From positions 32,001-96,000 of the IMG/VR virus record IMGVR_UViG_3300045988_082442: a DNA stretch of 64,000 bases; one strand, written 5' to 3'. The DNA is from a virus. The translations under genes and the position numbers were made by a program. Below, piece by piece: positions 1-64,000 of this stretch. Below the pieces are notes generated by a model. That model was not told where the DNA came from. It saw nothing but the letters and a program-made list of their open reading frames with translations, and ran no database searches. Within the stretch, counting starts at the first letter, position 1, and the number at the start of each line of letters is the position of its first letter.

Positions 1-2
1 GA

Positions 3-830
3 TTGGAACTATGTCATAAAGCATTACAATGTAGACACAATAGATTGCTTCATGTAAAATCAGATGTTGCTCCTATATTATGGCAAAATGGTGCATTAGC
101 TAGATTAGATAAGGGAGAAGGAATTAAACCTTTATTAGAGAATGGTTACTCTACAATATCATTGGGTTATGCTGGTTTATATGAATGTGTTAAATATATG
201 ACAGGTGACTCACATACTGGTAAAGGTAAAGAATTTGGACTTGCAGTTATGCAACATCTAAATGATGCTTGTGCTAAATGGAAAGAAGAAGAAAATATTG
301 ATTATTCAGTATATGGCACACCAATAGAAAGTACAACATATAAATTTGCTAAATGCTTGAAGAAAAGATTTGGTGATGATATATTTATTAAATTAGATGG
401 TAAAGATAGAAATTATATAACTAATTCATATCATGTGCCAGTATTTGAAGAAATAGATGCTTTTGAGAAATTAAGACTAGAAAGTGAGTTCCAAAGATTA
501 TCTCCTGGAGGTGCAATATCTTATATAGAAACTGCTAACCTACAAAATAATGTTAATGCTGTATTACAAGTTATCAAATTTATATATGGTAATATAATGT
601 ATGCAGAATTAAACACTAAATCAGACTACTGTCAAGAATGTGGTTATGATGGAGAAATTCTAATAGACGATAATTTAGAATGGTATTGTCCAAATTGTGG
701 AAATAGAAACCATGATACATTAAATGTAGCAAGAAGAACATGTGGTTACATTGGAAGCAATTTCTGGAATAAAGGAAGAACTCAAGAAATAAAAGAAAGA
801 GTGCTCCACTTGGATAACAAAGACGCTTAA
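3..830 (+). CDS. nrdD: anaerobic ribonucleoside-triphosphate reductase, C-terminal part (5' end outside window)
   Basis: ORF is open to the window edge. It has the C-terminal Cys cluster CQECG..CPNCG and the glycyl-radical motif RRTCGYIG typical of class III RNR. Confidence 0.9.
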   Translation: MELCHKALQCRHNRLLHVKSDVAPILWQNGALARLDKGEGIKPLLENGYSTISLGYAGLYECVKYMTGDSHTGKGKEFGLAVMQHLNDACAKWKEEENIDYSVYGTPIESTTYKFAKCLKKRFGDDIFIKLDGKDRNYITNSYHVPVFEEIDAFEKLRLESEFQRLSPGGAISYIETANLQNNVNAVLQVIKFIYGNIMYAELNTKSDYCQECGYDGEILIDDNLEWYCPNCGNRNHDTLNVARRTCGYIGSNFWNKGRTQEIKERVLHLDNKDA

Positions 831-856
831 TATATTATAATAGGAGGTATATTTTA

Positions 857-1210
857 ATGTGCGATAATAATTTAATAATAGGTGATTCATTAAAAATTAA
901 AGGTTATGGAGAACATATAGGAAAAGATTATTTCGTTTATTTTGAAAATATATCTCCTGATTTGTTAAAATATAAATTTCGTAATAGATGGGGAATGGAA
1001 GAATTTTTATATTCTAATGGTATTGAAAAATTTGATTATAAATCTTCTAATGGAAAAGTAATCACAAAAGTTTGGGAATATATTCCAGAAGAAGTAGAAG
1101 ATTGGAGAACTAGTTGGTGTAGAACTAAAACTGAAAAACAGAGGGGAATGCCAGAAAAATATACTTATGAAGACTGGCATTTAGGTCATTATATTAAGGA
1201 GAAAAAATAA
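857..1210 (+). CDS. hypothetical protein
   Basis: 117-aa ORF with a GGAGG RBS about 8 nt upstream. No motif recognised. Confidence 0.6.
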   Translation: MCDNNLIIGDSLKIKGYGEHIGKDYFVYFENISPDLLKYKFRNRWGMEEFLYSNGIEKFDYKSSNGKVITKVWEYIPEEVEDWRTSWCRTKTEKQRGMPEKYTYEDWHLGHYIKEKK

Positions 1211-1332
1211 TGGAAGAGAATTATTATTGTAAAATATGTGATTGTGAAATAACAAAATGGCAACATGAGAATAATGATGATATATGTACTTTTTGTCAAG
1301 AAGAAATTGATGAAGATGATAATGAGAATTAA
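1210..1332 (+). CDS. small Cys-rich (zinc-ribbon-like) protein, 40 aa
   Basis: ATG overlaps the upstream stop (TAATG), with an AAGGAG RBS. Contains CKICDC..CTFC. Below the ORF-track size cutoff, so read by hand. Confidence 0.45.
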   Translation: MEENYYCKICDCEITKWQHENNDDICTFCQEEIDEDDNEN

Positions 1333-1347
1333 GGTGGTGAATAACTT

Positions 1348-1521
1348 ATGGAAAATGATGAGATAGAAATAGTTTTTACTATTGAACAGTTAAGACTAAT
1401 AAGAGACGCTCTTAAAGGTCAATTAGTCAGAGAAAATGATATGAACTTTGACTACTTATCAAGAGTTACTACTATTGGTAAAAAGATAGAAAATGAATTG
1501 AGGTGTAACAATGCAATATAA
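1348..1521 (+). CDS. small hypothetical protein, 57 aa
   Basis: AAGGTGGTG RBS upstream of the ATG. The end overlaps the nrdG start. Hand-translated. Confidence 0.45.
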   Translation: MENDEIEIVFTIEQLRLIRDALKGQLVRENDMNFDYLSRVTTIGKKIENELRCNNAI

Positions 1522-2008
1522 TAAAATAAGAAAAATGGATATTTCAAATGGACCAGGTGTTAGGGTTTCTATATTTGTTCAAGGTTGTGCTTTTAACTGT
1601 AAAGGTTGTTTCAACCCAGAAACACATGATTTTAATTCTGGAAAAGAATTTACAACAATGGAAGCAAATAAGATAATACAATTAGCTAATAAAGATTATA
1701 TAAATGGGTTATCTATACTTGGTGGTGAACCTTTACATCCTAAAAATATAGAGAGTGTTTCTATGCTATGTGAATACTTCAAATATAAGTACCCATATAA
1801 AACAATATGGCTATGGTCAGGATTTAGATATGAAGATATACTAGAAAGAGAAAATAATTATAATATATTTAATTATATAGATGTTCTTGTAGATGGTCAA
1901 TTTAAGGAAGAATATCATAACCCAACTTTAAGATGGAAAGGTTCCTCTAATCAAAGAGTTATTGATGTTCAATCATCACTTAAAGAAGAAAGAGTAGTTG
2001 AATTATAA
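1511..2008 (+). CDS. nrdG: anaerobic RNR activating protein (radical SAM)
   Basis: Contains CAFNCKGCFN (CxxxCxxC radical-SAM cluster). Its size and position next to nrdD fit NrdG. Confidence 0.9.
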   Translation: MQYNKIRKMDISNGPGVRVSIFVQGCAFNCKGCFNPETHDFNSGKEFTTMEANKIIQLANKDYINGLSILGGEPLHPKNIESVSMLCEYFKYKYPYKTIWLWSGFRYEDILERENNYNIFNYIDVLVDGQFKEEYHNPTLRWKGSSNQRVIDVQSSLKEERVVEL

Positions 2009-2031
2009 TAGGTTGCTAATGTGTCAGGATG

Positions 2032-2060
2032 CCCCAGAATTGATTTTAAATATTCTGGGG
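2032..2060 (+). terminator. hairpin after nrdG (weak terminator candidate)
   Basis: 9-bp stem CCCCAGAAT/ATTCTGGGG with an 11-nt loop. The downstream tail is only weakly T-rich. Confidence 0.4.
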
Positions 2061-2090
2061 TATAATTTTATAGATGGAGGTATAAAAGCA

Positions 2091-2423
2091 ATGAGAATAA
2101 AGAATAAAAAGTTAGAGTGGTATGTTTTAAATTACAACTTTAATAAAAAGAAAGTAGTTCAATATAATATATTCTATCAAGACTTTATAGATGGTCTTTA
2201 TAAAGAATATAAAAAGAAGAATATACTTACAAAAGATGATTTAAAAGAATTTATCAAAAGATATTGCTTCAACTATATGGGAAGAAGAGAATATGAAATA
2301 ATGGTAGGTGACTTATTTGATGATATAGACAACTGTGAAAAGATAGATGTATATACTCAAGTAATGATGAATATTGATAGAATAGTTGACTATGTCAATG
2401 AGGAATTATCAATAGGACTATAA
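2091..2423 (+). CDS. hypothetical protein
   Basis: I chose the in-frame ATG at 2091 because it has a GGAGG RBS. The track start at 1998 lies over the hairpin. Confidence 0.6.
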   Translation: MRIKNKKLEWYVLNYNFNKKKVVQYNIFYQDFIDGLYKEYKKKNILTKDDLKEFIKRYCFNYMGRREYEIMVGDLFDDIDNCEKIDVYTQVMMNIDRIVDYVNEELSIGL

Positions 2424-2446
2424 AATATTAATAGGAGGGGTAAATT

Positions 2447-3115
2447 ATGAAGATTATAAAACCAGTAATAGAAGTAGAGAATTATGATGGTATTAAAATC
2501 ATGAAAAACATTGAAAGGGCTTGTAGAACTTGCTATAGAAGTGAGGGGCTTATAACAGAAGATAGCTATAAAAAATTATTGAATAACTGTATAAATAGGG
2601 GGCATGAATCTGTTCTAGAACATGAGAAAATAACAATTAGAATGACATGTGATATTGGTGTCTATAAAGATTTAACTCGTCATAGATTTGGTAGTTTCTC
2701 AATAGAATCTACAAGATACTGTAATTATGGTAAAGATAAATTTGATAATGAAATAAAATTTATAGAACCTTGTAATATAGATAGAGGTACAGTTGAATAT
2801 GCTCATTGGTTAAATGTTATGCAAGTTATAGATAATACATATAATGAGTTATCAAGAATAGGATGCACTCCAGACCAAATGAGAATGATATTACCTCATT
2901 CTACAGCAGCACAGGTTACAATGACAGCAAATATAAGAGAGTGGAGACATATATTAGATTTAAGAACAAAGAAAATGACACATCCATCTATTAGACAATT
3001 GCTTATTCCTTTATTACTTAAATTTAAAAGTGATATGCCAGAATTATTTGATAGTATTGAATATGACACTGACTTCCCAGTTGAGAAATATGCTGAACTT
3101 AAAATAATGGATTAG
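2447..3115 (+). CDS. thyX: FAD-dependent thymidylate synthase
   Basis: Carries the ThyX signature RHRFGSFSIESTRY (RHRxxSxxxxSxR). The 222-aa size is typical. Confidence 0.92.
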   Translation: MKIIKPVIEVENYDGIKIMKNIERACRTCYRSEGLITEDSYKKLLNNCINRGHESVLEHEKITIRMTCDIGVYKDLTRHRFGSFSIESTRYCNYGKDKFDNEIKFIEPCNIDRGTVEYAHWLNVMQVIDNTYNELSRIGCTPDQMRMILPHSTAAQVTMTANIREWRHILDLRTKKMTHPSIRQLLIPLLLKFKSDMPELFDSIEYDTDFPVEKYAELKIMD

Positions 3116-3126
3116 GAGGTGATATA

Positions 3127-3531
3127 ATGTTAAATATAGAATTAGATTTTGAAGTTGCAAATACAGAAATCTGTCAAGAACTAACTCTTATGAAATTGGA
3201 ACTTCTAAAAGATTATGATATAAATTATAGACCAGGATACAGAGTTGTATTGGAACATAATCTACAAAGTGCTAGAGATTTTGGACTTAAAGAATATAAA
3301 ACTAGAAAGAGAGAAGTGGAATTCTATGATAACTTAGAGAAAGCAATAAACTATTTGAAAGAAAAAGCAATAGACTATCAACTTAAAGCAGATGAAGAAA
3401 AAGCAAAACTTACAGATGAATACGATGCACCTATAAGAGAATATTGGTGTTACACTGCAGCTTATAGAGCAATGCAAGTGCTAATGAGACAGATAACAGA
3501 GGGGGATACTTATGTTATTAGAAACTGGTAA
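3127..3531 (+). CDS. hypothetical protein
   Basis: ORF with a GGAGGTG RBS. No motif recognised. Confidence 0.6.
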   Translation: MLNIELDFEVANTEICQELTLMKLELLKDYDINYRPGYRVVLEHNLQSARDFGLKEYKTRKREVEFYDNLEKAINYLKEKAIDYQLKADEEKAKLTDEYDAPIREYWCYTAAYRAMQVLMRQITEGDTYVIRNW

Positions 3532-3557
3532 TTATATTTAGATACGGAGGTTTTGTT

Positions 3558-3725
3558 ATGAAAGAATGTGATTGTTTAAAAGAATTTAAGGATAGTATTA
3601 TGAATTATACTTTTTATGATGAGCAACATAATTTAATATTATGCTTAAATGAAGATAAGATTAAAGAGATATTTGGTGTTGACAAAGTAATATTTCAAGA
3701 AGATTTTGGTTATGAAAGGAAATAG
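3558..3725 (+). CDS. small hypothetical protein, 55 aa
   Basis: Has a CGGAGG RBS. The stop lies inside the terminator stem. Confidence 0.45.
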   Translation: MKECDCLKEFKDSIMNYTFYDEQHNLILCLNEDKIKEIFGVDKVIFQEDFGYERK

Positions 3726-3749
3726 AGTACATAATGTACTCTATTTTTA
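3722..3749. terminator. bidirectional hairpin terminator between convergent genes
   Basis: 9-bp stem ATAGAGTAC/GTACTCTAT with a 5-nt loop, followed by TTTTTAT. It sits between the + gene end at 3725 and the - gene end at 3747. Confidence 0.6.
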
Positions 3750-3986
3750 TTCTTCATTATAAATTAAGTCTATTAAATCCCTAAATACAGTATGTATGTT
3801 TTCACCCTCTTTATAGTTTCTTAAATAATATTCAACCATAAGGATTTTATTACTATCTCTGAATTTATTAGATTTAAAAGTATGATATTCTTTTCTTGTT
3901 ATTTGTAGTTGAATATAAGTAATCAGAAATAATGTTAATAACAATATTATTACTAAAATCAGAATAATCATAATATTAGATACCAT
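3747..3986 (-). CDS. small membrane protein
   Basis: N-terminal hydrophobic helix IMIILILVIILLLTLFLITYI. Confidence 0.55.
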   Translation of the reverse strand: MVSNIMIILILVIILLLTLFLITYIQLQITRKEYHTFKSNKFRDSNKILMVEYYLRNYKEGENIHTVFRDLIDLIYNEE

Positions 3987-3988
3987 AA

Positions 3989-4516
3989 TTAGTCATCCTC
4001 CTCTTCCACATCTACTAAACAAGATTCAACAGCTTTTAAAATATATCTATCTTCTTGGAAATGGTTTACAGAAGACTTTATGTATGATGTAATTATTGAT
4101 ATACATATTTGACTTATTATGAAAGCTATCTCAATTCCTAAGCAGAATAAGATTACTCTTGTATCCTTATTATAAAGAAGCACAAATGCAAAATTTAATA
4201 CTGATACTATTGCTAATATAAGAGAAAATATCTTCTCAAAACTAATTATTTTATCTATTATCATAGAATCTGTTGTTCTATCTACCATTGTTGCTTTTAT
4301 GTTTTCTTCTATACTCTTCATTGATATAGTTCCCTTTTTAATTTTAACTGAAACTTCATCATCTTTCTTCACATCTTTCTTCACATCTTTTTTAGGTGTA
4401 TTTTTTACTTCTTTTTCAGAAGTTTCTTTTACCTTTGATGTTTTAGATTTAGGGCTAGTTTTCTTTACATCTTTCTTAACAGTAGATTTCTTTGTTGTTT
4501 TCTTTTCTTCTTCCAT
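3989..4516 (-). CDS. Lys-rich membrane protein
   Basis: The ATG at 4516 overlaps the upstream stop (ATGA) and has an AGGAGG RBS. The N-terminus is K-rich and low-complexity; the C-terminus has predicted TM segments. Confidence 0.6.
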   Translation of the reverse strand: MEEEKKTTKKSTVKKDVKKTSPKSKTSKVKETSEKEVKNTPKKDVKKDVKKDDEVSVKIKKGTISMKSIEENIKATMVDRTTDSMIIDKIISFEKIFSLILAIVSVLNFAFVLLYNKDTRVILFCLGIEIAFIISQICISIITSYIKSSVNHFQEDRYILKAVESCLVDVEEEDD

Positions 4517-4983
4517 CAAATACTCCTCCTTTCTATATTATAATTATCATTATGTAATTGTACTAATTTGTCCAATGTCATGTTATCTTCTCCTAGGAAT
4601 AATAATCTGAAATCACCATAGCCTGTAATTAGTTTAGATATGTCTTTTTTAGCAAACCTTTTTGACGAACAGGTAGTTTTACAAACAACTCTACCTACAT
4701 CATCAACAGCAATATAATCTCCTCTTAAATCTTCTATACCATCAGTGCTATTGCTACTTAATACATATATCTTTCTTTTTATGTTAAAATCTAAATCTTT
4801 CTTTTTAACATAATACTGAATACCTTTATATTTAACAATACAGAATGTTCCATATAAATTACTATAGTTATCATCTATTACAGCAACACAAGCTCCATTT
4901 GGTATATTCTTATATTTATGAGCAATTTGAGTTTTATAATCCTCATCTGCTAATTCTTTTAAGGCTCTGGCTTTATTCTTCAT
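4516..4983 (-). CDS. hypothetical protein
   Basis: ORF with a GGGGGA RBS. No motif recognised. Confidence 0.6.
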   Translation of the reverse strand: MKNKARALKELADEDYKTQIAHKYKNIPNGACVAVIDDNYSNLYGTFCIVKYKGIQYYVKKKDLDFNIKRKIYVLSSNSTDGIEDLRGDYIAVDDVGRVVCKTTCSSKRFAKKDISKLITGYGDFRLLFLGEDNMTLDKLVQLHNDNYNIERRSI

Positions 4984-4984
4984 C

Positions 4985-5209
4985 TTATTCTAATCCCCCA
5001 TCTGGTTTCTTATAACTTTTCACATAATTATCTAATTCATATTTTGTTTGTTCATAAGTTTTACCATTCTTCTTTTGGTATTCTTCATTTGACATATAAA
5101 ATTTACAGTTCTCTGATGTGCAATATAATCTTTTTAAACAAGCACAATCAACTGTTTTTAATCTTTGTTCATAAGCAAAGCAATCAGTTTTAGGTTGTTG
5201 TTTAATCAT
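4985..5209 (-). CDS. small Cys-rich protein
   Basis: ORF with a GGAGG RBS and six Cys residues. Confidence 0.55.
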   Translation of the reverse strand: MIKQQPKTDCFAYEQRLKTVDCACLKRLYCTSENCKFYMSNEEYQKKNGKTYEQTKYELDNYVKSYKKPDGGLE

Positions 5210-6206
5210 GATAATTTTCCTCCAATTCTTTTAATCTATATGCTAATATCTTATCAATAGCATACTCTTCAAGAGTATGTTTTGACTTACCTTTTACAAT
5301 ATTCATAACATCTTTTGCAAAAGAGTAGAACCTTTTATGTACATCTCTATCTTCTTTGTATTGCTCATCTGTTAAGCCTTCTGGACCGTTATATACAAAC
5401 CAATTATTTGCATCAATATATAAATAATCTTTATCTATAAACTTATTTAATAAACCAACATCATGCTCAATATCATCTTCATCTGCACCATCTGGAATAG
5501 CCAATTTTATATGAATACTAGGTGTGCAATCCTCAGATAATGTAACTAAATAGTCCATTGCCTTCAATTTTCTTACAAATTTCATAGATATTTTAGAATC
5601 CTTTTTAATTTGTTTTAATTTTGCATGGTCATACTTCCAGTTTGAGAATTTAGATTTTACATAGTATCTTAAGCATTGTAAATCTGATTTCTCATACCAA
5701 ATGTTTTCTCTACCACCATATACATAGGCTTTTATAGGATGGTTGTGCATCCAAGTTAATATTTCTGGTACATCAGATAGGTACCATTCTTCATTCTTAA
5801 TTCTTCTGTTTGTTTCTTCTGATTTCTCATACCAAGCACTTCTGTATATTCCTTGAACATAATCTGAATAAGATGGTTTAAACTTGTCAATTTCTTTTTC
5901 AGATTGTGTAAAGAACAACAACTCTGATTTAGAACTTACTTTATATTGGTCTGACCATAAAAGTATATTATTATCTATACATTGTGAAATCTTTGTAAAT
6001 CTATTTGTGTTCCAAAATGCAAATAGAAATCCAGGTATTTCTTTTATATGAAAATGACAGATACTATCTTTTGGTCCATCAAATAAAAAATATGTATTAG
6101 TGAAATATATATCTGTAGCGTGAAATCCTGTATATTCCTCAATTTCTTTTATTGCTGATAAAGCTAAGTTCTTGTTTGATAATTTACTTAATTTTGCTTC
6201 CCCCAT
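5202..6206 (-). CDS. hypothetical protein
   Basis: I chose the start at 6206 (MGEAKL) because it has an AAGGAG RBS. It lies downstream of the promoter at 6240-6268. Confidence 0.65.
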   Translation of the reverse strand: MGEAKLSKLSNKNLALSAIKEIEEYTGFHATDIYFTNTYFLFDGPKDSICHFHIKEIPGFLFAFWNTNRFTKISQCIDNNILLWSDQYKVSSKSELLFFTQSEKEIDKFKPSYSDYVQGIYRSAWYEKSEETNRRIKNEEWYLSDVPEILTWMHNHPIKAYVYGGRENIWYEKSDLQCLRYYVKSKFSNWKYDHAKLKQIKKDSKISMKFVRKLKAMDYLVTLSEDCTPSIHIKLAIPDGADEDDIEHDVGLLNKFIDKDYLYIDANNWFVYNGPEGLTDEQYKEDRDVHKRFYSFAKDVMNIVKGKSKHTLEEYAIDKILAYRLKELEENYHD

Positions 6207-6239
6207 TATAATTACTCCTTTATTTATAAAATTTACCAA

Positions 6240-6268
6240 ATTATATTATAAGTTTAAAAATATGTCAA
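6240..6268 (-). promoter_or_regulatory. sigma-A/70-like promoter (GCTTGACA class)
   Basis: On the minus strand: TTGACA, a 17-nt spacer, then TATAAT. It sits directly upstream of the gene starting at 6206. Confidence 0.55.
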
Positions 6269-6272
6269 GCAT

Positions 6273-6554
6273 TTATTCAAATAATTTATTTAATATTTCT
6301 GAATACCAATCAATTTCTTTTTGACTAATATATGGGTTTAATGCTTCCTTTTGGTATTCAATTTCTTCATCATTCAATTCTTTATGTCTAACCATATATC
6401 TCTCAATGTCTTTTTCCTTATATTTCTTAATACAGCTGTAAGAACGAACATATACTTCATATATAATCTCCTTATTATCACGAATCCAAGATTTACATAT
6501 AACTCCAATACATGTTCCATCTACAACTACTATATCTCCAAAACAAAATTTCAT
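6273..6554 (-). CDS. hypothetical protein
   Basis: ORF with a TAGGAG RBS. Confidence 0.6.
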   Translation of the reverse strand: MKFCFGDIVVVDGTCIGVICKSWIRDNKEIIYEVYVRSYSCIKKYKEKDIERYMVRHKELNDEEIEYQKEALNPYISQKEIDWYSEILNKLFE

Positions 6555-6562
6555 AATATCTC

Positions 6563-6850
6563 CTATCTCATCCTTCTTATGTAAGGTGTGTTATTATATA
6601 ATAAATTTTTATGCTCCTTATCATAAGTAACTAATTTAACTTTGATAGACTCATAACAAGAACCATCTATCTCTTGCTCTACAGCTTTGGTTACAATATT
6701 GATTAGAACTAAACCGTTATTTATTTCTGTCATATTTACTATTTTTGTTGTTCCAGTTGTTGATTGATTAGTAAACTTTCCAAATTTATAGCCAGAATTA
6801 TTAAATGCTTCTAATATTTCTTCTTTTAATTCTCTGCTAATTGTTTTCAT
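6563..6850 (-). CDS. hypothetical protein
   Basis: I chose the start at 6850 (MKTISREL) because it has a GAGGGGG RBS. Confidence 0.6.
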   Translation of the reverse strand: MKTISRELKEEILEAFNNSGYKFGKFTNQSTTGTTKIVNMTEINNGLVLINIVTKAVEQEIDGSCYESIKVKLVTYDKEHKNLLYNNTPYIRRMR

Positions 6851-6883
6851 AAAAATACCCCCTCTAAACAATTTCTTATTATG

Positions 6884-6912
6884 AGCATATCATAAGTTTT
6901 AAATTTTGTCAA
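6884..6912 (-). promoter_or_regulatory. sigma-A/70-like promoter (GCTTGACA class)
   Basis: On the minus strand: TTGACA, a 17-nt spacer, then TATGCT. The spacer AAATTTAAAACTTAT is nearly identical to the + strand copy at 36949. Confidence 0.5.
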
Positions 6913-6922
6913 GCATTTTTAT

Positions 6923-7575
6923 CTATTTCACAAATTCAGATACTTCATTTTTATAGAAGTCATAATTTATTGAATCTTTATGGTCAAGATATTCATTTAC
7001 AAATGCACTAATTAAATCTGCTAATCTAGTAAAATCTTCTTCTTTAAAACCTTTTGTAGTCATTGCAGGTGTTCCAATTCTAACACCAGAAGATTTTAAA
7101 GGTGGAAGCTCGTCATTAGGAATTTGATTTTTATTAAGAGTAATATTTATCTTATCAAGCTCAGTTTCTAAATCTTTACCTGTCATCTTCTTATTTGTAC
7201 TTGAATAAATATCTAGAACAAACATGTGATTTTGAGTTCCATTAGAGATTATCTTATAACCTAATCTTATAAATTCTTTTGCAAAAGCATCAGCATTTAA
7301 TATAACTTGTTTTGCATACTCTTTAAATTCAGGTTGTAATGCTTCCTCAAAACAAATACCTTTACCAGCAATAATATGTTCTAGTGGTCCTCCTTGTATT
7401 CCGTGGGAACACAGCAGAGTTTATTTTCTTTGTTAAATCTTCATCATTCCAAAGAATGATACCACCTCTTGGTCCTCTTAAAGTTTTATGTGTGGTAGAT
7501 GTAACAACATCAGCCCAACCAATAGGAGATGGGTGAACACCACCAGCAACTAAACCAGCAACATGTGCCATATCA
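6923..7575 (-). CDS. glyA: serine hydroxymethyltransferase, exon 2 (reading frame broken by a 1-nt insertion near 7403)
   Basis: Translation reads [34 protein letters not shown]. After skipping one C at 7403 it continues [28 protein letters not shown]. These are hallmark SHMT motifs. Confidence 0.8.
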
Positions 7576-8431
7576 CGATTTGTTATCTTTATGTTTCCAT
7601 AAAGTCCAGACTATACCATTAACTTTTATATTTCCAAATAAAACCTGAATAAGATTTATATTCATTAGTGCAATTTCTATAAATTCCGTCTATAGCAACT
7701 CCTGTAATTTTTGATGCTTCTTTTACACTTGGGAATGTTGCTATTAAATTTTGATTCATATCATATTGTTCTGTTATCTTTCCGTGTGTTCTTTGTGCTG
7801 CCTTTCTAACCCCATCTGCTAATCCTGTGTTGTATGCGTGTTGAGTATTATAGCCAGGAGTACACCATTCGAGATTAGTATATTTATTATTTCTTTTATT
7901 ACCGTCCTTATGATTTACTTGTGTGTTCTTATTAGGGTTCTTATTTTCTATAAATAAACTTGCAACCAATGTATGTATATATATTTGTTCAAATTTTCCC
8001 AAAAATCTAAATGTTGCAAGTGTATAGTCATTTGACTTAATATTAGAATAATCATAAATCTTTTCAGCCGAATGTCTCACTACTTTTTTACCTTTTCTTT
8101 CATAAGTAGTTTCTCTTGCCAAACTTTTTACTCTCCCATAATTACTAACTTCATATAACCCTTCCCAGTTAGGAACTGCTTTCCAAATTTCCAAATCTTA
8201 TTCACCTTCTTTCCATATAATAAGTTACTCCTTGGTAGTCGTTGAGAGCTTACCATGCCATAATGGTTTAGGTCTATCTCTGCTGATTGTCCAATCTTAA
8301 ATATTTTCAGGTGTTATTAAAATTTCTAATAATAACTACTAATTTAAGCTCTAAGGAGTTTCCAGCATATTCGGAGTTCAATAATATATTTCTATATTAA
8401 GGGGCTGCTTGCTTAGGCACAAAGCAAATTA
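7576..8431 (-). mobile_element. group I intron carrying an HNH homing endonuclease gene, inserted in glyA
   Basis: The SHMT frame breaks after ..VYMV and resumes at DMAHVAG. The insert follows a U and ends in G. Core-like P/Q/R/S elements are present, with GACUA/UAGUC P7 pairing. Confidence 0.8.
7619..8194 (-). CDS. HNH homing endonuclease (NUMOD4-type N-terminus)
   Basis: TTG start. Contains WKAVPNWEGLYEVSNYGRVKS (NUMOD4-like) and HKDGNKRNNKYTNLEWCTP (HNH), plus a C-terminal helix-turn-helix-like SKITGV module. Confidence 0.85.
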   Translation of the reverse strand: MEIWKAVPNWEGLYEVSNYGRVKSLARETTYERKGKKVVRHSAEKIYDYSNIKSNDYTLATFRFLGKFEQIYIHTLVASLFIENKNPNKNTQVNHKDGNKRNNKYTNLEWCTPGYNTQHAYNTGLADGVRKAAQRTHGKITEQYDMNQNLIATFPSVKEASKITGVAIDGIYRNCTNEYKSYSGFIWKYKS

Positions 8432-9018
8432 ACCATATATACAGGTCTATCTCCAGTTTTATTATAATAATCTTCTATTATTCTGGCTATTCTTTCATAA
8501 TCTATAATTTGTGAATAAGAACTTGCACCAACTAAAATCATTTTAGGGTTATATTGATATAATTTGTTTTCTATATCTTCATAATCAATAATACCATTTT
8601 CTGTAACACCATAGGAAACTATATTATAATCTTGTCCACTAAATGACATTTTATGTCCGTGTGTTAGATGTCCTCCAGCACCTAAATCCATACCTAAAAC
8701 TGTATCTCCATTATTTAATAATGCTCTGTAAACAGCTTGATTTGCAGAAGAACCACAATGTGGCTGAACATTAGCAAATTTGCAACCAAACAATTTACAT
8801 ACATCATCTATTGCTTTTTGCTCTATCATATCTATATATTTACAACCACCATAATATCTTTTATTAGGATAACCCTCTGCATATTTATTTGTTAGAATAG
8901 AACCACAAGCTGCTTTAACCCTATCACTACAAAAGTTTTCACTTGCTATCAATTCTATATTCTTATTTTGTCTGCCTTGTTCCATTTTAATTATATCTTC
9001 ATAAGAAGCTTCTATCAT
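8432..9018 (-). CDS. glyA: serine hydroxymethyltransferase, exon 1
   Basis: Contains [33 protein letters not shown], the canonical SHMT N-terminal motifs. Has an AAGGAGG RBS. Confidence 0.88.
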
Positions 9019-9019
9019 A

Positions 9020-9568
9020 TTAATATCCTCCTTTATCTAGGGTTTTCATCTTTTTATGATTTCTTACCCTTATTGCAAATGACCTTGTTCCATAATCTGC
9101 AATATCTTTTAATAGTTTTTCAATTAGTTTTTGAGTATCTGGGTGGAATATCATTGTAGGTTTATTCTTTTCATAATACTCTAATGGAGATTTTTGTGTC
9201 CACTTATCTCCCATATAAACTTTTCCAGCACCTATCCAATCACAAATCATTTCTGCAACATATCTATATGGAATTTTAGCTGGTTTATTTTCTTTGGTTC
9301 CTAAATTATCAATCCAATATTCCCAATGATGCTGATTTCTTCCTCTATGATGAAGCCATACATAAGAATAACCTTTTTCTTTCTTTTCTGCATCTATTGG
9401 ACTTGATGTTCCTTGAAAGTATTTAACACTTGTTTTAAATTCTGCCTTACTGAATTTACTCATATCATGTAATAATCCTTGTTTATATAGCCCACATTTA
9501 AAACAAATTTTTCCTACTTCCCATTTGTGTTTACACACAGTTTTGAAATGCTTTAAAGCCTTTTTCAT
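9020..9568 (-). CDS. conserved His-rich protein (DUF5662-like, from memory)
   Basis: I chose the start at 9568 because it has a GGAGGTG RBS. Motifs LLHDMSKF and [15 protein letters not shown] are present. The family assignment is from memory only. Confidence 0.55.
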
Positions 9569-9583
9569 TTCTACACCTCCTAT

Positions 9584-9599
9584 ATTATATAACATCTTT
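9584..9599 (-). promoter_or_regulatory. extended -10 promoter cassette (AAAGATGTTATATAAT)
   Basis: Minus-strand copy of the recurrent AAAGATGTTATAAT motif, immediately upstream of the RBS of the leftward operon. Confidence 0.55.
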
Positions 9600-9649
9600 A
9601 TTTTGTAAAATATTAATGAGGAGAAATTGTATTTAAAGGAGGTATATAA

Positions 9650-12340
9650 ATGGCTGATGCTTATGGTGGATTTGTTTTTGGTCATACAATTATAAGTGAC
9701 TCGTGTGAGGTTTCACATGACTTTTGGGGGCAAGGTACTAAAACAGCTTTTGGTAACCTAAGTATTACAGTATTTGCATGGAGAGAAAATAAGTTTAATG
9801 ATAAAACACTACATTGGTGTATATATAGTTCAAGCAGGAGCCCCTTAAATACTGGTTATGGTAAATTATTAGTAGGTTCTAGAGATAGTATGCTATCTGA
9901 AAATTATTATTTAAGAGCAATGTCTATGCAACTTTCTATAAATGGAACATATATAGTTAATGGAAAACCTACTTGGTCTGATGGTTCATATAAAATGCCA
10001 TATTTTGCTGCCAAAACCCTTGTTACAGGTAATGCCTCTGGTAATGTAGCAACACCAGCTGGTGCATTAACAGAAGAAAATAAAGACAGATTACCAAATG
10101 GAGAGACATCATGGAGATTATTAGAAAAAGAATTTACAAGCAGGCTATATTTTGGTTTCCAGGTTTCTGACCATGGTATTAACTTTCAGGATGTACGAAA
10201 CTGGACAGCAAATAAAACAAGACAGAACATGACTTTCAAATACCCACCATATATGCCAGTTCCTAGTAAAAATACTGATAGTTTCCCATCTACACCTAGC
10301 AACGGAAGTATGGATATAAGTGATGGTTCGACTAAACTTACAAACTGGTGGGCATATAAAATTACTAAAGCTTCCAATAATAAGAATGTATTTAACTGGA
10401 ATCCTTCAACATCTACTGGGGAATATGGTCTTGGAATAACTACAGACGTCATAATAAATGGAAATACATATAATGGTACTGGTTCTAGTTCAAAAGATTA
10501 TACACATAGTACAATAGCAAGTTCATATTCTGGTTATGTAAAAAGATATTATACAGATATGACAGGTATTTATACTATAAGTTCGTCATCAACTGCATAC
10601 ACTTATTCAAAGCCATCTCTTTCTGGTATAGCTTTGAGTAAATCTACTTTAAGTCCTAGAAGTGGTAGTAGTTTAAGAGTTACACTTAATGGAATGAATA
10701 ATAGAACTTGGGGTGTTGAAAATCATTTCGACACAAAGATTTGGAGTAATTGTAATGGTAGTAGTGGAAGCCCATACACAAACGAAAGAACTACTTCAAA
10801 CTACAAAGATTATGGGCAAGGTGATATAAGGGCATTATTCCCAGATACATCAGCTTCAAATGGTGTTGTAAATGGTACTATTTATACATTAAGACGTAAT
10901 ATGGGTGTTAAAGGTGGAAACCCTGGAAATGGAACACAGATATATGTAACAGGTGTAAAGCAAGCAAATGTAAAGATACAATATACACCAAAAGAAAAAA
11001 TAAATGTAGATGATGAGCCAAATGGTAACGATAATCATAGTGGATTAGCATACTATAAATGTGAAAATGGAGTACAAGGAAATAAGATAGCTGCAGCAAC
11101 TACTTGGGAATTATTAAATAATTATGATATTTCTAATATGACTGGTATAAGGGTTAATGTGCAATACCCTAAAACTGATGGTTCTGGTGTTATTAGTGGG
11201 TATAGAGTTAGATTGTATTCTGCAGTAGATGGTTCACCTAAATCAGATACAATGTATTATGAGAATCATTTTAACACTTCTGATTATAACTTTACATTTA
11301 CAATATTTTATAGTGAGCTAAGAAGAGGTGTTAGTGGTAATATTATAAAGATAACACCATATTATACAGCTTCTAATGGTGCTAAATGGTACGGACCAGA
11401 AGTAAGTAAAAGATTTGTTGATATTGCTTGGAGATTAAATAAACCAGTTATAGACTGTCCATTAAATGATACTACTTGGCATAATCACAAATATAGAATA
11501 CTATTTAGATTACCAATAGATAAAGATACACAATATAATGGAAATACAAACGATATAGAGAATTATTACGGAAGTGGAAATTATAGATACCAAAATATAT
11601 GTATTAAAATAAATGGTATTGATACATATTTTGATGATAAAACATTCTATAATGCTCATAATGCTTGGAACAGTCCTATATCAATATCAAATGCAAATCT
11701 AACTTATAGAAGAACAATTATTGTAAACCCATCTTTATTACCAAATTATAAAGATGAGGCATCTTATTCAATTCAAATAAGAGTTAGAAAAGCATACGGA
11801 CAAAATTCAAACTGTGATGGATGGAGTGATTGGTCAGATACTATATTTGTTAGAAGAAAAACTGTATCTAATGATGTAGTAAAAAGACATGAATATATTA
11901 TGGCTTCCCATTATAAAACAGTTCAAGATGCTTTTAATAATAGTCTTGCTTGTTATTCTAAAACAGCTTCTGATAATAAGAACTTTGTAATAAAGGAAAG
12001 TTTTGATAGAGTAAGGGGAGATAACATAAATGGACCACATTTAAGTCCACCAACAAATACACCATTAAGAACAATAAGGGAATATGTAAGTGAATTTAAT
12101 GACTTACATCAACTAAAGAATAAAATCAATAGTTATGCATCATTTGACACTGACCAAGATAGAAGTTTAGTTAAACTAGATAGTAAAAATAATCTATTGG
12201 CTAATTTTACACCTAGCCAAGAGTTTATTACAGCTGCCAAAGACCAAAATGGTGCAACAGAATGTGATAACATAAATACAATACTAAAAGGTAGAAATTA
12301 TATGAAATATATGTGTGATGAGTTAAATCATCTTTATTAG
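9650..12340 (+). CDS. large Asn/Ser/Thr/Gly/Tyr-rich protein (possible beta-rich structural or adhesin-like protein)
   Basis: 896-aa ORF with a strong AAGGAGG RBS and its own terminator. Only its composition suggests a fibre or Ig-like structural protein; no catalytic motif was seen. Confidence 0.75.
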   Translation: MADAYGGFVFGHTIISDSCEVSHDFWGQGTKTAFGNLSITVFAWRENKFNDKTLHWCIYSSSRSPLNTGYGKLLVGSRDSMLSENYYLRAMSMQLSINGTYIVNGKPTWSDGSYKMPYFAAKTLVTGNASGNVATPAGALTEENKDRLPNGETSWRLLEKEFTSRLYFGFQVSDHGINFQDVRNWTANKTRQNMTFKYPPYMPVPSKNTDSFPSTPSNGSMDISDGSTKLTNWWAYKITKASNNKNVFNWNPSTSTGEYGLGITTDVIINGNTYNGTGSSSKDYTHSTIASSYSGYVKRYYTDMTGIYTISSSSTAYTYSKPSLSGIALSKSTLSPRSGSSLRVTLNGMNNRTWGVENHFDTKIWSNCNGSSGSPYTNERTTSNYKDYGQGDIRALFPDTSASNGVVNGTIYTLRRNMGVKGGNPGNGTQIYVTGVKQANVKIQYTPKEKINVDDEPNGNDNHSGLAYYKCENGVQGNKIAAATTWELLNNYDISNMTGIRVNVQYPKTDGSGVISGYRVRLYSAVDGSPKSDTMYYENHFNTSDYNFTFTIFYSELRRGVSGNIIKITPYYTASNGAKWYGPEVSKRFVDIAWRLNKPVIDCPLNDTTWHNHKYRILFRLPIDKDTQYNGNTNDIENYYGSGNYRYQNICIKINGIDTYFDDKTFYNAHNAWNSPISISNANLTYRRTIIVNPSLLPNYKDEASYSIQIRVRKAYGQNSNCDGWSDWSDTIFVRRKTVSNDVVKRHEYIMASHYKTVQDAFNNSLACYSKTASDNKNFVIKESFDRVRGDNINGPHLSPPTNTPLRTIREYVSEFNDLHQLKNKINSYASFDTDQDRSLVKLDSKNNLLANFTPSQEFITAAKDQNGATECDNINTILKGRNYMKYMCDELNHLY

Positions 12341-12378
12341 AGGTAGAGGGAATATTTGTCCCCTACCTCTTTTCTTTT
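12339..12378 (+). terminator. rho-independent terminator
   Basis: Stem AGAGGTAG(A)GGG/CCCCTACCTCT with a 9-nt loop, followed by TTTCTTTT. Confidence 0.65.
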
Positions 12379-12394
12379 GGGGAGGTTGATTATT

Positions 12395-12574
12395 ATGTAC
12401 ACGAAACATAGTTGCTATAAATGTGAAAACAGAAAAGTGGGTTGTCATTCAAATTGTGAAATCTACAATAAATATAAAATGGAGTTAGATGTTATTAATA
12501 GTAGAAAAAAACAATTTAAAGAAAATGAATACAATCCAAGGAGGTGTAAAATATGGAAGATAACTCAAAAATGA
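12395..12574 (+). CDS. small Cys-rich protein
   Basis: The ATG at 12395 has a GGGGAGG RBS. Contains CYKCENRKVGCHSNC. Confidence 0.55.
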   Translation: MYTKHSCYKCENRKVGCHSNCEIYNKYKMELDVINSRKKQFKENEYNPRRCKIWKITQK

Positions 12575-12831
12575 AAAAAGAAGAACTAAATAATCTGGAA
12601 AAGAACCTAGTTACGAAGCTAAATGAAATAAGAGATATAATGGATGCACAAAAGAATACTCTTGCTGTTAGTATCAGAAGAGATGTTGTTGCTGTTCAAT
12701 TAAAAGACATTTTAGATGAACATACATCTTTTCATTCTTTAAAGAATGCATTAGAAGAATATATAGAATACCTTTATTCAAATATTGAAATAAAGGAGGT
12801 TACAGAAGATGAAAACAACAACAAAGAATGA
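12553..12831 (+). CDS. hypothetical protein
   Basis: ORF with an AAGGAGG RBS. Confidence 0.55.
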   Translation: MEDNSKMKKEELNNLEKNLVTKLNEIRDIMDAQKNTLAVSIRRDVVAVQLKDILDEHTSFHSLKNALEEYIEYLYSNIEIKEVTEDENNNKE

Positions 12832-12976
12832 TTATATAGAAATAACTTGTAAAAGATATTGTGCTAATTATGATACATGTGATAAAAAGCATATACATAT
12901 CCACGAAATAAGTGATAAAACAACCAGTATTAGTTGTATTGCTTACAAAAAAAAGGAGGAAACTCGTGAAAGTTAA
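12809..12976 (+). CDS. small Cys-containing protein overlapping the mazF-like start (candidate cognate antitoxin)
   Basis: 55-aa hand-read ORF with an AAGGAGG RBS. It ends 10 nt inside the toxin-like gene. The antitoxin role is inferred from position only. Confidence 0.4.
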   Translation: MKTTTKNDYIEITCKRYCANYDTCDKKHIHIHEISDKTTSISCIAYKKKEETRES

Positions 12977-13289
12977 AAGAGGTGAAATATGGTATTGTAA
13001 GAATTTTGGTAATGGGTTAAAAGGCATTATATCTGGTCCAAGACCAGTATTAGTAATTTCAAATGATACTTTTAATGCTTGTAGCCCAGTTGTAAATATT
13101 CTTGGAATATCTGGTCAAGATAAAGAAAGTCCTGTTCACTATAAGGTTGCATTAGAAGAAGATAGCTATGTAAATTGTGAACAAATATATACAGTGAATA
13201 AATCATATATGATGAGAAAGATGGGAGAATTGGACGACCATCAAATGTTAGAAATTGAAAACTTATTAATGTTTCAATTAAATATGTAA
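12966..13289 (+). CDS. MazF/PemK/EndoA-family endoribonuclease toxin homologue
   Basis: The GTG start has a GGAGGA RBS. VKRGEIWY..GPRPVLVISND..SPVVNILGISG..SYVNCEQIYTVNKS aligns with B. subtilis EndoA and E. coli MazF as recalled from memory. Confidence 0.8.
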   Translation: MKVKRGEIWYCKNFGNGLKGIISGPRPVLVISNDTFNACSPVVNILGISGQDKESPVHYKVALEEDSYVNCEQIYTVNKSYMMRKMGELDDHQMLEIENLLMFQLNM

Positions 13290-13303
13290 AAGATGTTATT
13301 TAA
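13288..13303 (+). promoter_or_regulatory. weak variant of the AAAGATGTTAT promoter cassette
   Basis: AAAAGATGTTATTTAA directly upstream of the RBS. The -10 is degenerate. Confidence 0.3.
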
Positions 13304-13315
13304 AAGGAGGCATAT

Positions 13316-13567
13316 ATGGAAATAGATTTACAAACAATACTAAAAGGTATAAATATGTATAAAGTTGCTTCTAGTAATTTAGCTGCAGTAGGATATAATG
13401 CAACTTCAAAAGTATTAAGGGTTATATTTAATGGTGGCTCTTCTTACTTATACTTTGGTGTAGAGCCTATTGTATGGGATGCTTTATGTAAAAGTCAAAG
13501 CAAGGGAAGATTTCTAACAGAAAATGTAACTAAAAGAAAAGATAAGTATAAATATATAAAGATTTAA
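13316..13567 (+). CDS. KTSC domain protein
   Basis: SSNLAAVGYN..LRVIFNGGSSYLYFGVEPIVWDAL..SKGRF matches the KTSC domain pattern as recalled. Confidence 0.7.
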   Translation: MEIDLQTILKGINMYKVASSNLAAVGYNATSKVLRVIFNGGSSYLYFGVEPIVWDALCKSQSKGRFLTENVTKRKDKYKYIKI

Positions 13568-13594
13568 TCTATTATGTCTCAGCACTATTCTTTT

Positions 13595-13619
13595 AAGGCA
13601 GAGTAAATCTGCCTTTTCT
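13595..13619 (+). terminator. rho-independent terminator
   Basis: Stem AAGGCAGA/TCTGCCTT with loop GTAAA, followed by TTTCT. Confidence 0.6.
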
Positions 13620-13646
13620 AAATATTATAATGAAGGAGATTTAAAA

Positions 13647-14720
13647 ATGGAAATTGTATTTAACAGAACATTACTTATAGATGGAAGTTATATGTTACAT
13701 CGTCAACTTTCTGTCATAAATCAATGGGATTTACAAACAACAACTGGTAAAAGAACTGGTGGTGTATTTGGAGTTATAAAGAGTGTATTCAAGGAAATGC
13801 AAAAATATAACTATTTTCCAATAATGGTGTTTGATGGTGGCTTAGCTCCAAGAAGATTAGCACTATATTCAAACTATAAGAGAAATGAAGAAAAACAGTT
13901 ATTATTAGAAAGTACTAGCTATACTGAAAAGACAGAACAACAACTAATGGATGAAGCATTTATGAGAGAATACAGAACACAAAGAAAAGACATAATAGAA
14001 TTTATGCATGGTATGGGTATTCCTTGTATTAGAATAAAAGACTGGGAGGGTGATGACTTATTATATATTCTATCTAAAATGTCAAAAGACAGTATAATAA
14101 TTTCTGATGATAAAGATTTAATTCAAGCTGCATTTGAAGATGAAAATAGAAGATGTAGAATTTGGAGAACTATGCATGAGGAAATGCTTGATACTCATAT
14201 ACTGGAAAAAGAAGGTCTAAATGCTTGGAGTTATATAAATAGAAAAGCTATTTGTGGTGACCCATCTGATAATATTCCTTCTGCTTGTTATGGTGTTGGA
14301 GAAAAGACAGCATTAGACTTAATAAAACTTTATGAAAGTTGTAAATTAAATAATGTTAGTTTTCCACATGATGAAAACAGTTTAGCTGATGCTTGTATTA
14401 AAGCTGGTATTTCAAAGAGAAAGGCATATACTAATTTTGATGAAGCACAATTCATTATCAATATGGAATTGATGAATTTAAAACTTGTAGATAATGACAT
14501 TACAGAACAATTTGTTAATAAATTATATGATGAAATAATGATGGAACTAGAGATGCCAGATGAAAATATAATAAGAGATAAAATAGAAGAACTAGAAATG
14601 TTCTCATTAGATACTAAATCAATGAGAAATAAGGTTATTAAATTAAAAGATTATTTAAAAATAGAGGATAGACAAAAAGTAGAAAATCACTCAGAAGAAA
14701 CAATCACTCATTTATTTTAG
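13647..14720 (+). CDS. 5'-3' exonuclease / flap endonuclease (RNase H-like)
   Basis: Contains LLIDGSYM, VFDGG, EGDDLLY, ISDDKDL and ICGDPSDNIP..GVGEKTA (H3TH), which are the FEN/Pol I 5'-nuclease motifs. Confidence 0.88.
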   Translation: MEIVFNRTLLIDGSYMLHRQLSVINQWDLQTTTGKRTGGVFGVIKSVFKEMQKYNYFPIMVFDGGLAPRRLALYSNYKRNEEKQLLLESTSYTEKTEQQLMDEAFMREYRTQRKDIIEFMHGMGIPCIRIKDWEGDDLLYILSKMSKDSIIISDDKDLIQAAFEDENRRCRIWRTMHEEMLDTHILEKEGLNAWSYINRKAICGDPSDNIPSACYGVGEKTALDLIKLYESCKLNNVSFPHDENSLADACIKAGISKRKAYTNFDEAQFIINMELMNLKLVDNDITEQFVNKLYDEIMMELEMPDENIIRDKIEELEMFSLDTKSMRNKVIKLKDYLKIEDRQKVENHSEETITHLF

Positions 14721-14762
14721 AAAAAAGCTAAAAAAATTTAAAGAAGTATAGATTTTTAGGTT

Positions 14763-14780
14763 ATAAGATGTTATATTATA
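14763..14780 (+). promoter_or_regulatory. promoter cassette variant (ATAAGATGTTATATTATA)
   Basis: Recurrent motif. It is enclosed by a 9-bp inverted repeat AGGTTATAA/TTATAACCT. Confidence 0.45.
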
Positions 14781-14842
14781 TAGGAGGTATAGCTTTTTAT
14801 AACCTTTTAAATTTTATTATAGGAAATGGGGCATAAAACGTA

Positions 14843-17209
14843 ATGATTAAGTTAAAACCAAAAGACATAAATTATACAATGTCTACATATTTGAAAAAGA
14901 AATTAAAGAAAGAAACTATAAAAAATAGTGACGACTTAATGTATATATTGACTAATGATAATAAATCATATAGAGAGATTCTTAATGAAGTAGGTTCAGA
15001 TATTCCAGATGAAGAGTTTTATGAAACTGTTAATGAATTTATGGAAACAAACCCTTTTAAAAAAGAAAGAAAGGGTATTGCTGAGCTTGAAGGAGATAAT
15101 ATAAGAGTATCTTATACTGTTGATACAGATGGTATGGCTCACTGGTTAGAATTAGAAGATTTAAACACATACTTATTTAATGATGTCAATGAAGGGAAAT
15201 ACTCTGATTTAGAATTATCTAAATTAGTTATAAATGCCTTTTCAAAAGCATACCCAGTTATTCCAAATAAAGGGGTTGTTTGTTTTGACTTAAAACTTAT
15301 TGCTGATAAATCTGAGGGGAAATTGTCCTTATATGATGTAGCAAGATATTTTTATAGAGCAAGTAAATGTGGATTCTATAAAGTAGTTAAAACCAGATTA
15401 AATGTAGGTAATATACATACAATATTTATGTGCAAAATTGAACATTCTGATTATATGTATCTTGATGGAGAATCATTTGATACTTGTATTAAAGTTCCTA
15501 CCCATAAAGGAGTTGCAAGACTTCAAGATATGTTCAAAGAAGATACTGATTTATCAGAAGAAGATGTAGAATTATCAGAAATAAGATATAATGTTAGAAC
15601 ACCTCATGTTCTATATTCAAATCATTCATTACATTTAATGCCAGATGGTTCTATTGGTTATATCCTAAATAGTTTATTCATAGGAGCAAAAATCAAATAT
15701 ATAAGTAATAGAGGAGTATCATGTGATATTGTTGCTATACACTCAAACAAGAAATGGGATTGTTTCTCAAAAGTAACACATGGAAAAGAAGTTCTAAGAC
15801 AAGCCTATGATGATAAAATGTCAGAAAAGATATATAATAATCATATCATAGTATATGGATTTACATTTGGAGATGATACAACACTTTGTAGCAAGTTATT
15901 TAGTGAACAAAATGACAAGAAAAGCAGAAATATAATGAGCCTTGAAAGTGGATGGTTTATTACTCCTTCTGGAAGTAATATTAAAGGTATCTACATATAT
16001 GATAAAGATACTAAATGGCATACTATTAAGCAAGAGTGTATTGAATATACTGAAAGAAGAGGTGTCAGATTAGAAACTGAAAGAGAGAAAATAGTTAGAG
16101 AAAATAGCATAAGCAGTATTGAAAGTGTAATAGGTAAGAACACAAATATAGATGGTATGTGGTCTTCTTATGATAGCATAAAATACTCAAAAACAGTTTT
16201 AGATAGCATAGGGGGTAGTGTCCCTTTATTAACAAGTGAAGATATAGATGATATGTTAGTTACAGATGTAACTCAATTTGCTCTATATCTAACTATAATA
16301 AAACCTTATATGTCTTATATAAGTTGGAAGATAGACCTTGAAATGAAAGATTTTAAAGGTATGGTTGTTGATGAATTATGTGCTGGATATAATGGAATAT
16401 CTTATAACCCAATGATAATGGAAAATAAAGATAATTTCACAATGCACTATATAAATAGAAAAATAACAGAACTTATAGATTCTGGTATTTATTTCACAAA
16501 CCCAGAATTAGAAGATACTATTAAAAGTATCAGAAGAATAAGAAATAAAGAAGTAAAAGTTCAAGAAGTATCTTCTAAATTAGGTAAATATATAAATTTA
16601 GATGAAGTAGAAGATATATATAATACTATGAAATTGAGATATGATTATCTACTTGAACAAATATCTGAATTTAAACACATCAATGATTTAAACGGTAGAT
16701 ACAGAATGAAATTAGCTAGATTTTATCATAAATATAATAAAGCAACAGGTAAGAGATTACCAATACAAAATTTTAAAATAAATGTAATAGATTTAACAAG
16801 TGATATAATAAATGATAATAAAGAATATATTAAAAGAACAAATAATAAAGAAGCAAAAACAAAATTAAAAGAACTAAATAAATCATTAAGAAAACACTCA
16901 ATGACATTAAGAAAGAACATATTAAAAGAAACAATATTTGCAGATTATAAAACAAATAAAAAAGATATAAAATTAAATGAGATAAATAATGAAGTAAAAA
17001 CAAGATTACAAGATATAGTAACAGATGAATATTTAATAAATAATGGATACGATATGAGTAGAATAATTAAATTACAAGGGTATGTTGCTGATATTGAAAA
17101 CAGAATGTATGAGATAGAAGATGGGGATATATACTCTAATTCTCTTGGAAATCTAAATAATACTTTTGTTAGAGTAGATTGGCAACGAAGATTTGGGTTT
17201 ATTATGTAA
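14843..17209 (+). CDS. large hypothetical protein with a Lys-rich coiled-coil-like C-terminus
   Basis: 788-aa ORF with a weak RBS. No motif recognised. Confidence 0.7.
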   Translation: MIKLKPKDINYTMSTYLKKKLKKETIKNSDDLMYILTNDNKSYREILNEVGSDIPDEEFYETVNEFMETNPFKKERKGIAELEGDNIRVSYTVDTDGMAHWLELEDLNTYLFNDVNEGKYSDLELSKLVINAFSKAYPVIPNKGVVCFDLKLIADKSEGKLSLYDVARYFYRASKCGFYKVVKTRLNVGNIHTIFMCKIEHSDYMYLDGESFDTCIKVPTHKGVARLQDMFKEDTDLSEEDVELSEIRYNVRTPHVLYSNHSLHLMPDGSIGYILNSLFIGAKIKYISNRGVSCDIVAIHSNKKWDCFSKVTHGKEVLRQAYDDKMSEKIYNNHIIVYGFTFGDDTTLCSKLFSEQNDKKSRNIMSLESGWFITPSGSNIKGIYIYDKDTKWHTIKQECIEYTERRGVRLETEREKIVRENSISSIESVIGKNTNIDGMWSSYDSIKYSKTVLDSIGGSVPLLTSEDIDDMLVTDVTQFALYLTIIKPYMSYISWKIDLEMKDFKGMVVDELCAGYNGISYNPMIMENKDNFTMHYINRKITELIDSGIYFTNPELEDTIKSIRRIRNKEVKVQEVSSKLGKYINLDEVEDIYNTMKLRYDYLLEQISEFKHINDLNGRYRMKLARFYHKYNKATGKRLPIQNFKINVIDLTSDIINDNKEYIKRTNNKEAKTKLKELNKSLRKHSMTLRKNILKETIFADYKTNKKDIKLNEINNEVKTRLQDIVTDEYLINNGYDMSRIIKLQGYVADIENRMYEIEDGDIYSNSLGNLNNTFVRVDWQRRFGFIM

Positions 17210-17245
17210 CTAAATCTTGCTAACCATTGGTACCGTAAGTGTTCA

Positions 17246-17275
17246 AGACTTTTAAAAATAAGGGTTTAAAAGTCT
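17246..17275 (+). terminator. hairpin after the 14843-17209 gene (weak terminator candidate)
   Basis: 11-bp stem AGACTTTTAAA/TTTAAAAGTCT with an 8-nt loop. The tail ATTTA is poor. Confidence 0.4.
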
Positions 17276-17652
17276 ATTTAGTGTTCCCAAAAATATTTAC
17301 AGTATCAGTAATTTTTTGAATTTTTTAAAAAAGTGTTATAAGTTTTAAAATATAACAAGCATTATTTTAGAAGTTTTCTAAAATCCTCAATTTTGCTAAC
17401 ACCCTCTCTAAAATTCTGGAAATTGTTATAAAAATTTCGGACATTCTCCCAGTTCCTATTAATAAGCTTCCTAGATTGGATTAGCTCTAAGCTTAAAAGA
17501 CCAATGATACAAATTTTAATATTTGTTATTCCAAAGGGTATTTAATTATTCTCCCCTCAAATGATTATATGTTTATATCTTATCCTCTTCAATATTCTGT
17601 CTAGTATCCTGTGTTTATTTCTATTTAGGTTCTAAATATTAGATAACCCATA

Positions 17653-17694
17653 GGAAAGTATTTGTCTAGTATAAAGGTCAAAAACAAATACTTT
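17653..17694. repeat. perfect 12-bp inverted repeat (hairpin) in an ORF-free region
   Basis: GAAAGTATTTGT (17653-17664) pairs with ACAAATACTTTC (17683-17694), leaving an 18-nt loop. Confidence 0.7.
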
Positions 17695-17936
17695 CAAAGA
17701 GCAGTTAGGAAGCAGAATATTCATTTTAAGTAAAGCACCCTCCTGAGTGCTTTGGAGTATTTGAACTTTTCCAGAAATTCTCCTTCTAACTAAAAATATT
17801 AAAGTATGCTAGTAATAAATTTAGAATAAAATATATCTCTTATAAGCTTTAAAATATATCAAGTATTTATTAGTTTTGTATAAGCTTTAAAATACTTCAA
17901 GCATTTAAGTAGTTTTAGAATATAACAATTTATTAT

Positions 17937-17951
17937 CAAAAGATGTTATAA
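17937..17951 (+). promoter_or_regulatory. extended -10 promoter cassette (AAAAGATGTTATAAT)
   Basis: TGnTATAAT with a conserved AAAGA upstream. The RBS and ATG of the helicase gene follow within 26 nt. Confidence 0.6.
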
Positions 17952-17976
17952 TATATGAAAGGTAGGTACATAACAA

Positions 17977-20259
17977 ATGGAAAATGAAGAGCTAAATAAA
18001 ATATTAGAACAATATAAAACTGATTTAACAACTCATAATTTAGACGAAGAATCTCAATTAGAGGAAGTATTGAAATCAAGCTGTAGCTTATCAACAAAGA
18101 GTATTTTTGCTCTCAAGGTATTAATAAAAAAAATTCCCAATGGGGAATTAAGACATCAACAATTAGAGCTGATACATAGAATGAGTAATGTTATAGAAAC
18201 AGAAGATGATGGATTACTTCAAGCTGGAACTGGTGTTGGTAAAAGTATATCTTATTTAATACCTGCCATTATTAGTGGGAAGAAATGTTTTGTAACAACT
18301 TCTACAAAACAACTAACATCACAATTAACAGATAAAGACTTACCCCTATTAAAAGAGTATCTATTCCCAGATTTACAATATTCTGGTTTACAAAGCTTAT
18401 CTAATTATATATGTATTAAGAAGTATTTAGATATGTTTGAGGAAATTCAAGAAAACCCAGGTTTATATGAAAAAACAAGACCAGATGATTTAAAATCAGT
18501 AATGATAATAAAGCCTTACTATGAGAAATACTTATTAGGTAATATAAAACCTGTTGATTTTACTTTAGAAAGTACAGGTTGTGAATGTGAGAGTGCTCAA
18601 TGTTCTGGAGCTGGTTGTATTAGAGGTTGTAAATTCAAAAATAAATCTATCTGTCCTGTATATAGGTTATGTCAACAAATAATGGCTAGTGATGTAGTTG
18701 TTACTAATCATGCTTATGTTAGTAAAATGCTTGTTGGTGCAAGTAAAGATAAAGCAAAAGAATTAGGTTTATTAAAAGGTAGACCACTTTGGATATGTGA
18801 TGAAGCACATGATTTAGAGGGATATTTAGAAAATGCTTTCTCAACCAAATTAGAAGCAGGTGTTTTAAAATATGTTTATATTCCTAAATTGAAGAAGTAT
18901 TTAGAAACAATGGTAATGCAAGAAACTTTTAATAATACATTTAAAGAATATGATACTAAATTAAGGGAATCAAATATACCTGTTGATGATGAGTGTAGAT
19001 ACCACAGTTACGAACAATTAGCAAATGATGTAAGGTCAATTGGTTTAGTAATAGGTAGAATACTGAAGGTAATGGATAGATATAGATTTGATGCTGAGAA
19101 TGAAATTGAAAGTAAGACTAGCGTTGAAAGAGAATTTGAGTTTGATGATTCTGATAATGAAGAGATAAGCAAATGTATTGATATACTATTAAAGATACAA
19201 ATAAGATTAGAAACACTTACATCAGTAAATGTTAAGTATGTTCCAACTATTAGAAATATTGTATCTGATTTAGCAAATGCACTAGAGATATTTTATAAGT
19301 CAAGTGGTAACAAAGAATCTTATGTAACATACTATGATTATATGGCTCCAAGACATGATAATGATGACCCATTTAGTATATCTTCTACATTTTTACAATC
19401 TGGGGAAGCATTACAAGCAGCACTTGGTTGTTTAGATTTAGAGAAATCAGAATTAGTAACTGTAAATAAGAATAAAATAAATATGATAGGTGTCTCAGCT
19501 ACATTATGTGTTGGTGGAAGCTTTAGGGATACAGCAGAAAAATTAGGAATGACAAAATTAAAAGATATGCACTGTCAATGCACAGATGTAGGAACAGTGT
19601 TTGACTACCAAAAACAAGGTTTGATGTATATACCACAGGGAATACCAGATGTAAAGAAGAATAGAACAGAACATTTTGATTACTTTAAAAAGTCAATAAA
19701 AGAACTTATAAAGATATCACATGGTGGAGCATTGATACTTTGTACTACTATAAAAGAAACAACAGAAACATATCATTACTTATTAGAAGAATTTGGGGGT
19801 ACTTATACAGTTTTAAGTGCTGAAGATAAAAGATGGAAAACCAAAAATGATTTAGTAAAAGCATTCAGGGATGATGAGAATAGTATTCTAATTGGTACAA
19901 GAGGATTTTTCCAAGGTTTAGATGTGCAAGGTGATTCATTAAGACTATTATGTTTAAATAAACTTCCTTTTGGAAACCCAGGAGTAGTTAGTAAGAGAAA
20001 AGGAGAAATTGCTAAGTCAAAAGGTTTAGATGATTTCAGAATAACAGCAATAGTTCCAACTACAATGATGTTATTACAAGCTGTTGGCAGACTTATTAGA
20101 CATACATCAGACAAAGGAGTTATAGCATTATATGATAATAGACTTTATACTGGTTCCTATTGGATAAGTCCATTAACAATGTCTTTACCACCATTTAGAA
20201 CTACTACAGATTTAAAGGATGTTGAAGAATTTTTTACTGAAAACAAAAGTGAAGAATAG
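17977..20259 (+). CDS. DinG/XPD(Rad3)-like superfamily 2 helicase with a Cys-rich (Fe-S-type) insert
   Basis: Contains AGTGVGKS (Walker A), VVVTNHAY and DEAHDLE (motif II). A Cys cluster CECESAQCSGAGCIRGC..CPVYRLC lies between motifs Ia and II. Confidence 0.8.
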   Translation: MENEELNKILEQYKTDLTTHNLDEESQLEEVLKSSCSLSTKSIFALKVLIKKIPNGELRHQQLELIHRMSNVIETEDDGLLQAGTGVGKSISYLIPAIISGKKCFVTTSTKQLTSQLTDKDLPLLKEYLFPDLQYSGLQSLSNYICIKKYLDMFEEIQENPGLYEKTRPDDLKSVMIIKPYYEKYLLGNIKPVDFTLESTGCECESAQCSGAGCIRGCKFKNKSICPVYRLCQQIMASDVVVTNHAYVSKMLVGASKDKAKELGLLKGRPLWICDEAHDLEGYLENAFSTKLEAGVLKYVYIPKLKKYLETMVMQETFNNTFKEYDTKLRESNIPVDDECRYHSYEQLANDVRSIGLVIGRILKVMDRYRFDAENEIESKTSVEREFEFDDSDNEEISKCIDILLKIQIRLETLTSVNVKYVPTIRNIVSDLANALEIFYKSSGNKESYVTYYDYMAPRHDNDDPFSISSTFLQSGEALQAALGCLDLEKSELVTVNKNKINMIGVSATLCVGGSFRDTAEKLGMTKLKDMHCQCTDVGTVFDYQKQGLMYIPQGIPDVKKNRTEHFDYFKKSIKELIKISHGGALILCTTIKETTETYHYLLEEFGGTYTVLSAEDKRWKTKNDLVKAFRDDENSILIGTRGFFQGLDVQGDSLRLLCLNKLPFGNPGVVSKRKGEIAKSKGLDDFRITAIVPTTMMLLQAVGRLIRHTSDKGVIALYDNRLYTGSYWISPLTMSLPPFRTTTDLKDVEEFFTENKSEE

Positions 20260-20271
20260 GAGGGTAATATC

Positions 20272-20403
20272 ATGGCTTTTGATTTAGATGATGAAGAATT
20301 AGAAGCAACTAGGGTATTTATCAATCATTTACCACCAAAGGAAAAACAAGATAGCAGTGTTGATAAAGATAACAAAGATGTTAAATTGAATGACAAGAAA
20401 TAA
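20272..20403 (+). CDS. small acidic protein, 43 aa
   Basis: Hand-read ORF with a TAGGAGGG RBS. Confidence 0.45.
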   Translation: MAFDLDDEELEATRVFINHLPPKEKQDSSVDKDNKDVKLNDKK

Positions 20404-20441
20404 GTTTTAAAAATTGTCAATAATTTTAGGAGGTAGAAATT

Positions 20442-20726
20442 ATGGAAACTGATATGTTTGTAAAGGCAGCAAAATATCTTATACAAGATTTTTATAATAA
20501 TAGTCTTGATAAAACAGATAATGTTACATTGAAGGATGATGACATTTATGTTGTCTGGTATGCTAAAACTTTAAAAAATTCAAAAGGTTTATTAAGTACA
20601 AGGCTAATAGACGGAATGTATTTTGAAATTACTTATAATGGAACTGATAAAGAGTTCTACTTTGATGCCTATAAGAAATGGCAAAATAAAGCAGTAAAGG
20701 TGGAAGATATTGATGTTCTTAAATAA
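20442..20726 (+). CDS. hypothetical protein
   Basis: ORF with a TAGGAGG RBS. Confidence 0.6.
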   Translation: METDMFVKAAKYLIQDFYNNSLDKTDNVTLKDDDIYVVWYAKTLKNSKGLLSTRLIDGMYFEITYNGTDKEFYFDAYKKWQNKAVKVEDIDVLK

Positions 20727-21150
20727 CAGGGAAGATATTAAGAAATCTATTACAAAATGTGAGCATTACCTAAAAAGTAATGCTCAAATACAGTATATAG
20801 AATCATGTGAAGATTCGGTAGCGTTTAAATCTGATGATATGACACATATAAAAGTTGTTACTGATGCTTTAAAAGAAGCTTTATATATGATTGATATACT
20901 AAATAAATCAGACTTTGACAAAGAAAAATCAAGTATGATGTATTATAATGATATGAAGGAATATAGAGATAAATCTAAAATGCAATCTGAAATGATTAGC
21001 CTTATGCTAGACTGGATAGTAGACCATAGTGATTGCCCATTAGAAAATGAAGATACTGATTTATACTGTGAAATTAGATGTAATGATGATAAAGGTTTAT
21101 ATAAAGATTGCTGGGAGCAGTTCTTTATAAATAAATTGAAGGATAAGTAG
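20713..21150 (+). CDS. hypothetical protein
   Basis: The ATG at 20713 follows AAGGTGGA. The track start at 20710 is a TTG. Confidence 0.6.
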   Translation: MFLNNREDIKKSITKCEHYLKSNAQIQYIESCEDSVAFKSDDMTHIKVVTDALKEALYMIDILNKSDFDKEKSSMMYYNDMKEYRDKSKMQSEMISLMLDWIVDHSDCPLENEDTDLYCEIRCNDDKGLYKDCWEQFFINKLKDK

Positions 21151-21161
21151 GTGAGATTCAA

Positions 21162-21503
21162 ATGAGAATACATTTTAGCAAAGATTTAAAACATTGGTAT
21201 AAATTTATATTACCAAAAGATTTAAGACTTGTAGAACCCAAAATAAAGTGGTTATTTTGGGATATAGAATTTACACCAACAGAACAAAGAGATTACATAC
21301 ATGATAAGACAGGGCAATCAACTTTTGTATATTGTCCAAATTGTAATAATGAATTAGTTAATAGTAATAGTTTTGTGAAGGACACAGACTATGTTTATTA
21401 TAAATGTGATAAATGTGGAACAGATAGTAAATGGGATTTTGATTTTATATGTCCTATTTTAGTTGAATTTAGAAAGGAAGAGTATATTGAAAATAAAGAA
21501 TGA
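21162..21503 (+). CDS. zinc-ribbon protein
   Basis: Contains CPNCNNE..CDKCG and has a GGTGAG RBS. Confidence 0.6.
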   Translation: MRIHFSKDLKHWYKFILPKDLRLVEPKIKWLFWDIEFTPTEQRDYIHDKTGQSTFVYCPNCNNELVNSNSFVKDTDYVYYKCDKCGTDSKWDFDFICPILVEFRKEEYIENKE

Positions 21504-21753
21504 TATTGATTTACAAAAGTTAAGGAATTTTGGGTTTGAGTATGAGCCAGCAACTGGTGGATATTATAAAGTATATTTTCCAAAGTTTTTAAAATTCATA
21601 CCAATGGCAAGAAGTAATAAAGTAAGAGGTTTAGCCATTTATGATGATAGAAATATAATAATAAAGAAAAAATATGGATTTATGTGGATACCAGCATTTG
21701 AAGATGAGTTTGCAATACAAGATTTAATAGATGCTGGATATGTTGAAGCATAA
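21463..21753 (+). CDS. hypothetical protein (start uncertain: TTG at 21463 or 21487)
   Basis: There is no in-frame ATG near the 5' end. The TTG at 21487 follows GGAAG. Confidence 0.5.
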   Translation: MNLERKSILKIKNDIDLQKLRNFGFEYEPATGGYYKVYFPKFLKFIPMARSNKVRGLAIYDDRNIIIKKKYGFMWIPAFEDEFAIQDLIDAGYVEA

Positions 21754-21767
21754 GAGGGGGTTTATAA

Positions 21768-22865
21768 ATGAAATTATTTTTATATTCAGATGTACATATA
21801 AGTAGAACAAGTAGTATTCTACCAACAGTTAGTGAAAATGAAAAATATACATACAGACAGAATATGATTATAAAAACAGCAGAATGGATGTCAGAGATTA
21901 TAAAACAAGAAAATGCTGATATGATAATAAATTTAGGAGATACTTTTGACCAAAACACAATTACAAGTTATGATGTAGAAACAGCAAGTGAGTTTTTTAA
22001 GAGATTTCCTTCTGGTATTCGTCATCTTGTATTATGTGGAAATCATGAAATGTTAAATAGTAAAGATAATGTATTAAAGCTTCTAAACAATATAGAATGT
22101 ATCTCAGTAATAGATACAGTAACATCAATAGATAACTTATTATTGGTACCATATTGTGATTATAAGGATTTAGACCTTACATCTTACAATGAAGCTGACT
22201 ATTTGTTTTTACATCATGATGTTTATGGGAGTCAAATTGCACCAGGCAGAGTTTTAGATTTTGGTATTGAACAAAATAGTTTATCTAAATTTAAAAGAGT
22301 ATTTAATGGGCATGTTCATGCATCAAGTAAATTTGGTAATATTGTAAATGTTGGTAGCATAACAACTCATTCATTTGCAGATAGTCCTATTTCATATCCT
22401 ACTTGCTATATATTTGATACAGTTACAGGTGAACTAAAAGAGTTTTATAATAGAAATTGTCCTTTATTTAGAAAGATAAAGGCAGATACAATTCAGGAAT
22501 TACAAAATTATTTAGCAGTAAATTTGGAACAAGGTTGGAACTATATATTACATATTGACTGTTCTTTTGAAATAAAGAGTTCAGTAGAAGATATTATTAA
22601 GAATAGACCAAATGTTCTTAACTATAAGATTACTACAAAATCTATTAAACAAGATGGAGTTCCCGAATTAGAAAATACTAAAATAGAAAGCAACCTTGAT
22701 GTTAAGAAGTCATTCAAGGATTTCCTAAATACTGGTATTGAATTAAGATACCCAATGAATTTATATAATGAAGTAATTGGGGAAATAAAAGATAAAGAAG
22801 AAAATGTTAAAACAGACGATAAGATTGAAATATTGTCAAGCAATAAAGCAAATTCATTATTTTAG
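21768..22865 (+). CDS. sbcD: Mre11/SbcD-like nuclease
   Basis: Carries the calcineurin-like phosphoesterase motifs YSDVH, GDTFD, GNHE, HH and GHVH. Confidence 0.85.
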   Translation: MKLFLYSDVHISRTSSILPTVSENEKYTYRQNMIIKTAEWMSEIIKQENADMIINLGDTFDQNTITSYDVETASEFFKRFPSGIRHLVLCGNHEMLNSKDNVLKLLNNIECISVIDTVTSIDNLLLVPYCDYKDLDLTSYNEADYLFLHHDVYGSQIAPGRVLDFGIEQNSLSKFKRVFNGHVHASSKFGNIVNVGSITTHSFADSPISYPTCYIFDTVTGELKEFYNRNCPLFRKIKADTIQELQNYLAVNLEQGWNYILHIDCSFEIKSSVEDIIKNRPNVLNYKITTKSIKQDGVPELENTKIESNLDVKKSFKDFLNTGIELRYPMNLYNEVIGEIKDKEENVKTDDKIEILSSNKANSLF

Positions 22866-22889
22866 ATATGAAAGAGAGGTTATAGAATA

Positions 22890-23060
22890 ATGAAGCATAA
22901 CTTTGAATTTAATATTGATTTCTGGGATAGTAAAACAGAATCAGACTTTTACAGATATAGGGATATATTAGTAAATCTTTCTGATATGGATACTATTCAA
23001 GCAACTCACTTTTTAGAAAATGTATATAGTTCAGTTGCAAGAGATTATGGAGATGAATAG
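22890..23060 (+). CDS. small hypothetical protein, 56 aa
   Basis: Hand-read ORF with an AGAGAGG RBS. Confidence 0.5.
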   Translation: MKHNFEFNIDFWDSKTESDFYRYRDILVNLSDMDTIQATHFLENVYSSVARDYGDE

Positions 23061-23070
23061 TTTTATCATT

Positions 23071-23084
23071 AAAGATGTTATAAT
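23071..23084 (+). promoter_or_regulatory. extended -10 promoter cassette (AAAGATGTTATAAT)
   Basis: Exact copy of the consensus, 20 nt upstream of the ATG at 23105. Confidence 0.6.
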
Positions 23085-23104
23085 TTATAGAGAGGTGTAA
23101 GAAG

Positions 23105-25786
23105 ATGAACTTAATACAAAATATTTTTCAAAACCCCAATTTTAAAGTTGAGGGTGACCATCATAAATTAAAGAAAAGAATATTGAAAGATATAATCAAC
23201 ATGAACTGGTTTAACGATTGTGATTTACTTATAGGATATTCAGATGGTCAAAGAGTATATACTAATCCAAAGCAATGGCAATTAGATGCAGCAAATAGTT
23301 TATTTGAGTTTTATTGGAATTATACAGTTGATAGATATACTAATTATGACGCACTAGAGGATGAAATTTATAACCACATGAAGAACTCAAAATATGTAGG
23401 GGTACAAACAACAGTATTACCAAAATTTACAATACCATTTAGAGCAGATAGTGGACAATGCATGATAGATGAAAATGGAAATCAAACATTTAGAGATGGA
23501 ACACCAACTAGACCATTTTATTCTTTAATCTATATTGCACAAAATGGATTTATTGATTTTGATGATAAGATTAGATTAAAAGACTGGGATTCAGTTATAA
23601 GAAGTAACCCTAAATATTTAAGATACTTTGAAACTTGTTTAGACCATTTTGCAGATGGTGAAAATAGTGTCAAGAAACAAATAAGAGATTTAGTTAAAAC
23701 ATATAAAGATTTTAGAGATTATTTGGACCCTAATCTTCCAATAGTAGAAGATAGAAAATGGTTGTATGATTTCTGTGTTGAAGTAGATGTAAAGTGTGAC
23801 CCTTATAAAAATTATGAAACAGAATTATTACATAAAAATGGTTTTATAGTTATGGGTGGTAATGAATATATTTATTATAATGATATACCATGTGTAAACT
23901 GTGGAAAACCACATTATAGAAATGGTTTATGTAAAGACTGTTGTGAAATGAATTTTAGAGATAGAATGATAGGTAATAAACTATATGGAAAAGCAAGTCA
24001 AAGAAGTAACTCAATGCATCTAAACGAAATAAAGTTAGCAGGTGCAGCTGCAAGTGCAAGTTCAAGTAGTTATAGAGTTAGTGGGGATACATCAAGACAA
24101 GCACACAGTATGGATGATGAGAGTATTATATCAGCAAGTACAAGTGCAATATCTAGCAGAGCAAGTAGAGCTGCAGGAGAACCAGCAACAGTAGGTATAA
24201 ATACATCTGGAAATTCAGCAGTTATAGTAGATGATGATATTGGTAACGCAGCAAGTTCAAATAGGTCAAGTTTTGTAAGTAGAGCTGCAGGTGTAAATCT
24301 ATCAAGTAGTATTACAGGTGTATCAACAGCAGTTTCAGAAGAAAGAATGTCAGACGCAAGTCATACAGCAGTAAAAAGTAACCCAAGTAGAGCTTCAGGT
24401 ATAACAGTTAGCCAGAATACAACTGGAATATCAACAGCAGTTTCAGAAGAAAGAATGTCAGACGCAAGTCATACAGCAGTTGCAAGTAAAGTAAGTAGAA
24501 TGCCAGGACAAAATATGGGAAATGTTACACAGGTAGGTACAACAACATCTGCTAGTAGTACATCTGTATCAGATGATGGTATTGGGGCAGCAGCAAATAC
24601 CAGTGTTTCAAGTGGAAGCAGTCAGTCAAGGGGACAAAATATTGGTATGCAAAAACCAAGTGCAACATCAAGTGTAATTGATGAGGAAACTTTACAATTT
24701 GCAAGTTATGATAGTAGAGTTGCAGCATTTACACATACTTCTGGTGCCTCAGATGTAACATCAAATGAAGAAGTACAAAGAGCAGGATTGGAATCAAGAA
24801 CAGCAGGTTTTCAAACAGCAGTTAGAGCTGTAAATATAGGAAACAGTGAATTTGCAAATTCTAGAACAAGAGTTGGTGTTAGCGTTGGAACTACAACATC
24901 AGAGCAATCATTTGCAAGGAATAAAGATACAGTTGATGAGACTGGAAAAGCAAGTAGGAGTAGTATTATAACATCCCCATCAGCAACAAATATAAATGAT
25001 GTTAATTTTATAGGAAATATAAAAGACTTTGTTTATACATCTCCTAATACAGTTAGATACTATTCATCTCAAGGTAAGATATTCGATATGACCATACCAA
25101 AAGGTTATAGATACCCAGATAATATATCAACAAATAGATTCTTTATGTTTGGTAGTTTTAATGGTAATCTTGAATTATTAAAACAATTCTGTCCACAAAA
25201 TGCTTTCGTATTTGACCCATTTGCAGGTCATGGAGATAGAGCATTATTCTTTATGGAATATGGTTGTAAAGCATATATAGGAAATGATACTAACGTAAAA
25301 GAATGGACATTTTTAAATGATAATCTAATCAAGTTAATAAACAAATACAAGAGATTTAACCAAAAATGTGAGGTTAGAATAAAGAACTCAATGATATATG
25401 AACCAGAATTAGAGAATAAAGTAGACTTTGTTTACACATCCCCACCATATTTTGATTTTGAAATGTATGATGGATTTACTGAACAGATAGCAGGAATGAA
25501 AACATACGATGACTTCCACAGAGAGTTTTCAGTACCTATATTCAAAAATGTATATAGATATATGAAAGATGGTGGTGTAGTTATTCTACAAACAGAAAAA
25601 GATGCAAAATTAAAACAAAAGTGGATAGATATGATGGTTAGTGTTGGTTTTAAAAACATTACAGAACATGATTTAAGTAATGAACAAAAACATGGAATAA
25701 ATAAAACTATTCAAGAGATAGGTATATTTGTTAAAGGTGACTATAACAGGGGAGAGGTAAAACAAACAACTAACACATTATTTTAG
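23105..25786 (+). CDS. three-part protein: conserved N-domain with Zn-ribbon, Ser/Ala-rich linker, C-terminal SAM-dependent methyltransferase domain
   Basis: VFDPFAGHGDRAL (motif I, FxGxG-like) is followed about 75 aa later by FVYTSPPYFDF (motif IV, SPPY). CVNCG..CKDCC sits in the N-domain. It is a paralogue of the next gene. Confidence 0.8.
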   Translation: MNLIQNIFQNPNFKVEGDHHKLKKRILKDIINMNWFNDCDLLIGYSDGQRVYTNPKQWQLDAANSLFEFYWNYTVDRYTNYDALEDEIYNHMKNSKYVGVQTTVLPKFTIPFRADSGQCMIDENGNQTFRDGTPTRPFYSLIYIAQNGFIDFDDKIRLKDWDSVIRSNPKYLRYFETCLDHFADGENSVKKQIRDLVKTYKDFRDYLDPNLPIVEDRKWLYDFCVEVDVKCDPYKNYETELLHKNGFIVMGGNEYIYYNDIPCVNCGKPHYRNGLCKDCCEMNFRDRMIGNKLYGKASQRSNSMHLNEIKLAGAAASASSSSYRVSGDTSRQAHSMDDESIISASTSAISSRASRAAGEPATVGINTSGNSAVIVDDDIGNAASSNRSSFVSRAAGVNLSSSITGVSTAVSEERMSDASHTAVKSNPSRASGITVSQNTTGISTAVSEERMSDASHTAVASKVSRMPGQNMGNVTQVGTTTSASSTSVSDDGIGAAANTSVSSGSSQSRGQNIGMQKPSATSSVIDEETLQFASYDSRVAAFTHTSGASDVTSNEEVQRAGLESRTAGFQTAVRAVNIGNSEFANSRTRVGVSVGTTTSEQSFARNKDTVDETGKASRSSIITSPSATNINDVNFIGNIKDFVYTSPNTVRYYSSQGKIFDMTIPKGYRYPDNISTNRFFMFGSFNGNLELLKQFCPQNAFVFDPFAGHGDRALFFMEYGCKAYIGNDTNVKEWTFLNDNLIKLINKYKRFNQKCEVRIKNSMIYEPELENKVDFVYTSPPYFDFEMYDGFTEQIAGMKTYDDFHREFSVPIFKNVYRYMKDGGVVILQTEKDAKLKQKWIDMMVSVGFKNITEHDLSNEQKHGINKTIQEIGIFVKGDYNRGEVKQTTNTLF
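24321..24480 (+). repeat. in-frame 108-nt-period duplication containing a perfect 52-nt repeat
   Basis: TATCAACAGCAGTTTCAGAAGAAAGAATGTCAGACGCAAGTCATACAGCAGT occurs at 24321-24372 and again at 24429-24480. It encodes STAVSEERMSDASHTAV twice. Confidence 0.9.
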
Positions 25787-25800
25787 AAAGAGGTTTTATA

Positions 25801-27714
25801 ATGAATCTAGTACAAAATATTTTTCAAAACCCTAACTTTGAGATAAAAGGAGATAGGGATAAATTAAAACAGAAAATAGCAAAAGATGTCATAAATATGT
25901 ACTGGTGGAATGACTGTGGTATCCTTAAAGGATATGACAGCTCATTCCGAGTATATGCCAACCCAGAGATATGGCAGTTAGATGCAGCAAATGACCTTTA
26001 TGAATACTATTGGAATAAACAACAGGATAGCGTTACACTGGACAAATTAGAGGATAGTATTTATAGATATATGAGAAGTAATACTGAATTTGATACAAAT
26101 AATGGTTATTTATCTACTTTTAATATGAAATATAGAATGGACCCACAGCAATTTATGTATGATAAAGAAGGAAATCAAACATTTAGAGATGGTACACATA
26201 ACAGAGCATTCTATTCATTAGTCTATTTAGGTCAAAATGGATTTATAGATAGAGATGGGTATTTAAAAATATGTGATTTTGATACAGCAATTTTAGGAAC
26301 TAAATATGAGAAATTCTTTAAACTTTCTAAACATAGAATAAAAAGTGAGAAGAGCATGGTATCAGAGGAAATAAATAAGTTAAAAGATGGCTATATGAAA
26401 TTTGATAAATATTTAGACCCAAATTTACCAGTATTAGAAGATAGAAAATGGTTATATGATTTCTTTATGTATGTTGAGTTAAAATGTGACCCATTTAAGA
26501 ATTATGAAGTTGAATTACTTGAAAAGAATGGTTCTATTGTAGGCTCTGGAAATGAAGATATTTATGTTGAAATAGATGGTAAGAAGTGTGCTAATTGTGG
26601 GGTTAATGAACCATATATAAATGGACTTTGTAAAGACTGTCAGGATGTAAAAATAAATCATAGTTCTAGAGCAACAAGAGCTTCTGGTGCAAGTATAGCA
26701 GTAAGAAGTATAGATGCAAATATACAAGACGCATCAGTTATGGTAAATACAACTAGCCACACATATCAACCAAGAGGTGAAAGAGTAGATGCAAAAGAAA
26801 GAGTAGATAGAATATCAAGTACTAGCACATCTTGTATTGCAAATACAGACATAGTAACATCAGCAGCATTTTCTACAAAAGCTTCAGCAACATATAGACC
26901 AAGAGGAATTAGGGTAACTAATAATCAATATATTGGTGGTATTAAATATTTCAAATACAATGAAGATGGTACAGTGCATTATGATTTCCCAAGTGGTAAG
27001 ATACAAATGGATATGTCAGTACCAGAAGGTTATACATATCCAAAACAGATAGCTATTGATAGATTTGCTATTTATGGTAGCTTCAAAGGTAACCCAGAGT
27101 TATTAAGACAGTTTTGCCCACAAAATGCCTTTGTATTTGACCCGTTTGCAGGTCATGGGGATAGAGCTTTGATGTTTGCTAAATGGGGTGTAAAGACCTA
27201 TATAGGAAATGATACTAATTCAAGAGAATGGAGTTGCTTGAATAACACACTTATGCCTTTATTAAATAAATACAAAAAGTTTGGACAATATTTTGAAGTA
27301 AGAATTAAAGACTCTAAAATATATGAACCAGAACTAGAAAATAAAGTAGATTTTGTTTATACATCTCCACCTTACTTTGATTTTGAGGTATATGATGGAT
27401 TTGCTGAACAAATAGAGGGTATGAAGGATTATGATGATTTTCATAAGTATTTCTCAACACCTATATTTACAAATGTATATAGATACATGAAAGACGGAGG
27501 CATAGTAATATTACAGACTGAAAGAATAAATAAATATAAGAATAAATGGATAAAGATGATGGAAAATGTTGGCTTTAAATGTTTAGACAGTAATGTATTA
27601 AATACAAAGAATGCAATGGCAAAAAGAGTTAATATGCTTCAAGAAGTTGCAATATTTGTAAAAGGAAATTATAAAACAGATGATGTAAAAGTACAACAGA
27701 ACACATTATTTTAA
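25801..27714 (+). CDS. paralogue of 23105-25786: same N-domain, shorter linker, same methyltransferase domain
   Basis: The N-terminus MNLVQNIFQNPNF.. and the C-terminal domain (FDPFAGHGDRAL, FVYTSPPYFDF, VYRYMKDGG) are collinear with the preceding protein. Confidence 0.8.
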   Translation: MNLVQNIFQNPNFEIKGDRDKLKQKIAKDVINMYWWNDCGILKGYDSSFRVYANPEIWQLDAANDLYEYYWNKQQDSVTLDKLEDSIYRYMRSNTEFDTNNGYLSTFNMKYRMDPQQFMYDKEGNQTFRDGTHNRAFYSLVYLGQNGFIDRDGYLKICDFDTAILGTKYEKFFKLSKHRIKSEKSMVSEEINKLKDGYMKFDKYLDPNLPVLEDRKWLYDFFMYVELKCDPFKNYEVELLEKNGSIVGSGNEDIYVEIDGKKCANCGVNEPYINGLCKDCQDVKINHSSRATRASGASIAVRSIDANIQDASVMVNTTSHTYQPRGERVDAKERVDRISSTSTSCIANTDIVTSAAFSTKASATYRPRGIRVTNNQYIGGIKYFKYNEDGTVHYDFPSGKIQMDMSVPEGYTYPKQIAIDRFAIYGSFKGNPELLRQFCPQNAFVFDPFAGHGDRALMFAKWGVKTYIGNDTNSREWSCLNNTLMPLLNKYKKFGQYFEVRIKDSKIYEPELENKVDFVYTSPPYFDFEVYDGFAEQIEGMKDYDDFHKYFSTPIFTNVYRYMKDGGIVILQTERINKYKNKWIKMMENVGFKCLDSNVLNTKNAMAKRVNMLQEVAIFVKGNYKTDDVKVQQNTLF

Positions 27715-27729
27715 GAGGTAGGTTTTCAA

Positions 27730-29682
27730 ATGAATTTATTATTTAAAAAGATATATATTCAAGGTTTTCAATCAGTAGATACTATTGAACTTGAATTAGA
27801 CGATAGAGGAATTTTAGTTGTAAAAGGTATAAATAATTATGAAAGTAATGTCAAAAGTAATGGTAGTGGTAAATCTAGTATATTTGAATCAATTATATTT
27901 GCATTATATGGAGAAACAAGTTTAGGTATAAAAGACCCAGAAAATAGAGTTTTGAATAATGGATATACTGTAAAATTAGATTTAAGTATAGATGGTGTAG
28001 ATTATACAATAAACAGATATAAAACTAATAATAAGTCTAATGTTCAGTTTATTCAAAATAATAATGATATATCAGGAAGAAATAAAACTGATACTGATAA
28101 GATTATTCAAAGAGAATTAGGAATAAGTAAAGAATTATTTTTAGACAGTATCTTTTTAGCACAGGGGGTTAGTACAAATTTAAGTTCACTATCTCCTACT
28201 GCTAGAAAGGAAAGATTAGAGATTTTAACTGGTACTGAGAAGCTTATAGAGGAATTTAAAGCATATATAAAAGAAAGACAACTTGAATATGAATCTAAAT
28301 GCACAGAATTGACATTAGCAAAGACAAAATTAGATGGTAATATACAATCATTAAACGGTCAAATAAGTACCTTAAAATCTAAAATAATAGAAATAAATAA
28401 TGAGAATGAAAGAAATAAGTCATTAGGTAATATAGATGATTTAAACTATCAAATACAACAGATAGAGAATGAAATATCAGTAATAGAAGTACAGACAATT
28501 CCAAACATAGAACATACTATAGAACAAAATCAAACCATAATAGATACATATAAAAATCAAAAGTTGGAAATGGAATCTAAAAAGGAAGAGATAAATAATA
28601 CTTTAAATCAACAAAGGGATGTTGTATATAACATAAATTCAGGAATTGATAAGTTGAATAATGACATAAATACATCAAGAAGAGAGATTTCCAGAATACA
28701 AAGTGATATTGAGACAATAAGAAATTCTGACACATGCCCAACTTGTGGTAGAAAATATGATAATATAAATGAAGACCATATAAATATGCTAATCGAAGGC
28801 TATAATAAAGACATTTCAGAGCATGATAATAAAATATCAGAGTTAAATGCAGTAATAGTAACTGAAACAGATAAATTAAATATGGAAACAACAAAAGGAA
28901 AAGCAATAAGAGAAGAATATGATTCAATACAAAATGATATACAGAAAATAAACAATGATATTCAGGTTAAAGAGGCAGAAAATCAAGGCAAGTCAAGAGA
29001 AATAAAAGAGCAAAGAGATATAATATCAAACAAACAATATCAAATAAAGGGATTACAGGCTAAGAAAGAGGAACTATTAAAGATAGAAATAAAGAGTACA
29101 ACAGAATATGAAGATATGATAAAAGATGCTGAAGATAAGATAAACAAAAGCAGTCTTGAAATCAGAGATATACAAGAAGAATGGGCTAAACAAAATGATT
29201 TGGTAGATGTGTGTAAATACTCACAACAACTTATAACCAAACCATTTAGAACATATTTATTACAAAATAGCATAAATCTTTTAAATGAGAAATTACATCA
29301 TTTAAGCACTAAATTATTTAGCAATGATAAAGATGTTATATATATTGATGGAGATGACTCAAAACTTGACATAAGACTAGGTAATGCAACATACGAAAGC
29401 TTATCTGGTGGTGAAAAGACAAGAGTTAATATGTGTTTACTTTTGGCACAGAAATACTTAGCATCAAATTTAGGAAATATAGATTGTAATATCATAGTTC
29501 TTGATGAGGTATTAGGACAATGTGATAGCGAAGCTGAAATAAATATTATAGACTTGATTATTGAAGAACTACAAAGCGTTTCAAGTATCATATTTATAGG
29601 ACATAAAGAGTTATCTATTCCAAATGATGAAATTATTACAGTTGTTAAAGATGAACACGGTCTATCAAGATTATTAAGATAA
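27730..29682 (+). CDS. sbcC: Rad50/SbcC-like SMC ATPase
   Basis: Contains NGSGKSSIFESI (Walker A), a long coiled coil with a CPTCG zinc hook, LSGGEKTR (signature) and IIVLDEV (Walker B). Confidence 0.85.
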   Translation: MNLLFKKIYIQGFQSVDTIELELDDRGILVVKGINNYESNVKSNGSGKSSIFESIIFALYGETSLGIKDPENRVLNNGYTVKLDLSIDGVDYTINRYKTNNKSNVQFIQNNNDISGRNKTDTDKIIQRELGISKELFLDSIFLAQGVSTNLSSLSPTARKERLEILTGTEKLIEEFKAYIKERQLEYESKCTELTLAKTKLDGNIQSLNGQISTLKSKIIEINNENERNKSLGNIDDLNYQIQQIENEISVIEVQTIPNIEHTIEQNQTIIDTYKNQKLEMESKKEEINNTLNQQRDVVYNINSGIDKLNNDINTSRREISRIQSDIETIRNSDTCPTCGRKYDNINEDHINMLIEGYNKDISEHDNKISELNAVIVTETDKLNMETTKGKAIREEYDSIQNDIQKINNDIQVKEAENQGKSREIKEQRDIISNKQYQIKGLQAKKEELLKIEIKSTTEYEDMIKDAEDKINKSSLEIRDIQEEWAKQNDLVDVCKYSQQLITKPFRTYLLQNSINLLNEKLHHLSTKLFSNDKDVIYIDGDDSKLDIRLGNATYESLSGGEKTRVNMCLLLAQKYLASNLGNIDCNIIVLDEVLGQCDSEAEINIIDLIIEELQSVSSIIFIGHKELSIPNDEIITVVKDEHGLSRLLR

Positions 29683-29694
29683 GGAGAATTTAAA

Positions 29695-30162
29695 ATGGAA
29701 AATGAGATTAAGTTTGAATTTACTGGTATTTTAAAAACAGATTCTGAAGGTGGACCTTTTAGATGTTTACCAGAAAGAAGTACAAAGGCATCAGCTGGTT
29801 ATGATTTCTATAACCCAGAAGAAGTTACAATTCCAGCACATAGCTTAAAGTTGATTAAAACAGGTATAAAAGCAAAATTTCCTAATAACATGACACTAAA
29901 ACTTTATAATAGAAGTTCAAACCCAAAAAAGAAAGGTGTTATGTTAGCTAATAGTGTTGGTATTGTGGACGCTGATTATTATGGAAACCCTGATAATGAT
30001 GGAGAGATTGGTTTTATGTTTTATAACTTTACAGATACTGATACAACATTTGCAAGAGGCGATAAACTAGGTCAAGGTATATTTGAAGCATATTATACAG
30101 TTACAGATGAGAATGAAATTACATCTGAAAGAACAGGTGGATTTGGAAGCACTGGAGCATAA
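29695..30162 (+). CDS. dut: dUTP diphosphatase
   Basis: Contains AGYDF, GIVDADYYG and RTGGFGSTG, the dUTPase motifs. Confidence 0.88.
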   Translation: MENEIKFEFTGILKTDSEGGPFRCLPERSTKASAGYDFYNPEEVTIPAHSLKLIKTGIKAKFPNNMTLKLYNRSSNPKKKGVMLANSVGIVDADYYGNPDNDGEIGFMFYNFTDTDTTFARGDKLGQGIFEAYYTVTDENEITSERTGGFGSTGA

Positions 30163-30163
30163 T

Positions 30164-30349
30164 ATGGTTTATGAAATAATAACCAGTGATTTTAGAAATA
30201 AATGTGGCAATTGTAAATTCTTTCAGACTGAAAATCACATAGATGGTAAGTGCATAAATTTAGAGAATAAACTAAGACCATGGAATAGAACAAGGGCTTA
30301 CAATAGTAAGTCCTGTGTTCATAAGGAGGTAATCAATGAAGAAATCTGA
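30164..30349 (+). CDS. small Cys-rich protein
   Basis: I chose the ATG at 30164, just after the dut stop. Contains CGNCKFF..GKC. Confidence 0.5.
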   Translation: MVYEIITSDFRNKCGNCKFFQTENHIDGKCINLENKLRPWNRTRAYNSKSCVHKEVINEEI

Positions 30350-30686
30350 TTTAGAATGTGCTATAAATGATTTAGAAGATTTAAGAGCTATAGCTGCAAA
30401 ACAGGACTATAACACCTCTATAGAAATAAATCAAAAACTTATAAAAGTTTTACCTTTATTGCAGACAGAATTATCTAAAATGGATAGAAACAACTTTGAT
30501 GTTACAAGTCCAATATATTTGGAAATAACACAAAGAGATTGTGAGGATACACATCAGTCAATGCAAGAATATATAAACAATAGTTTAGAGAATTTGTCTG
30601 ACAATGAAATAGATATAATAGACTTTGGAATACATTATATTGATGATAAAACAAAGGTAGGTTATATAAAATATAATAGGAGGTGA
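30336..30686 (+). CDS. hypothetical protein
   Basis: ORF with an AAGGAGG RBS. Confidence 0.6.
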   Translation: MKKSDLECAINDLEDLRAIAAKQDYNTSIEINQKLIKVLPLLQTELSKMDRNNFDVTSPIYLEITQRDCEDTHQSMQEYINNSLENLSDNEIDIIDFGIHYIDDKTKVGYIKYNRR

Positions 30687-30690
30687 TTAT

Positions 30691-30981
30691 ATGATAGCTA
30701 TGATAAGTCAACCAATGAAAAATAAATCTGTTGATGAAATAAATAAAGAAAGAGAAGATTTAGCAAAAGTATTAGAAGAACAAGGATATGATGTATTAGA
30801 TACAGTTTTAAGTGAATCTGATGTCAAAGAAGATGACCCACTTTATTATTTAGCAAAATCAATAGAATTTTTAGCAGAAGCAGATATTATAGTATTCATG
30901 AAAGGTTGGGAAGAAGCAAGAGGATGCAGAATAGAACATCAAATTGCAAAAGAATACAATAAAGAAATAATGGAATTATAG
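30691..30981 (+). CDS. DUF4406-like (nucleoside 2-deoxyribosyltransferase-like fold) protein
   Basis: The pattern ..ADIIVFMKGWEEARGCRIEHQIA resembles DUF4406. This is from memory, so confidence is low. Confidence 0.45.
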   Translation: MIAMISQPMKNKSVDEINKEREDLAKVLEEQGYDVLDTVLSESDVKEDDPLYYLAKSIEFLAEADIIVFMKGWEEARGCRIEHQIAKEYNKEIMEL

Positions 30982-30992
30982 GAGGACTTGTT

Positions 30993-31346
30993 ATGCAATA
31001 TTACCTAAAAGTGTATAACTTAAACAAGGGTATTCTTGTAGGTTATTATAAGTCAACAGGGTTGAGTTGCATTTCAAAACTACCAAAGGGAATTAAATAT
31101 TTCAATAATAAAGATGAGGCTATATTATTAGCTTTGGATATGAATTATAACGGTTTCATGAGGGATTCTGATGGCAAATACTATACACCGTTATGGGTAG
31201 TATGTGGTGACCATACAAGAGAACCTAAAAAGAATACATTTAAAAATCAATTTGAAGATGAGGATGGTGAGTTTGAATATGGTTTTAAAGCCTATTTACG
31301 ACAAAATCGTATTGAAAGTAAAGGATTACCAGGAGGTGACATCTGA
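30993..31346 (+). CDS. hypothetical protein
   Basis: ORF with a TAGGAGG RBS. Confidence 0.6.
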   Translation: MQYYLKVYNLNKGILVGYYKSTGLSCISKLPKGIKYFNNKDEAILLALDMNYNGFMRDSDGKYYTPLWVVCGDHTREPKKNTFKNQFEDEDGEFEYGFKAYLRQNRIESKGLPGGDI

Positions 31347-31584
31347 GACTGGACTAGAGTGGCATAAAGACATGAGTCAAAGTGCTAACTCAACATTAGT
31401 TGCAGAGGTAGTTGCTGTAGGTAACGGAAGATTATTACAAGATGGTACTACATTGCCATTAAGAGTAAATGTAGGAGATATGGTAGTTATATCAAAACAT
31501 CAAGGTGAAAGTTTTAATGATGGGAAACAAGATTATATAATTGTTTCAGAAAGTCATATTTTATCAATCATAGAGGAGGATTAA
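31279..31584 (+). CDS. groES: GroES-like co-chaperonin
   Basis: MVLKPIYDKIVLKV..VAEVVAVGNG..GDMVVISK matches the Cpn10 pattern. I chose the start by homology; 31264 is possible too. It overlaps the upstream gene. Confidence 0.7.
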   Translation: MVLKPIYDKIVLKVKDYQEVTSETGLEWHKDMSQSANSTLVAEVVAVGNGRLLQDGTTLPLRVNVGDMVVISKHQGESFNDGKQDYIIVSESHILSIIEED

Positions 31585-31586
31585 AA

Positions 31587-31862
31587 ATGCAAGGTGTAAA
31601 TGGAATAGAAATTACAGATGTAAAATTAAAGAAAGTAAACGGTGCTGATAAAATGATAGGGGACGTATCAATAACATTAAATAATTGTTTAGTAATACAT
31701 AATATTAAAATAATAAAAATAGATGAAAGAAGAATAATAGCATTCCCTAGTAGAAAAGTTGCTGATGGTTCTTTTAAAGATATTACACACCCTATAAATA
31801 GAGAATTAAGAAATTATGTTGAAAAAGTAATTTTGGATTTATATGATAAGGATGAAGATTAA
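31587..31862 (+). CDS. spoVG: SpoVG-family protein
   Basis: IEITDVKLKKV..GDVSITLNNCLVIHNIKII..AFPSRK..GSFKDITHPIN is collinear with bacterial SpoVG. Confidence 0.85.
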   Translation: MQGVNGIEITDVKLKKVNGADKMIGDVSITLNNCLVIHNIKIIKIDERRIIAFPSRKVADGSFKDITHPINRELRNYVEKVILDLYDKDED

Positions 31863-32080
31863 TGAAATTGATAGATGGTGATAATACCTACAATGTTTTA
31901 ACTTTAAATTTAGATGAGGGAGATGTATTGGTAGTTGATTTTAAGGATAATCAGCCAAATGCAGAATCCCTATCTAAATATAGGGAATATTTGAAAGATA
32001 TATTTCCTAATAATAGAATATTATTTATATCAAATGGTATAGAGTTAGGAATCATAAAGGGAGGTAGTAATATTGAGTAA
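31862..32080 (+). CDS. hypothetical protein
   Basis: ORF lying between spoVG and groEL. Confidence 0.55.
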   Translation: MKLIDGDNTYNVLTLNLDEGDVLVVDFKDNQPNAESLSKYREYLKDIFPNNRILFISNGIELGIIKGGSNIE

Positions 32081-33707
32081 AAATATAAAATATGGAGAAG
32101 AAGCACAAAGTTCTGTTGTAGATGGTATAAATGCTGTTGCAGATATTGTTAAAACTACAATAGGACCAAAAGGCAGAAATGTTCTAATCAGAGAGAAAGG
32201 AACTACACCAGTAATAACTAACGATGGTGTTACAATAGCAAAATCAATACAATTAAAAGATAATACAGAAGACGCAGGTGCATCTTTAATAATATCAGCT
32301 GCACAAAAAACAAATGATATAGCAGGAGATGGAACAACTACAACTACTTTATTGTCATCTGAAATTATAAATAGAGGATTTGAAGCTATTGATAAATATA
32401 ACTTAAATCCAGTGCAACTACAAAAAGGTTTAATATCTTTATCTAATAAAATTAGTGATATGTTATTAGATAATGCTATTGAAGTGAAAGATGATGATAG
32501 CATAAAAAGAGTTGCTTCAATATCAAGTGGTAGTGATGTTACAGGTGAGCTAATTGCTAATGCTTTCAAAGATGCAGGTACTTATGGAACAGTAATAGTA
32601 GAGGATAGTAAAACAGGAGTAACTGGATTATCAACTGTTATGGGTATGAAATTACCAAATGGTTCAGTATCGCCTTATCTATTAGAAAGAAGTACATTAT
32701 CATCAGAAATAGATGATGTGAGTGTTTTAGTTATGAAAGATAAAATAGATAATGTACCAGATTTAATACCAGTATTAGATTCTTGTAATAGGGAAGGAAG
32801 AAGGCTTTTAATTATATGTGATGATATTGAATTTGAACCATTAAACTTTGTTGTTATGAATAAAGCAAGGGGAGCAATAAATGTAAATATAATTAGATTA
32901 CCAGGATTAAATAATGATTTAAGAAATGCTGTAACAGATGATATTTGCATTGCTACTGGAGCAACATTAGTTAGTAGAGAATCTGGTAGACCATTAAAAG
33001 CATTTACATCAGAATGGTTCGGTGAATTAGAAAGTGCAAAAATAGAATTAGAAGAAACAGTATTAAAATTTAAAGATATAAGTTCTACTGGTGAGAATTT
33101 ATTAGCAGATAGAGAAAATAGAGTAGCTGAATTAGAAACACAAAAAGAAACATTAGGTGTTGGAAAAGATACTACACATTATGATAAGAGAATAGCAAAT
33201 TTAGTTGGTGGAATTTCTGTGATTGAAGTTGGTGGAAATTCAGAAATAGAAATAAAGGATACTAAATTGAGAATTGAAGATGCTTTAAATTCTGTTAAAG
33301 CTGCTATTGAAGAAGGAATTGTAGCAGGTGGTGGTTATAGTTTCCTTGAAATTGTAAAACAATTAGGAAATACTAATATGACAGCAGATGATGCTATTGT
33401 TGCAGATATTCTTACAGAATCATTAAAATCAGTTACTAGACAGATAGCTGAAAATGCTGGAATGAATGGTGATGAAGTAGTTAAGACTTGTATTGAAAAA
33501 GGTAAGGGCTTAAATGCAATGACTGGAGAATATACAAATTTAATAGAATCTGGTGTTATAAATGCTGTAAAAGTAGATAGATATTGTGTACTAAATGCTG
33601 TAAGTGTTGCTGGTACAGTTCTAACAATGGGTGGGGCAATTATAGAGGAGAATGAAAAAGACCAAAATCTTCTACAACTTATAAACCCAGGAGTACCAGT
33701 AATATAA
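32073..33707 (+). CDS. groEL: GroEL-like chaperonin (Cpn60)
   Basis: The TTG start has a GGGAGG RBS. Contains MSKNIKYGEEA, TIGPKGRNV, AGDGTTTTT and VAGGG. The 544-aa size is typical. Confidence 0.92.
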   Translation: MSKNIKYGEEAQSSVVDGINAVADIVKTTIGPKGRNVLIREKGTTPVITNDGVTIAKSIQLKDNTEDAGASLIISAAQKTNDIAGDGTTTTTLLSSEIINRGFEAIDKYNLNPVQLQKGLISLSNKISDMLLDNAIEVKDDDSIKRVASISSGSDVTGELIANAFKDAGTYGTVIVEDSKTGVTGLSTVMGMKLPNGSVSPYLLERSTLSSEIDDVSVLVMKDKIDNVPDLIPVLDSCNREGRRLLIICDDIEFEPLNFVVMNKARGAINVNIIRLPGLNNDLRNAVTDDICIATGATLVSRESGRPLKAFTSEWFGELESAKIELEETVLKFKDISSTGENLLADRENRVAELETQKETLGVGKDTTHYDKRIANLVGGISVIEVGGNSEIEIKDTKLRIEDALNSVKAAIEEGIVAGGGYSFLEIVKQLGNTNMTADDAIVADILTESLKSVTRQIAENAGMNGDEVVKTCIEKGKGLNAMTGEYTNLIESGVINAVKVDRYCVLNAVSVAGTVLTMGGAIIEENEKDQNLLQLINPGVPVI

Positions 33708-33721
33708 TAGGTGGTGTAGCC

Positions 33722-33904
33722 ATGAAAGTGTTAGGTAAAAGATATTTAAGGTGTAAAAGATGTCATAGAAAGTTGAAAACAAAGGAAGCACAAAAAAGAG
33801 GATATGGACATTATTGTTTTCAGAAGCATCTTGAAGATGTAAAAAAGAAAAGTAAAACATTGCTAGATTTAGCAGATGATTATATAGATAAAGGAAAGGT
33901 ATAG
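33722..33904 (+). CDS. small basic protein
   Basis: ORF with a GGTGGTG RBS. Contains CKRCH..HYC. Confidence 0.5.
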   Translation: MKVLGKRYLRCKRCHRKLKTKEAQKRGYGHYCFQKHLEDVKKKSKTLLDLADDYIDKGKV

Positions 33905-33912
33905 GTGATAAT

Positions 33913-34332
33913 GTGAAACAGAGTAGTTTTGAGAAAAGGTTGAATAAAGTTTTAAAAGAAGAGGAACACTATGTTTTAAATATATTATTACTTTCATACC
34001 TTACGGATGACGAAAGCTATAAAGACATAGCCGAGTTATGTTTTATGTTTGATGAGTATTCTAACTTTAAAAAGTTTATAAAATATTATGGTGGTAAAAC
34101 ATTGAAGATACCAACACAGGAAGAATTAAGACTAGCATTAAAACATTTACTATTATTTCAATATGTTAAAATAGATGGCATGAGTTTAGATGATGGATAT
34201 AAAAGTGTTAATTTGAAAGATTTAGGTGTTAGTAAGGAAGAGGCATCAAATACAATAGATAGATTTTATAATTATTTAAAAGAAAATGGCAATGAAATAT
34301 TTAGAGGTAGAAAAAGAAATAAACTATTTTAG
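33913..34332 (+). CDS. hypothetical protein (C-terminus ..RKRNKLF)
   Basis: GTG start with an AGGTGA RBS. Confidence 0.55.
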   Translation: MKQSSFEKRLNKVLKEEEHYVLNILLLSYLTDDESYKDIAELCFMFDEYSNFKKFIKYYGGKTLKIPTQEELRLALKHLLLFQYVKIDGMSLDDGYKSVNLKDLGVSKEEASNTIDRFYNYLKENGNEIFRGRKRNKLF

Positions 34333-34344
34333 GAGGTAAATGAT

Positions 34345-34704
34345 ATGGTAATCAGAGGACCTAAAAAATACTCTAATAGTGTTACATATAAACGAGATTA
34401 TGTAAAAGAACAATTCTGTTTAGATGTTAGTATTATTAAGTTTCTACAAGCAGATATTATAAGCCATAGAGCAGAAATAAAATCAGCTGTTTTAGATAAG
34501 AGAATAGAAGAAAGAATAACAAAAATAAGCAAGGACTATGATAACAAGGTAAATAAAATGTTAGACCATTTAATAGTTAATAATGACCTTGAAAAATACT
34601 CTATTGAAAATCTAAATAAACTTGTAGTATCTATAATGAGAGTAACAAAGTCATTAAGTAGCTCATTAGCAAGTATAGTTATTGGTTTGGAGGATATAAA
34701 ATGA
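34345..34704 (+). CDS. hypothetical protein
   Basis: ORF with a TAGGAGG RBS. Confidence 0.6.
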   Translation: MVIRGPKKYSNSVTYKRDYVKEQFCLDVSIIKFLQADIISHRAEIKSAVLDKRIEERITKISKDYDNKVNKMLDHLIVNNDLEKYSIENLNKLVVSIMRVTKSLSSSLASIVIGLEDIK

Positions 34705-35864
34705 TAGTATCAGCATTTGCAGGTGTGGGTAAAACCACACTTGCCCAAGAATATAAAGATGATGTAATAGATTTAGAGAGTGGTAATTTTAAATGGTTAA
34801 ATAATGAAAATACAGAAAGTTCAAAGGGTACTAATAGGGTGCAAAATCCTAGGTATCCTATAAACTATTTAGAAGCTATAAAATCTGCTAATTCTAAATA
34901 TAAAGTAGTTTTAGTAAGTCAGCACGAGATATTACGAAAATGTCTTGATGCAGTTAAGCTTGATTATATATTGATATACCCAGATAAATCACTTAAAGAT
35001 GAGTATATTGAAAGATATAGAGCAAGAGGGAATAATGATGGGTTTATAAATTTGATAAGCAATAGATGGGATTCCTGGATACATAATCTTGATAATATAA
35101 ATAATCATAATAAGATAGTGTTACAAAGTGGACAATTTTTATCAGACATTGCAGAACAATTAGGGTTAGAACCAAAGACAGATGTATCAAATACATTAGA
35201 TACTACTGATGTAAATACTACTGATGTAAATACTACTGATACAAACTCTGATGTGAAAGAACAAATTGTGGAAGAAGTTACAAATGAGATTGTGAATAAT
35301 GTGGATAACTCTGTGGATAACTTACCTCAAACAGTAAATAAAGAAGTATCTATATCAGATGTAATGGACAATAATTTCTGTATAGACGATTTAACTTTAA
35401 GGGATTTTAAAGTAGATGAGAATAAGATTAGGGCAGGTATGCTAATACAGGCAAAAAATAGATTATGCAGAATAGATAAGTTATTAAATACTTTAAATAA
35501 GCTGGAAGATGAACTATTTGATAGAATTGAAGATGATGTTCAATCTATGAGAACTGATAGAATAATTGAATATACAAAATTTATTAGTACACTTATTAAA
35601 GATACTAATGAGATGGTAATGTCAGTTATAGGTAACCCAAAATTACAAAACTTCTTCATAGTTGATAATAGTAGTAATGTAACAGTTGAGGATACTACTG
35701 GACTTGACATAAATAAGAGAAAGAGAGTAAGACACGCAGTACAAGTAGTATTAGAGAATATTGATAAGGTTGAAGAAGGTAAGATAGAGGAGGTCAAGTC
35801 ACCTAATATAATTATAGAAAATTCAGAAATACAAAAGGAGGATGAACAAAATGTCGATAATTAA
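34701..35864 (+). CDS. P-loop NTPase/kinase-like protein with a long C-terminal extension
   Basis: Has an N-terminal Walker A (FAGVGKTT). The rest is unassigned. Confidence 0.65.
   Translation: MIVSAFAGVGKTTLAQEYKDDVIDLESGNFKWLNNENTESSKGTNRVQNPRYPINYLEAIKSANSKYKVVLVSQHEILRKCLDAVKLDYILIYPDKSLKDEYIERYRARGNNDGFINLISNRWDSWIHNLDNINNHNKIVLQSGQFLSDIAEQLGLEPKTDVSNTLDTTDVNTTDVNTTDTNSDVKEQIVEEVTNEIVNNVDNSVDNLPQTVNKEVSISDVMDNNFCIDDLTLRDFKVDENKIRAGMLIQAKNRLCRIDKLLNTLNKLEDELFDRIEDDVQSMRTDRIIEYTKFISTLIKDTNEMVMSVIGNPKLQNFFIVDNSSNVTVEDTTGLDINKRKRVRHAVQVVLENIDKVEEGKIEEVKSPNIIIENSEIQKEDEQNVDN
35201..35245 (+). repeat. 15-nt tandem repeat x3 (encodes TTDVN TTDVN TTDTN)
   Basis: TACTACTGATGTAAA twice, then TACTACTGATACAAA. 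Confidence 0.85.
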
Positions 35865-36561
35865 TCCATCCCAATATGACTGTGATAATTCACAAAAAGG
35901 TGATTTAATATTAGTAAAACCAAGACCATTATGGTATAAATGGTACAGAAAGAATTTTCAAAAAGATAAAATAATTCTAAAAGTTAGGAAGGATTGGAAC
36001 TCAGAGGACCATATAGATGTTTATCAGGAAGATTGTACTTTAATTTTTAATTGGGAGATACAGAGTAGATGTGATTTCAAAGATGAGGTTCCTTATTATG
36101 TGGGTATAGATAATAAATACTTAAAACATGGTAAGTATCTTAGTAACTTACAATTTGGAAGTGAAAATATAAGTATTGTTTTAAAAAGTGGGTTATCTGT
36201 TTTAATTCCTACATCATACATAAGGGATGGAATCAGGAAATTAGATGAAGTTAAAAAGTCATTTGATGATAATAGGCAGATACAGGAAGCTTTGAAGTTT
36301 GCAAAATATAAGGGTGATTTCTTTGAAAAGAGATGTAAAGAATTAAATTTAAAGGAATGGTCAATATCTTATTGTAATGTATGTGGTAAACCTATAAATA
36401 TTAAATTTGATAAAGATGTCCCCTATGTAGAAAATGAATGTGATTGTGGTAATATGAAAGTAGAAGATGAAGATATAACATGGGATACAGTTGCATATTG
36501 GTATAACAGACAGATACTAAAACCATGCATCAATAAATATAAAGAATTTTGGAAGATTTAA
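35851..36561 (+). CDS. hypothetical protein with C-terminal Cys pairs
   Basis: I chose the second ATG (35851) because of its RBS spacing. Contains CNVCG..CDCG. Confidence 0.6.
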   Translation: MSIINPSQYDCDNSQKGDLILVKPRPLWYKWYRKNFQKDKIILKVRKDWNSEDHIDVYQEDCTLIFNWEIQSRCDFKDEVPYYVGIDNKYLKHGKYLSNLQFGSENISIVLKSGLSVLIPTSYIRDGIRKLDEVKKSFDDNRQIQEALKFAKYKGDFFEKRCKELNLKEWSISYCNVCGKPINIKFDKDVPYVENECDCGNMKVEDEDITWDTVAYWYNRQILKPCINKYKEFWKI

Positions 36562-36573
36562 GGTGTTTTAATT

Positions 36574-36942
36574 ATGAAGACAAGTGATGTTTATGATAGA
36601 TATAAAGAACTCTGTAATAATGATAAGTTTATATGCAGTCAGTCAGAATTACAGGAGTTTATGCTATATGGTTTAATATTGGAAACTGGTAAGAACAAAT
36701 ATATTTTAAGAAACACAGAAAAAAGAGATATTACAGTATTGAAAGATTTAAACCATAATTTTAATTTAGATTTAAGACAATATATAAATATAGATTTAAG
36801 TAATTATCCTACAAATAAAGTGTATTATATGTCAAAAGAAACATATAATAAATATAAAGAACAGGATTTGATTATATCAAAGGGTAGTAATGAGTATTAT
36901 AGACTATTTGCAGGAGAATTATGGTTAATACAAATTTTGTAA
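36574..36942 (+). CDS. hypothetical protein
   Basis: ORF with an AAGGTG RBS. Confidence 0.6.
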   Translation: MKTSDVYDRYKELCNNDKFICSQSELQEFMLYGLILETGKNKYILRNTEKRDITVLKDLNHNFNLDLRQYINIDLSNYPTNKVYYMSKETYNKYKEQDLIISKGSNEYYRLFAGELWLIQIL

Positions 36943-36948
36943 AAATGC

Positions 36949-36977
36949 TTGACAAAATTTAAAACTTATAATATACT
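36949..36977 (+). promoter_or_regulatory. sigma-A/70-like promoter (GCTTGACA class)
   Basis: TTGACA, a 17-nt spacer, then TATACT. It lies upstream of the RBS and ATG at 37009. Confidence 0.6.
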
Positions 36978-37008
36978 ATTTTCAAGATATAATTTGGAGG
37001 TAGATATT

Positions 37009-37392
37009 ATGAATATAAAAGAATGGTTAATTGAAATGAATAAGGATAATTTCCCATCAGATAAAAGACAAAAAGAATTAGCATGGGAAAGTTGGATTTG
37101 TGCAACTAATTTATTAGATGGAAAGAATAGATATTTAGAGAAAGTATTAGATAAATTATCTGATGATATAAAAGAGGATTATGATATTTCAATGATAAAT
37201 AATTATCAGAAGGAAAACTATGGGGGTTCTCTAACAACATACAGATTTAGGTCTAAACTTAGAAGAAATTTAGATTTAACAAAACAAGATATGACAATGA
37301 TGTATAGATATAATATTTATGAAAATGGTGTTCATTTAGTTGCAATAGAAGAGGTAGAAGATTTAATCACTTGGCTAAATAATAACCTTTAA
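37009..37392 (+). CDS. hypothetical protein
   Basis: I chose the ATG at 37009 because it has a GGAGG RBS. The track start at 36949 is the TTG of the -35 box. Confidence 0.6.
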   Translation: MNIKEWLIEMNKDNFPSDKRQKELAWESWICATNLLDGKNRYLEKVLDKLSDDIKEDYDISMINNYQKENYGGSLTTYRFRSKLRRNLDLTKQDMTMMYRYNIYENGVHLVAIEEVEDLITWLNNNL

Positions 37393-37411
37393 AATAGAAT
37401 AGATTTAGTAT

Positions 37412-37446
37412 AAAAGGTATGCAAAAAAGCATACCTTTTTTATTTT
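37412..37446 (+). terminator. rho-independent terminator
   Basis: Stem AAAAGGTATGC/GCATACCTTTT with an A6 loop, followed by a T-run. Confidence 0.8.
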
Positions 37447-37463
37447 AAAAGATGTTATTATAT
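37447..37463 (+). promoter_or_regulatory. promoter cassette (AAAAGATGTTATTATAT)
   Basis: Recurrent motif; first of two tandem copies. Confidence 0.5.
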
Positions 37464-37477
37464 ATGAGGACATTCTA

Positions 37478-37494
37478 ATAGATGTTATATAAAT
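37478..37494 (+). promoter_or_regulatory. promoter cassette (ATAGATGTTATATAAAT)
   Basis: Second tandem copy, immediately upstream of the RBS. Confidence 0.5.
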
Positions 37495-37511
37495 TAGGAG
37501 GTAGTACATAT

Positions 37512-38327
37512 ATGAATGAAGATTATATTAACGAGAGATGGAATGAGTTTGTTGGATTATTGAGAAAGACAAACAGAGATGGAATTGAAAGCTTGATAAG
37601 CTGGCTGGATACAAAGTCTGATTTTAAATATGCACCAGCAAGCACTAGATACCATCTAAACTGTAAGGGTGGTCTATTAGTACATTCTTTAAATGTTTAT
37701 TATACACTTATAGATGACTTTAAACCATTTATTGATATTTTTAAGATACCAGAGGATACTTTAATAATATCTGCATTACTACATGATATATGCAAGGCAA
37801 ATACATATACAACAGAGATGAGAAATGTAAAAAGAAATAACACCTGGGTACAGGAACCATACTATGCAACTGACGATGTATTCCCATTAGGACATGGAGA
37901 AAAAAGTGTTATTATTCTTCAAAACCACATAAAGTTAAATTCACTAGAGGTTTTAATGATAAGATGGCACATGGGATATTCAGACAGACCACAATATGAT
38001 GGACCTATTTCAGATGCCTATACTAAATTTCCACAGATATTAGTTTTAAATTGGGCAGATTGTGCTTCAACATTTATGATAGAAGGAAATTCAGAGGGAA
38101 CAGAGAAATTTAACTATGCTGGGTTTGATAATCTATTTGAAGGTAGAAGTGTTACAGATAGTTTAAACATTATGAATAAACCAAAAGAGATTGTTGTTGA
38201 TGGTACAACATACGAATTAGCACCACCAGATGCTGTTGTAGATGGTAACGAGATAATAATAGTTAATGCCTATAATGGGCAACCAGTAAAAGTTTATGCA
38301 CCATACGAAGATGGTCTACCATTTTAA
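37512..38327 (+). CDS. HD-domain phosphohydrolase (YhaM-like HD pattern)
   Basis: Contains YHLNCKGGLLVHSL, LLHDICK, GHGEKS and RWHMG. I chose the start at 37512 because it has a GGAGG RBS. Confidence 0.65.
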   Translation: MNEDYINERWNEFVGLLRKTNRDGIESLISWLDTKSDFKYAPASTRYHLNCKGGLLVHSLNVYYTLIDDFKPFIDIFKIPEDTLIISALLHDICKANTYTTEMRNVKRNNTWVQEPYYATDDVFPLGHGEKSVIILQNHIKLNSLEVLMIRWHMGYSDRPQYDGPISDAYTKFPQILVLNWADCASTFMIEGNSEGTEKFNYAGFDNLFEGRSVTDSLNIMNKPKEIVVDGTTYELAPPDAVVDGNEIIIVNAYNGQPVKVYAPYEDGLPF

Positions 38328-38339
38328 GGAGGTATTTAT

Positions 38340-39248
38340 ATGAAGCATGAAGTAAAAGCTTTTAGACTTACTTTACCAAAAGAAGTAAGAGGTTTAGCAG
38401 ATATACCTAAAGATGGGTTTGTTGATATTTCTTATGATGAAAATTTAAAAGGTATTGTAATTAGAAACTTAGAAAACCTAGAAGCATATAATAGTGAAGC
38501 TGAGAAGAGTAGTAAAGTTGTAAAAAATATTAGTAGTGAACCTATTAATAAAGAACTGGATATACATAAAAAGGAAATACCAAATGTACCAGATAAAGTA
38601 GAGGATAATATTGAAATAAAACCTACAAAGGCTCCAGTAAAAAGAAGTCAATCAGCAAAGAATAAAATTGTTGCAAACTTTGAAGATGCACCAAATTTAT
38701 ATAAAGCATATTTTAGTGAGTGTGGATTGGTTGTAAGAACAAAAACTAGATATGTAAATTCTTTCTGTGAAAAATGCAAAGGTCAACTTGCTAGAGAATG
38801 GGAAGATAAAGCAGAAGTAAAATGTAGGTATCTTGATACTTACAATGATATTTCATCTAAATCAGATAATAAGACAGAGGTAAATAAAGAGGACATAACT
38901 GAAAATCAAAATAAAGATACTTCTAGTAAAAGCATTGATATAGAATCTATGAAAGTACAAAGAAGAAATGACATAGAACAAATTACAAAATCTATATCAA
39001 AAGCAAAAAAGATTATATCTGATAAAATAGAATCTTTAAATAAAGATACTAATTCACAGGCTAAAGATAAAAGATATAGTAATGACCATACTGTTTTGAA
39101 GCCAATTAAATTAGATAAGGATAGCATTAGAAGTTGTGATAACTGTGGTGAATATCAGTCAAAAGGCTTTATGATAGATGATAGGTTTCTATGTAAAGAA
39201 TGTACTAAAAAAGATTTTAAAGAATATTTAAAGAGGAGAGGGATTTAA
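38340..39248 (+). CDS. putative DNA-binding protein (AbrB/SpoVT-like N-terminus, C-terminal Cys pairs)
   Basis: The N-terminus FRLTLPKEVRGLADIPKDGFVDISYDENLKGIVIR resembles the AbrB swapped-hairpin pattern. Also contains CEKCKG and CDNCG..CKEC. Confidence 0.5.
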   Translation: MKHEVKAFRLTLPKEVRGLADIPKDGFVDISYDENLKGIVIRNLENLEAYNSEAEKSSKVVKNISSEPINKELDIHKKEIPNVPDKVEDNIEIKPTKAPVKRSQSAKNKIVANFEDAPNLYKAYFSECGLVVRTKTRYVNSFCEKCKGQLAREWEDKAEVKCRYLDTYNDISSKSDNKTEVNKEDITENQNKDTSSKSIDIESMKVQRRNDIEQITKSISKAKKIISDKIESLNKDTNSQAKDKRYSNDHTVLKPIKLDKDSIRSCDNCGEYQSKGFMIDDRFLCKECTKKDFKEYLKRRGI

Positions 39249-39250
39249 GA

Positions 39251-40354
39251 ATGTTTGATTTATTAAATGCTAAATTGATTAGTGATGCAGAAGAAGTTGA
39301 GTTAGTAAGACCAAATGAGATAGCAATTTTAGAAGATGGGGAAGATAAACCTGCAGTATATCTTATTGAGAAGGGGGCAGCAAAATTTCTATATAAACAA
39401 TTAGGAATTAGTCAAAGTACAAGTAAAGAGTTATATAAGAATAACAGAGAAATATGGAAAACTTTTATAGAATCACAATTAGAAGATAAAGATGGTAAAA
39501 GAGCACCTTTTAAATTTACAGATAGTAATGTTAGATATATGGTTGATAATAATGGTAGCCTTGTAGACATGACAATAATGTCAGATGACTATTTTGAAGA
39601 TTTACAAAGTAAATTAGATATATTTACAATGGAAGTTGGCTCATTAGAACATACCAGAAAGTTTTATTTTGAGGGCAGTAACGGATTAGTAAAACTAATT
39701 ATCTATGATGCAGAAGCAGATATTGTAGAAGATAAATATACACCAGTAGTTATATTAGAGGTAAATAATAAAAAGGCAGAATATTCTGTATATACAGGTA
39801 TTATAATTTATGATTCATTTACAACATTTATACCATCTATGAACCCAGTTGTAACATATCAGTCATATATAGATTTTATAATGGGTGTAAATATATTAGG
39901 TACATTAGATATGTCAAAGGAAAAATCAGAAGATTTATATAATGCTTATCTTGATTTTAAATCTAGCCATGTTGAAATTTCATTAAGAGAGGTAATAAGA
40001 ATTTTAACAAAAGTTGGTTATAAATTAGATGTTAAGGAAGATGCAACATTAGATGATATAAGTAATCTAAATGACGAAGAAGCCAATATAGTATTAAAGA
40101 ACTTCTTTAATTCATTTAAAACAAAAACAGGTGAGTCAGCAGAGGATTTATTGAATTTAAGTGAAATAAGAAAGATATTTAGATATAACAAATTGACAAT
40201 AGTGGAATTATTGGAAATTTTATCAAAACAATATATCAGTGAAGATGGTGCAAAAATAACTGCTCAAATACTAAGTGATTTGGTATTTGGGTTATACACA
40301 AAGAAAACAGACAGTATAGATGCAAAAGGAATTATAGATGATATAAATAATTAG
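39251..40354 (+). CDS. hypothetical protein
   Basis: ORF with a GGAGAGGG RBS. Confidence 0.65.
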   Translation: MFDLLNAKLISDAEEVELVRPNEIAILEDGEDKPAVYLIEKGAAKFLYKQLGISQSTSKELYKNNREIWKTFIESQLEDKDGKRAPFKFTDSNVRYMVDNNGSLVDMTIMSDDYFEDLQSKLDIFTMEVGSLEHTRKFYFEGSNGLVKLIIYDAEADIVEDKYTPVVILEVNNKKAEYSVYTGIIIYDSFTTFIPSMNPVVTYQSYIDFIMGVNILGTLDMSKEKSEDLYNAYLDFKSSHVEISLREVIRILTKVGYKLDVKEDATLDDISNLNDEEANIVLKNFFNSFKTKTGESAEDLLNLSEIRKIFRYNKLTIVELLEILSKQYISEDGAKITAQILSDLVFGLYTKKTDSIDAKGIIDDINN

Positions 40355-40365
40355 GAGGGTTTAGT

Positions 40366-40749
40366 ATGTCATTTTCATTAGGTAATATGAATGTTGTGAA
40401 ACAGATAAAATCAAGCAATGGACAGGTTAAAAGAGATGCGATAGCAAAATGCTATGTAGTAATAAAGAAACAAGAAAAGATAACAGAGAATATAAGAAAA
40501 GCTTTAACAACTTATCTGACAACACGTTTGAAATCAGTATCAAGTACTAATTTATCTAGTGATTTACTACAGGATAACATCATAGAATTACTAGAGTTTT
40601 GCACACATAAAATATATGAAGCAATTACTATGGAAGATGTTATTGAATGTGAGGACCAAATATTACAGCAAATATATTGGTGTACTAAACACATGAATAC
40701 CAAAAGATTGATATTTGACGAATTTGAATATAATTCATCAAATAATTAG
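40366..40749 (+). CDS. hypothetical protein
   Basis: ORF with a TAGGAGGG RBS. Confidence 0.6.
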   Translation: MSFSLGNMNVVKQIKSSNGQVKRDAIAKCYVVIKKQEKITENIRKALTTYLTTRLKSVSSTNLSSDLLQDNIIELLEFCTHKIYEAITMEDVIECEDQILQQIYWCTKHMNTKRLIFDEFEYNSSNN

Positions 40750-40766
40750 GTTAAGAGGGATAAAAC

Positions 40767-41459
40767 ATGGCAGATATAGAAATAGAGTTTATAAAGAAAT
40801 TGGTACCCAGTCTTAACAGTATTACAGATAATGATGGGTACCTAATGAACAGATTTAAGGCATATAGAAATTTCATGGAACAGTCAGAAGTACCAGCAGA
40901 ATATATCTATACAATTTTAGAGAATCCAATGTCAGTTTCTGTTGCAATGAAACAGGAAGATGTCAGAGAGTTTTTTAATAATGTATCAGGGTTTTTAGAC
41001 AACGAGTTCAATTGTATTTTTAGATTTAGAGATGAGAGGGAATGTATAAAGTCAGCAGAGAAAGTATCAGCTTTTATAATTCAAAACTATATAAAACATT
41101 ATTTAGCATCAAATGAATACATGAAAAGGATGCTTTATATTGATACAGTATCTTTAATGGATGATTTGAAAAGAGTAATAAATTACAGTATGAGTTCAGA
41201 GACATCTATAAAAAGGACCTTTAATCATAACTACGAAACTTTAAGTAATGGAATTGAGAATTATGATTTTGTTATTTGGAATAGTCTTATGAGTCTAAAA
41301 ACAGATTATGAAAAAGAAGAACTAAATAGAATTTTGACAGTAAGACATAAAAAGGGTTTAAGTAATTTATTTATGGTATATGGGGACAACGGAAGTATTT
41401 GTGAAAAATTAGGTATTGCACATAGAATGCTAACAGGTTGTGGTGTTGTTGACATATAG
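40767..41459 (+). CDS. hypothetical protein (position suggests a helicase-associated factor)
   Basis: ORF with RBS, immediately upstream of the dnaB-like gene. No P-loop. Confidence 0.55.
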   Translation: MADIEIEFIKKLVPSLNSITDNDGYLMNRFKAYRNFMEQSEVPAEYIYTILENPMSVSVAMKQEDVREFFNNVSGFLDNEFNCIFRFRDERECIKSAEKVSAFIIQNYIKHYLASNEYMKRMLYIDTVSLMDDLKRVINYSMSSETSIKRTFNHNYETLSNGIENYDFVIWNSLMSLKTDYEKEELNRILTVRHKKGLSNLFMVYGDNGSICEKLGIAHRMLTGCGVVDI

Positions 41460-41480
41460 CATATAGAGGGAAGGTTCAAT

Positions 41481-42737
41481 ATGATAGATAGAATAGATGT
41501 GGAGTATGCACTACTGTTAAGTGTAGTTGAGAATAAGAATTTTGAAATTTTACTTAAAAATGATATAACTGAGGACTATTTTAGTAATACTGGTAAATTG
41601 ATATACCATCATATTGAAGATTATCTTAATAAATATTCAGAGTACATGCATGTAAATAATATACTTAAAGAGTTTGATATAGATTTAGATTATTATTCTA
41701 GCTTGAAGCTATTAGGTAACACACAATCTTTTATGGATACATTAAAACAACAACATGCATCAGATGTAATAGTTGATAAGTTGAGTGCTCTGAATGCAAG
41801 TTCAGGGTTGATATATACACAACCAGTAGAATTTCTGAAGTCTTTTGATGCAACTAATGATAGTTTAAAGCAACTTTTGGTAGAAAGGAAATCAGTAAAT
41901 TTATTAGATAACTTAGATAAGATTTTACAGTTAGATAGAAATAATGTTATAAAGACAGGATTTAAAGAACTAGATGATAAACTAATTGGTTGGAACAAAG
42001 GTGAGGAGCTTATAATTCTTATGGGTAGACCAGGACAGGGTAAATCATTTTTAGGTTTAAAGTTTTCTTTGGCAGCAGCAATACAGAAGTATAGAGTTGG
42101 TATTTATTCTGGAGAGATGTCAGAGGAACAAGTACAAAAAAGACTTATTATGCTAAATAAACAAGGTAGAACAATGACAGATGCAGAGTCAATAAGTGAT
42201 ATGAGAGCAAAAGATTTAAAACTTACGCTACTAACACAAAAAGAGTTACAAGGAAGAGCAACAGTAAAAGATTTAGAGTCAATGATATTAAAAGATGAGT
42301 TAGATTTTTTATTTGTAGACCAATTATCATTAATGGATGATTACCATTCAAGGGTATATGATACAAGAACCAGATTTGCAAATATATCAGCAGATTTGTT
42401 TTCATTGTCAATAAAATATTCAATACCAATAGTTTTAGCAGTACAAAGTAACAGAGATGGTGGTCTACAGAAAGATGCACCACAATTAGAGAATATAGCA
42501 GAATCAGATGTTGTAGGACAAAATGCAACAAGGGTTATTGGTATGAGAAGGGAAGCAAATATAACTACAATGAATATCTCAAAAAATAGATATGGTGATG
42601 ATAAGTTTATGCAAAAATATGATACAGATTTTGAGTTAGGTAAGTTTACACCAATAATGACAGCAGAGTCACCACTTGCACAAGCACAGGTACAATCACA
42701 GGCAAGAAAAAGAACATTAGGTTCTAGATATTTCTAA
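41481..42737 (+). CDS. dnaB: DnaB-type replicative helicase
   Basis: Contains GRPGQGKSFLGL (Walker A) and FLFVDQLSLM (Walker B) in a RecA-like C-domain, with a DnaB-like N-domain. Confidence 0.88.
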   Translation: MIDRIDVEYALLLSVVENKNFEILLKNDITEDYFSNTGKLIYHHIEDYLNKYSEYMHVNNILKEFDIDLDYYSSLKLLGNTQSFMDTLKQQHASDVIVDKLSALNASSGLIYTQPVEFLKSFDATNDSLKQLLVERKSVNLLDNLDKILQLDRNNVIKTGFKELDDKLIGWNKGEELIILMGRPGQGKSFLGLKFSLAAAIQKYRVGIYSGEMSEEQVQKRLIMLNKQGRTMTDAESISDMRAKDLKLTLLTQKELQGRATVKDLESMILKDELDFLFVDQLSLMDDYHSRVYDTRTRFANISADLFSLSIKYSIPIVLAVQSNRDGGLQKDAPQLENIAESDVVGQNATRVIGMRREANITTMNISKNRYGDDKFMQKYDTDFELGKFTPIMTAESPLAQAQVQSQARKRTLGSRYF

Positions 42738-42799
42738 TAAACATTTATAAGGATAATTTTACAATCCTTGCAAGAAGTTGCGAACTGTGTATTTTGATA

Positions 42800-43033
42800 T
42801 TTTTATAGCTATATAGGATAGCACAGATGTGAAAGAATAAGAATTTGCTTTATTAAGTACATGGTGTTTTATAGCTATATAGAATAACACAGGTGTAAAA
42901 GTTATACAATTATAAAACACGGTCATTTTGTGTTTTATAGCTATATAGAATAACACAGGTGTAAAAGAAGGTATATGATACAAGAACTAGATTTTCAGTT
43001 TTATAGCTATATAGAATAACACAGGTGTAAAAG
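42800..43033. CRISPR. mini-CRISPR array: four 36-nt repeats (one degenerate) and three 30-nt spacers
   Basis: GTTTTATAGCTATATAGAATAACACAGGTGTAAAAG occurs at 42866, 42932 and 42998. A copy with 5 mismatches is at 42800. The spacers at 42836-42865, 42902-42931 and 42968-42997 are all exactly 30 nt. Confidence 0.8.
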
Positions 43034-43081
43034 GTTGATATCCAACTAAATTTTTACAGTTTTAGATATGGGAGTAAGTAT

Positions 43082-44107
43082 ATGTATAATGTTGATTTTT
43101 TATTACAGTTAAAAGAGTATTTATATTCAAAAACAGGAAAAGTATATTTCAATAATATAAGAGATGGTAAAGAAGATATATTATGTACTTGTCCTATTCA
43201 TAAAGGTGGACAGGAAAGACACCCTAGTTGTGGTTTTTCTAAAATAGATAAAGAAAATATTAGTGCTGGATGGTTTCATTGCTTTAATTGTGGATTTACT
43301 GGTAATACATATACAGTTTTAAAAGAACTATTAGGTGAAAAGTTTGATAAAGAAGAAGCAAATAAAGTATTAGGAATTGAAGATTTTGAAGAAGATTATA
43401 GATTAAATAATAACCCAATAATCTTTACTATTCCACCAAAGGAACCAGTTAAATATGTAAGTAGAAAAGAATTAGAACAATACAGATACTATTCAGATTA
43501 TTTAAAATACAGGAATATCTCAATGAATACAGCAAATAAATTTGATATTGGAATGGATATAAGAACAAATGAAATAACATTTCCAATTAGAGATTATACA
43601 GGTAGGGCTTTAGCAGTAGGTAGGAGAAGTATTGCAGGAAAGAGATATGAGTACCCTTTGGGGTTTACAAAGCCATTGTATGGTGTTTATGAGTTACCAG
43701 TAATAATGAAAAATCAATATGTATGGGTTGTTGAAGGACCATTTAATCTGTGGAGTTTATATGAATATAAAGAAATAGGTGTAGCATTGTTAGGTACAGG
43801 AACACAAAGACAATTAGAACAGTTACTGACATTAGATTGTAAAGGTTTTATGTTGGCATTAGATGGGGATAAAGCAGGTAGAAGAGGTATAACAAAAATA
43901 GCTAAATTCTTACAAAGACATGGAAGAGAAGTTAGAGTGTACTGTGTACCAGATAATGAGGATATAAATAGTATGCCATCAAACTTATTTCCACAAATGG
44001 CAATAATGACATTTAGAGAATGGAGTAAGATGATAGCAAGAAGATTTAAAGATGAAGATAATTCTGGTAACAAAGATATACAACCAGAATTAGAGGATAT
44101 GAATTAG
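43082..44107 (+). CDS. dnaG: DnaG-type DNA primase
   Basis: Contains a zinc finger (CPIHKGGQERHPSCGF..CFNCG) and the TOPRIM motifs VVEGPFN and LDGDKAGRRG. Confidence 0.88.
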   Translation: MYNVDFLLQLKEYLYSKTGKVYFNNIRDGKEDILCTCPIHKGGQERHPSCGFSKIDKENISAGWFHCFNCGFTGNTYTVLKELLGEKFDKEEANKVLGIEDFEEDYRLNNNPIIFTIPPKEPVKYVSRKELEQYRYYSDYLKYRNISMNTANKFDIGMDIRTNEITFPIRDYTGRALAVGRRSIAGKRYEYPLGFTKPLYGVYELPVIMKNQYVWVVEGPFNLWSLYEYKEIGVALLGTGTQRQLEQLLTLDCKGFMLALDGDKAGRRGITKIAKFLQRHGREVRVYCVPDNEDINSMPSNLFPQMAIMTFREWSKMIARRFKDEDNSGNKDIQPELEDMN

Positions 44108-44121
44108 GTAATTACATCTTT

Positions 44122-44138
44122 AAAAGATGTTATTATAT
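44122..44138 (+). promoter_or_regulatory. promoter cassette (AAAAGATGTTATTATAT)
   Basis: Recurrent motif, about 85 nt upstream of the ATG at 44224. Confidence 0.55.
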
Positions 44139-44223
44139 ATGAGATTATTAAATCTCAAAATAAAATTTTATAGGCTCAAAAATTATAAGGGGTGAGCACC
44201 CAAACAAGAAAGGAGAAAATAGC

Positions 44224-44895
44224 ATGGGAAGAATTAATGTAGACCAAGCAGAAAAATTAAATGAAAGAAAGGGAGGAAATTATTTCAAAATAAACCAAGA
44301 CGAAAGTAAACAAGTAAGGTTTTTATGGGATTCAGCATCTGAAATTGCTGAAAAATGGTTATTTGGAGTACACTCAGTAACATCAGTAAGCCCAGATGGT
44401 TCAAGACACTATGCAATAGTAGATTGTCCAAAATCTGGTGGGGACCCAGATGCAATTTGTAAATATTGTGCAGGGGAAGTTATGAACCCAAATAACAGTA
44501 AAATTGTAACAGTACCAAGAGTTGTAATTCCATTATTCAATATAGATGAAGGAAGCATTCAATATTGGGTAAGAAGTTATGATTGGGTAAAGAAATCATT
44601 ATTACCAGTATTAGAGGAATCATCAGGATTACCAAGTTTAGCAAACCAAACATTTAAAGTTAAAAGAGCTGGTTCTGGATTAGATACATCATATACAGTT
44701 TTACCAGTAATCAACTCAAATGATGCTAGAACAAAAAATGATTTTGGTGAAATAAAAGACCCATTTGATTTAGGAATAATCAAGAGATATGGGGAAGAAA
44801 ATAATCAAAATCAAGGACAAAATCAAGGTCAAGGACAACCATTTGGTCAAGCACCACAAACAGGATATCAAAGAAGAACAACAGAAATGTTTTAA
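44224..44895 (+). CDS. candidate single-stranded DNA-binding protein (gp32-like Zn site, Gln/Gly linker, C-terminal ..EMF tip)
   Basis: Contains H..CPKSGGDPDAICKYC, a QNQGQNQGQGQ linker and a short terminal tail. It lies between the primase and polymerase genes. The assignment rests on architecture and position. Confidence 0.5.
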   Translation: MGRINVDQAEKLNERKGGNYFKINQDESKQVRFLWDSASEIAEKWLFGVHSVTSVSPDGSRHYAIVDCPKSGGDPDAICKYCAGEVMNPNNSKIVTVPRVVIPLFNIDEGSIQYWVRSYDWVKKSLLPVLEESSGLPSLANQTFKVKRAGSGLDTSYTVLPVINSNDARTKNDFGEIKDPFDLGIIKRYGEENNQNQGQNQGQGQPFGQAPQTGYQRRTTEMF

Positions 44896-44912
44896 TTGAA
44901 GAGGTGTGATAG

Positions 44913-46232
44913 ATGGCAGATTTATTTGATTTAACAATACCAAATAAAAAGCAAGCTGCATCATCTGTTAGAAAGACAAAGAGAACTGGAGGTATGGGAT
45001 TAGGTGAAAGGGTTATGGAAGCAAGAAGAGCAGTTGAAACCTCACTTGCTGGTTATAAAGATAAAGTTAGAACTATCATAACAATAGATGACTTAATCTC
45101 ATACTTTGAAAATGCAGGAGATTTGATAGCAATAGATACTGAAACAATGGGGCTTAACTATTTTAGTGATTATATAGTTGGAATATCAATGAGTAATGGT
45201 GGGGAAGGTATTTATATACCATTAAACCATTCAAATTATGTATATGGAACTAGAGTAGAAGGTCAGTTAGATGTAAAAGATGTTGCAGAAGTATTTAAAA
45301 AGTATATGAATAATATTAAGTGGATATACCATAACTCAAAGTTCGACCTTAATGTCTTAAAAACAGCATTTGGATTTGATATGCCAATGCACTATTGGGA
45401 TACTTTGATATTTGCACATTTATATAGGTCAAATGAGGAACATGGTTTGAAATACTTATATAATAAATATATTGCATTAGAGGACGAAGGTGTAAATAAA
45501 TTTGACAAATTGTTTAATGGATTGACCTTTGACCTAATTCCAATTGATGTAGCAACAGTATATGCTGGAAAGGATGCTATAATGACACATAAGTTATTTG
45601 AATGGCAATACAGCATACTAGATACAGAATTTGCAGAATCAAAAGACTTATTTTTGAATATAGAGAACCCATTATCCTATTATGTAGCAGAGATGCAAAG
45701 AACTGGTGTAGAATATGACAAGGAAGCATCTGATAAGTTAAGTGCAGAATTATTTAAAGAACAAGCAGAGGCTGAAAAGGTTGTATATAATGAGATAAAT
45801 AAATATAAATCACAAATAGATGAATACAAAATAACACACCCAAAGAATCCATTGGAAGACCCAATAAATCTAAAAAGTGAAAAACAATTAAGTACACTAT
45901 TTTATGATATTATAGGTTACAAAACAAAGGCAGGTAAAGGAACTGGTAGAGAAATATTACAAGAAATAAATGATGATTTGTGTAAGTCATTACTGAAATT
46001 AAGAACACTAACAAAATTGATAGATGCATTTATAGTAAGTTTGCCAGGGTTTATAGAACCAACAGATGGAAGAATACATACAAGTTTAAATCAGGATGGC
46101 ACAGAAACAGGAAGATTTAGTTCAAGTAAACCAAACCTACAACAAATTCCTGCAAGAAATCCAATAGGAAAGAAAATCAGACAATTATTTAAAGCATCCC
46201 CAGGTTATGTAATGATGTCTTCAGATTTCAGT
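44913..46232 (+). CDS. polA: family-A DNA polymerase, exon 1 (3'-5' exonuclease and start of pol domain)
   Basis: Contains IAIDTET (Exo I) and YHNSKFDL. The exon ends with ..MMSSDFS, the first half of motif A (DxSQxExR). Confidence 0.9.
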
Positions 46233-46547
46233 TAAATGATGGCTGCCTAGTAGGGTGACCTGCTAGTGAATAAACCACCTAATTCGGTGAAACCTTAGCA
46301 AGTAAAGTTGAAGGTAATACCGAGCAAAATATTATTTTATCTTGTGGATTTATAAATAATATTGTGTGTAGAGACTATCAAAATCATAGTATAAAAGAAA
46401 TATTTATATGAATAAGAGAGTAGAGTAAGACTTAAGCAAGTTTGAAATGGTGGTTATCTTATAAAGGTTAAAACAATATAAGATAAAGAGCTAGTCCGAC
46501 ACTTACAGAAATGTAAGAAATAATTTAGCGAATTATTAAACAGTGTG
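46233..46547 (+). mobile_element. ORF-less group I intron splitting polA motif A
   Basis: Exon 1 ends in U and the intron ends in G. Core elements: P UAAUUCGGUGAAAC (46281), Q AAUACCGAGC (46317), R GUAGAGACUAUCA (46369), S AAGAGCUAGUCCG (46487). Confidence 0.85.
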
Positions 46548-47489
46548 CAACAAGAACCAAGGGTACTTTGTCATTTATGCAATGATGAGCATTTAAGAAA
46601 AGCCTATGCAGATGGAAAAGACATATATGCTGAGATGGCTTCTAAAGCATTTCATGAAACCTATGAGAATTGTAGAGAGTTTTATGTAGATGAAAATGGA
46701 AACAAGATATTAGGTGATGATGGGGAACCAATAGAAAATGTAGAGGGGCATAAAAGAAGGTCAAGAATAAAGGGTGTTTTGTTAGGGCTATTATATGGAG
46801 AGTCAACAGCTACAATGGCTGAAGGAGCAGGAATATCAACAGATGAGGCACAACAAATAATTGATGACTTCTTTAAGGCTTACCCAAGAATACAAGAGTA
46901 TATCAATACACAACAGAAGATTGCAAAAGAAAGAGGATATACACTAACTCTCTGGGGTAGGAAAAGAATAATACCAAATATACAGAGAGAAGAATATGAG
47001 TTTTCATATAATGAAAATAGAAGAGTAGACTTTAATCCTATGTTCTGGAGTGATGATGTTGCAAGTACAGAAGTTAAAGATGAAATCAAACAACAATACA
47101 TCCAGAAACTAGAAAAAGCAAACTTTAATACAAAAAGAAAAATAATAGAACAAGCCAGATTAGCAGGTATTGATATTAGAGATAATAAAAAATATATTGC
47201 AGAGGCAAATAGAAAAGTTGTAAATAGTATAGTTCAAGGCACTGCAGCTGACATGAGCAAGTTAGCAATGTTAAAGATTGCAACTAATAAAGAACTAAGG
47301 GATTTAGGGTTTAGACAGTTATTCCCAGTACATGATGAAATAATAGGGGAATGTCCTATGGAAAACAAGGATAGATGTGCAGAGCTTATGAGTAAAATGA
47401 TGATAGAAGCAGGAGCTACAAAAGTTAGTGTACCTATGAAATGTGACGTTGCCAAATTTATAAACTGGGAAGGCGAAGGTATAAAATAG
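46548..47489 (+). CDS. polA: family-A DNA polymerase, exon 2
   Basis: Begins QQEPRVLCHL (the rest of motif A). Also contains RRSRIKGVLLGLLYG (motif B) and PVHDEI (motif C). Confidence 0.9.
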   Translation, partial: QQEPRVLCHLCNDEHLRKAYADGKDIYAEMASKAFHETYENCREFYVDENGNKILGDDGEPIENVEGHKRRSRIKGVLLGLLYGESTATMAEGAGISTDEAQQIIDDFFKAYPRIQEYINTQQKIAKERGYTLTLWGRKRIIPNIQREEYEFSYNENRRVDFNPMFWSDDVASTEVKDEIKQQYIQKLEKANFNTKRKIIEQARLAGIDIRDNKKYIAEANRKVVNSIVQGTAADMSKLAMLKIATNKELRDLGFRQLFPVHDEIIGECPMENKDRCAELMSKMMIEAGATKVSVPMKCDVAKFINWEGEGIK

Positions 47490-47526
47490 AATAAATTAAA
47501 AATAAATAGATGGGAGAATAAATATT

Positions 47527-48972
47527 ATGGAAGAAAACAATCAATATGGTGTACCAGTACAAGGTACAGAAAATGTAAATACTGGTATGGGGGTATCTGG
47601 TGATTATACAGTATCAAATAATTTAAGATATACAGTAAATCCAGATTCTAATGGAATTACAGTAAATGAAAATGCATCAGTAACATCTGATATAATGCAA
47701 CCAGTAATGAACAATGAAGTAAATAATCAAGTAGTAAATAATCAAGTAACAAATAATCAAGTAGTAAATAATGCTGGAGTAGCAGAACAACCAGAGCAAG
47801 CACAAGAAGTTGAAAGAATTGAAATACCACAAGAGGAAGCACAATTTCCAAGAATAGTTGTAAAAACAGATTTACTAAAATCAGCACTTGCAAAATCTAT
47901 AATAGTTGCTGGTAATAGTGAATTACAACCTGTTACAGAAGTTGCAGAGTTTAAATTTAATGGAAATAATCTACAAATTAGGTCATCTGACAAGGACAAC
48001 ATTCTAACTGTATATGTACCAGTTATAGAAGCAACAGATGGTGCTGCAATGACATTAAAAATAGCAGAAATTAAACCATTAGTAGATAAATTAAAATGTG
48101 CAACAGCAACATTTATAATAAAAGATTTAAAAGTAACATTATATGCAGGTGCAGGTAAATATGAATATAATCAAGCAATAGACTTAACAGAAAACAAAGC
48201 AATAGTTATACCAGAAGTTGAATCTTTTGGACCAGTTCCATTAGAATCAACAGTAGAGATGACAAATGCAGATTTTATGAAAGCAATTGAAAGTGTTTTC
48301 CCATTAGTTGCAGGTAAAGAATCTGGTAGCATTTATGGTTCTGTATTTATAAGTGATAAAGTTACATCTACAACTGGTTCTGAAATAGCTGTTGTATTTA
48401 CTGATATAAGAAGTAAATTAGGTTCATCAGTGTTCCTAAAATCAACAACAGTAAAAGAATTAATTGCATTAGGAGTTCCAGAGAAATTTAGAGTTGGTTT
48501 AGGTAATATAAATGGAAATCAAACAATCTGTATCTATGCAGATGATTATAGATTATATGCAGTATCAAAAGAGGGTGTAGAAGATTATCCATCTGATGAT
48601 ATAGATGCTTTATTATCAACACCAGTTGGAACATCAATATCAATAAGCAAAACACAATTACTTGATACTATTGACAGATTATGCACATTCCTAAGAACAA
48701 CAGTAAGAAAATCATTAGATGTTGAAAAAATAGGAAATAGAAAAGTATCTATAAGAACATCATCTGGTGGTGCTGAAACTTTAACTATAAATGGTGATGG
48801 TTCAGTTAAATTCAACTTTGATGCAGAAAGATTAAAGATAGTAGCAAAAGCTATTGAAACAGATGATTTACTAATAGAACCAATAAGTGATGGTGATGGA
48901 CCAGCATCATATATAAGAATTAGCTCTACAGATAAAAAACAATCATTTATTGTAAGCACAGTATTAGAATAA
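47527..48972 (+). CDS. dnaN: beta sliding clamp (DnaN-like) with an approx. 110-aa N-terminal low-complexity extension
   Basis: From about aa 110 the pattern IVVKTDLLKSALAKS..LQPVTEVAEFKFNGNNLQIRSSDKDNILTVYVPV follows the DnaN domain I pattern, and about 370 aa follow. Recognised by eye only. Confidence 0.65.
   Translation: MEENNQYGVPVQGTENVNTGMGVSGDYTVSNNLRYTVNPDSNGITVNENASVTSDIMQPVMNNEVNNQVVNNQVTNNQVVNNAGVAEQPEQAQEVERIEIPQEEAQFPRIVVKTDLLKSALAKSIIVAGNSELQPVTEVAEFKFNGNNLQIRSSDKDNILTVYVPVIEATDGAAMTLKIAEIKPLVDKLKCATATFIIKDLKVTLYAGAGKYEYNQAIDLTENKAIVIPEVESFGPVPLESTVEMTNADFMKAIESVFPLVAGKESGSIYGSVFISDKVTSTTGSEIAVVFTDIRSKLGSSVFLKSTTVKELIALGVPEKFRVGLGNINGNQTICIYADDYRLYAVSKEGVEDYPSDDIDALLSTPVGTSISISKTQLLDTIDRLCTFLRTTVRKSLDVEKIGNRKVSIRTSSGGAETLTINGDGSVKFNFDAERLKIVAKAIETDDLLIEPISDGDGPASYIRISSTDKKQSFIVSTVLE
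47721..47772 (+). repeat. 15-nt tandem repeat x3.5 (NNQVV/NNQVT)
   Basis: AAATAATCAAGTA recurs at 47721, 47736 and 47751. Confidence 0.85.
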
Positions 48973-48994
48973 TGATTATGGTAGGTGTTGTAAT

Positions 48995-49417
48995 ATGAGT
49001 AAAGCTAAAAGAATAGGTACAGCAGCTGAAACAGCAGTTGTAAACTATATGGTAGATTTTGGTTATAAAGATACAAAAAGAGTAGTGTTACATGGAAATA
49101 GAGATGAAGGTGATATTCATATAAACTGTAATAGCCAAGGTATTCCATCTATGATTATTGAAGTTAAATCAAGAAAAGATGAGTGTACTTATAAGGAAAT
49201 TGAAGGTTTTATGAAAGAACTTGAACAAGAAAGCATAAATACATGGGGGCATTCTGTTTTAAATTCTAATTCAGATTACAAAGCCTACCTTGTTGTGAAA
49301 AGACCAGGTAAAGGTAAAGTAGAAGACTGGTGGTTATGTTGGAAGGAATCAACTCCTTCTGACCTAATTACAGTAAGATGTAGATTAGGTGATTATTTTA
49401 ATAAAAAAGGGGTGTAA
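48995..49417 (+). CDS. PD-(D/E)xK nuclease, Hjc-like Holliday junction resolvase candidate
   Basis: GTAAETAVVNYM..GDIHI..MIIEVKSRKD resembles the archaeal Hjc motif order (E..D..E-x-K). Confidence 0.55.
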   Translation: MSKAKRIGTAAETAVVNYMVDFGYKDTKRVVLHGNRDEGDIHINCNSQGIPSMIIEVKSRKDECTYKEIEGFMKELEQESINTWGHSVLNSNSDYKAYLVVKRPGKGKVEDWWLCWKESTPSDLITVRCRLGDYFNKKGV

Positions 49418-49420
49418 ACA

Positions 49421-49924
49421 ATGAGTGATAATAGATTTCAAGTATCTGGTAAAATTGAGGAAAGAAGCCAGCCTATACAAGAAGTTGTTGAAAACATTGT
49501 AAAAAAATATTGTAAAGATTTGGACAGAATAATGACAACAATAAAAAGTTGGTTAAATGATGAAAGTAACATTTTGAATGACCAGGAACTTGAAGATTTA
49601 ATGATAAGAATACCATTATTCCTATATGATGTGTGTTCTAGTCAGGAGCTTGTTGGTTTACAAAGTTCTATTGCAGACCAAATACACAAAGAAGCTTATT
49701 CAGAAGCATTTAGGGTAGCAAGAGGAACAATTGCAGATAAGAATAGTGTTGCAGACTTAAACACTAGAAGTGAACAACTAGAAAAGATTATATTTGATAG
49801 AGCATATAAAGGAATAAAACTAAAAATAGAAATGGCAGTTGAAATGTTAGCAAGTATAAAGAAAGTACAGAGTGCAAGAATGCAACAATATGACTTATCT
49901 AAGTTTGGAAGCAATAGAATGTAA
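49421..49924 (+). CDS. hypothetical protein
   Basis: ORF with an AAGGGG RBS. Confidence 0.6.
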   Translation: MSDNRFQVSGKIEERSQPIQEVVENIVKKYCKDLDRIMTTIKSWLNDESNILNDQELEDLMIRIPLFLYDVCSSQELVGLQSSIADQIHKEAYSEAFRVARGTIADKNSVADLNTRSEQLEKIIFDRAYKGIKLKIEMAVEMLASIKKVQSARMQQYDLSKFGSNRM

Positions 49925-49947
49925 AATTATATTACTATGATAAATAA

Positions 49948-49982
49948 ATGCCTAGAAATCAATTCTCATTGTTTCTAGGCAT
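49948..49982. terminator. 11-bp hairpin (terminator candidate)
   Basis: ATGCCTAGAAA/TTTCTAGGCAT with a 13-nt loop. There is no strong T-run on the + side. Confidence 0.45.
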
Positions 49983-50012
49983 AAAATCTATAACTAATTT
50001 GGAGGATTATAA

Positions 50013-51101
50013 ATGAGCAAAATAGATGATTTAATGAAAGAGGTAAATAAGAAACATGGGGAAGCTACAATATCAGAAGGTCAAGTAGAAGTTAAATATG
50101 AAAAGATACCTTTTACAGCACCTAGATTAAATTATATGACTTATGGTGGTTTAGTTGAAGGAAGATTTCACATGTTTGCTGGTACTGAGGGAAGTGGTAA
50201 GACATTAACAGCATTAGATGTTTGTAAGAATGCTTTAGCAAAATACCCAGATAAAAAGATTTTCTATGCAGACCTTGAACAGACATTAGACCCAGTATGG
50301 AGTTTAAAGAATGGTGTAGATATAAATAAGTTTGTAATTTTTAGACCATCAACTTGTTCAACAGAATTTGTATTAGATACATTAAGAAAAGCAATAGAAA
50401 CAGGAGAATGTAGCTTAGTAGTGTTGGATAGTATTCCAACAATGGTATCAGAACAAATATATAATGATAGTGTAGGTCAAAATAAATATGGTGGTAATGC
50501 ACAAGCAATAGCAAGATTTTGTAACTTAACTGCAGGTGTATTAAAGAGAACTAATACAACAGTTCTATTCATAAACCAAGTAAGAGATGATTTAGGCTCA
50601 ATGTATGGGGGATATATTACACCAGGTGGTAGAGCTTTAAAATTTGCACTTTCAACATGGTTAGAATTTAGAAAAGGTAAATTCATAGATGCAGATGGTA
50701 AAGAACTAACAAATAATGCAGAAAACCCAGCAGGAAATTTAGTAAATGTAGTATTAAAGAAAAGTAAGGTATGTGTAAGCGATAGAAGATTAGGATACTA
50801 TACTTTAAATTATGTAAATGGAATAGATACAATAGCAGATTATGTAGAAATAGGATTACAAGTAAATGTTATAAATCAAAGGGGAGCATTCTTTGATATA
50901 GTAGACCCAACAACAGGAGAGATAGTTAATCAAGATAAGATACAAGGTAAGGTTAAATTAAGAGATGCCCTTGCAAAGCACCCAGAATGGATAGACTTAA
51001 TAAATAGCCAATTACAAGATAAGGAAATTGAAGAATTGATAGAAAAATCAGAGTTAGATAAAGTAAATATGTATATAAATGATTCAAAGGATACTGATTA
51101 A
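50013..51101 (+). CDS. recA: RecA-family recombinase
   Basis: Contains FAGTEGSGKT (Walker A), LVVLDSI (Walker B) and FINQVRDDLGSMYGGYITPGGRALKF (L2 region pattern). Confidence 0.88.
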   Translation: MSKIDDLMKEVNKKHGEATISEGQVEVKYEKIPFTAPRLNYMTYGGLVEGRFHMFAGTEGSGKTLTALDVCKNALAKYPDKKIFYADLEQTLDPVWSLKNGVDINKFVIFRPSTCSTEFVLDTLRKAIETGECSLVVLDSIPTMVSEQIYNDSVGQNKYGGNAQAIARFCNLTAGVLKRTNTTVLFINQVRDDLGSMYGGYITPGGRALKFALSTWLEFRKGKFIDADGKELTNNAENPAGNLVNVVLKKSKVCVSDRRLGYYTLNYVNGIDTIADYVEIGLQVNVINQRGAFFDIVDPTTGEIVNQDKIQGKVKLRDALAKHPEWIDLINSQLQDKEIEELIEKSELDKVNMYINDSKDTD

Positions 51102-51385
51102 TGACCCCTGAAGAACAAAGGGAATTAGGAAGATATAAGCATGAGGTACATTGTTATTTAGATACCTTATGGCTTATATCTACTAATAAATCAAAGGCAA
51201 GAAATTCTTGGTATAATTGGTTAGCACTTCAAATGGGAAAAGAAAGAGAAGATACTCACGTATCACAATTTACACTAGATGATTGCAAGAAGGCACTGTC
51301 AATATTGAAAAGAAAATATAAACAGTTGACAGGAAGAAATAATATACCTAAATCTGTTAAAAGACAGATGGGAAGGAGAAAATGA
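51101..51385 (+). CDS. hypothetical protein
   Basis: ORF coupled to recA by an ATGA overlap. Confidence 0.55.
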   Translation: MTPEEQRELGRYKHEVHCYLDTLWLISTNKSKARNSWYNWLALQMGKEREDTHVSQFTLDDCKKALSILKRKYKQLTGRNNIPKSVKRQMGRRK

Positions 51386-51708
51386 TGTACATAACATACA
51401 GTGCATATAGAAGTAAGAATAATGAGTTTATTGCAAAACGAACAATAAGTTTACCAATAGGAGATTTTAGACAATTACTTAATTTAGATGGTATTATATT
51501 ATCAGTTATAAAGAAGGACTTAAATAATTTACCAAATATAAATAAATTTGGTGTTGCTTATGTTGGTGATATTCATTGTGAAAAAATAGAAATTACAGAT
51601 GAGGATAATACAGATGCAATGAATGAAGAACAATTTAGAGAATACTTTAAAGAAATTTCTAATATACCATTAATATGGTCAAAGACAGGAGCTGAGAATA
51701 ATGACTAA
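51382..51708 (+). CDS. hypothetical protein
   Basis: ORF with a GGAAGGAG RBS. Confidence 0.55.
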   Translation: MMYITYSAYRSKNNEFIAKRTISLPIGDFRQLLNLDGIILSVIKKDLNNLPNINKFGVAYVGDIHCEKIEITDEDNTDAMNEEQFREYFKEISNIPLIWSKTGAENND

Positions 51709-52045
51709 AAATCAAAGTTCAACACGATTTGTAAGTACTAGACAGGAAAAAGCAATCTCAAAACAATTAGGAATGAATAGAACACCTAACAGTGGAGCCA
51801 CAGCATTTGTAAAAGGAGACTTAGAAGATAGGAGATGGCTAGTTGAAGCAAAAACTTGTATGGAACCTAAAAAGTCTTTTTCAATAAAGAAAGGGTGGTT
51901 AGATACTTTAAGGGAAGAGATGTATGCCTCAAATAAAGATTATAGAGCTTTATGCTTTGACTTTGGAGATGAAAAAGATAGATATTATATATTAGACGAA
52001 GATACTTTTAAATATATAAAAGAGCTATTAGATAATCAAGAGTAA
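51701..52045 (+). CDS. PD-(D/E)xK nuclease-like protein
   Basis: SGATAFVKGDL..WLVEAKT fits a D..E-x-K arrangement. Confidence 0.45.
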   Translation: MTKNQSSTRFVSTRQEKAISKQLGMNRTPNSGATAFVKGDLEDRRWLVEAKTCMEPKKSFSIKKGWLDTLREEMYASNKDYRALCFDFGDEKDRYYILDEDTFKYIKELLDNQE

Positions 52046-52056
52046 GATGTTATAAT
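52044..52056 (+). promoter_or_regulatory. extended -10 promoter cassette (AAGATGTTATAAT)
   Basis: Recurrent motif, 21 nt upstream of the ATG at 52078. Confidence 0.6.
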
Positions 52057-52077
52057 ACTTGAACAGGAGGTATAATT

Positions 52078-53088
52078 ATGAGTAAAGAAAGCTGGGCAGT
52101 AAAATACCGTCCAAAGGGATGGAGTGCATTAATAGGTCAGCCACATATAAAGAAAATATTAGAAAATCAAATTGAAACAGATAACATAAAGCATGCTTAT
52201 TTATTTTGTGGTGGTGCGGGTACAGGTAAAACTACATCAGCAAGAATTGTAGCTAATCTTATAAATGAAAATAAAGGCAGACCAATAGAATTGGACTGTG
52301 CAAGTAAGAATGGTGTTGATGATATAAGAGATATAATTGAAGAAAGTAAACATAAACCATTTGACTGTAAGTACAAGATTTTTATTCTTGACGAGTGTCA
52401 CATGTTATCACAGGGGGCTAATAACGCATTATTAAAGATATTGGAGGAGCCACCAGAATGGGTTATATTTATATTTTGTACTACTGACCCACAAAAGGTT
52501 ATAGGTACTATTCATAGCAGAGTACAAAAATTGACATTTAAGAAAGTATCAGTACCAGATTTAATTACAAATATGAAGAGAATATTGAGTGGAGAAGGTA
52601 TTACAACTTATACAGATGATGCACTAACATACATTGCAAGATTAGCTAAGGGTGGTGTACGTGATAGTATAACTACATTAGAGAAATGCTATGACTACAA
52701 CCATGAAATAAACTTAGATAATGTTATTCAAGCAACAGCTGGTGGAATAACAGAAGATATGCTTTTGAACTTTTTAGATTTAGTTTATAATAAGAATGCA
52801 AAGGAAGCACTACTAGCATTAAATGATATATACATGAGTGGTATTGATATGTCTTTATTTGATAAGTTATTTAAAGAATTTGTACAGGATTGTATTATGT
52901 ATCTAGTTGTAATGAATGGAAATATAACACATCTATCAGAAAATGTTATAAACATTCTGAACACAGGTAAATATGATAGATTGGTATTAGGTGGATTACT
53001 ACAATCATACTGTGATAGAAAAGGCACATATTTCTCAGATGAAATAAAAATGATAATAGAAGGGTGGATTATTTTAAAATGTATTTAG
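52078..53088 (+). CDS. dnaX: clamp-loader AAA+ subunit (DnaX gamma/tau-like)
   Basis: Contains WAVKYRP, GGAGTGKTT, LDECHML, NALLKILEEPP and SRVQ. Confidence 0.85.
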   Translation: MSKESWAVKYRPKGWSALIGQPHIKKILENQIETDNIKHAYLFCGGAGTGKTTSARIVANLINENKGRPIELDCASKNGVDDIRDIIEESKHKPFDCKYKIFILDECHMLSQGANNALLKILEEPPEWVIFIFCTTDPQKVIGTIHSRVQKLTFKKVSVPDLITNMKRILSGEGITTYTDDALTYIARLAKGGVRDSITTLEKCYDYNHEINLDNVIQATAGGITEDMLLNFLDLVYNKNAKEALLALNDIYMSGIDMSLFDKLFKEFVQDCIMYLVVMNGNITHLSENVINILNTGKYDRLVLGGLLQSYCDRKGTYFSDEIKMIIEGWIILKCI

Positions 53089-53891
53089 CAGGTCAGAAGA
53101 GTAATTTAGATTTAATTAAAAATTGGACTTCTATGCCTAGTTTTCTTATAGTACAGGGGAATAATGACACTGGTAAAACCTATTTTATAAAATACTTATG
53201 TAAGAAATTTGGTTTAGGTTATATGCTACTAGATAATAAAGTTGATACAGTAAGGAATTTGGTAGCAAATGCTCAACCAGATAGTAACATAGTATATCAT
53301 TTTAAAGACTTTCATCAGGCAAGTGTCAACGCTAAGAATGCTTTATTAAAGATAACAGAGGAGCCTTTGAAGGGTAATTACATAGCAATATCTGGATTAA
53401 AACAAATAGACACATTAGAGAGTAGAGCAAGAATAATTAGAATGCAACCTTATTCAGATGAGGAGTTACAGGACTTTATAAACAATTCTCCTATTGATAA
53501 AGATATTGCTAATAAGCTGTTAAAGTGTAATTTTAGAACACCATCAACATTATTAAAGTATGGTAATATTGAAGATATAGAAAAGATTATAGATTTTGCT
53601 GAATATACATTAACAGATATAACTAGCTTGAATCAAACAGACATAAATAATATAGCATTGAGATTTGATAGAAGTTATGATAAAGGTAAAGTTGATAAAG
53701 CATTAGTATTCATAGAGATACTATGCAATCTATTAGAAAGACAAATGTTACAGAAAAAGTATTTAGGGTTTAGACAAGAGTTTGAACGATTATTCCATGC
53801 TAAACATTTATTGACCCAAGGTACTAATTTCAACAGAAGATTATTACTTCAAAACACATTTGAAGGATTATTGTTTAGGAGTTCAGTATGA
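53079..53891 (+). CDS. clamp-loader delta-prime-like subunit
   Basis: Contains GNNDTGKT and KNALLKITEEP. I chose the ATG at 53079 after GGGTGG. Confidence 0.65.
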   Translation: MYLAGQKSNLDLIKNWTSMPSFLIVQGNNDTGKTYFIKYLCKKFGLGYMLLDNKVDTVRNLVANAQPDSNIVYHFKDFHQASVNAKNALLKITEEPLKGNYIAISGLKQIDTLESRARIIRMQPYSDEELQDFINNSPIDKDIANKLLKCNFRTPSTLLKYGNIEDIEKIIDFAEYTLTDITSLNQTDINNIALRFDRSYDKGKVDKALVFIEILCNLLERQMLQKKYLGFRQEFERLFHAKHLLTQGTNFNRRLLLQNTFEGLLFRSSV

Positions 53892-54880
53892 AAAATATAA
53901 AAGATTTAAAGGAAGATATTTTGAATAAAACTGCTGGTAACTTATTTGTATTCAATGGAGAAGAATGGGCAATAAAGAAACACTATATAAATAAGATAGC
54001 AGAAGATTATAAGAAGGTAAAATATGTAAAGGATACTTTTGAGTTATCTGATAGCATGGTATCAAAAGATTTATTTAAAAGAAAAACACTATATGTAGTA
54101 CCACATGATTTAGAGTTTCTAAAAGCAACTACACAGGAATTTGAGTCTATGATTAAGAGAATATTAAGCAGTACAGATGGTGCAATATGGGTATATTCTA
54201 CTGAAATACCAAAACAATTTGCTAGTCATTTTGATAAATATATGACAGATTTTGAGGTAGTTGAACCAGATATATTTGAGCAATTAGTACTACATGAGAT
54301 ACATCTATTGCCTAATCATGTGCAATATTTATGTCATCATTGTAATAGAAATTATGGACTTGCACTTATGGAGATAGATAAGATAAAAAATTATGCACAA
54401 TCAGAGGGTGTATCTAATGATGTGGCTTTTGAAGACCTTTTAATGAATAAAATGTTAGTTGAAGAAAAAGATAAGTTTAACTGTTCTGAATTTATGAATC
54501 ATTTCTTGATAGGAGATTTTAGAGGATTAGCACCTAGCTTAAAATGTCTATATGATACTAATTTTGAAAATGTATGGTTTTATTTAGAAGAAATGGTACA
54601 AGATTTAAAGATTGCCTATTGTTTTGTCAAGTATGGTAAATATGAGGGTGCAAAAATAGCATTTGATTCGGAGCATTTATTCTGGGGTAGAATTAGAGAG
54701 CTAAGAGATAATATATTATTTACAACAGATGGCTATAAGAAACCTATATGTTTGATACCTTATGATGCAGAATGTTTACAATGGTTAATATTGCAGTTAT
54801 CTGGATATGATAATCTAGCAAAACAAGGAAAGATAACAGGTAGAGAAGTTATAGAGAATATGTTTTATTATGATGTTTGA
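53888..54880 (+). CDS. hypothetical protein (possible delta-like clamp-loader subunit, by position and size only)
   Basis: 330-aa ORF coupled to the preceding clamp-loader genes. No motif recognised. Confidence 0.4.
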   Translation: MKNIKDLKEDILNKTAGNLFVFNGEEWAIKKHYINKIAEDYKKVKYVKDTFELSDSMVSKDLFKRKTLYVVPHDLEFLKATTQEFESMIKRILSSTDGAIWVYSTEIPKQFASHFDKYMTDFEVVEPDIFEQLVLHEIHLLPNHVQYLCHHCNRNYGLALMEIDKIKNYAQSEGVSNDVAFEDLLMNKMLVEEKDKFNCSEFMNHFLIGDFRGLAPSLKCLYDTNFENVWFYLEEMVQDLKIAYCFVKYGKYEGAKIAFDSEHLFWGRIRELRDNILFTTDGYKKPICLIPYDAECLQWLILQLSGYDNLAKQGKITGREVIENMFYYDV

Positions 54881-54891
54881 GGAGATGTATT

Positions 54892-55140
54892 ATGCAACTA
54901 AAAGAATTTAAAAATATTATAGACACTATGTTTAGTAAATATGGTGATATTGATATTATGATAGATTTAGCCACAAATAATGATGTAGATGATACTATAT
55001 ATAAAGATATTGAAACTGGGAATATTTATACAGAGCAAGTTTTAGATATTTCAGAAGTGAAAGATAATACAGGTGATAACGTCGAGGGTATATGTATATC
55101 TAACTATAAAATGAAGAATAATAATTGGGGAAGGGAGTAG
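54892..55140 (+). CDS. hypothetical protein
   Basis: I chose the ATG at 54892 after GAGGAG. Confidence 0.5.
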   Translation: MQLKEFKNIIDTMFSKYGDIDIMIDLATNNDVDDTIYKDIETGNIYTEQVLDISEVKDNTGDNVEGICISNYKMKNNNWGRE

Positions 55141-55145
55141 ATAAG

Positions 55146-56294
55146 ATGTATAAACCAAAAAGAGGGTTATGGACTTCTGAGGATGTAAGTCCACAACATC
55201 CAGACAGGGCAATGGATTTTGTTTCTGACTATATAATGGATAAGTTTGTTAAGGAAGACCCAAAATCACATGTTGCAATAGATGGTACTAATAAAAATGA
55301 ATGGGTTGTTTTAACTGGAGAAATTAGTTCAAGTGCAAATATTGATATTGAGGAAGCAGTTAAAGAGGCATATAAAGAAATAGGTTACACTTTTGAACCT
55401 AGAGTTATAAATTTGATATATAAGCAATCACCAGATATTGCACAGGGAATTGAGAAAGATGATGAAGAAATAGGTGCAGGTGACCAAGGTATAATGATAG
55501 GTTATGCAAATATAGAATCAGATGAGTATTTACCATTGGCACTATACTTGTCAAAGAGAATAATTAGTGAATTATATAAGGCAAAAGACATATATCCATT
55601 TATGAGAGGTGATATGAAATCACAGGTTACAATAGATTATGACAAGGAAGAGCCAGAAGTAAATACTATTGTGGTTGCTTGTCAACATACAGAAGATGCT
55701 AATATAGAGATGTTGAAAGATACTATAAAGGGTATTGTAAATCAAGTATTAATGAATGCAAATGTAAAGGTATCCAATAATTTAATATGGCATATAAATG
55801 GAACTGGAAAATTTGTAATAGGTGGACCAGAAGGTGATAGTGGAGAAGTAGGAAGAAAACTTATTTGTGATTCTTATGGTGGATATGCAGCTATTGGTGG
55901 TGGTAATACACATGGTAAAGATGCCACAAAAGTAGACGCTTCAGCTGCTTATGCTACAAGATGGTTGGCTAAGAATATTGTTGCTTCTGGATTATCAGAT
56001 GAGTGTGAGGTACAATTAGGCTATGTAATAGGTGTTGCAGAGCCAGTATCTATAAATGTTGATTTGAAAGGACAACAGAAAACATCTGTAACAGAAGAAG
56101 ATATAGAAAGGTTTATAGAAGAGAATATATCTTTATCAGTAAAAGGAATTATAGATAGATTTGATTTAAGAAGACCTTTAAGACATATTTGGTCAAGACA
56201 AGGATACACTGGTAACTCATTTAGTACAGTAACACCACCTTGGGAGGAATTAGATTTAATAGATGATTTGAGGTTAATTTCTTATTATGGGTAA
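55146..56294 (+). CDS. metK: S-adenosylmethionine synthetase
   Basis: Contains TSEDVSPQHPDR, GAGDQGIMIGYA and GGGNTHGKD..KVD.SAAY, the MetK hallmark motifs. I chose the start at 55146 because it has a GGGAG RBS. Confidence 0.9.
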   Translation: MYKPKRGLWTSEDVSPQHPDRAMDFVSDYIMDKFVKEDPKSHVAIDGTNKNEWVVLTGEISSSANIDIEEAVKEAYKEIGYTFEPRVINLIYKQSPDIAQGIEKDDEEIGAGDQGIMIGYANIESDEYLPLALYLSKRIISELYKAKDIYPFMRGDMKSQVTIDYDKEEPEVNTIVVACQHTEDANIEMLKDTIKGIVNQVLMNANVKVSNNLIWHINGTGKFVIGGPEGDSGEVGRKLICDSYGGYAAIGGGNTHGKDATKVDASAAYATRWLAKNIVASGLSDECEVQLGYVIGVAEPVSINVDLKGQQKTSVTEEDIERFIEENISLSVKGIIDRFDLRRPLRHIWSRQGYTGNSFSTVTPPWEELDLIDDLRLISYYG

Positions 56295-56355
56295 TAGGAT
56301 ATTCTTTCAAACCATCTAAATGTAAGTAATTTTTAAATTATTTTACATAACTTGC

Positions 56356-56385
56356 TTGACATAAGGTAACAAATTATGTTAAGAT
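56356..56385 (+). promoter_or_regulatory. sigma-A/70-like promoter with TG-extended -10
   Basis: GCTTGACA, an 18-nt spacer containing TGn, then TAAGAT. Confidence 0.55.
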
Positions 56386-56519
56386 ATGTGTAGGGTAAGA
56401 CATAAATTTAAGAATTTTGTTTAAAATCCTGGATTTGAGAACCTACCCTTACATAAATATTTGAAAAATGAAACTGCAGAAGTAGATAGAGTTTTTATTA
56501 TAAAATTCTATCTATTTTT
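56386..56519 (+). ncRNA. candidate approx. 130-nt small RNA (promoter-to-terminator unit without an ORF)
   Basis: It lies between the promoter at 56356 and the terminator at 56483. A 5' helix forms between 56386-56399 and 56443-56455. There is no RBS or ORF. Confidence 0.35.
56483..56519 (+). terminator. rho-independent terminator
   Basis: Stem TAGATAGA/TCTATCTA with a 16-nt loop, followed by TTTTT. Confidence 0.6.
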
Positions 56520-56528
56520 GCTTTCATC

Positions 56529-56570
56529 TTTGTAATAATTTTGTAATAATTTTGTAACATAAATGTAATA
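56529..56570 (+). repeat. four TGTAAYA boxes phased at 11 bp
   Basis: TTTGTAATAAT twice, then TTTGTAACATA and AATGTAATATA. They lie just upstream of the -35 box at 56591. Confidence 0.7.
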
Positions 56571-56590
56571 TAAAACTTTTGGAAAAATTA

Positions 56591-56619
56591 TTGACAAATT
56601 TTAAAATTATATATAAAAT
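56591..56619 (+). promoter_or_regulatory. sigma-A/70-like promoter
   Basis: TTGACA, a 17-nt spacer, then TAAAAT. The spacer resembles that of the GCTTGACA-class promoters. Confidence 0.6.
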
Positions 56620-56673
56620 AATTCCAGTTTCAAATTTTAAAAATTTAATATTTATGTAAGGGAGGTTTTCACT

Positions 56674-57690
56674 ATGGCAAGTAATCAAATGCCTGTTGCT
56701 GAAAAAGCACGATTAATCTCTGAAACTTTCACTGTTCCACAAATGGACATTGAAAGATTAGGAAGAAAGGAGATAGAAAACTGTACTACTCTTGAAGCAT
56801 ATATAAAGGAAGGCAATTCTCATATACCATTTGAAATGGTTAGAGAAATACAAAAGAAAGAAGTAGCAGATTGCTCAACATTAGAATTAAAAATAAGATA
56901 TAATGATGAGAATTTGGGTAAGTTACCTGATTGGTTTGATTATAGTCTTATTGATGATATTATATGGAAAGCAGTTAATTTTTCTTGGACTGGACAACTA
57001 GAACCAAATTATAGCAGGGAAGACATACATAGTGCTTGTTGGGAGCACTTATTGTTAAAGTCAAAGGAAATAACAAAGGTAGGAGAACAAGATTATATAA
57101 AGTTTTCCAAACATTTAATAAAATGGCATATTAGTAACTTTTATTGTTACAATAAGAAACATAGTAAATACATAAACTTTAATATGGAAATACCATCAGA
57201 TGACGAATATAGTTGTTATACAGGAAGAGATGGTGTAAACAGACTACCAGAAGTATTTTATAACTTAAATGAGTCTGACGAAGAGATTAGAAAAAGTACA
57301 AAATCAGTATTTTATCTTGATACAACAAAAACAGTAAAATCTGCACAAGTTGAAAATAAGATATTAGATACCCTAGAAGAGGAAATGGATATGTTAAATA
57401 CCATAAAATCTATAAGTGATATAACAACAAGAGACTTATTAAGTATTACAGCTTACATATTAGCAGGTTTAGATAGTTTTAAAGGTTTATATCAAGAAGC
57501 AGTTTCAAGAATGACATCAGACAGAAGAACAAAATTCCTTGAAATTATTGAAGGAAAAGGTGGTAAAAAAGCTGATTTTAAAAAGATATTAAAGTTATTT
57601 GTAGGTAAAGAGTCAGGTACATATTTAGAGCAGATAAGTGATTGCTTGCAAAAGATGATGATAAACCCAGGTTTATTGGCAGAAGTTTAA
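56674..57690 (+). CDS. hypothetical protein, possibly a divergent sigma-like factor
   Basis: 338-aa ORF with a strong GGGAGG RBS. It has only weak region-2-like (WEHLLLK..KWHISNF) and C-terminal HTH-like patterns. It is adjacent to a clear sigma gene. Confidence 0.6.
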   Translation: MASNQMPVAEKARLISETFTVPQMDIERLGRKEIENCTTLEAYIKEGNSHIPFEMVREIQKKEVADCSTLELKIRYNDENLGKLPDWFDYSLIDDIIWKAVNFSWTGQLEPNYSREDIHSACWEHLLLKSKEITKVGEQDYIKFSKHLIKWHISNFYCYNKKHSKYINFNMEIPSDDEYSCYTGRDGVNRLPEVFYNLNESDEEIRKSTKSVFYLDTTKTVKSAQVENKILDTLEEEMDMLNTIKSISDITTRDLLSITAYILAGLDSFKGLYQEAVSRMTSDRRTKFLEIIEGKGGKKADFKKILKLFVGKESGTYLEQISDCLQKMMINPGLLAEV

Positions 57691-57713
57691 AGAATTTATA
57701 TAAAAATTACATC

Positions 57714-57728
57714 AAAAGATGTTATAAT
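57714..57728 (+). promoter_or_regulatory. extended -10 promoter cassette (AAAAGATGTTATAAT)
   Basis: Exact copy of the consensus. Confidence 0.6.
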
Positions 57729-57810
57729 ATATAGATAGATGTTCTGATTACAAGATTGCTATATAACGAGAGAAACATCATGTGCATAGTATATGAGTGG
57801 AGGTATTGTT

Positions 57811-58464
57811 ATGAGTAATCCAGATGAAGAAAGTAGTAAACAAAATAACAATCTAGAGCTAACACATGATGAAGCTTTAGAGTTGTTTGAAAAGAATAAG
57901 GGATTGGCAGAGAGTTTTGCTAGAAAATATTATAAAACAGGTTATTGGGAATTTGACCATGCCTTACAGATAGCTTATGAGGGACTATGGAGGGCTTGTA
58001 TGCACTTTAAGCCTTCCAAAGGGTTCCAGTTATCAACATTGGCTTGGAGAATAATGACCAATAGGTTTATAGAAGAACAAAAGGAAATAGACCGTCAACC
58101 AAAGATATTATTTAGCGTTGATGAATTTTCAGTTGAAGATGGTTTTGATGAGGGAAATTTACCCTTAACATTAATGGATGTTTTAGAGGATGATGCAAGT
58201 AGTGTTGACCAATTAGTAGAAGCAGATAGCTTGAGAGAATTAAAACAAGATATAGTGTATATATTAGATGATATTGCAGATGAGCTAAAGGTTTCTAAAA
58301 GGGTTGTAAAGACAGCTTATATGTGTTTAAATGAACAGATGTTATATAAGAATGCAGAGACAAAACAGGAAATAAACGCATTGTCAAAATTAGTTGGTAC
58401 ATCATTAATAAGAAAAGTTAAAACAATGCTTCAAGAAAAGTTATCAGATTTAGACTATAACTAA
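57811..58464 (+). CDS. sigma-70 family RNA polymerase sigma factor
   Basis: The region 2 pattern is LAESFARKYY..ALQIAYEGLWRACMHFKPSKGFQLSTLAWRIMTNRFIE. There is a region-4-like C-terminus. I chose the start at 57811 after GGAGG. Confidence 0.8.
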   Translation: MSNPDEESSKQNNNLELTHDEALELFEKNKGLAESFARKYYKTGYWEFDHALQIAYEGLWRACMHFKPSKGFQLSTLAWRIMTNRFIEEQKEIDRQPKILFSVDEFSVEDGFDEGNLPLTLMDVLEDDASSVDQLVEADSLRELKQDIVYILDDIADELKVSKRVVKTAYMCLNEQMLYKNAETKQEINALSKLVGTSLIRKVKTMLQEKLSDLDYN

Positions 58465-58469
58465 TCTAT

Positions 58470-58486
58470 AAAAGATGTTTATATAT
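58470..58486 (+). promoter_or_regulatory. promoter cassette variant (AAAAGATGTTTATATAT)
   Basis: Recurrent motif with a 1-nt insertion. Confidence 0.45.
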
Positions 58487-58520
58487 CTGTAATATATAAT
58501 TGAAAGGTGGTATAATTTTT

Positions 58521-59150
58521 ATGGACTTAAAAGAGACTAAAAAGAAATATGAGGATGAAATAGCTAGGCTAACATCAATAGCACAAACATTAGAAAAGCA
58601 ATATCAAGGAAAATACAATGAGATTAAGAAAGCTGAAAATGATTTACTAAATGAATTTAATACTGAATTACAGAAAATAACTATTGGTATTGAAAGATTA
58701 AGAGGTGCTTATACAGCATTATGTGATGTTGAGGATGATAAAGAACCAACATTAGTAGAAAATGGAATGCTAAAAGATTATGAAGTTATTGACGAAGAGG
58801 ATTCTGAAAATGAAGAAGATGTTAATATAAATGAACAAGATGAGGAAACAGTTGAATCAGAGTTACCAGATGAAAGCATAGACAATGTAGAAAGCGAAGA
58901 AGAGAAACTAGACGAGTTAAAGCATAAAGCAGACAAATTAGTTAAAGAAGCCAAGGAATCTGGTAAAGTAACATCTTATGAAGATTTTTCTAAATCAGAA
59001 TTAGCAAAAGAAACAGCATTGTCAGAAGAAGAAATTGAGGCATTAAAAGCTGTTACAGAAAATGAATCAAAACCAGTTGAAAAACCAGTAAAAGAAGTAA
59101 ATATGGATGATGTACCAGATTATTTAAAGGACCAATATACTAATAAATAG
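58521..59150 (+). CDS. acidic coiled-coil protein
   Basis: I chose the ATG at 58521 after AAGGTGG. The central region is rich in Glu and Asp. Confidence 0.65.
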   Translation: MDLKETKKKYEDEIARLTSIAQTLEKQYQGKYNEIKKAENDLLNEFNTELQKITIGIERLRGAYTALCDVEDDKEPTLVENGMLKDYEVIDEEDSENEEDVNINEQDEETVESELPDESIDNVESEEEKLDELKHKADKLVKEAKESGKVTSYEDFSKSELAKETALSEEEIEALKAVTENESKPVEKPVKEVNMDDVPDYLKDQYTNK

Positions 59151-59161
59151 GGGTGTTTTAA

Positions 59162-59707
59162 ATGGAAGTAAGTGTTGATAACTGGAAACATAATATTGAA
59201 GGGATTATATTAAATATAAAACCAGAATTAGAATTAACAATATTATTAAAGAAATTTGATGGTATAACATTTGAGGGAAGAACACCTATTGATGGTGATA
59301 GAGAGAAAGCTATTGATGAAATGTGTAAGGTATTAGATAAACTAGAATTAGTACCTTATCAAATAGAAAGGCATAAAGAAGTATCAAATGCCTATATAGT
59401 TCAGTTTCCAGAATTAGATGTTATATATAGTAATGATGAGAAGATTCATAAGTATAAAATGATATTCAAGTTTTTATTGGATAACATTAATCAAAATAGA
59501 GAAGAACCTGTTTCAAAGAGTTCTGTATTAGAAAGTATGGATATTTATATCAAACAGACAATTCAAGCATTTGCAAGAGGTGATATAAATAGATATAAAT
59601 TGTCTGAAAAAGATTTACTAAATGATATGGAATATAGAAAGCATCTTGAAACACTATTTATAAATTATGTAGATGAATATTTTAAAAACAAGGTTCTAGC
59701 AGAATAA
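59162..59707 (+). CDS. hypothetical protein
   Basis: ORF with a GGGGTG RBS. Confidence 0.65.
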   Translation: MEVSVDNWKHNIEGIILNIKPELELTILLKKFDGITFEGRTPIDGDREKAIDEMCKVLDKLELVPYQIERHKEVSNAYIVQFPELDVIYSNDEKIHKYKMIFKFLLDNINQNREEPVSKSSVLESMDIYIKQTIQAFARGDINRYKLSEKDLLNDMEYRKHLETLFINYVDEYFKNKVLAE

Positions 59708-59719
59708 AGGTGGTTATTT

Positions 59720-59944
59720 ATGAAAGCATTAGATATATGGATTATATGGGAGATAGTAATAATCTTATTAGTAGTTATTATATATTTCTTATATAAGTTA
59801 TACAAAAGGCACAAAGACAAAAATAAAGTAAAAACTGTACTAGACTATTTACAATATAAAACAGGAAATATAGAAGTTGAAAAACTACAAAAGATACTAG
59901 GAGTGAATAAAAATGAAAGTAAGAGTAAGAATAAACAAAAGTAG
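59720..59944 (+). CDS. small membrane protein
   Basis: TM helix IWIIWEIVIILLVVIIYFLY followed by a basic tail. Confidence 0.55.
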   Translation: MKALDIWIIWEIVIILLVVIIYFLYKLYKRHKDKNKVKTVLDYLQYKTGNIEVEKLQKILGVNKNESKSKNKQK

Positions 59945-60107
59945 AGTAGATGCTTATATTCTTGAGTGTAATCACATACCAAGATATAAAGAGTTTATAG
60001 ACGTAGCAGATAGAAGATATAGAGTAGAATATGTGGTACATAATGTTGAAGAAGTATTGCAAAATGAAATAACAGATGTTATAATATATGTATCAGAAAT
60101 TTATTAG
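59913..60107 (+). CDS. hypothetical protein
   Basis: ORF with a TAGGAG RBS. Confidence 0.5.
   Translation: MKVRVRINKSRVDAYILECNHIPRYKEFIDVADRRYRVEYVVHNVEEVLQNEITDVIIYVSEIY
60070..60084 (+). promoter_or_regulatory. promoter cassette (TAACAGATGTTATAAT) inside the 3' end of a gene, facing an ORF-free region
   Basis: GATGTTATAAT core. The next 530 nt downstream have no credible ORF. Confidence 0.45.
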
Positions 60108-60117
60108 TTAAATTATA

Positions 60118-60523
60118 TGGCAAAAGAAGTTCCTATTATATAAAAGAAAGATTGGTTATCTATTATATACTTCTCGCCTATAATATATAATATGGGGTTG
60201 ACAAAAGAAGTTCCTATTAATATCAAATGGCTTCACGCCATTCCACAGAACACAATGTTGAGTACACTGTACTTGATTTATTCAAGTATTAGAGTACGAA
60301 TACTTCTCGCCACCCTTACAATAAAGATAATACTGTATTCTGGTGAATTCCAGTATGTATTAGTACACATTCTAAAGTATTTTGTGTATGATGAAGTACA
60401 GATAGTTGAAGCCAGAGGATGACAAAGTAGAGTTCCTATTAAGTTATTTTGGAAAATTTATCAGGAATATCTGTCAGTGCCTGTAATTAGGATACTGTAT
60501 GATATTCAAAATTTACTCTCCGT
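60118..60523 (+). repeat. three direct units, each with an A box (GACAAAAGAAGTTCCTATTA-like) and a downstream B box (ATACTTCTCGCC-like)
   Basis: A boxes are at 60118-60138, 60197-60220 and 60417-60442. B boxes are at 60166-60177, 60299-60310 and 60512-60523. Confidence 0.65.
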
Positions 60524-60598
60524 CGTTGTATTATTCTTGAGTGCTATTATAGATAGAGCCAGCTTGTATTGATTTATGGGTTGGTTCTTTCTTTTATA

Positions 60599-60615
60599 TA
60601 AAAAGATGTTATAAA
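60599..60615 (+). promoter_or_regulatory. promoter cassette (AAAAAGATGTTATAAAT)
   Basis: Recurrent motif, 20 nt upstream of the ATG at 60636. Confidence 0.6.
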
Positions 60616-60635
60616 TATTAGAAAGGTACATAGAT

Positions 60636-60839
60636 ATGAGAGAATTAGGTAGAATACCAAACATAATAGATAAATTAGAAGCAGTGTGGATAAATAAACC
60701 AGATTTAAGGTTAGGTCAATTACTTGTAAATATGGCACCACAAAGACTTAATAATGATATTTATTATTGGGAAGATAGTGATTTAGAAAAGCAATTAGAT
60801 ACAATAATTGAGAATATTATAAATAAGGAGGGTAAATAA
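60636..60839 (+). CDS. hypothetical protein
   Basis: ORF with an AAAGG RBS. Confidence 0.6.
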   Translation: MRELGRIPNIIDKLEAVWINKPDLRLGQLLVNMAPQRLNNDIYYWEDSDLEKQLDTIIENIINKEGK

Positions 60840-60840
60840 T

Positions 60841-61191
60841 ATGGCTTTATATGGATATGTAGAAGGAAGAGATGACGGTTTAGGAGTACCAGATAATGTT
60901 ATTTTAAGATGCTCATGTGTAGATAGATGTGAGATTGAAGTTGAAAAACAAAAGGGGGAAGTAATAGAAAAACAAGGTGATACAGAAGCAAGATTACCAG
61001 ATGAATATTATATAACCTTTAAATCAAAAGCATACTATAACACATTAAATATGATAGATGCATTAAAGATTAAGTTAAAAAAGATTTGGTGTATCATAAG
61101 AGGAAAAGATTATACATATTATGATATTGAAGTACAGTCAGAAGCAATGAAGAAATTTGTTAAGGGCTTAGAAGAGTTGTTAAAGAATTAG
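60841..61191 (+). CDS. hypothetical protein
   Basis: ORF with an AAGGAGGG RBS. Confidence 0.6.
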   Translation: MALYGYVEGRDDGLGVPDNVILRCSCVDRCEIEVEKQKGEVIEKQGDTEARLPDEYYITFKSKAYYNTLNMIDALKIKLKKIWCIIRGKDYTYYDIEVQSEAMKKFVKGLEELLKN

Positions 61192-61194
61192 GAG

Positions 61195-61686
61195 TTGTTG
61201 AATGTGTCAAATGAATATTATATTTTAAAATGTCCGTTTTGTGATGATGATATTACTTCTGTAATGGAAAGCCCAGATGCAAAGGTTACATGTCCAAAGT
61301 GTAATAAGGAACTAAATTTATACACAGTATTTGGATATAATATGTGGTTAGTTGAAAATAATAAAATTACAAAAGTCAGTAAAAGACCAATTAAAGATAT
61401 TAAGATAAAAAATAAAAACTATGGAAATATAAAGACAGAAGAATGGGAAGATGGAAATTCAAGACATATCAAGTTTATAGTTTCATCTGATGAAGATACT
61501 GATGATTATAAAGAAACAGATAATTTTGAGGAATCTGATGGAGAACCAAAGACCTATGAAGATTTATTATTATTTAATGCTGCAATTTGTCATAAACAAT
61601 ATGACTTTTTAGTTCAGGCAGGGTTTAAAGAAAAGGATGCTCTTGATATGGTTAAGAAACTAATTGACCAAGGGTTTATATTATAG
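61195..61686 (+). CDS. zinc-ribbon protein (non-ATG start: TTG 61195 or GTG 61204)
   Basis: Contains CPFCDD..CPKCN. A TAGGAG RBS lies upstream. Confidence 0.55.
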   Translation: MLNVSNEYYILKCPFCDDDITSVMESPDAKVTCPKCNKELNLYTVFGYNMWLVENNKITKVSKRPIKDIKIKNKNYGNIKTEEWEDGNSRHIKFIVSSDEDTDDYKETDNFEESDGEPKTYEDLLLFNAAICHKQYDFLVQAGFKEKDALDMVKKLIDQGFIL

Positions 61687-61698
61687 GGGGGTAGAATT

Positions 61699-63861
61699 AT
61701 GTCAGTATCTCATAAGCAAATACATAATACAAGAATTACAAAAATTATGATAGGGGGTAGAATTATGTCAGTATATTATAAAGAAGTATTAAGATTATTT
61801 AAAGGTGTTCTTACAGATGAACATATTAATGAAATACCAGATGAGGAAGCATTAAAGTATGGTGTCTATATATTTAAAGATTTCCCAGAAGAAGTGAAAA
61901 AAGAAGCCATAAAACAATATGGTAGAAATGGGGAAGAAGCTAATCAAACATTTCATAAGTCATTATTTAAAGTTGCAAAAGCAGATGAAATACAGCTATA
62001 TTTTGAACAATTAGTTCACTATTTAACAACTTATGGAGCAGAGCAATTAGGTATTTATGATTCTGATACTGTGTTTATTCCAAAAGAAAAGTTAGAGATA
62101 CCAGAATTATTAGAAGATACAAAGCTAGTAGTAATAAAACCAATTACAGAATCTGAATTAAGGGATAGAATAAAAGAAATGATTACATCTAATATTGCAT
62201 TGTCAAAGCAAACAGTAAAGGACATTGTTGCTTTAAGTGATTATATAGATGTAAAAGAATATTCAGAGGGTGATAATTATCTATGTAAGATACAAAATAA
62301 AGAGGTTAGGTCAGCATTATATGGTAAGTTTGGTATATTACCTAAAAGGGGTGACGAGTTTTTAAGATATTTTATTGCTAAGAAATGTGATACTACATTA
62401 TTGATTAAGAGCAAGGAACTAGAAAGAGAAATTAGTTGGGTATCCCCAGCTGAGACATTAGAATTATTAAAAAGGTATAAAGAACAATATGGATTAGAGA
62501 ATCTTTCAAAAGTATTTAATAGGTTTAAACCATTATTCCTATCAATGAAATCACACCCAAAGGATACAATAGCACAATATTATAGAAAAGAAGATTTAGA
62601 TTGTATGGCAGAATTAAATAAATATATCAACTACATATCTAAATCTAGTAAGAAGTATCATACACCTATGAGAGATAATGATTTAAACAAATTTGTAGAA
62701 TGGGTTGGCTCATTAGATAGCTCTGATACTAATGCTTATAAGAAAGCAATTTATGAGAAATTTGATAATGCAGGGATTTACACAGCTATTAGAATATTGA
62801 ATTATCTTAAAAGAGAGAAATCATCAAAGTTAGATTTCAAACTTTATAAGGTTAGAAATGGTAAAATTTATGTTAAAGATAATACAGAAATAATTAGTTC
62901 TAATTTTACATTATTACAAATAATAGTAGAAAATTATATAGTTGAGCATATCAAACAAAATGTTAGTGGTAAGACAGTATATATTCCTGATGAGATTTCT
63001 TATAGATTACCTCAATCAGAAAAACAATATACAGGAAACATACCATTTGGTTCAGTAGTAACAGTTGACAAACAACCTTTGCTTGTTGGTATTCATTGGT
63101 GCAATGTGAAGTATGATGATTATGAACATAGAGTAGACTTAGATTTACATTTGACATCTAGTAACAGAAGTTATGGCTGGAATGCTGGTTACAGAAGTAG
63201 TAATAACTCTATTATATTTACTGGTGATAATACTGATGCACCTTTACCAAAAGGTTCCTCTGAATTTATGTATATAAGTAATGACGTTGCAGATAAATGT
63301 TTTGAATTAAAGATAAACAATTATACAAGAGATGTTGGACCAATTCCATACGAAATTATAATAGGTAAAGCAAATCCAAATGCTCATTATGCAGACAATA
63401 GAAATTTCATAATAGACCCTAATGATATTTTGGTTAAAATTCCAATGCAAATGGAATTAGGTCAGGCAGAACAAGTTGTTGGTATTATATCAATGCAAGA
63501 CACATCAATAGATTTGATAATGACTGATTTAGTAACATCTAATCAAAGGGTATCAAATAATAAAGAGTTTAGTCAAAAGATAAGAACATTTATACTAGAG
63601 CAATCAAGACTACAAATGGATTTGAAAAGAGCATTATTAATGTCTGGTGCTAATATAGTAGATAAACCATACACTGTAATAGAGGTACCTTATGTTTATA
63701 CATCTAATAATATTATGATTAGTAAAGAAATAGCAGATAAAGAAGGTATAGAGTATCTACCAGAAAATATTTATAGCAAAAAAGAGAAAGTACCAGTAGA
63801 TATAGATTTCAGCTTAGAATCTTTAACAAAGGATAGTTTTATAAAGTTATTAAAGAAATAG
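61699..63861 (+). CDS. large hypothetical protein (alternative in-frame start at 61765)
   Basis: 720-aa ORF. The RBS and ATG are duplicated 66 nt apart. No motif assigned. Confidence 0.75.
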   Translation: MSVSHKQIHNTRITKIMIGGRIMSVYYKEVLRLFKGVLTDEHINEIPDEEALKYGVYIFKDFPEEVKKEAIKQYGRNGEEANQTFHKSLFKVAKADEIQLYFEQLVHYLTTYGAEQLGIYDSDTVFIPKEKLEIPELLEDTKLVVIKPITESELRDRIKEMITSNIALSKQTVKDIVALSDYIDVKEYSEGDNYLCKIQNKEVRSALYGKFGILPKRGDEFLRYFIAKKCDTTLLIKSKELEREISWVSPAETLELLKRYKEQYGLENLSKVFNRFKPLFLSMKSHPKDTIAQYYRKEDLDCMAELNKYINYISKSSKKYHTPMRDNDLNKFVEWVGSLDSSDTNAYKKAIYEKFDNAGIYTAIRILNYLKREKSSKLDFKLYKVRNGKIYVKDNTEIISSNFTLLQIIVENYIVEHIKQNVSGKTVYIPDEISYRLPQSEKQYTGNIPFGSVVTVDKQPLLVGIHWCNVKYDDYEHRVDLDLHLTSSNRSYGWNAGYRSSNNSIIFTGDNTDAPLPKGSSEFMYISNDVADKCFELKINNYTRDVGPIPYEIIIGKANPNAHYADNRNFIIDPNDILVKIPMQMELGQAEQVVGIISMQDTSIDLIMTDLVTSNQRVSNNKEFSQKIRTFILEQSRLQMDLKRALLMSGANIVDKPYTVIEVPYVYTSNNIMISKEIADKEGIEYLPENIYSKKEKVPVDIDFSLESLTKDSFIKLLKK

Positions 63862-63870
63862 GTGATAATT

Positions 63871-64000
63871 ATGATGAAAAAGAAACCTGAAGTAGGAAGT
63901 TTTACAATAGTATCAAAGTACCCAAAGGGGCAGAAAGGAAATACCATATATCTTTTTAAATATCAAAGGGATAATAAGCCAAGGATATATGAGGCAAAAA
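63871..64000 (+). CDS. hypothetical protein (3' end outside window)
   Basis: The ATG follows AGGTGA. The ORF is open to the window edge. Confidence 0.5.
   Translation, partial: MMKKKPEVGSFTIVSKYPKGQKGNTIYLFKYQRDNKPRIYEAK

What the first reader, a model, noticed from the sequence alone, without database searches (positions are those of the whole stretch)
42800..43033. Orphan mini-CRISPR array (4 repeats, 3 spacers) between the phage helicase and primase genes
Seen directly: the 36-nt unit GTTTTATAGCTATATAGAATAACACAGGTGTAAAAG is identical at 42866-42901, 42932-42967 and 42998-43033. A copy with 5 mismatches sits at 42800-42835. The three unique segments between them are each exactly 30 nt, giving a period of 66 nt. 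Identical repeats separated by unrelated, equal-length unique sequence, with a degenerate terminal repeat, is CRISPR architecture rather than simple tandem duplication. The 36/30 geometry, the lack of a strong internal hairpin and the GTTTTAnAGCTAT start resemble class 2 type II repeats as I remember them. No cas gene is recognisable anywhere in the 64 kb, so the array would have to use the host's Cas machinery. Virus-borne mini-arrays are known but rare. This one sits inside a replication module. Its transcription direction is unresolved: the degenerate repeat is on the left, which would favour leftward transcription.
Basis: partly seen in the sequence, partly recalled or inferred. Interest (0 to 1): 0.9.

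Follow-up and report, generated by a model that had tools for sequence, protein, structure and literature searches.

The report
Orphan CRISPR mini-array in gut jumbo phage
A ~214-kb gut phage carries a small cas-less CRISPR array between its helicase and primase genes, and one spacer matches the helicase gene of sibling phages but not its own, which fits the known use of such arrays in phage-versus-phage competition.

Summary
Three identical 36-nt repeats, one 5-mismatch copy and three unrelated 30-nt spacers lie at 42800-43033, between a DnaB-like helicase and a DnaG-like primase.

It behaves like a real CRISPR array, not a conserved structural element or a tandem duplication:
- Phages with ~70% identical helicases lack the whole ~325-nt cassette.
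- Near-identical genomes from other samples carry three alleles at the locus: S1-S2, S1-S2-S3, and two different spacers with a variant repeat.
- S3 matches codons 291-300 of the adjacent helicase gene. It matches 27/30 in its own genome and 28/30 in sibling strains and in a relative. The relative has no mismatch in the last 15 nt.

The first 13 nt of the repeat equal those of a verified type II-A repeat. Repeat variation falls mainly in the 3' half, and the first repeat in that orientation is the decayed one. This suggests a type II-like array read on the + strand.

No cognate host array, tracrRNA or cas gene was found in about 84 kb of the phage, in GTDB representative genomes, or in the JGI and IMG/VR collections. 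Type and host dependence therefore remain inferred.

Verdict: a new member of the known class of virus-borne mini-arrays, of moderate interest.

The parts
42738..42799 (+). Upstream flank of the cassette (62 nt). It is leader-like and holds a hairpin (AAGGAT-N9-ATCCTT) and a weak sigma-70-like site (TAAACA-16-TACAAT).
   Evidence: Absent from relatives, whose helicase-primase gap is only 9-20 nt. Promoter-like site. The first ~40 nt are conserved in all array alleles, but the part next to the first repeat diverges in allele iii.
42800..42835 (+). Degenerate repeat R' (TTTTTATAGCTATATAGGATAGCACAGATGTGAAAG), with 5 mismatches at positions 1, 18, 22, 28 and 32.
   Evidence: The same sequence is present in every S1-S2 and S1-S2-S3 assembly.
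42836..42865 (+). Spacer S1 (AATAAGAATTTGCTTTATTAAGTACATGGT); target unknown.
   Evidence: No match with up to 7 mismatches in the 312 kb held. A T3G variant occurs in other samples. Its core (positions 8-26) appears reverse-complemented as a 19-nt spacer in allele iii.
42866..42901 (+). Repeat copy 2, identical to the consensus.
42902..42931 (+). Spacer S2 (TTATACAATTATAAAACACGGTCATTTTGT); target unknown. Its 5' 17-19 nt are complementary to the 5' part of the repeat.
   Evidence: (I2/I3). R-S2-R folds at -25.9 kcal/mol (z = -4.9), and about 1% of genomic 30-mers do as well. A 31-nt variant occurs in ERZ920283.
42932..42967 (+). Repeat copy 3, identical to the consensus.
42968..42997 (+). Spacer S3 (AAGGTATATGATACAAGAACTAGATTTTCA). 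It is present in only some genomes and matches the helicase gene of the phage family.
   Evidence: Present in the window/L057 and in L053. Absent from L055, L056 and L058. Protospacer matches.
42998..43033 (+). Repeat copy 4, identical to the consensus and nearest the primase.
43034..43081 (+). Downstream flank. About the first 30 nt belong to the cassette, followed by the primase RBS (GGGAG). On the - strand it holds TGTAAAAAT (reverse complement of 43050-43058), an extended -10-like motif.
   Evidence: Identical in all three alleles, apart from a single-base variant (ATATTCAAC) in three truncated Logan contigs. Relatives have only the RBS here. The -10-like motif was read directly.
42351..42380 (+). 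Self copy of the S3 protospacer in the helicase gene (codons 291-300, RVYDTRTRFA). It matches S3 at 27/30, with mismatches at spacer positions 2, 21 and 28.
   Evidence: The best match of shuffled 30-mers in the window was 24/30.
41481..42737 (+). DnaB-like replicative helicase. It is context for the array and the gene family that S3 targets.
   Evidence: Pfam DnaB_C, E=6e-25.
43082..44107 (+). DnaG-like primase (context).
   Evidence: Pfam Toprim_2 and Zn_ribbon_DnaG.

Best explanation
This is a genuine, cas-less CRISPR mini-array carried by a ~214-kb phage of an anaerobic (probably human-gut) bacterium with low G+C. It was inserted as a ~325-nt cassette between the helicase and primase genes of one phage lineage.

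The most likely mechanism has four steps, all inferred:
1. During infection the array is transcribed rightward, with the replication genes.
2. Each spacer plus the 5' ~20 nt of the following repeat forms a type II-style crRNA.
3. That crRNA is loaded, with a tracrRNA, into a Cas9-type effector supplied by the host.
4. Spacer S3 then directs cleavage of the DnaB helicase gene of co-infecting sibling or related phages. The carrier's own helicase allele is spared by mismatches, two of them in the PAM-proximal seed.

This would be heterotypic superinfection exclusion, that is, competition between viruses.

Shown here:
- the array architecture;
- that the insertion is specific to one lineage;
- the allelic turnover of spacers;
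- the spacer-protospacer relationship;
- the mismatch pattern between self and non-self.

Inferred:
- the direction of transcription;
- the type II affiliation;
- use of host Cas proteins;
- actual interference.
For: 1. Architecture. Identical 36-nt repeats and unrelated 30-nt spacers.

2. Not a conserved element.
- Four related phage lineages with helicases 67-73% identical have the helicase and primase genes 9-20 nt apart, with no array.

3. Three alleles at the same locus in near-identical genomes from different samples.
- Allele i: R'-S1-R-S2-R.
- Allele ii: the same plus S3-R, seen in the window (= ERZ28663717) and in ERZ28593457.
- Allele iii: Ra-SpA-Ra-SpB-Rb in ERZ28616394, with other spacers and a repeat variant.

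4. S3 matches helicase codons 291-300 on the coding strand.
- Own allele H1: 27/30, mismatches at positions 2, 21 and 28.
- Sibling allele H2: 28/30, mismatches at 6 or 9 and at 28.
- Relative L015: 28/30, mismatches at 3 and 15, so its 3' 15 nt are perfect.
- Chance gives at most 24/30.
- Every S3 carrier has the H1 allele.
- Targeting an adjacent gene in close relatives but not in the carrier is the published signature of virus-borne mini-arrays (PMC6858448; PMC11656645).

5. H2 strains carry a local patch of divergence (92-95% identity against 99-100% elsewhere) that spans the protospacer region.

6. Type II-like, + orientation.
- Repeat nt 1-13 (GTTTTATAGCTAT) equal those of a 36/30 array beside cas9-cas1-cas2-csn2 in an Erysipelotrichaceae MAG with 26-28% GC.
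- Nearly all differences between repeat variants (11 of 13 across R', Ra, Rb and the L058 variant) lie at positions 18-32. Nt 2-17 are otherwise constant, apart from C10G in Rb. This fits the part of the repeat retained in a type II crRNA.
- The decayed copy is the first repeat, which type II does not need (PMC12080349).

7. No cas genes among the ORFs scanned in the 64-kb window or the genes called in the 10 kb on each side. Cas9, Cas1 and Cas2 all have Pfam models.
Against: - No cognate array was found. The exact repeat is absent from IMG/VR, from 185,579 GTDB representative genomes and from JGI metagenomes.
- Block patterns found only unrelated arrays or chance hits.
- A search with peptides translated from the repeat found nothing.
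- The repeat matches no Rfam CRISPR-DR or tracrRNA family.
- The tracrRNA of the closest type II-A locus pairs with the phage repeat no better than with shuffled sequence (-7.6 against -39 kcal/mol for its own repeat).
- No tracrRNA-like anti-repeat occurs in the window beyond chance.
- Targets of S1, S2 and SpA are unknown.
- S3 has no perfect match among the genomes held.
- Presence of S3 does not track the S1 SNP, so gain and loss of S3 cannot be told apart, and active acquisition into the phage array is not shown.
- About 130 kb of the phage genome could not be read, so a phage-encoded effector is not excluded.
- Promoter predictions do not settle the strand.
Confidence: 0.6

Rival explanations
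1. The same array is read on the - strand, with the leader at the primase side. It would then serve an effector whose crRNA carries the repeat-derived handle 5' of the spacer, such as type V, type VI or a class 1 type. The crRNA from S3 would be antisense to helicase mRNA, so RNA targeting would be possible.
For: - The canonical rule places the degenerate repeat far from the leader and the variable spacer close to it. This fits a leader on the right.
- S3 has the same sense as the helicase mRNA, so its complement could target that RNA.
- An extended -10-like TGTAAAAAT lies on the - strand at 43050-43058.
- The - strand repeat folds weakly (-3.9 kcal/mol, z = -1.7). Two of the Ra substitutions keep that stem paired.
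Against: - There is no stable stem-loop of the kind found in Cas12a or Cas13 handles.
- The 13-nt identity with a verified type II-A repeat applies to the + orientation.
- Transcription would run against all neighbouring genes.
- Collateral RNase or abortive-infection outcomes would also harm the resident phage (established knowledge of types III and VI).
- The cassette brings only ~30 nt on the right but 62 nt on the left.
Confidence: 0.15
2. The array is an anti-defence RNA device rather than an anti-phage weapon. Its repeat units would act as crRNA mimics (Racr) or CRISPR-like regulatory RNAs (Cracr). These would soak up host Cas proteins or redirect them to silence host cas, tracrRNA or toxin genes. 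S1 and S2 would be the regulatory guides.
For: - Phages are known to carry solitary repeats and array-like Cracr units (PMC10651486 and bioRxiv 10.1101/2024.10.29.618823; PMC11656645).
- S1 and S2 are conserved in alleles i and ii and match no phage sequence held.
- S2 is anti-repeat-like, so it resembles part of a tracrRNA gene.
- Allele iii has a truncated 19-nt spacer.
Against: - S3 is a full-length spacer with a clear protospacer in related phages and seed mismatches to its own genome. A decoy has no need for this.
- The complementarity of S2 is only marginally above chance (about 1% per spacer, three spacers tested).
- No host target could be tested.
Confidence: 0.12
3. The array is a non-functional relic, captured once from a host or another element by recombination. 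It would now be decaying, and the alleles would reflect only deletions and recombination between repeats.
For: - No cognate system was found.
- The first repeat is degenerate, one spacer is 19 nt, and one has a 31-nt variant.
- Presence or absence of S3 can be explained by repeat-repeat deletion, and it does not track the S1 SNP.
Against: - Three or four repeats remain perfectly identical, and nt 2-17 are conserved across all variants apart from one substitution (C10G in Rb).
- The cassette is retained in the same place in at least 9 independent samples.
- Allele iii has a different 30-nt spacer, which deletion alone cannot produce.
Confidence: 0.1
4. It is not CRISPR at all. The repeats would be iterons or binding sites for a replication or regulatory protein, for example an origin between the helicase and primase genes, with the palindrome TATAGCTATA as the binding core.
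For: - It lies in the replication module.
- The repeat contains a 10-bp palindrome.
- The 66-bp period is close to six helical turns.
Against: - It is absent from related phages that have the same replication genes.
- The spacers have a fixed 30-nt length but unrelated sequence.
- One spacer is a 30-nt copy of a relative's helicase codons.
- Alleles have entirely different spacers.
- 36-nt identical units at a 66-nt spacing are unlike known iterons (general knowledge).
Confidence: 0.03

Closest known systems
Virus-borne CRISPR mini-arrays used in conflicts between viruses (Saccharolobus portogloboviruses SPV1/SPV2, Medvedeva et al. 2019, PMC6858448; phage and prophage mini-arrays reviewed in PMC11656645)
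   Same: - No cas genes nearby.
- Only 2-3 spacers, in an intergenic position.
- Different spacers at the same locus in closely related viruses.
- A spacer aimed at a gene next to the array in close relatives.
- Point mismatches at the carrier's own copy (compare).
   Different: - Published mini-arrays have repeats identical to those of the host's arrays. No host array with this repeat was found here.
- Three spacers exceed the strict '1-2 spacers' definition.
- The carrier is a ~214-kb bacterial jumbo phage and the repeat is type II-like.
- Reciprocal targeting between alleles was not seen, because SpA has no match in the DNA held.
Type II CRISPR arrays (II-A as in the Erysipelotrichaceae MAG SUG468 locus L036; II-C polarity as described in PMC12080349)
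   Same: - 36-nt repeat and 30-nt spacers.
- The first 13 nt are identical to a verified II-A repeat.
- No strong hairpin within the repeat.
- The first repeat in crRNA orientation is the mutated one, and the variable spacer sits at the last repeat, as reported for II-C.
   Different: - The 3' 23 nt of the repeat are unrelated to the II-A repeat; overall identity is 23/36.
- It ends in AAAAG, not AAAAC.
- No tracrRNA, cas9, cas1 or cas2 is present in the window or its 10-kb flanks.
- The SUG468 tracrRNA does not pair with it beyond 11 bp.
- No clear promoter lies within the repeat.
CRISPR arrays and systems of huge phages (metagenomic jumbo phages; cited in PMC11656645)
   Same: A jumbo phage (over 200 kb) assembled from metagenomes, carrying CRISPR components without an adaptation module.
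   Different: Many of those phages encode their own effectors next to the array. No effector was found here in about 84 kb, and the other ~130 kb were not read.
RNA anti-CRISPRs and viral CRISPR-like regulatory RNAs (Racr, PMC10651486; Cracr, bioRxiv 10.1101/2024.10.29.618823)
   Same: Phage-borne repeat units without cas genes, sometimes arranged like arrays.
   Different: Those act as decoys or repressors, with no spacer or only a partly matching one. S3 is a full 30-nt spacer with a protospacer in related phages.

Membership tests
CRISPR array (generic) | Direct repeats of 23-50 nt that are near-identical, separated by unique spacers of similar, fixed length | tested here: met
   Three identical 36-nt repeats plus one degenerate copy. 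Spacers are 30 nt each and unrelated (6-13/30 identity, null mean 9.0)..
CRISPR array (generic) | Spacers derive from foreign genetic elements (protospacer matches) | tested here: met
   S3 matches helicase codons 291-300 of the phage family at 27-28/30, against a chance maximum of 24/30. S1, S2 and SpA have no match.
CRISPR array (generic) | Spacer content varies between closely related genomes while the repeats are kept | tested here: met
   Three alleles at the same locus in genomes about 97-100% identical in the flanking genes.
CRISPR array (generic) | Transcribed and processed into crRNAs | not testable with these tools
   No RNA data were available. Promoter-like matches are not above the shuffled expectation (13 found against 9.0 +/- 2.8).
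Virus-borne mini-CRISPR array | Located in a viral genome with no associated cas genes | tested here: met
   - Phage hallmark genes are present in the window or its flanks: DnaB, primase, PolA, UvsX/RecA-like recombinase, clamp loader, holin, amidase and baseplate gp25.
- No Cas families were found among 44 scanned window ORFs (all of 275 aa or more) or among the called genes of the 10-kb flanks; about 38 smaller window ORFs were not scanned.
- About 130 kb of the genome were not read.
Virus-borne mini-CRISPR array | Repeats identical or near-identical to those of the host's CRISPR arrays | tested here: inconclusive
   - No identical repeat in GTDB representatives, JGI metagenomes or IMG/VR.
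- The 11-nt 5' block pattern found only II-A arrays sharing 13-14 nt.
- The 3' block patterns found nothing relevant.
- The searches needed exact blocks and covered one genome per species, so a cognate array could have been missed.
Virus-borne mini-CRISPR array | Spacers target closely related viruses, while the carrier's own locus is mismatched | tested here: met
   S3 against its own H1 allele has 3 mismatches (positions 2, 21, 28). Against the sibling H2 allele it has 2. Against relative L015 it has 2, both far from the 3' end.
Virus-borne mini-CRISPR array | Only 1-2 spacers | tested here: not met
   The window allele has 3 spacers. Alleles i and iii have 2. This is a nominal size criterion.
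Type II CRISPR-Cas (array component) | 36-nt repeat with ~30-nt spacers and a GTTTTA...-type 5' end shared with known type II repeats | tested here: met
   Nt 1-13 are identical to the repeat of a cas9-cas1-cas2-csn2 locus. The geometry is 36/30.
Type II CRISPR-Cas (array component) | A tracrRNA whose anti-repeat pairs with the repeat | tested here: not met
   - There is no anti-repeat in the window beyond chance.
- Rfam gives no tracrRNA hit.
- The SUG468 tracrRNA pairs at -7.6 kcal/mol, the same as with shuffled sequence.
- A host tracrRNA could not be searched for.
Type II CRISPR-Cas (array component) | An associated Cas9, in cis or in the host | not testable with these tools
   None was found in the ~84 kb examined. 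The host is unknown.
Type II CRISPR-Cas (array component) | A consistent PAM 3' of the protospacers | tested here: inconclusive
   Only one protospacer family is known. Its 3' flank is AATATMTC in all genomes, including the carrier's own.
Type IV-A CRISPR-Cas | DinG (Csf4) together with Csf1, Csf2, Csf3 and Csf5 beside an array | tested here: not met
   ORF 17977-20259 matches the PADLOC typeIV_DinG model (E=3e-81). None of the neighbouring ORFs matches any Csf or Cas model, and the array lies 23 kb away.

The most novel reading that the evidence does not exclude
The repeat family has no counterpart in any bacterial array that could be searched. The array might therefore not simply borrow a host array's identity.

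Two readings remain open:
- It works with an effector or tracrRNA encoded in the unread ~130 kb of the phage, or with an undescribed type II-like host system.
- The conserved spacer S2, whose 5' 17-19 nt look like an anti-repeat, was taken from a tracrRNA gene. It would then turn the host's Cas9 against its own tracrRNA/cas locus. The array would combine anti-defence guides (S1, S2) with an anti-competitor guide (S3).

The in-place reverse-complemented, truncated copy of S1 in allele iii would then point to an unusual way of integrating or editing spacers.
Probability: 0.1. Interest if true: 0.8.

Novelty: new member of a known kind. Interest (0 to 1): 0.5.

Why it matters
Cas-less mini-arrays are thought to let a virus use the host's CRISPR machinery against its closest competitors. 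Direct evidence comes mainly from archaeal viruses.

This locus would be a clean bacterial example from the gut, for four reasons:
- The carrier is a jumbo phage found repeatedly in many metagenomes.
- The locus has three array alleles.
- One spacer is aimed at an essential replication gene of sibling strains.
- Those siblings show a patch of sequence divergence around the targeted site.

Together these make arms races between phages, and their role in strain divergence, testable with data that already exist.

The repeat may also help identify the unknown host and its Cas9. A Cas9 from a very AT-rich organism, with an unusual repeat, could have practical value.

Tried and rejected
Searches for a cognate array
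- The exact 36-mer gave no hit in IMG/VR, GTDB representative genomes or JGI metagenomes.
- The 5' 17-mer in IMG/VR gave six single chance hits.
- The 3' 19-mer in IMG/VR gave none.
- The two-block 5' pattern in GTDB returned only two true arrays, both II-A and sharing just 13-14 nt. The other hits were coding or other tandem repeats.
- The two-block 3' pattern in metagenomes returned collagen-like and other chance repeats.
- BLAST of the whole cassette against phage and plasmid collections found nothing relevant.
- A search of 5.8 billion proteins with peptides translated from the repeat, meant to catch arrays mis-called as genes, found nothing.
- A literature search for strings from the repeat found nothing.

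Searches for spacer targets
- The 3' 22-mers of S1, S2 and S3 gave no hit in IMG/VR.
- DNA and peptide scans of all loci held found only the S3 match.
- A 16/19 resemblance of the S1 core to the start of the 367-aa gene in L015 needs indels to extend and is at chance level, so it was rejected.

SUG468 as the host
- Its GC content fits, but none of its 24 spacers matches the phage, and its tracrRNA does not pair with the phage repeat.

Other checks
- Rfam found no CRISPR-DR or tracrRNA family, only spurious miRNA-like hairpin hits caused by the S2-repeat hairpin.
- The type IV idea raised by the DinG hit was rejected because there are no Csf genes.
- The large ORFs of unknown function (896, 788 and 720 aa) have no Pfam, PHROG, PADLOC or PDB sequence hits and no RuvC or zinc-finger signature. 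They were not modelled.
- An argument that S3 was gained, based on parsimony, was dropped once more alleles showed that S3 does not track the S1 SNP.
- A lookup of sample accessions in the literature found nothing.
Full report
**1. Observation**

The sequence is as described.
- GTTTTATAGCTATATAGAATAACACAGGTGTAAAAG occurs identically at 42866, 42932 and 42998.
- A copy with five mismatches (positions 1, 18, 22, 28, 32) lies at 42800-42835.
- The three intervening segments are each 30 nt, giving a 66-nt period.
- No match is expected by chance.
- The spacers are no more alike than random 30-mers from the window: 6-13 of 30 identical, null mean 9.0. This is therefore not a diverged tandem duplication.
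- The array fills most of a 344-nt gap between a DnaB-like helicase (41481-42737) and a DnaG-like primase (43082-44107).

**2. Context**

- The window has ~29% G+C, and almost all genes from 9.6 kb onward lie on the + strand.
- It encodes a replication and nucleotide-metabolism module:
  - replication and repair: PolA, a processivity factor, a UvsX/RecA-like recombinase, clamp-loader subunits, a 5'-3' exonuclease, SbcC/SbcD-like proteins and a DinG-like helicase;
  - nucleotide metabolism: anaerobic NrdD and ThyX;
  - other: two large methyltransferases, GroEL and a sigma factor.
- The window is 100% identical to ENA ERZ28663717 scaffold_17, which is 213,644 nt long.
- Sibling contigs of 210-217 kb exist. 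The flanks hold baseplate, holin and amidase genes.
- It is therefore a ~214-kb jumbo phage of an anaerobe. The sample names suggest human gut cohorts, which is an inference.
- The closest annotated phages, at 35% helicase identity or less, infect Firmicutes. Nothing similar exists at the DNA level in GenBank phages or in IMG/VR.

**3. Is it an array or a conserved element?**

Three lines of population evidence bear on this.

(a) The cassette is specific to one lineage.
- Four related phage lineages have helicases 67-73% identical and the same gene order.
- Their helicase stop and primase start are only 9-20 nt apart.
- A ~325-nt cassette was therefore inserted in one lineage: 62 nt of left flank, the array, and ~30 nt of right flank.
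- A replication origin or regulatory structure would be expected to be shared.

(b) Near-identical genomes from other samples carry three alleles.
- Allele i: R'-S1-R-S2-R (ERZ27303220, ERZ920283, SRR6874853).
- Allele ii: the same plus S3-R at the primase end (the window, and ERZ28593457).
- Allele iii (ERZ28616394): Ra-SpA-Ra-SpB-Rb.
  - It has a repeat variant with three changes, all in the 3' half.
  - It has a new 30-nt spacer, SpA.
  - It has a 19-nt spacer, SpB.
- Small variants also occur: a SNP in S1, a 31-nt S2, and an A22G change in one repeat.

(c) S3 has a protospacer.
- It matches helicase codons 291-300 on the coding strand.
- The match is 27/30 in the carrier's own gene (42351-42380), against a maximum of 24/30 for shuffled 30-mers.
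- It is 28/30 in two sibling strains with a different helicase allele, H2 (mismatches at positions 6 or 9, and 28).
- It is 28/30 in a more distant relative, L015 (mismatches at 3 and 15).
- It is 25-26/30 in the other relatives.
- S3 encodes KVYDTRTRFS, exactly the L015 peptide. The carrier's own gene encodes RVYDTRTRFA.
- Every genome that carries S3 has the H1 allele, which has three mismatches. Two of them lie within 10 nt of the 3' end of the spacer.
- H2 strains differ from H1 by a cluster of substitutions around the protospacer: 92-95% identity in that window, against 99-100% elsewhere.
- A precise 30-nt piece of a relative's gene, set between two perfect repeats, is what Cas1-Cas2 integration produces. 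Iterons or slippage do not produce this.

**4. Comparison with the literature**

- Medvedeva et al. (PMC6858448) describe mini-arrays in viruses with these properties:
  - they lack cas genes;
  - spacers differ at the same locus in close relatives;
  - they target regions close to the array in the related virus;
  - the carrier's own locus is mutated.
- They also note that phage mini-arrays show the same pattern.
- The 2024 review (PMC11656645) gives the same definition. It adds that the repeats are identical to those of the host.
- This locus matches on all points except the last, which I could not establish.

**5. Which type and which strand?**

For a type II-like array read on the + strand:
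- The 36/30 geometry fits.
- Nt 1-13 equal those of the repeat GTTTTATAGCTATGTTGTTTCAAATGATTCCAAAAC. That repeat belongs to a 22-repeat array beside cas9-cas1-cas2-csn2 in an Erysipelotrichaceae MAG with 26-28% G+C.
- There is no strong hairpin within the repeat.
- Nearly all differences between repeat variants (11 of 13) fall at positions 18-32. Nt 2-17 stay constant apart from C10G in Rb. These nt 2-17 are the part kept in a mature type II crRNA (established knowledge).
- The decayed copy is the first repeat, which no type II crRNA needs. In II-C arrays this 'extra' repeat accumulates mutations and spacers enter at the last repeat (PMC12080349). That mirrors R' on the left and the variable S3 on the right.
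- With a 3' PAM, the carrier's own protospacer has two seed mismatches and L015 has none.

Against, or unresolved:
- The 3' 23 nt of the repeat are unrelated to the II-A repeat.
- The SUG468 tracrRNA does not pair with the phage repeat better than with shuffled sequence.
- The window has no anti-repeat.
- Rfam recognises nothing.
- Promoter-like matches exist on both strands at background frequency.
- The same observations can be read on the - strand, with a canonical leader at the primase side and an effector that uses a 5' handle. The S3 crRNA would then be antisense to helicase mRNA.
- I rate the - strand reading lower for three reasons: the repeat lacks a Cas12/Cas13-type stem, its sequence affinity is to type II, and collateral-damage systems would harm the resident phage.
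- Presence of S3 does not track the S1 SNP. A recent gain therefore cannot be distinguished from recurrent loss by repeat-repeat recombination.

**6. The cognate Cas system was not found**

- The exact repeat is absent from IMG/VR, from 185,579 GTDB representative genomes and from JGI metagenomes.
- Block patterns tolerant of changes in the other half of the repeat found only unrelated arrays or chance repeats.
- A search with peptides translated from the repeat found nothing.
- No Cas family was detected among the ORFs scanned in the window or the genes called in 10 kb on each side.
- The DinG-like helicase at 17977-20259 matches a 'type IV-A associated DinG' model, but it has no Csf partners. 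It is best read as an ordinary phage DinG/XPD helicase.
- About 130 kb of the genome could not be read with the tools available.
- 'Uses host Cas9' therefore remains the most economical inference, not a result.

**7. Two oddities remain**

- S2 and the repeat:
  - The first 17-19 nt of S2 are complementary to repeat nt 1-17 (13 Watson-Crick and 2 G-U pairs).
  - R-S2-R folds into a long hairpin (-25.9 kcal/mol, z = -4.9).
  - Only about 1% of genomic 30-mers do as well.
  - With three spacers tested this is suggestive, not secure.
  - It could be chance, a spacer taken from a tracrRNA gene or from another array, or a regulatory feature.
- SpB and S1:
  - In allele iii the 19-nt spacer SpB is the exact reverse complement of S1 positions 8-26.
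  - The flanking repeats keep their orientation.
  - I have no satisfactory explanation, and a read-level check is needed.

**8. Verdict**

- The most likely function is exclusion of closely related phages by targeting their replicative helicase gene.
- The type II assignment and dependence on the host are plausible but unproven.
- This kind of element is already known, so I class it as a new member of a known kind. It has some unusual features: no detectable cognate repeat, II-C-like polarity, an anti-repeat-like spacer and an inverted spacer allele.
- Interest is moderate (0.5).

Noticed in passing
window 46223-46518 (+): A group I intron (Rfam RF00028, 51.2 bits, E=3e-12) splits the PolA gene into ORFs 44913-46235 and 46545-47489. 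The whole-window gathering scan missed it. In other strains the same site holds a GIY-YIG homing endonuclease ORF or other inserts, and some relatives have an unsplit 751-753-aa PolA.
   Followed up: partly
window 17977-20259 (+): A 760-aa DinG/XPD-like helicase matches the PADLOC model 'typeIV_DinG, CAS-IV-A associated' over its full length (E=3e-81). None of the neighbouring ORFs matches any Csf or Cas model. It is probably an ordinary phage helicase.
   Followed up: partly
L054 1256-1274 (ERZ28616394 scaffold_34) versus window 42843-42861: In a sibling genome's array, a 19-nt spacer is the exact reverse complement of the core of spacer S1, while the flanking repeats keep their orientation. 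This is unexplained and could be an assembly artefact.
   Followed up: partly
window 42902-42950: The 5' 17-19 nt of spacer S2 are complementary to the first 17 nt of the repeat, so R-S2-R forms a long hairpin (z = -4.9). About 1% of genomic 30-mers do as well. The hairpin also causes spurious miRNA-family hits in Rfam.
   Followed up: yes
window 42330-42540, compared with L024/L056 and L054: Two sibling strains carry a local patch of substitutions in the helicase gene that spans the S3 protospacer region (92-95% identity against 99-100% elsewhere). This fits recombination or selection at a targeted site.
   Followed up: partly
window ~6900-9020 (- strand); L051 and L052 16000-18300: A serine hydroxymethyltransferase gene is broken into pieces by an HNH/NUMOD4 endonuclease gene in this strain. 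In a sibling strain it is interrupted by a GIY-YIG endonuclease gene instead. These look like mobile homing elements that differ between strains.
   Followed up: no
window 24277-24522: A 108-nt tandem repeat (1.9 copies, 79-85% matches) lies inside the 893-aa ORF whose C-terminus is an N6/N4 DNA methyltransferase domain.
   Followed up: no
window 17210-17976, with a tandem repeat at 17841-17916: A 767-nt stretch with no ORF of 90 aa or more lies upstream of the DinG-like gene and contains a 38-nt unit repeated twice (86% matches).
   Followed up: no
window 9650-12340, 14843-17209 and 61699-63861 (+): Three large ORFs (896, 788 and 720 aa) have no meaningful hit in Pfam, PHROGs, PADLOC or PDB sequences; the one exception is a marginal Cas10b match for the 720-aa ORF (E=0.0035, no stretch significant on its own). 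The 896-aa protein is rich in Ser, Thr, Asn and Gly and may be structural. None was modelled.
   Followed up: partly
window 32073-33707, 55125-56294, 57793-58464, 3-830 and 2447-3115: The phage encodes a GroEL-type chaperonin, an S-adenosylmethionine synthetase, a sigma-70 region-2 protein, anaerobic ribonucleotide reductase NrdD and ThyX.
   Followed up: no
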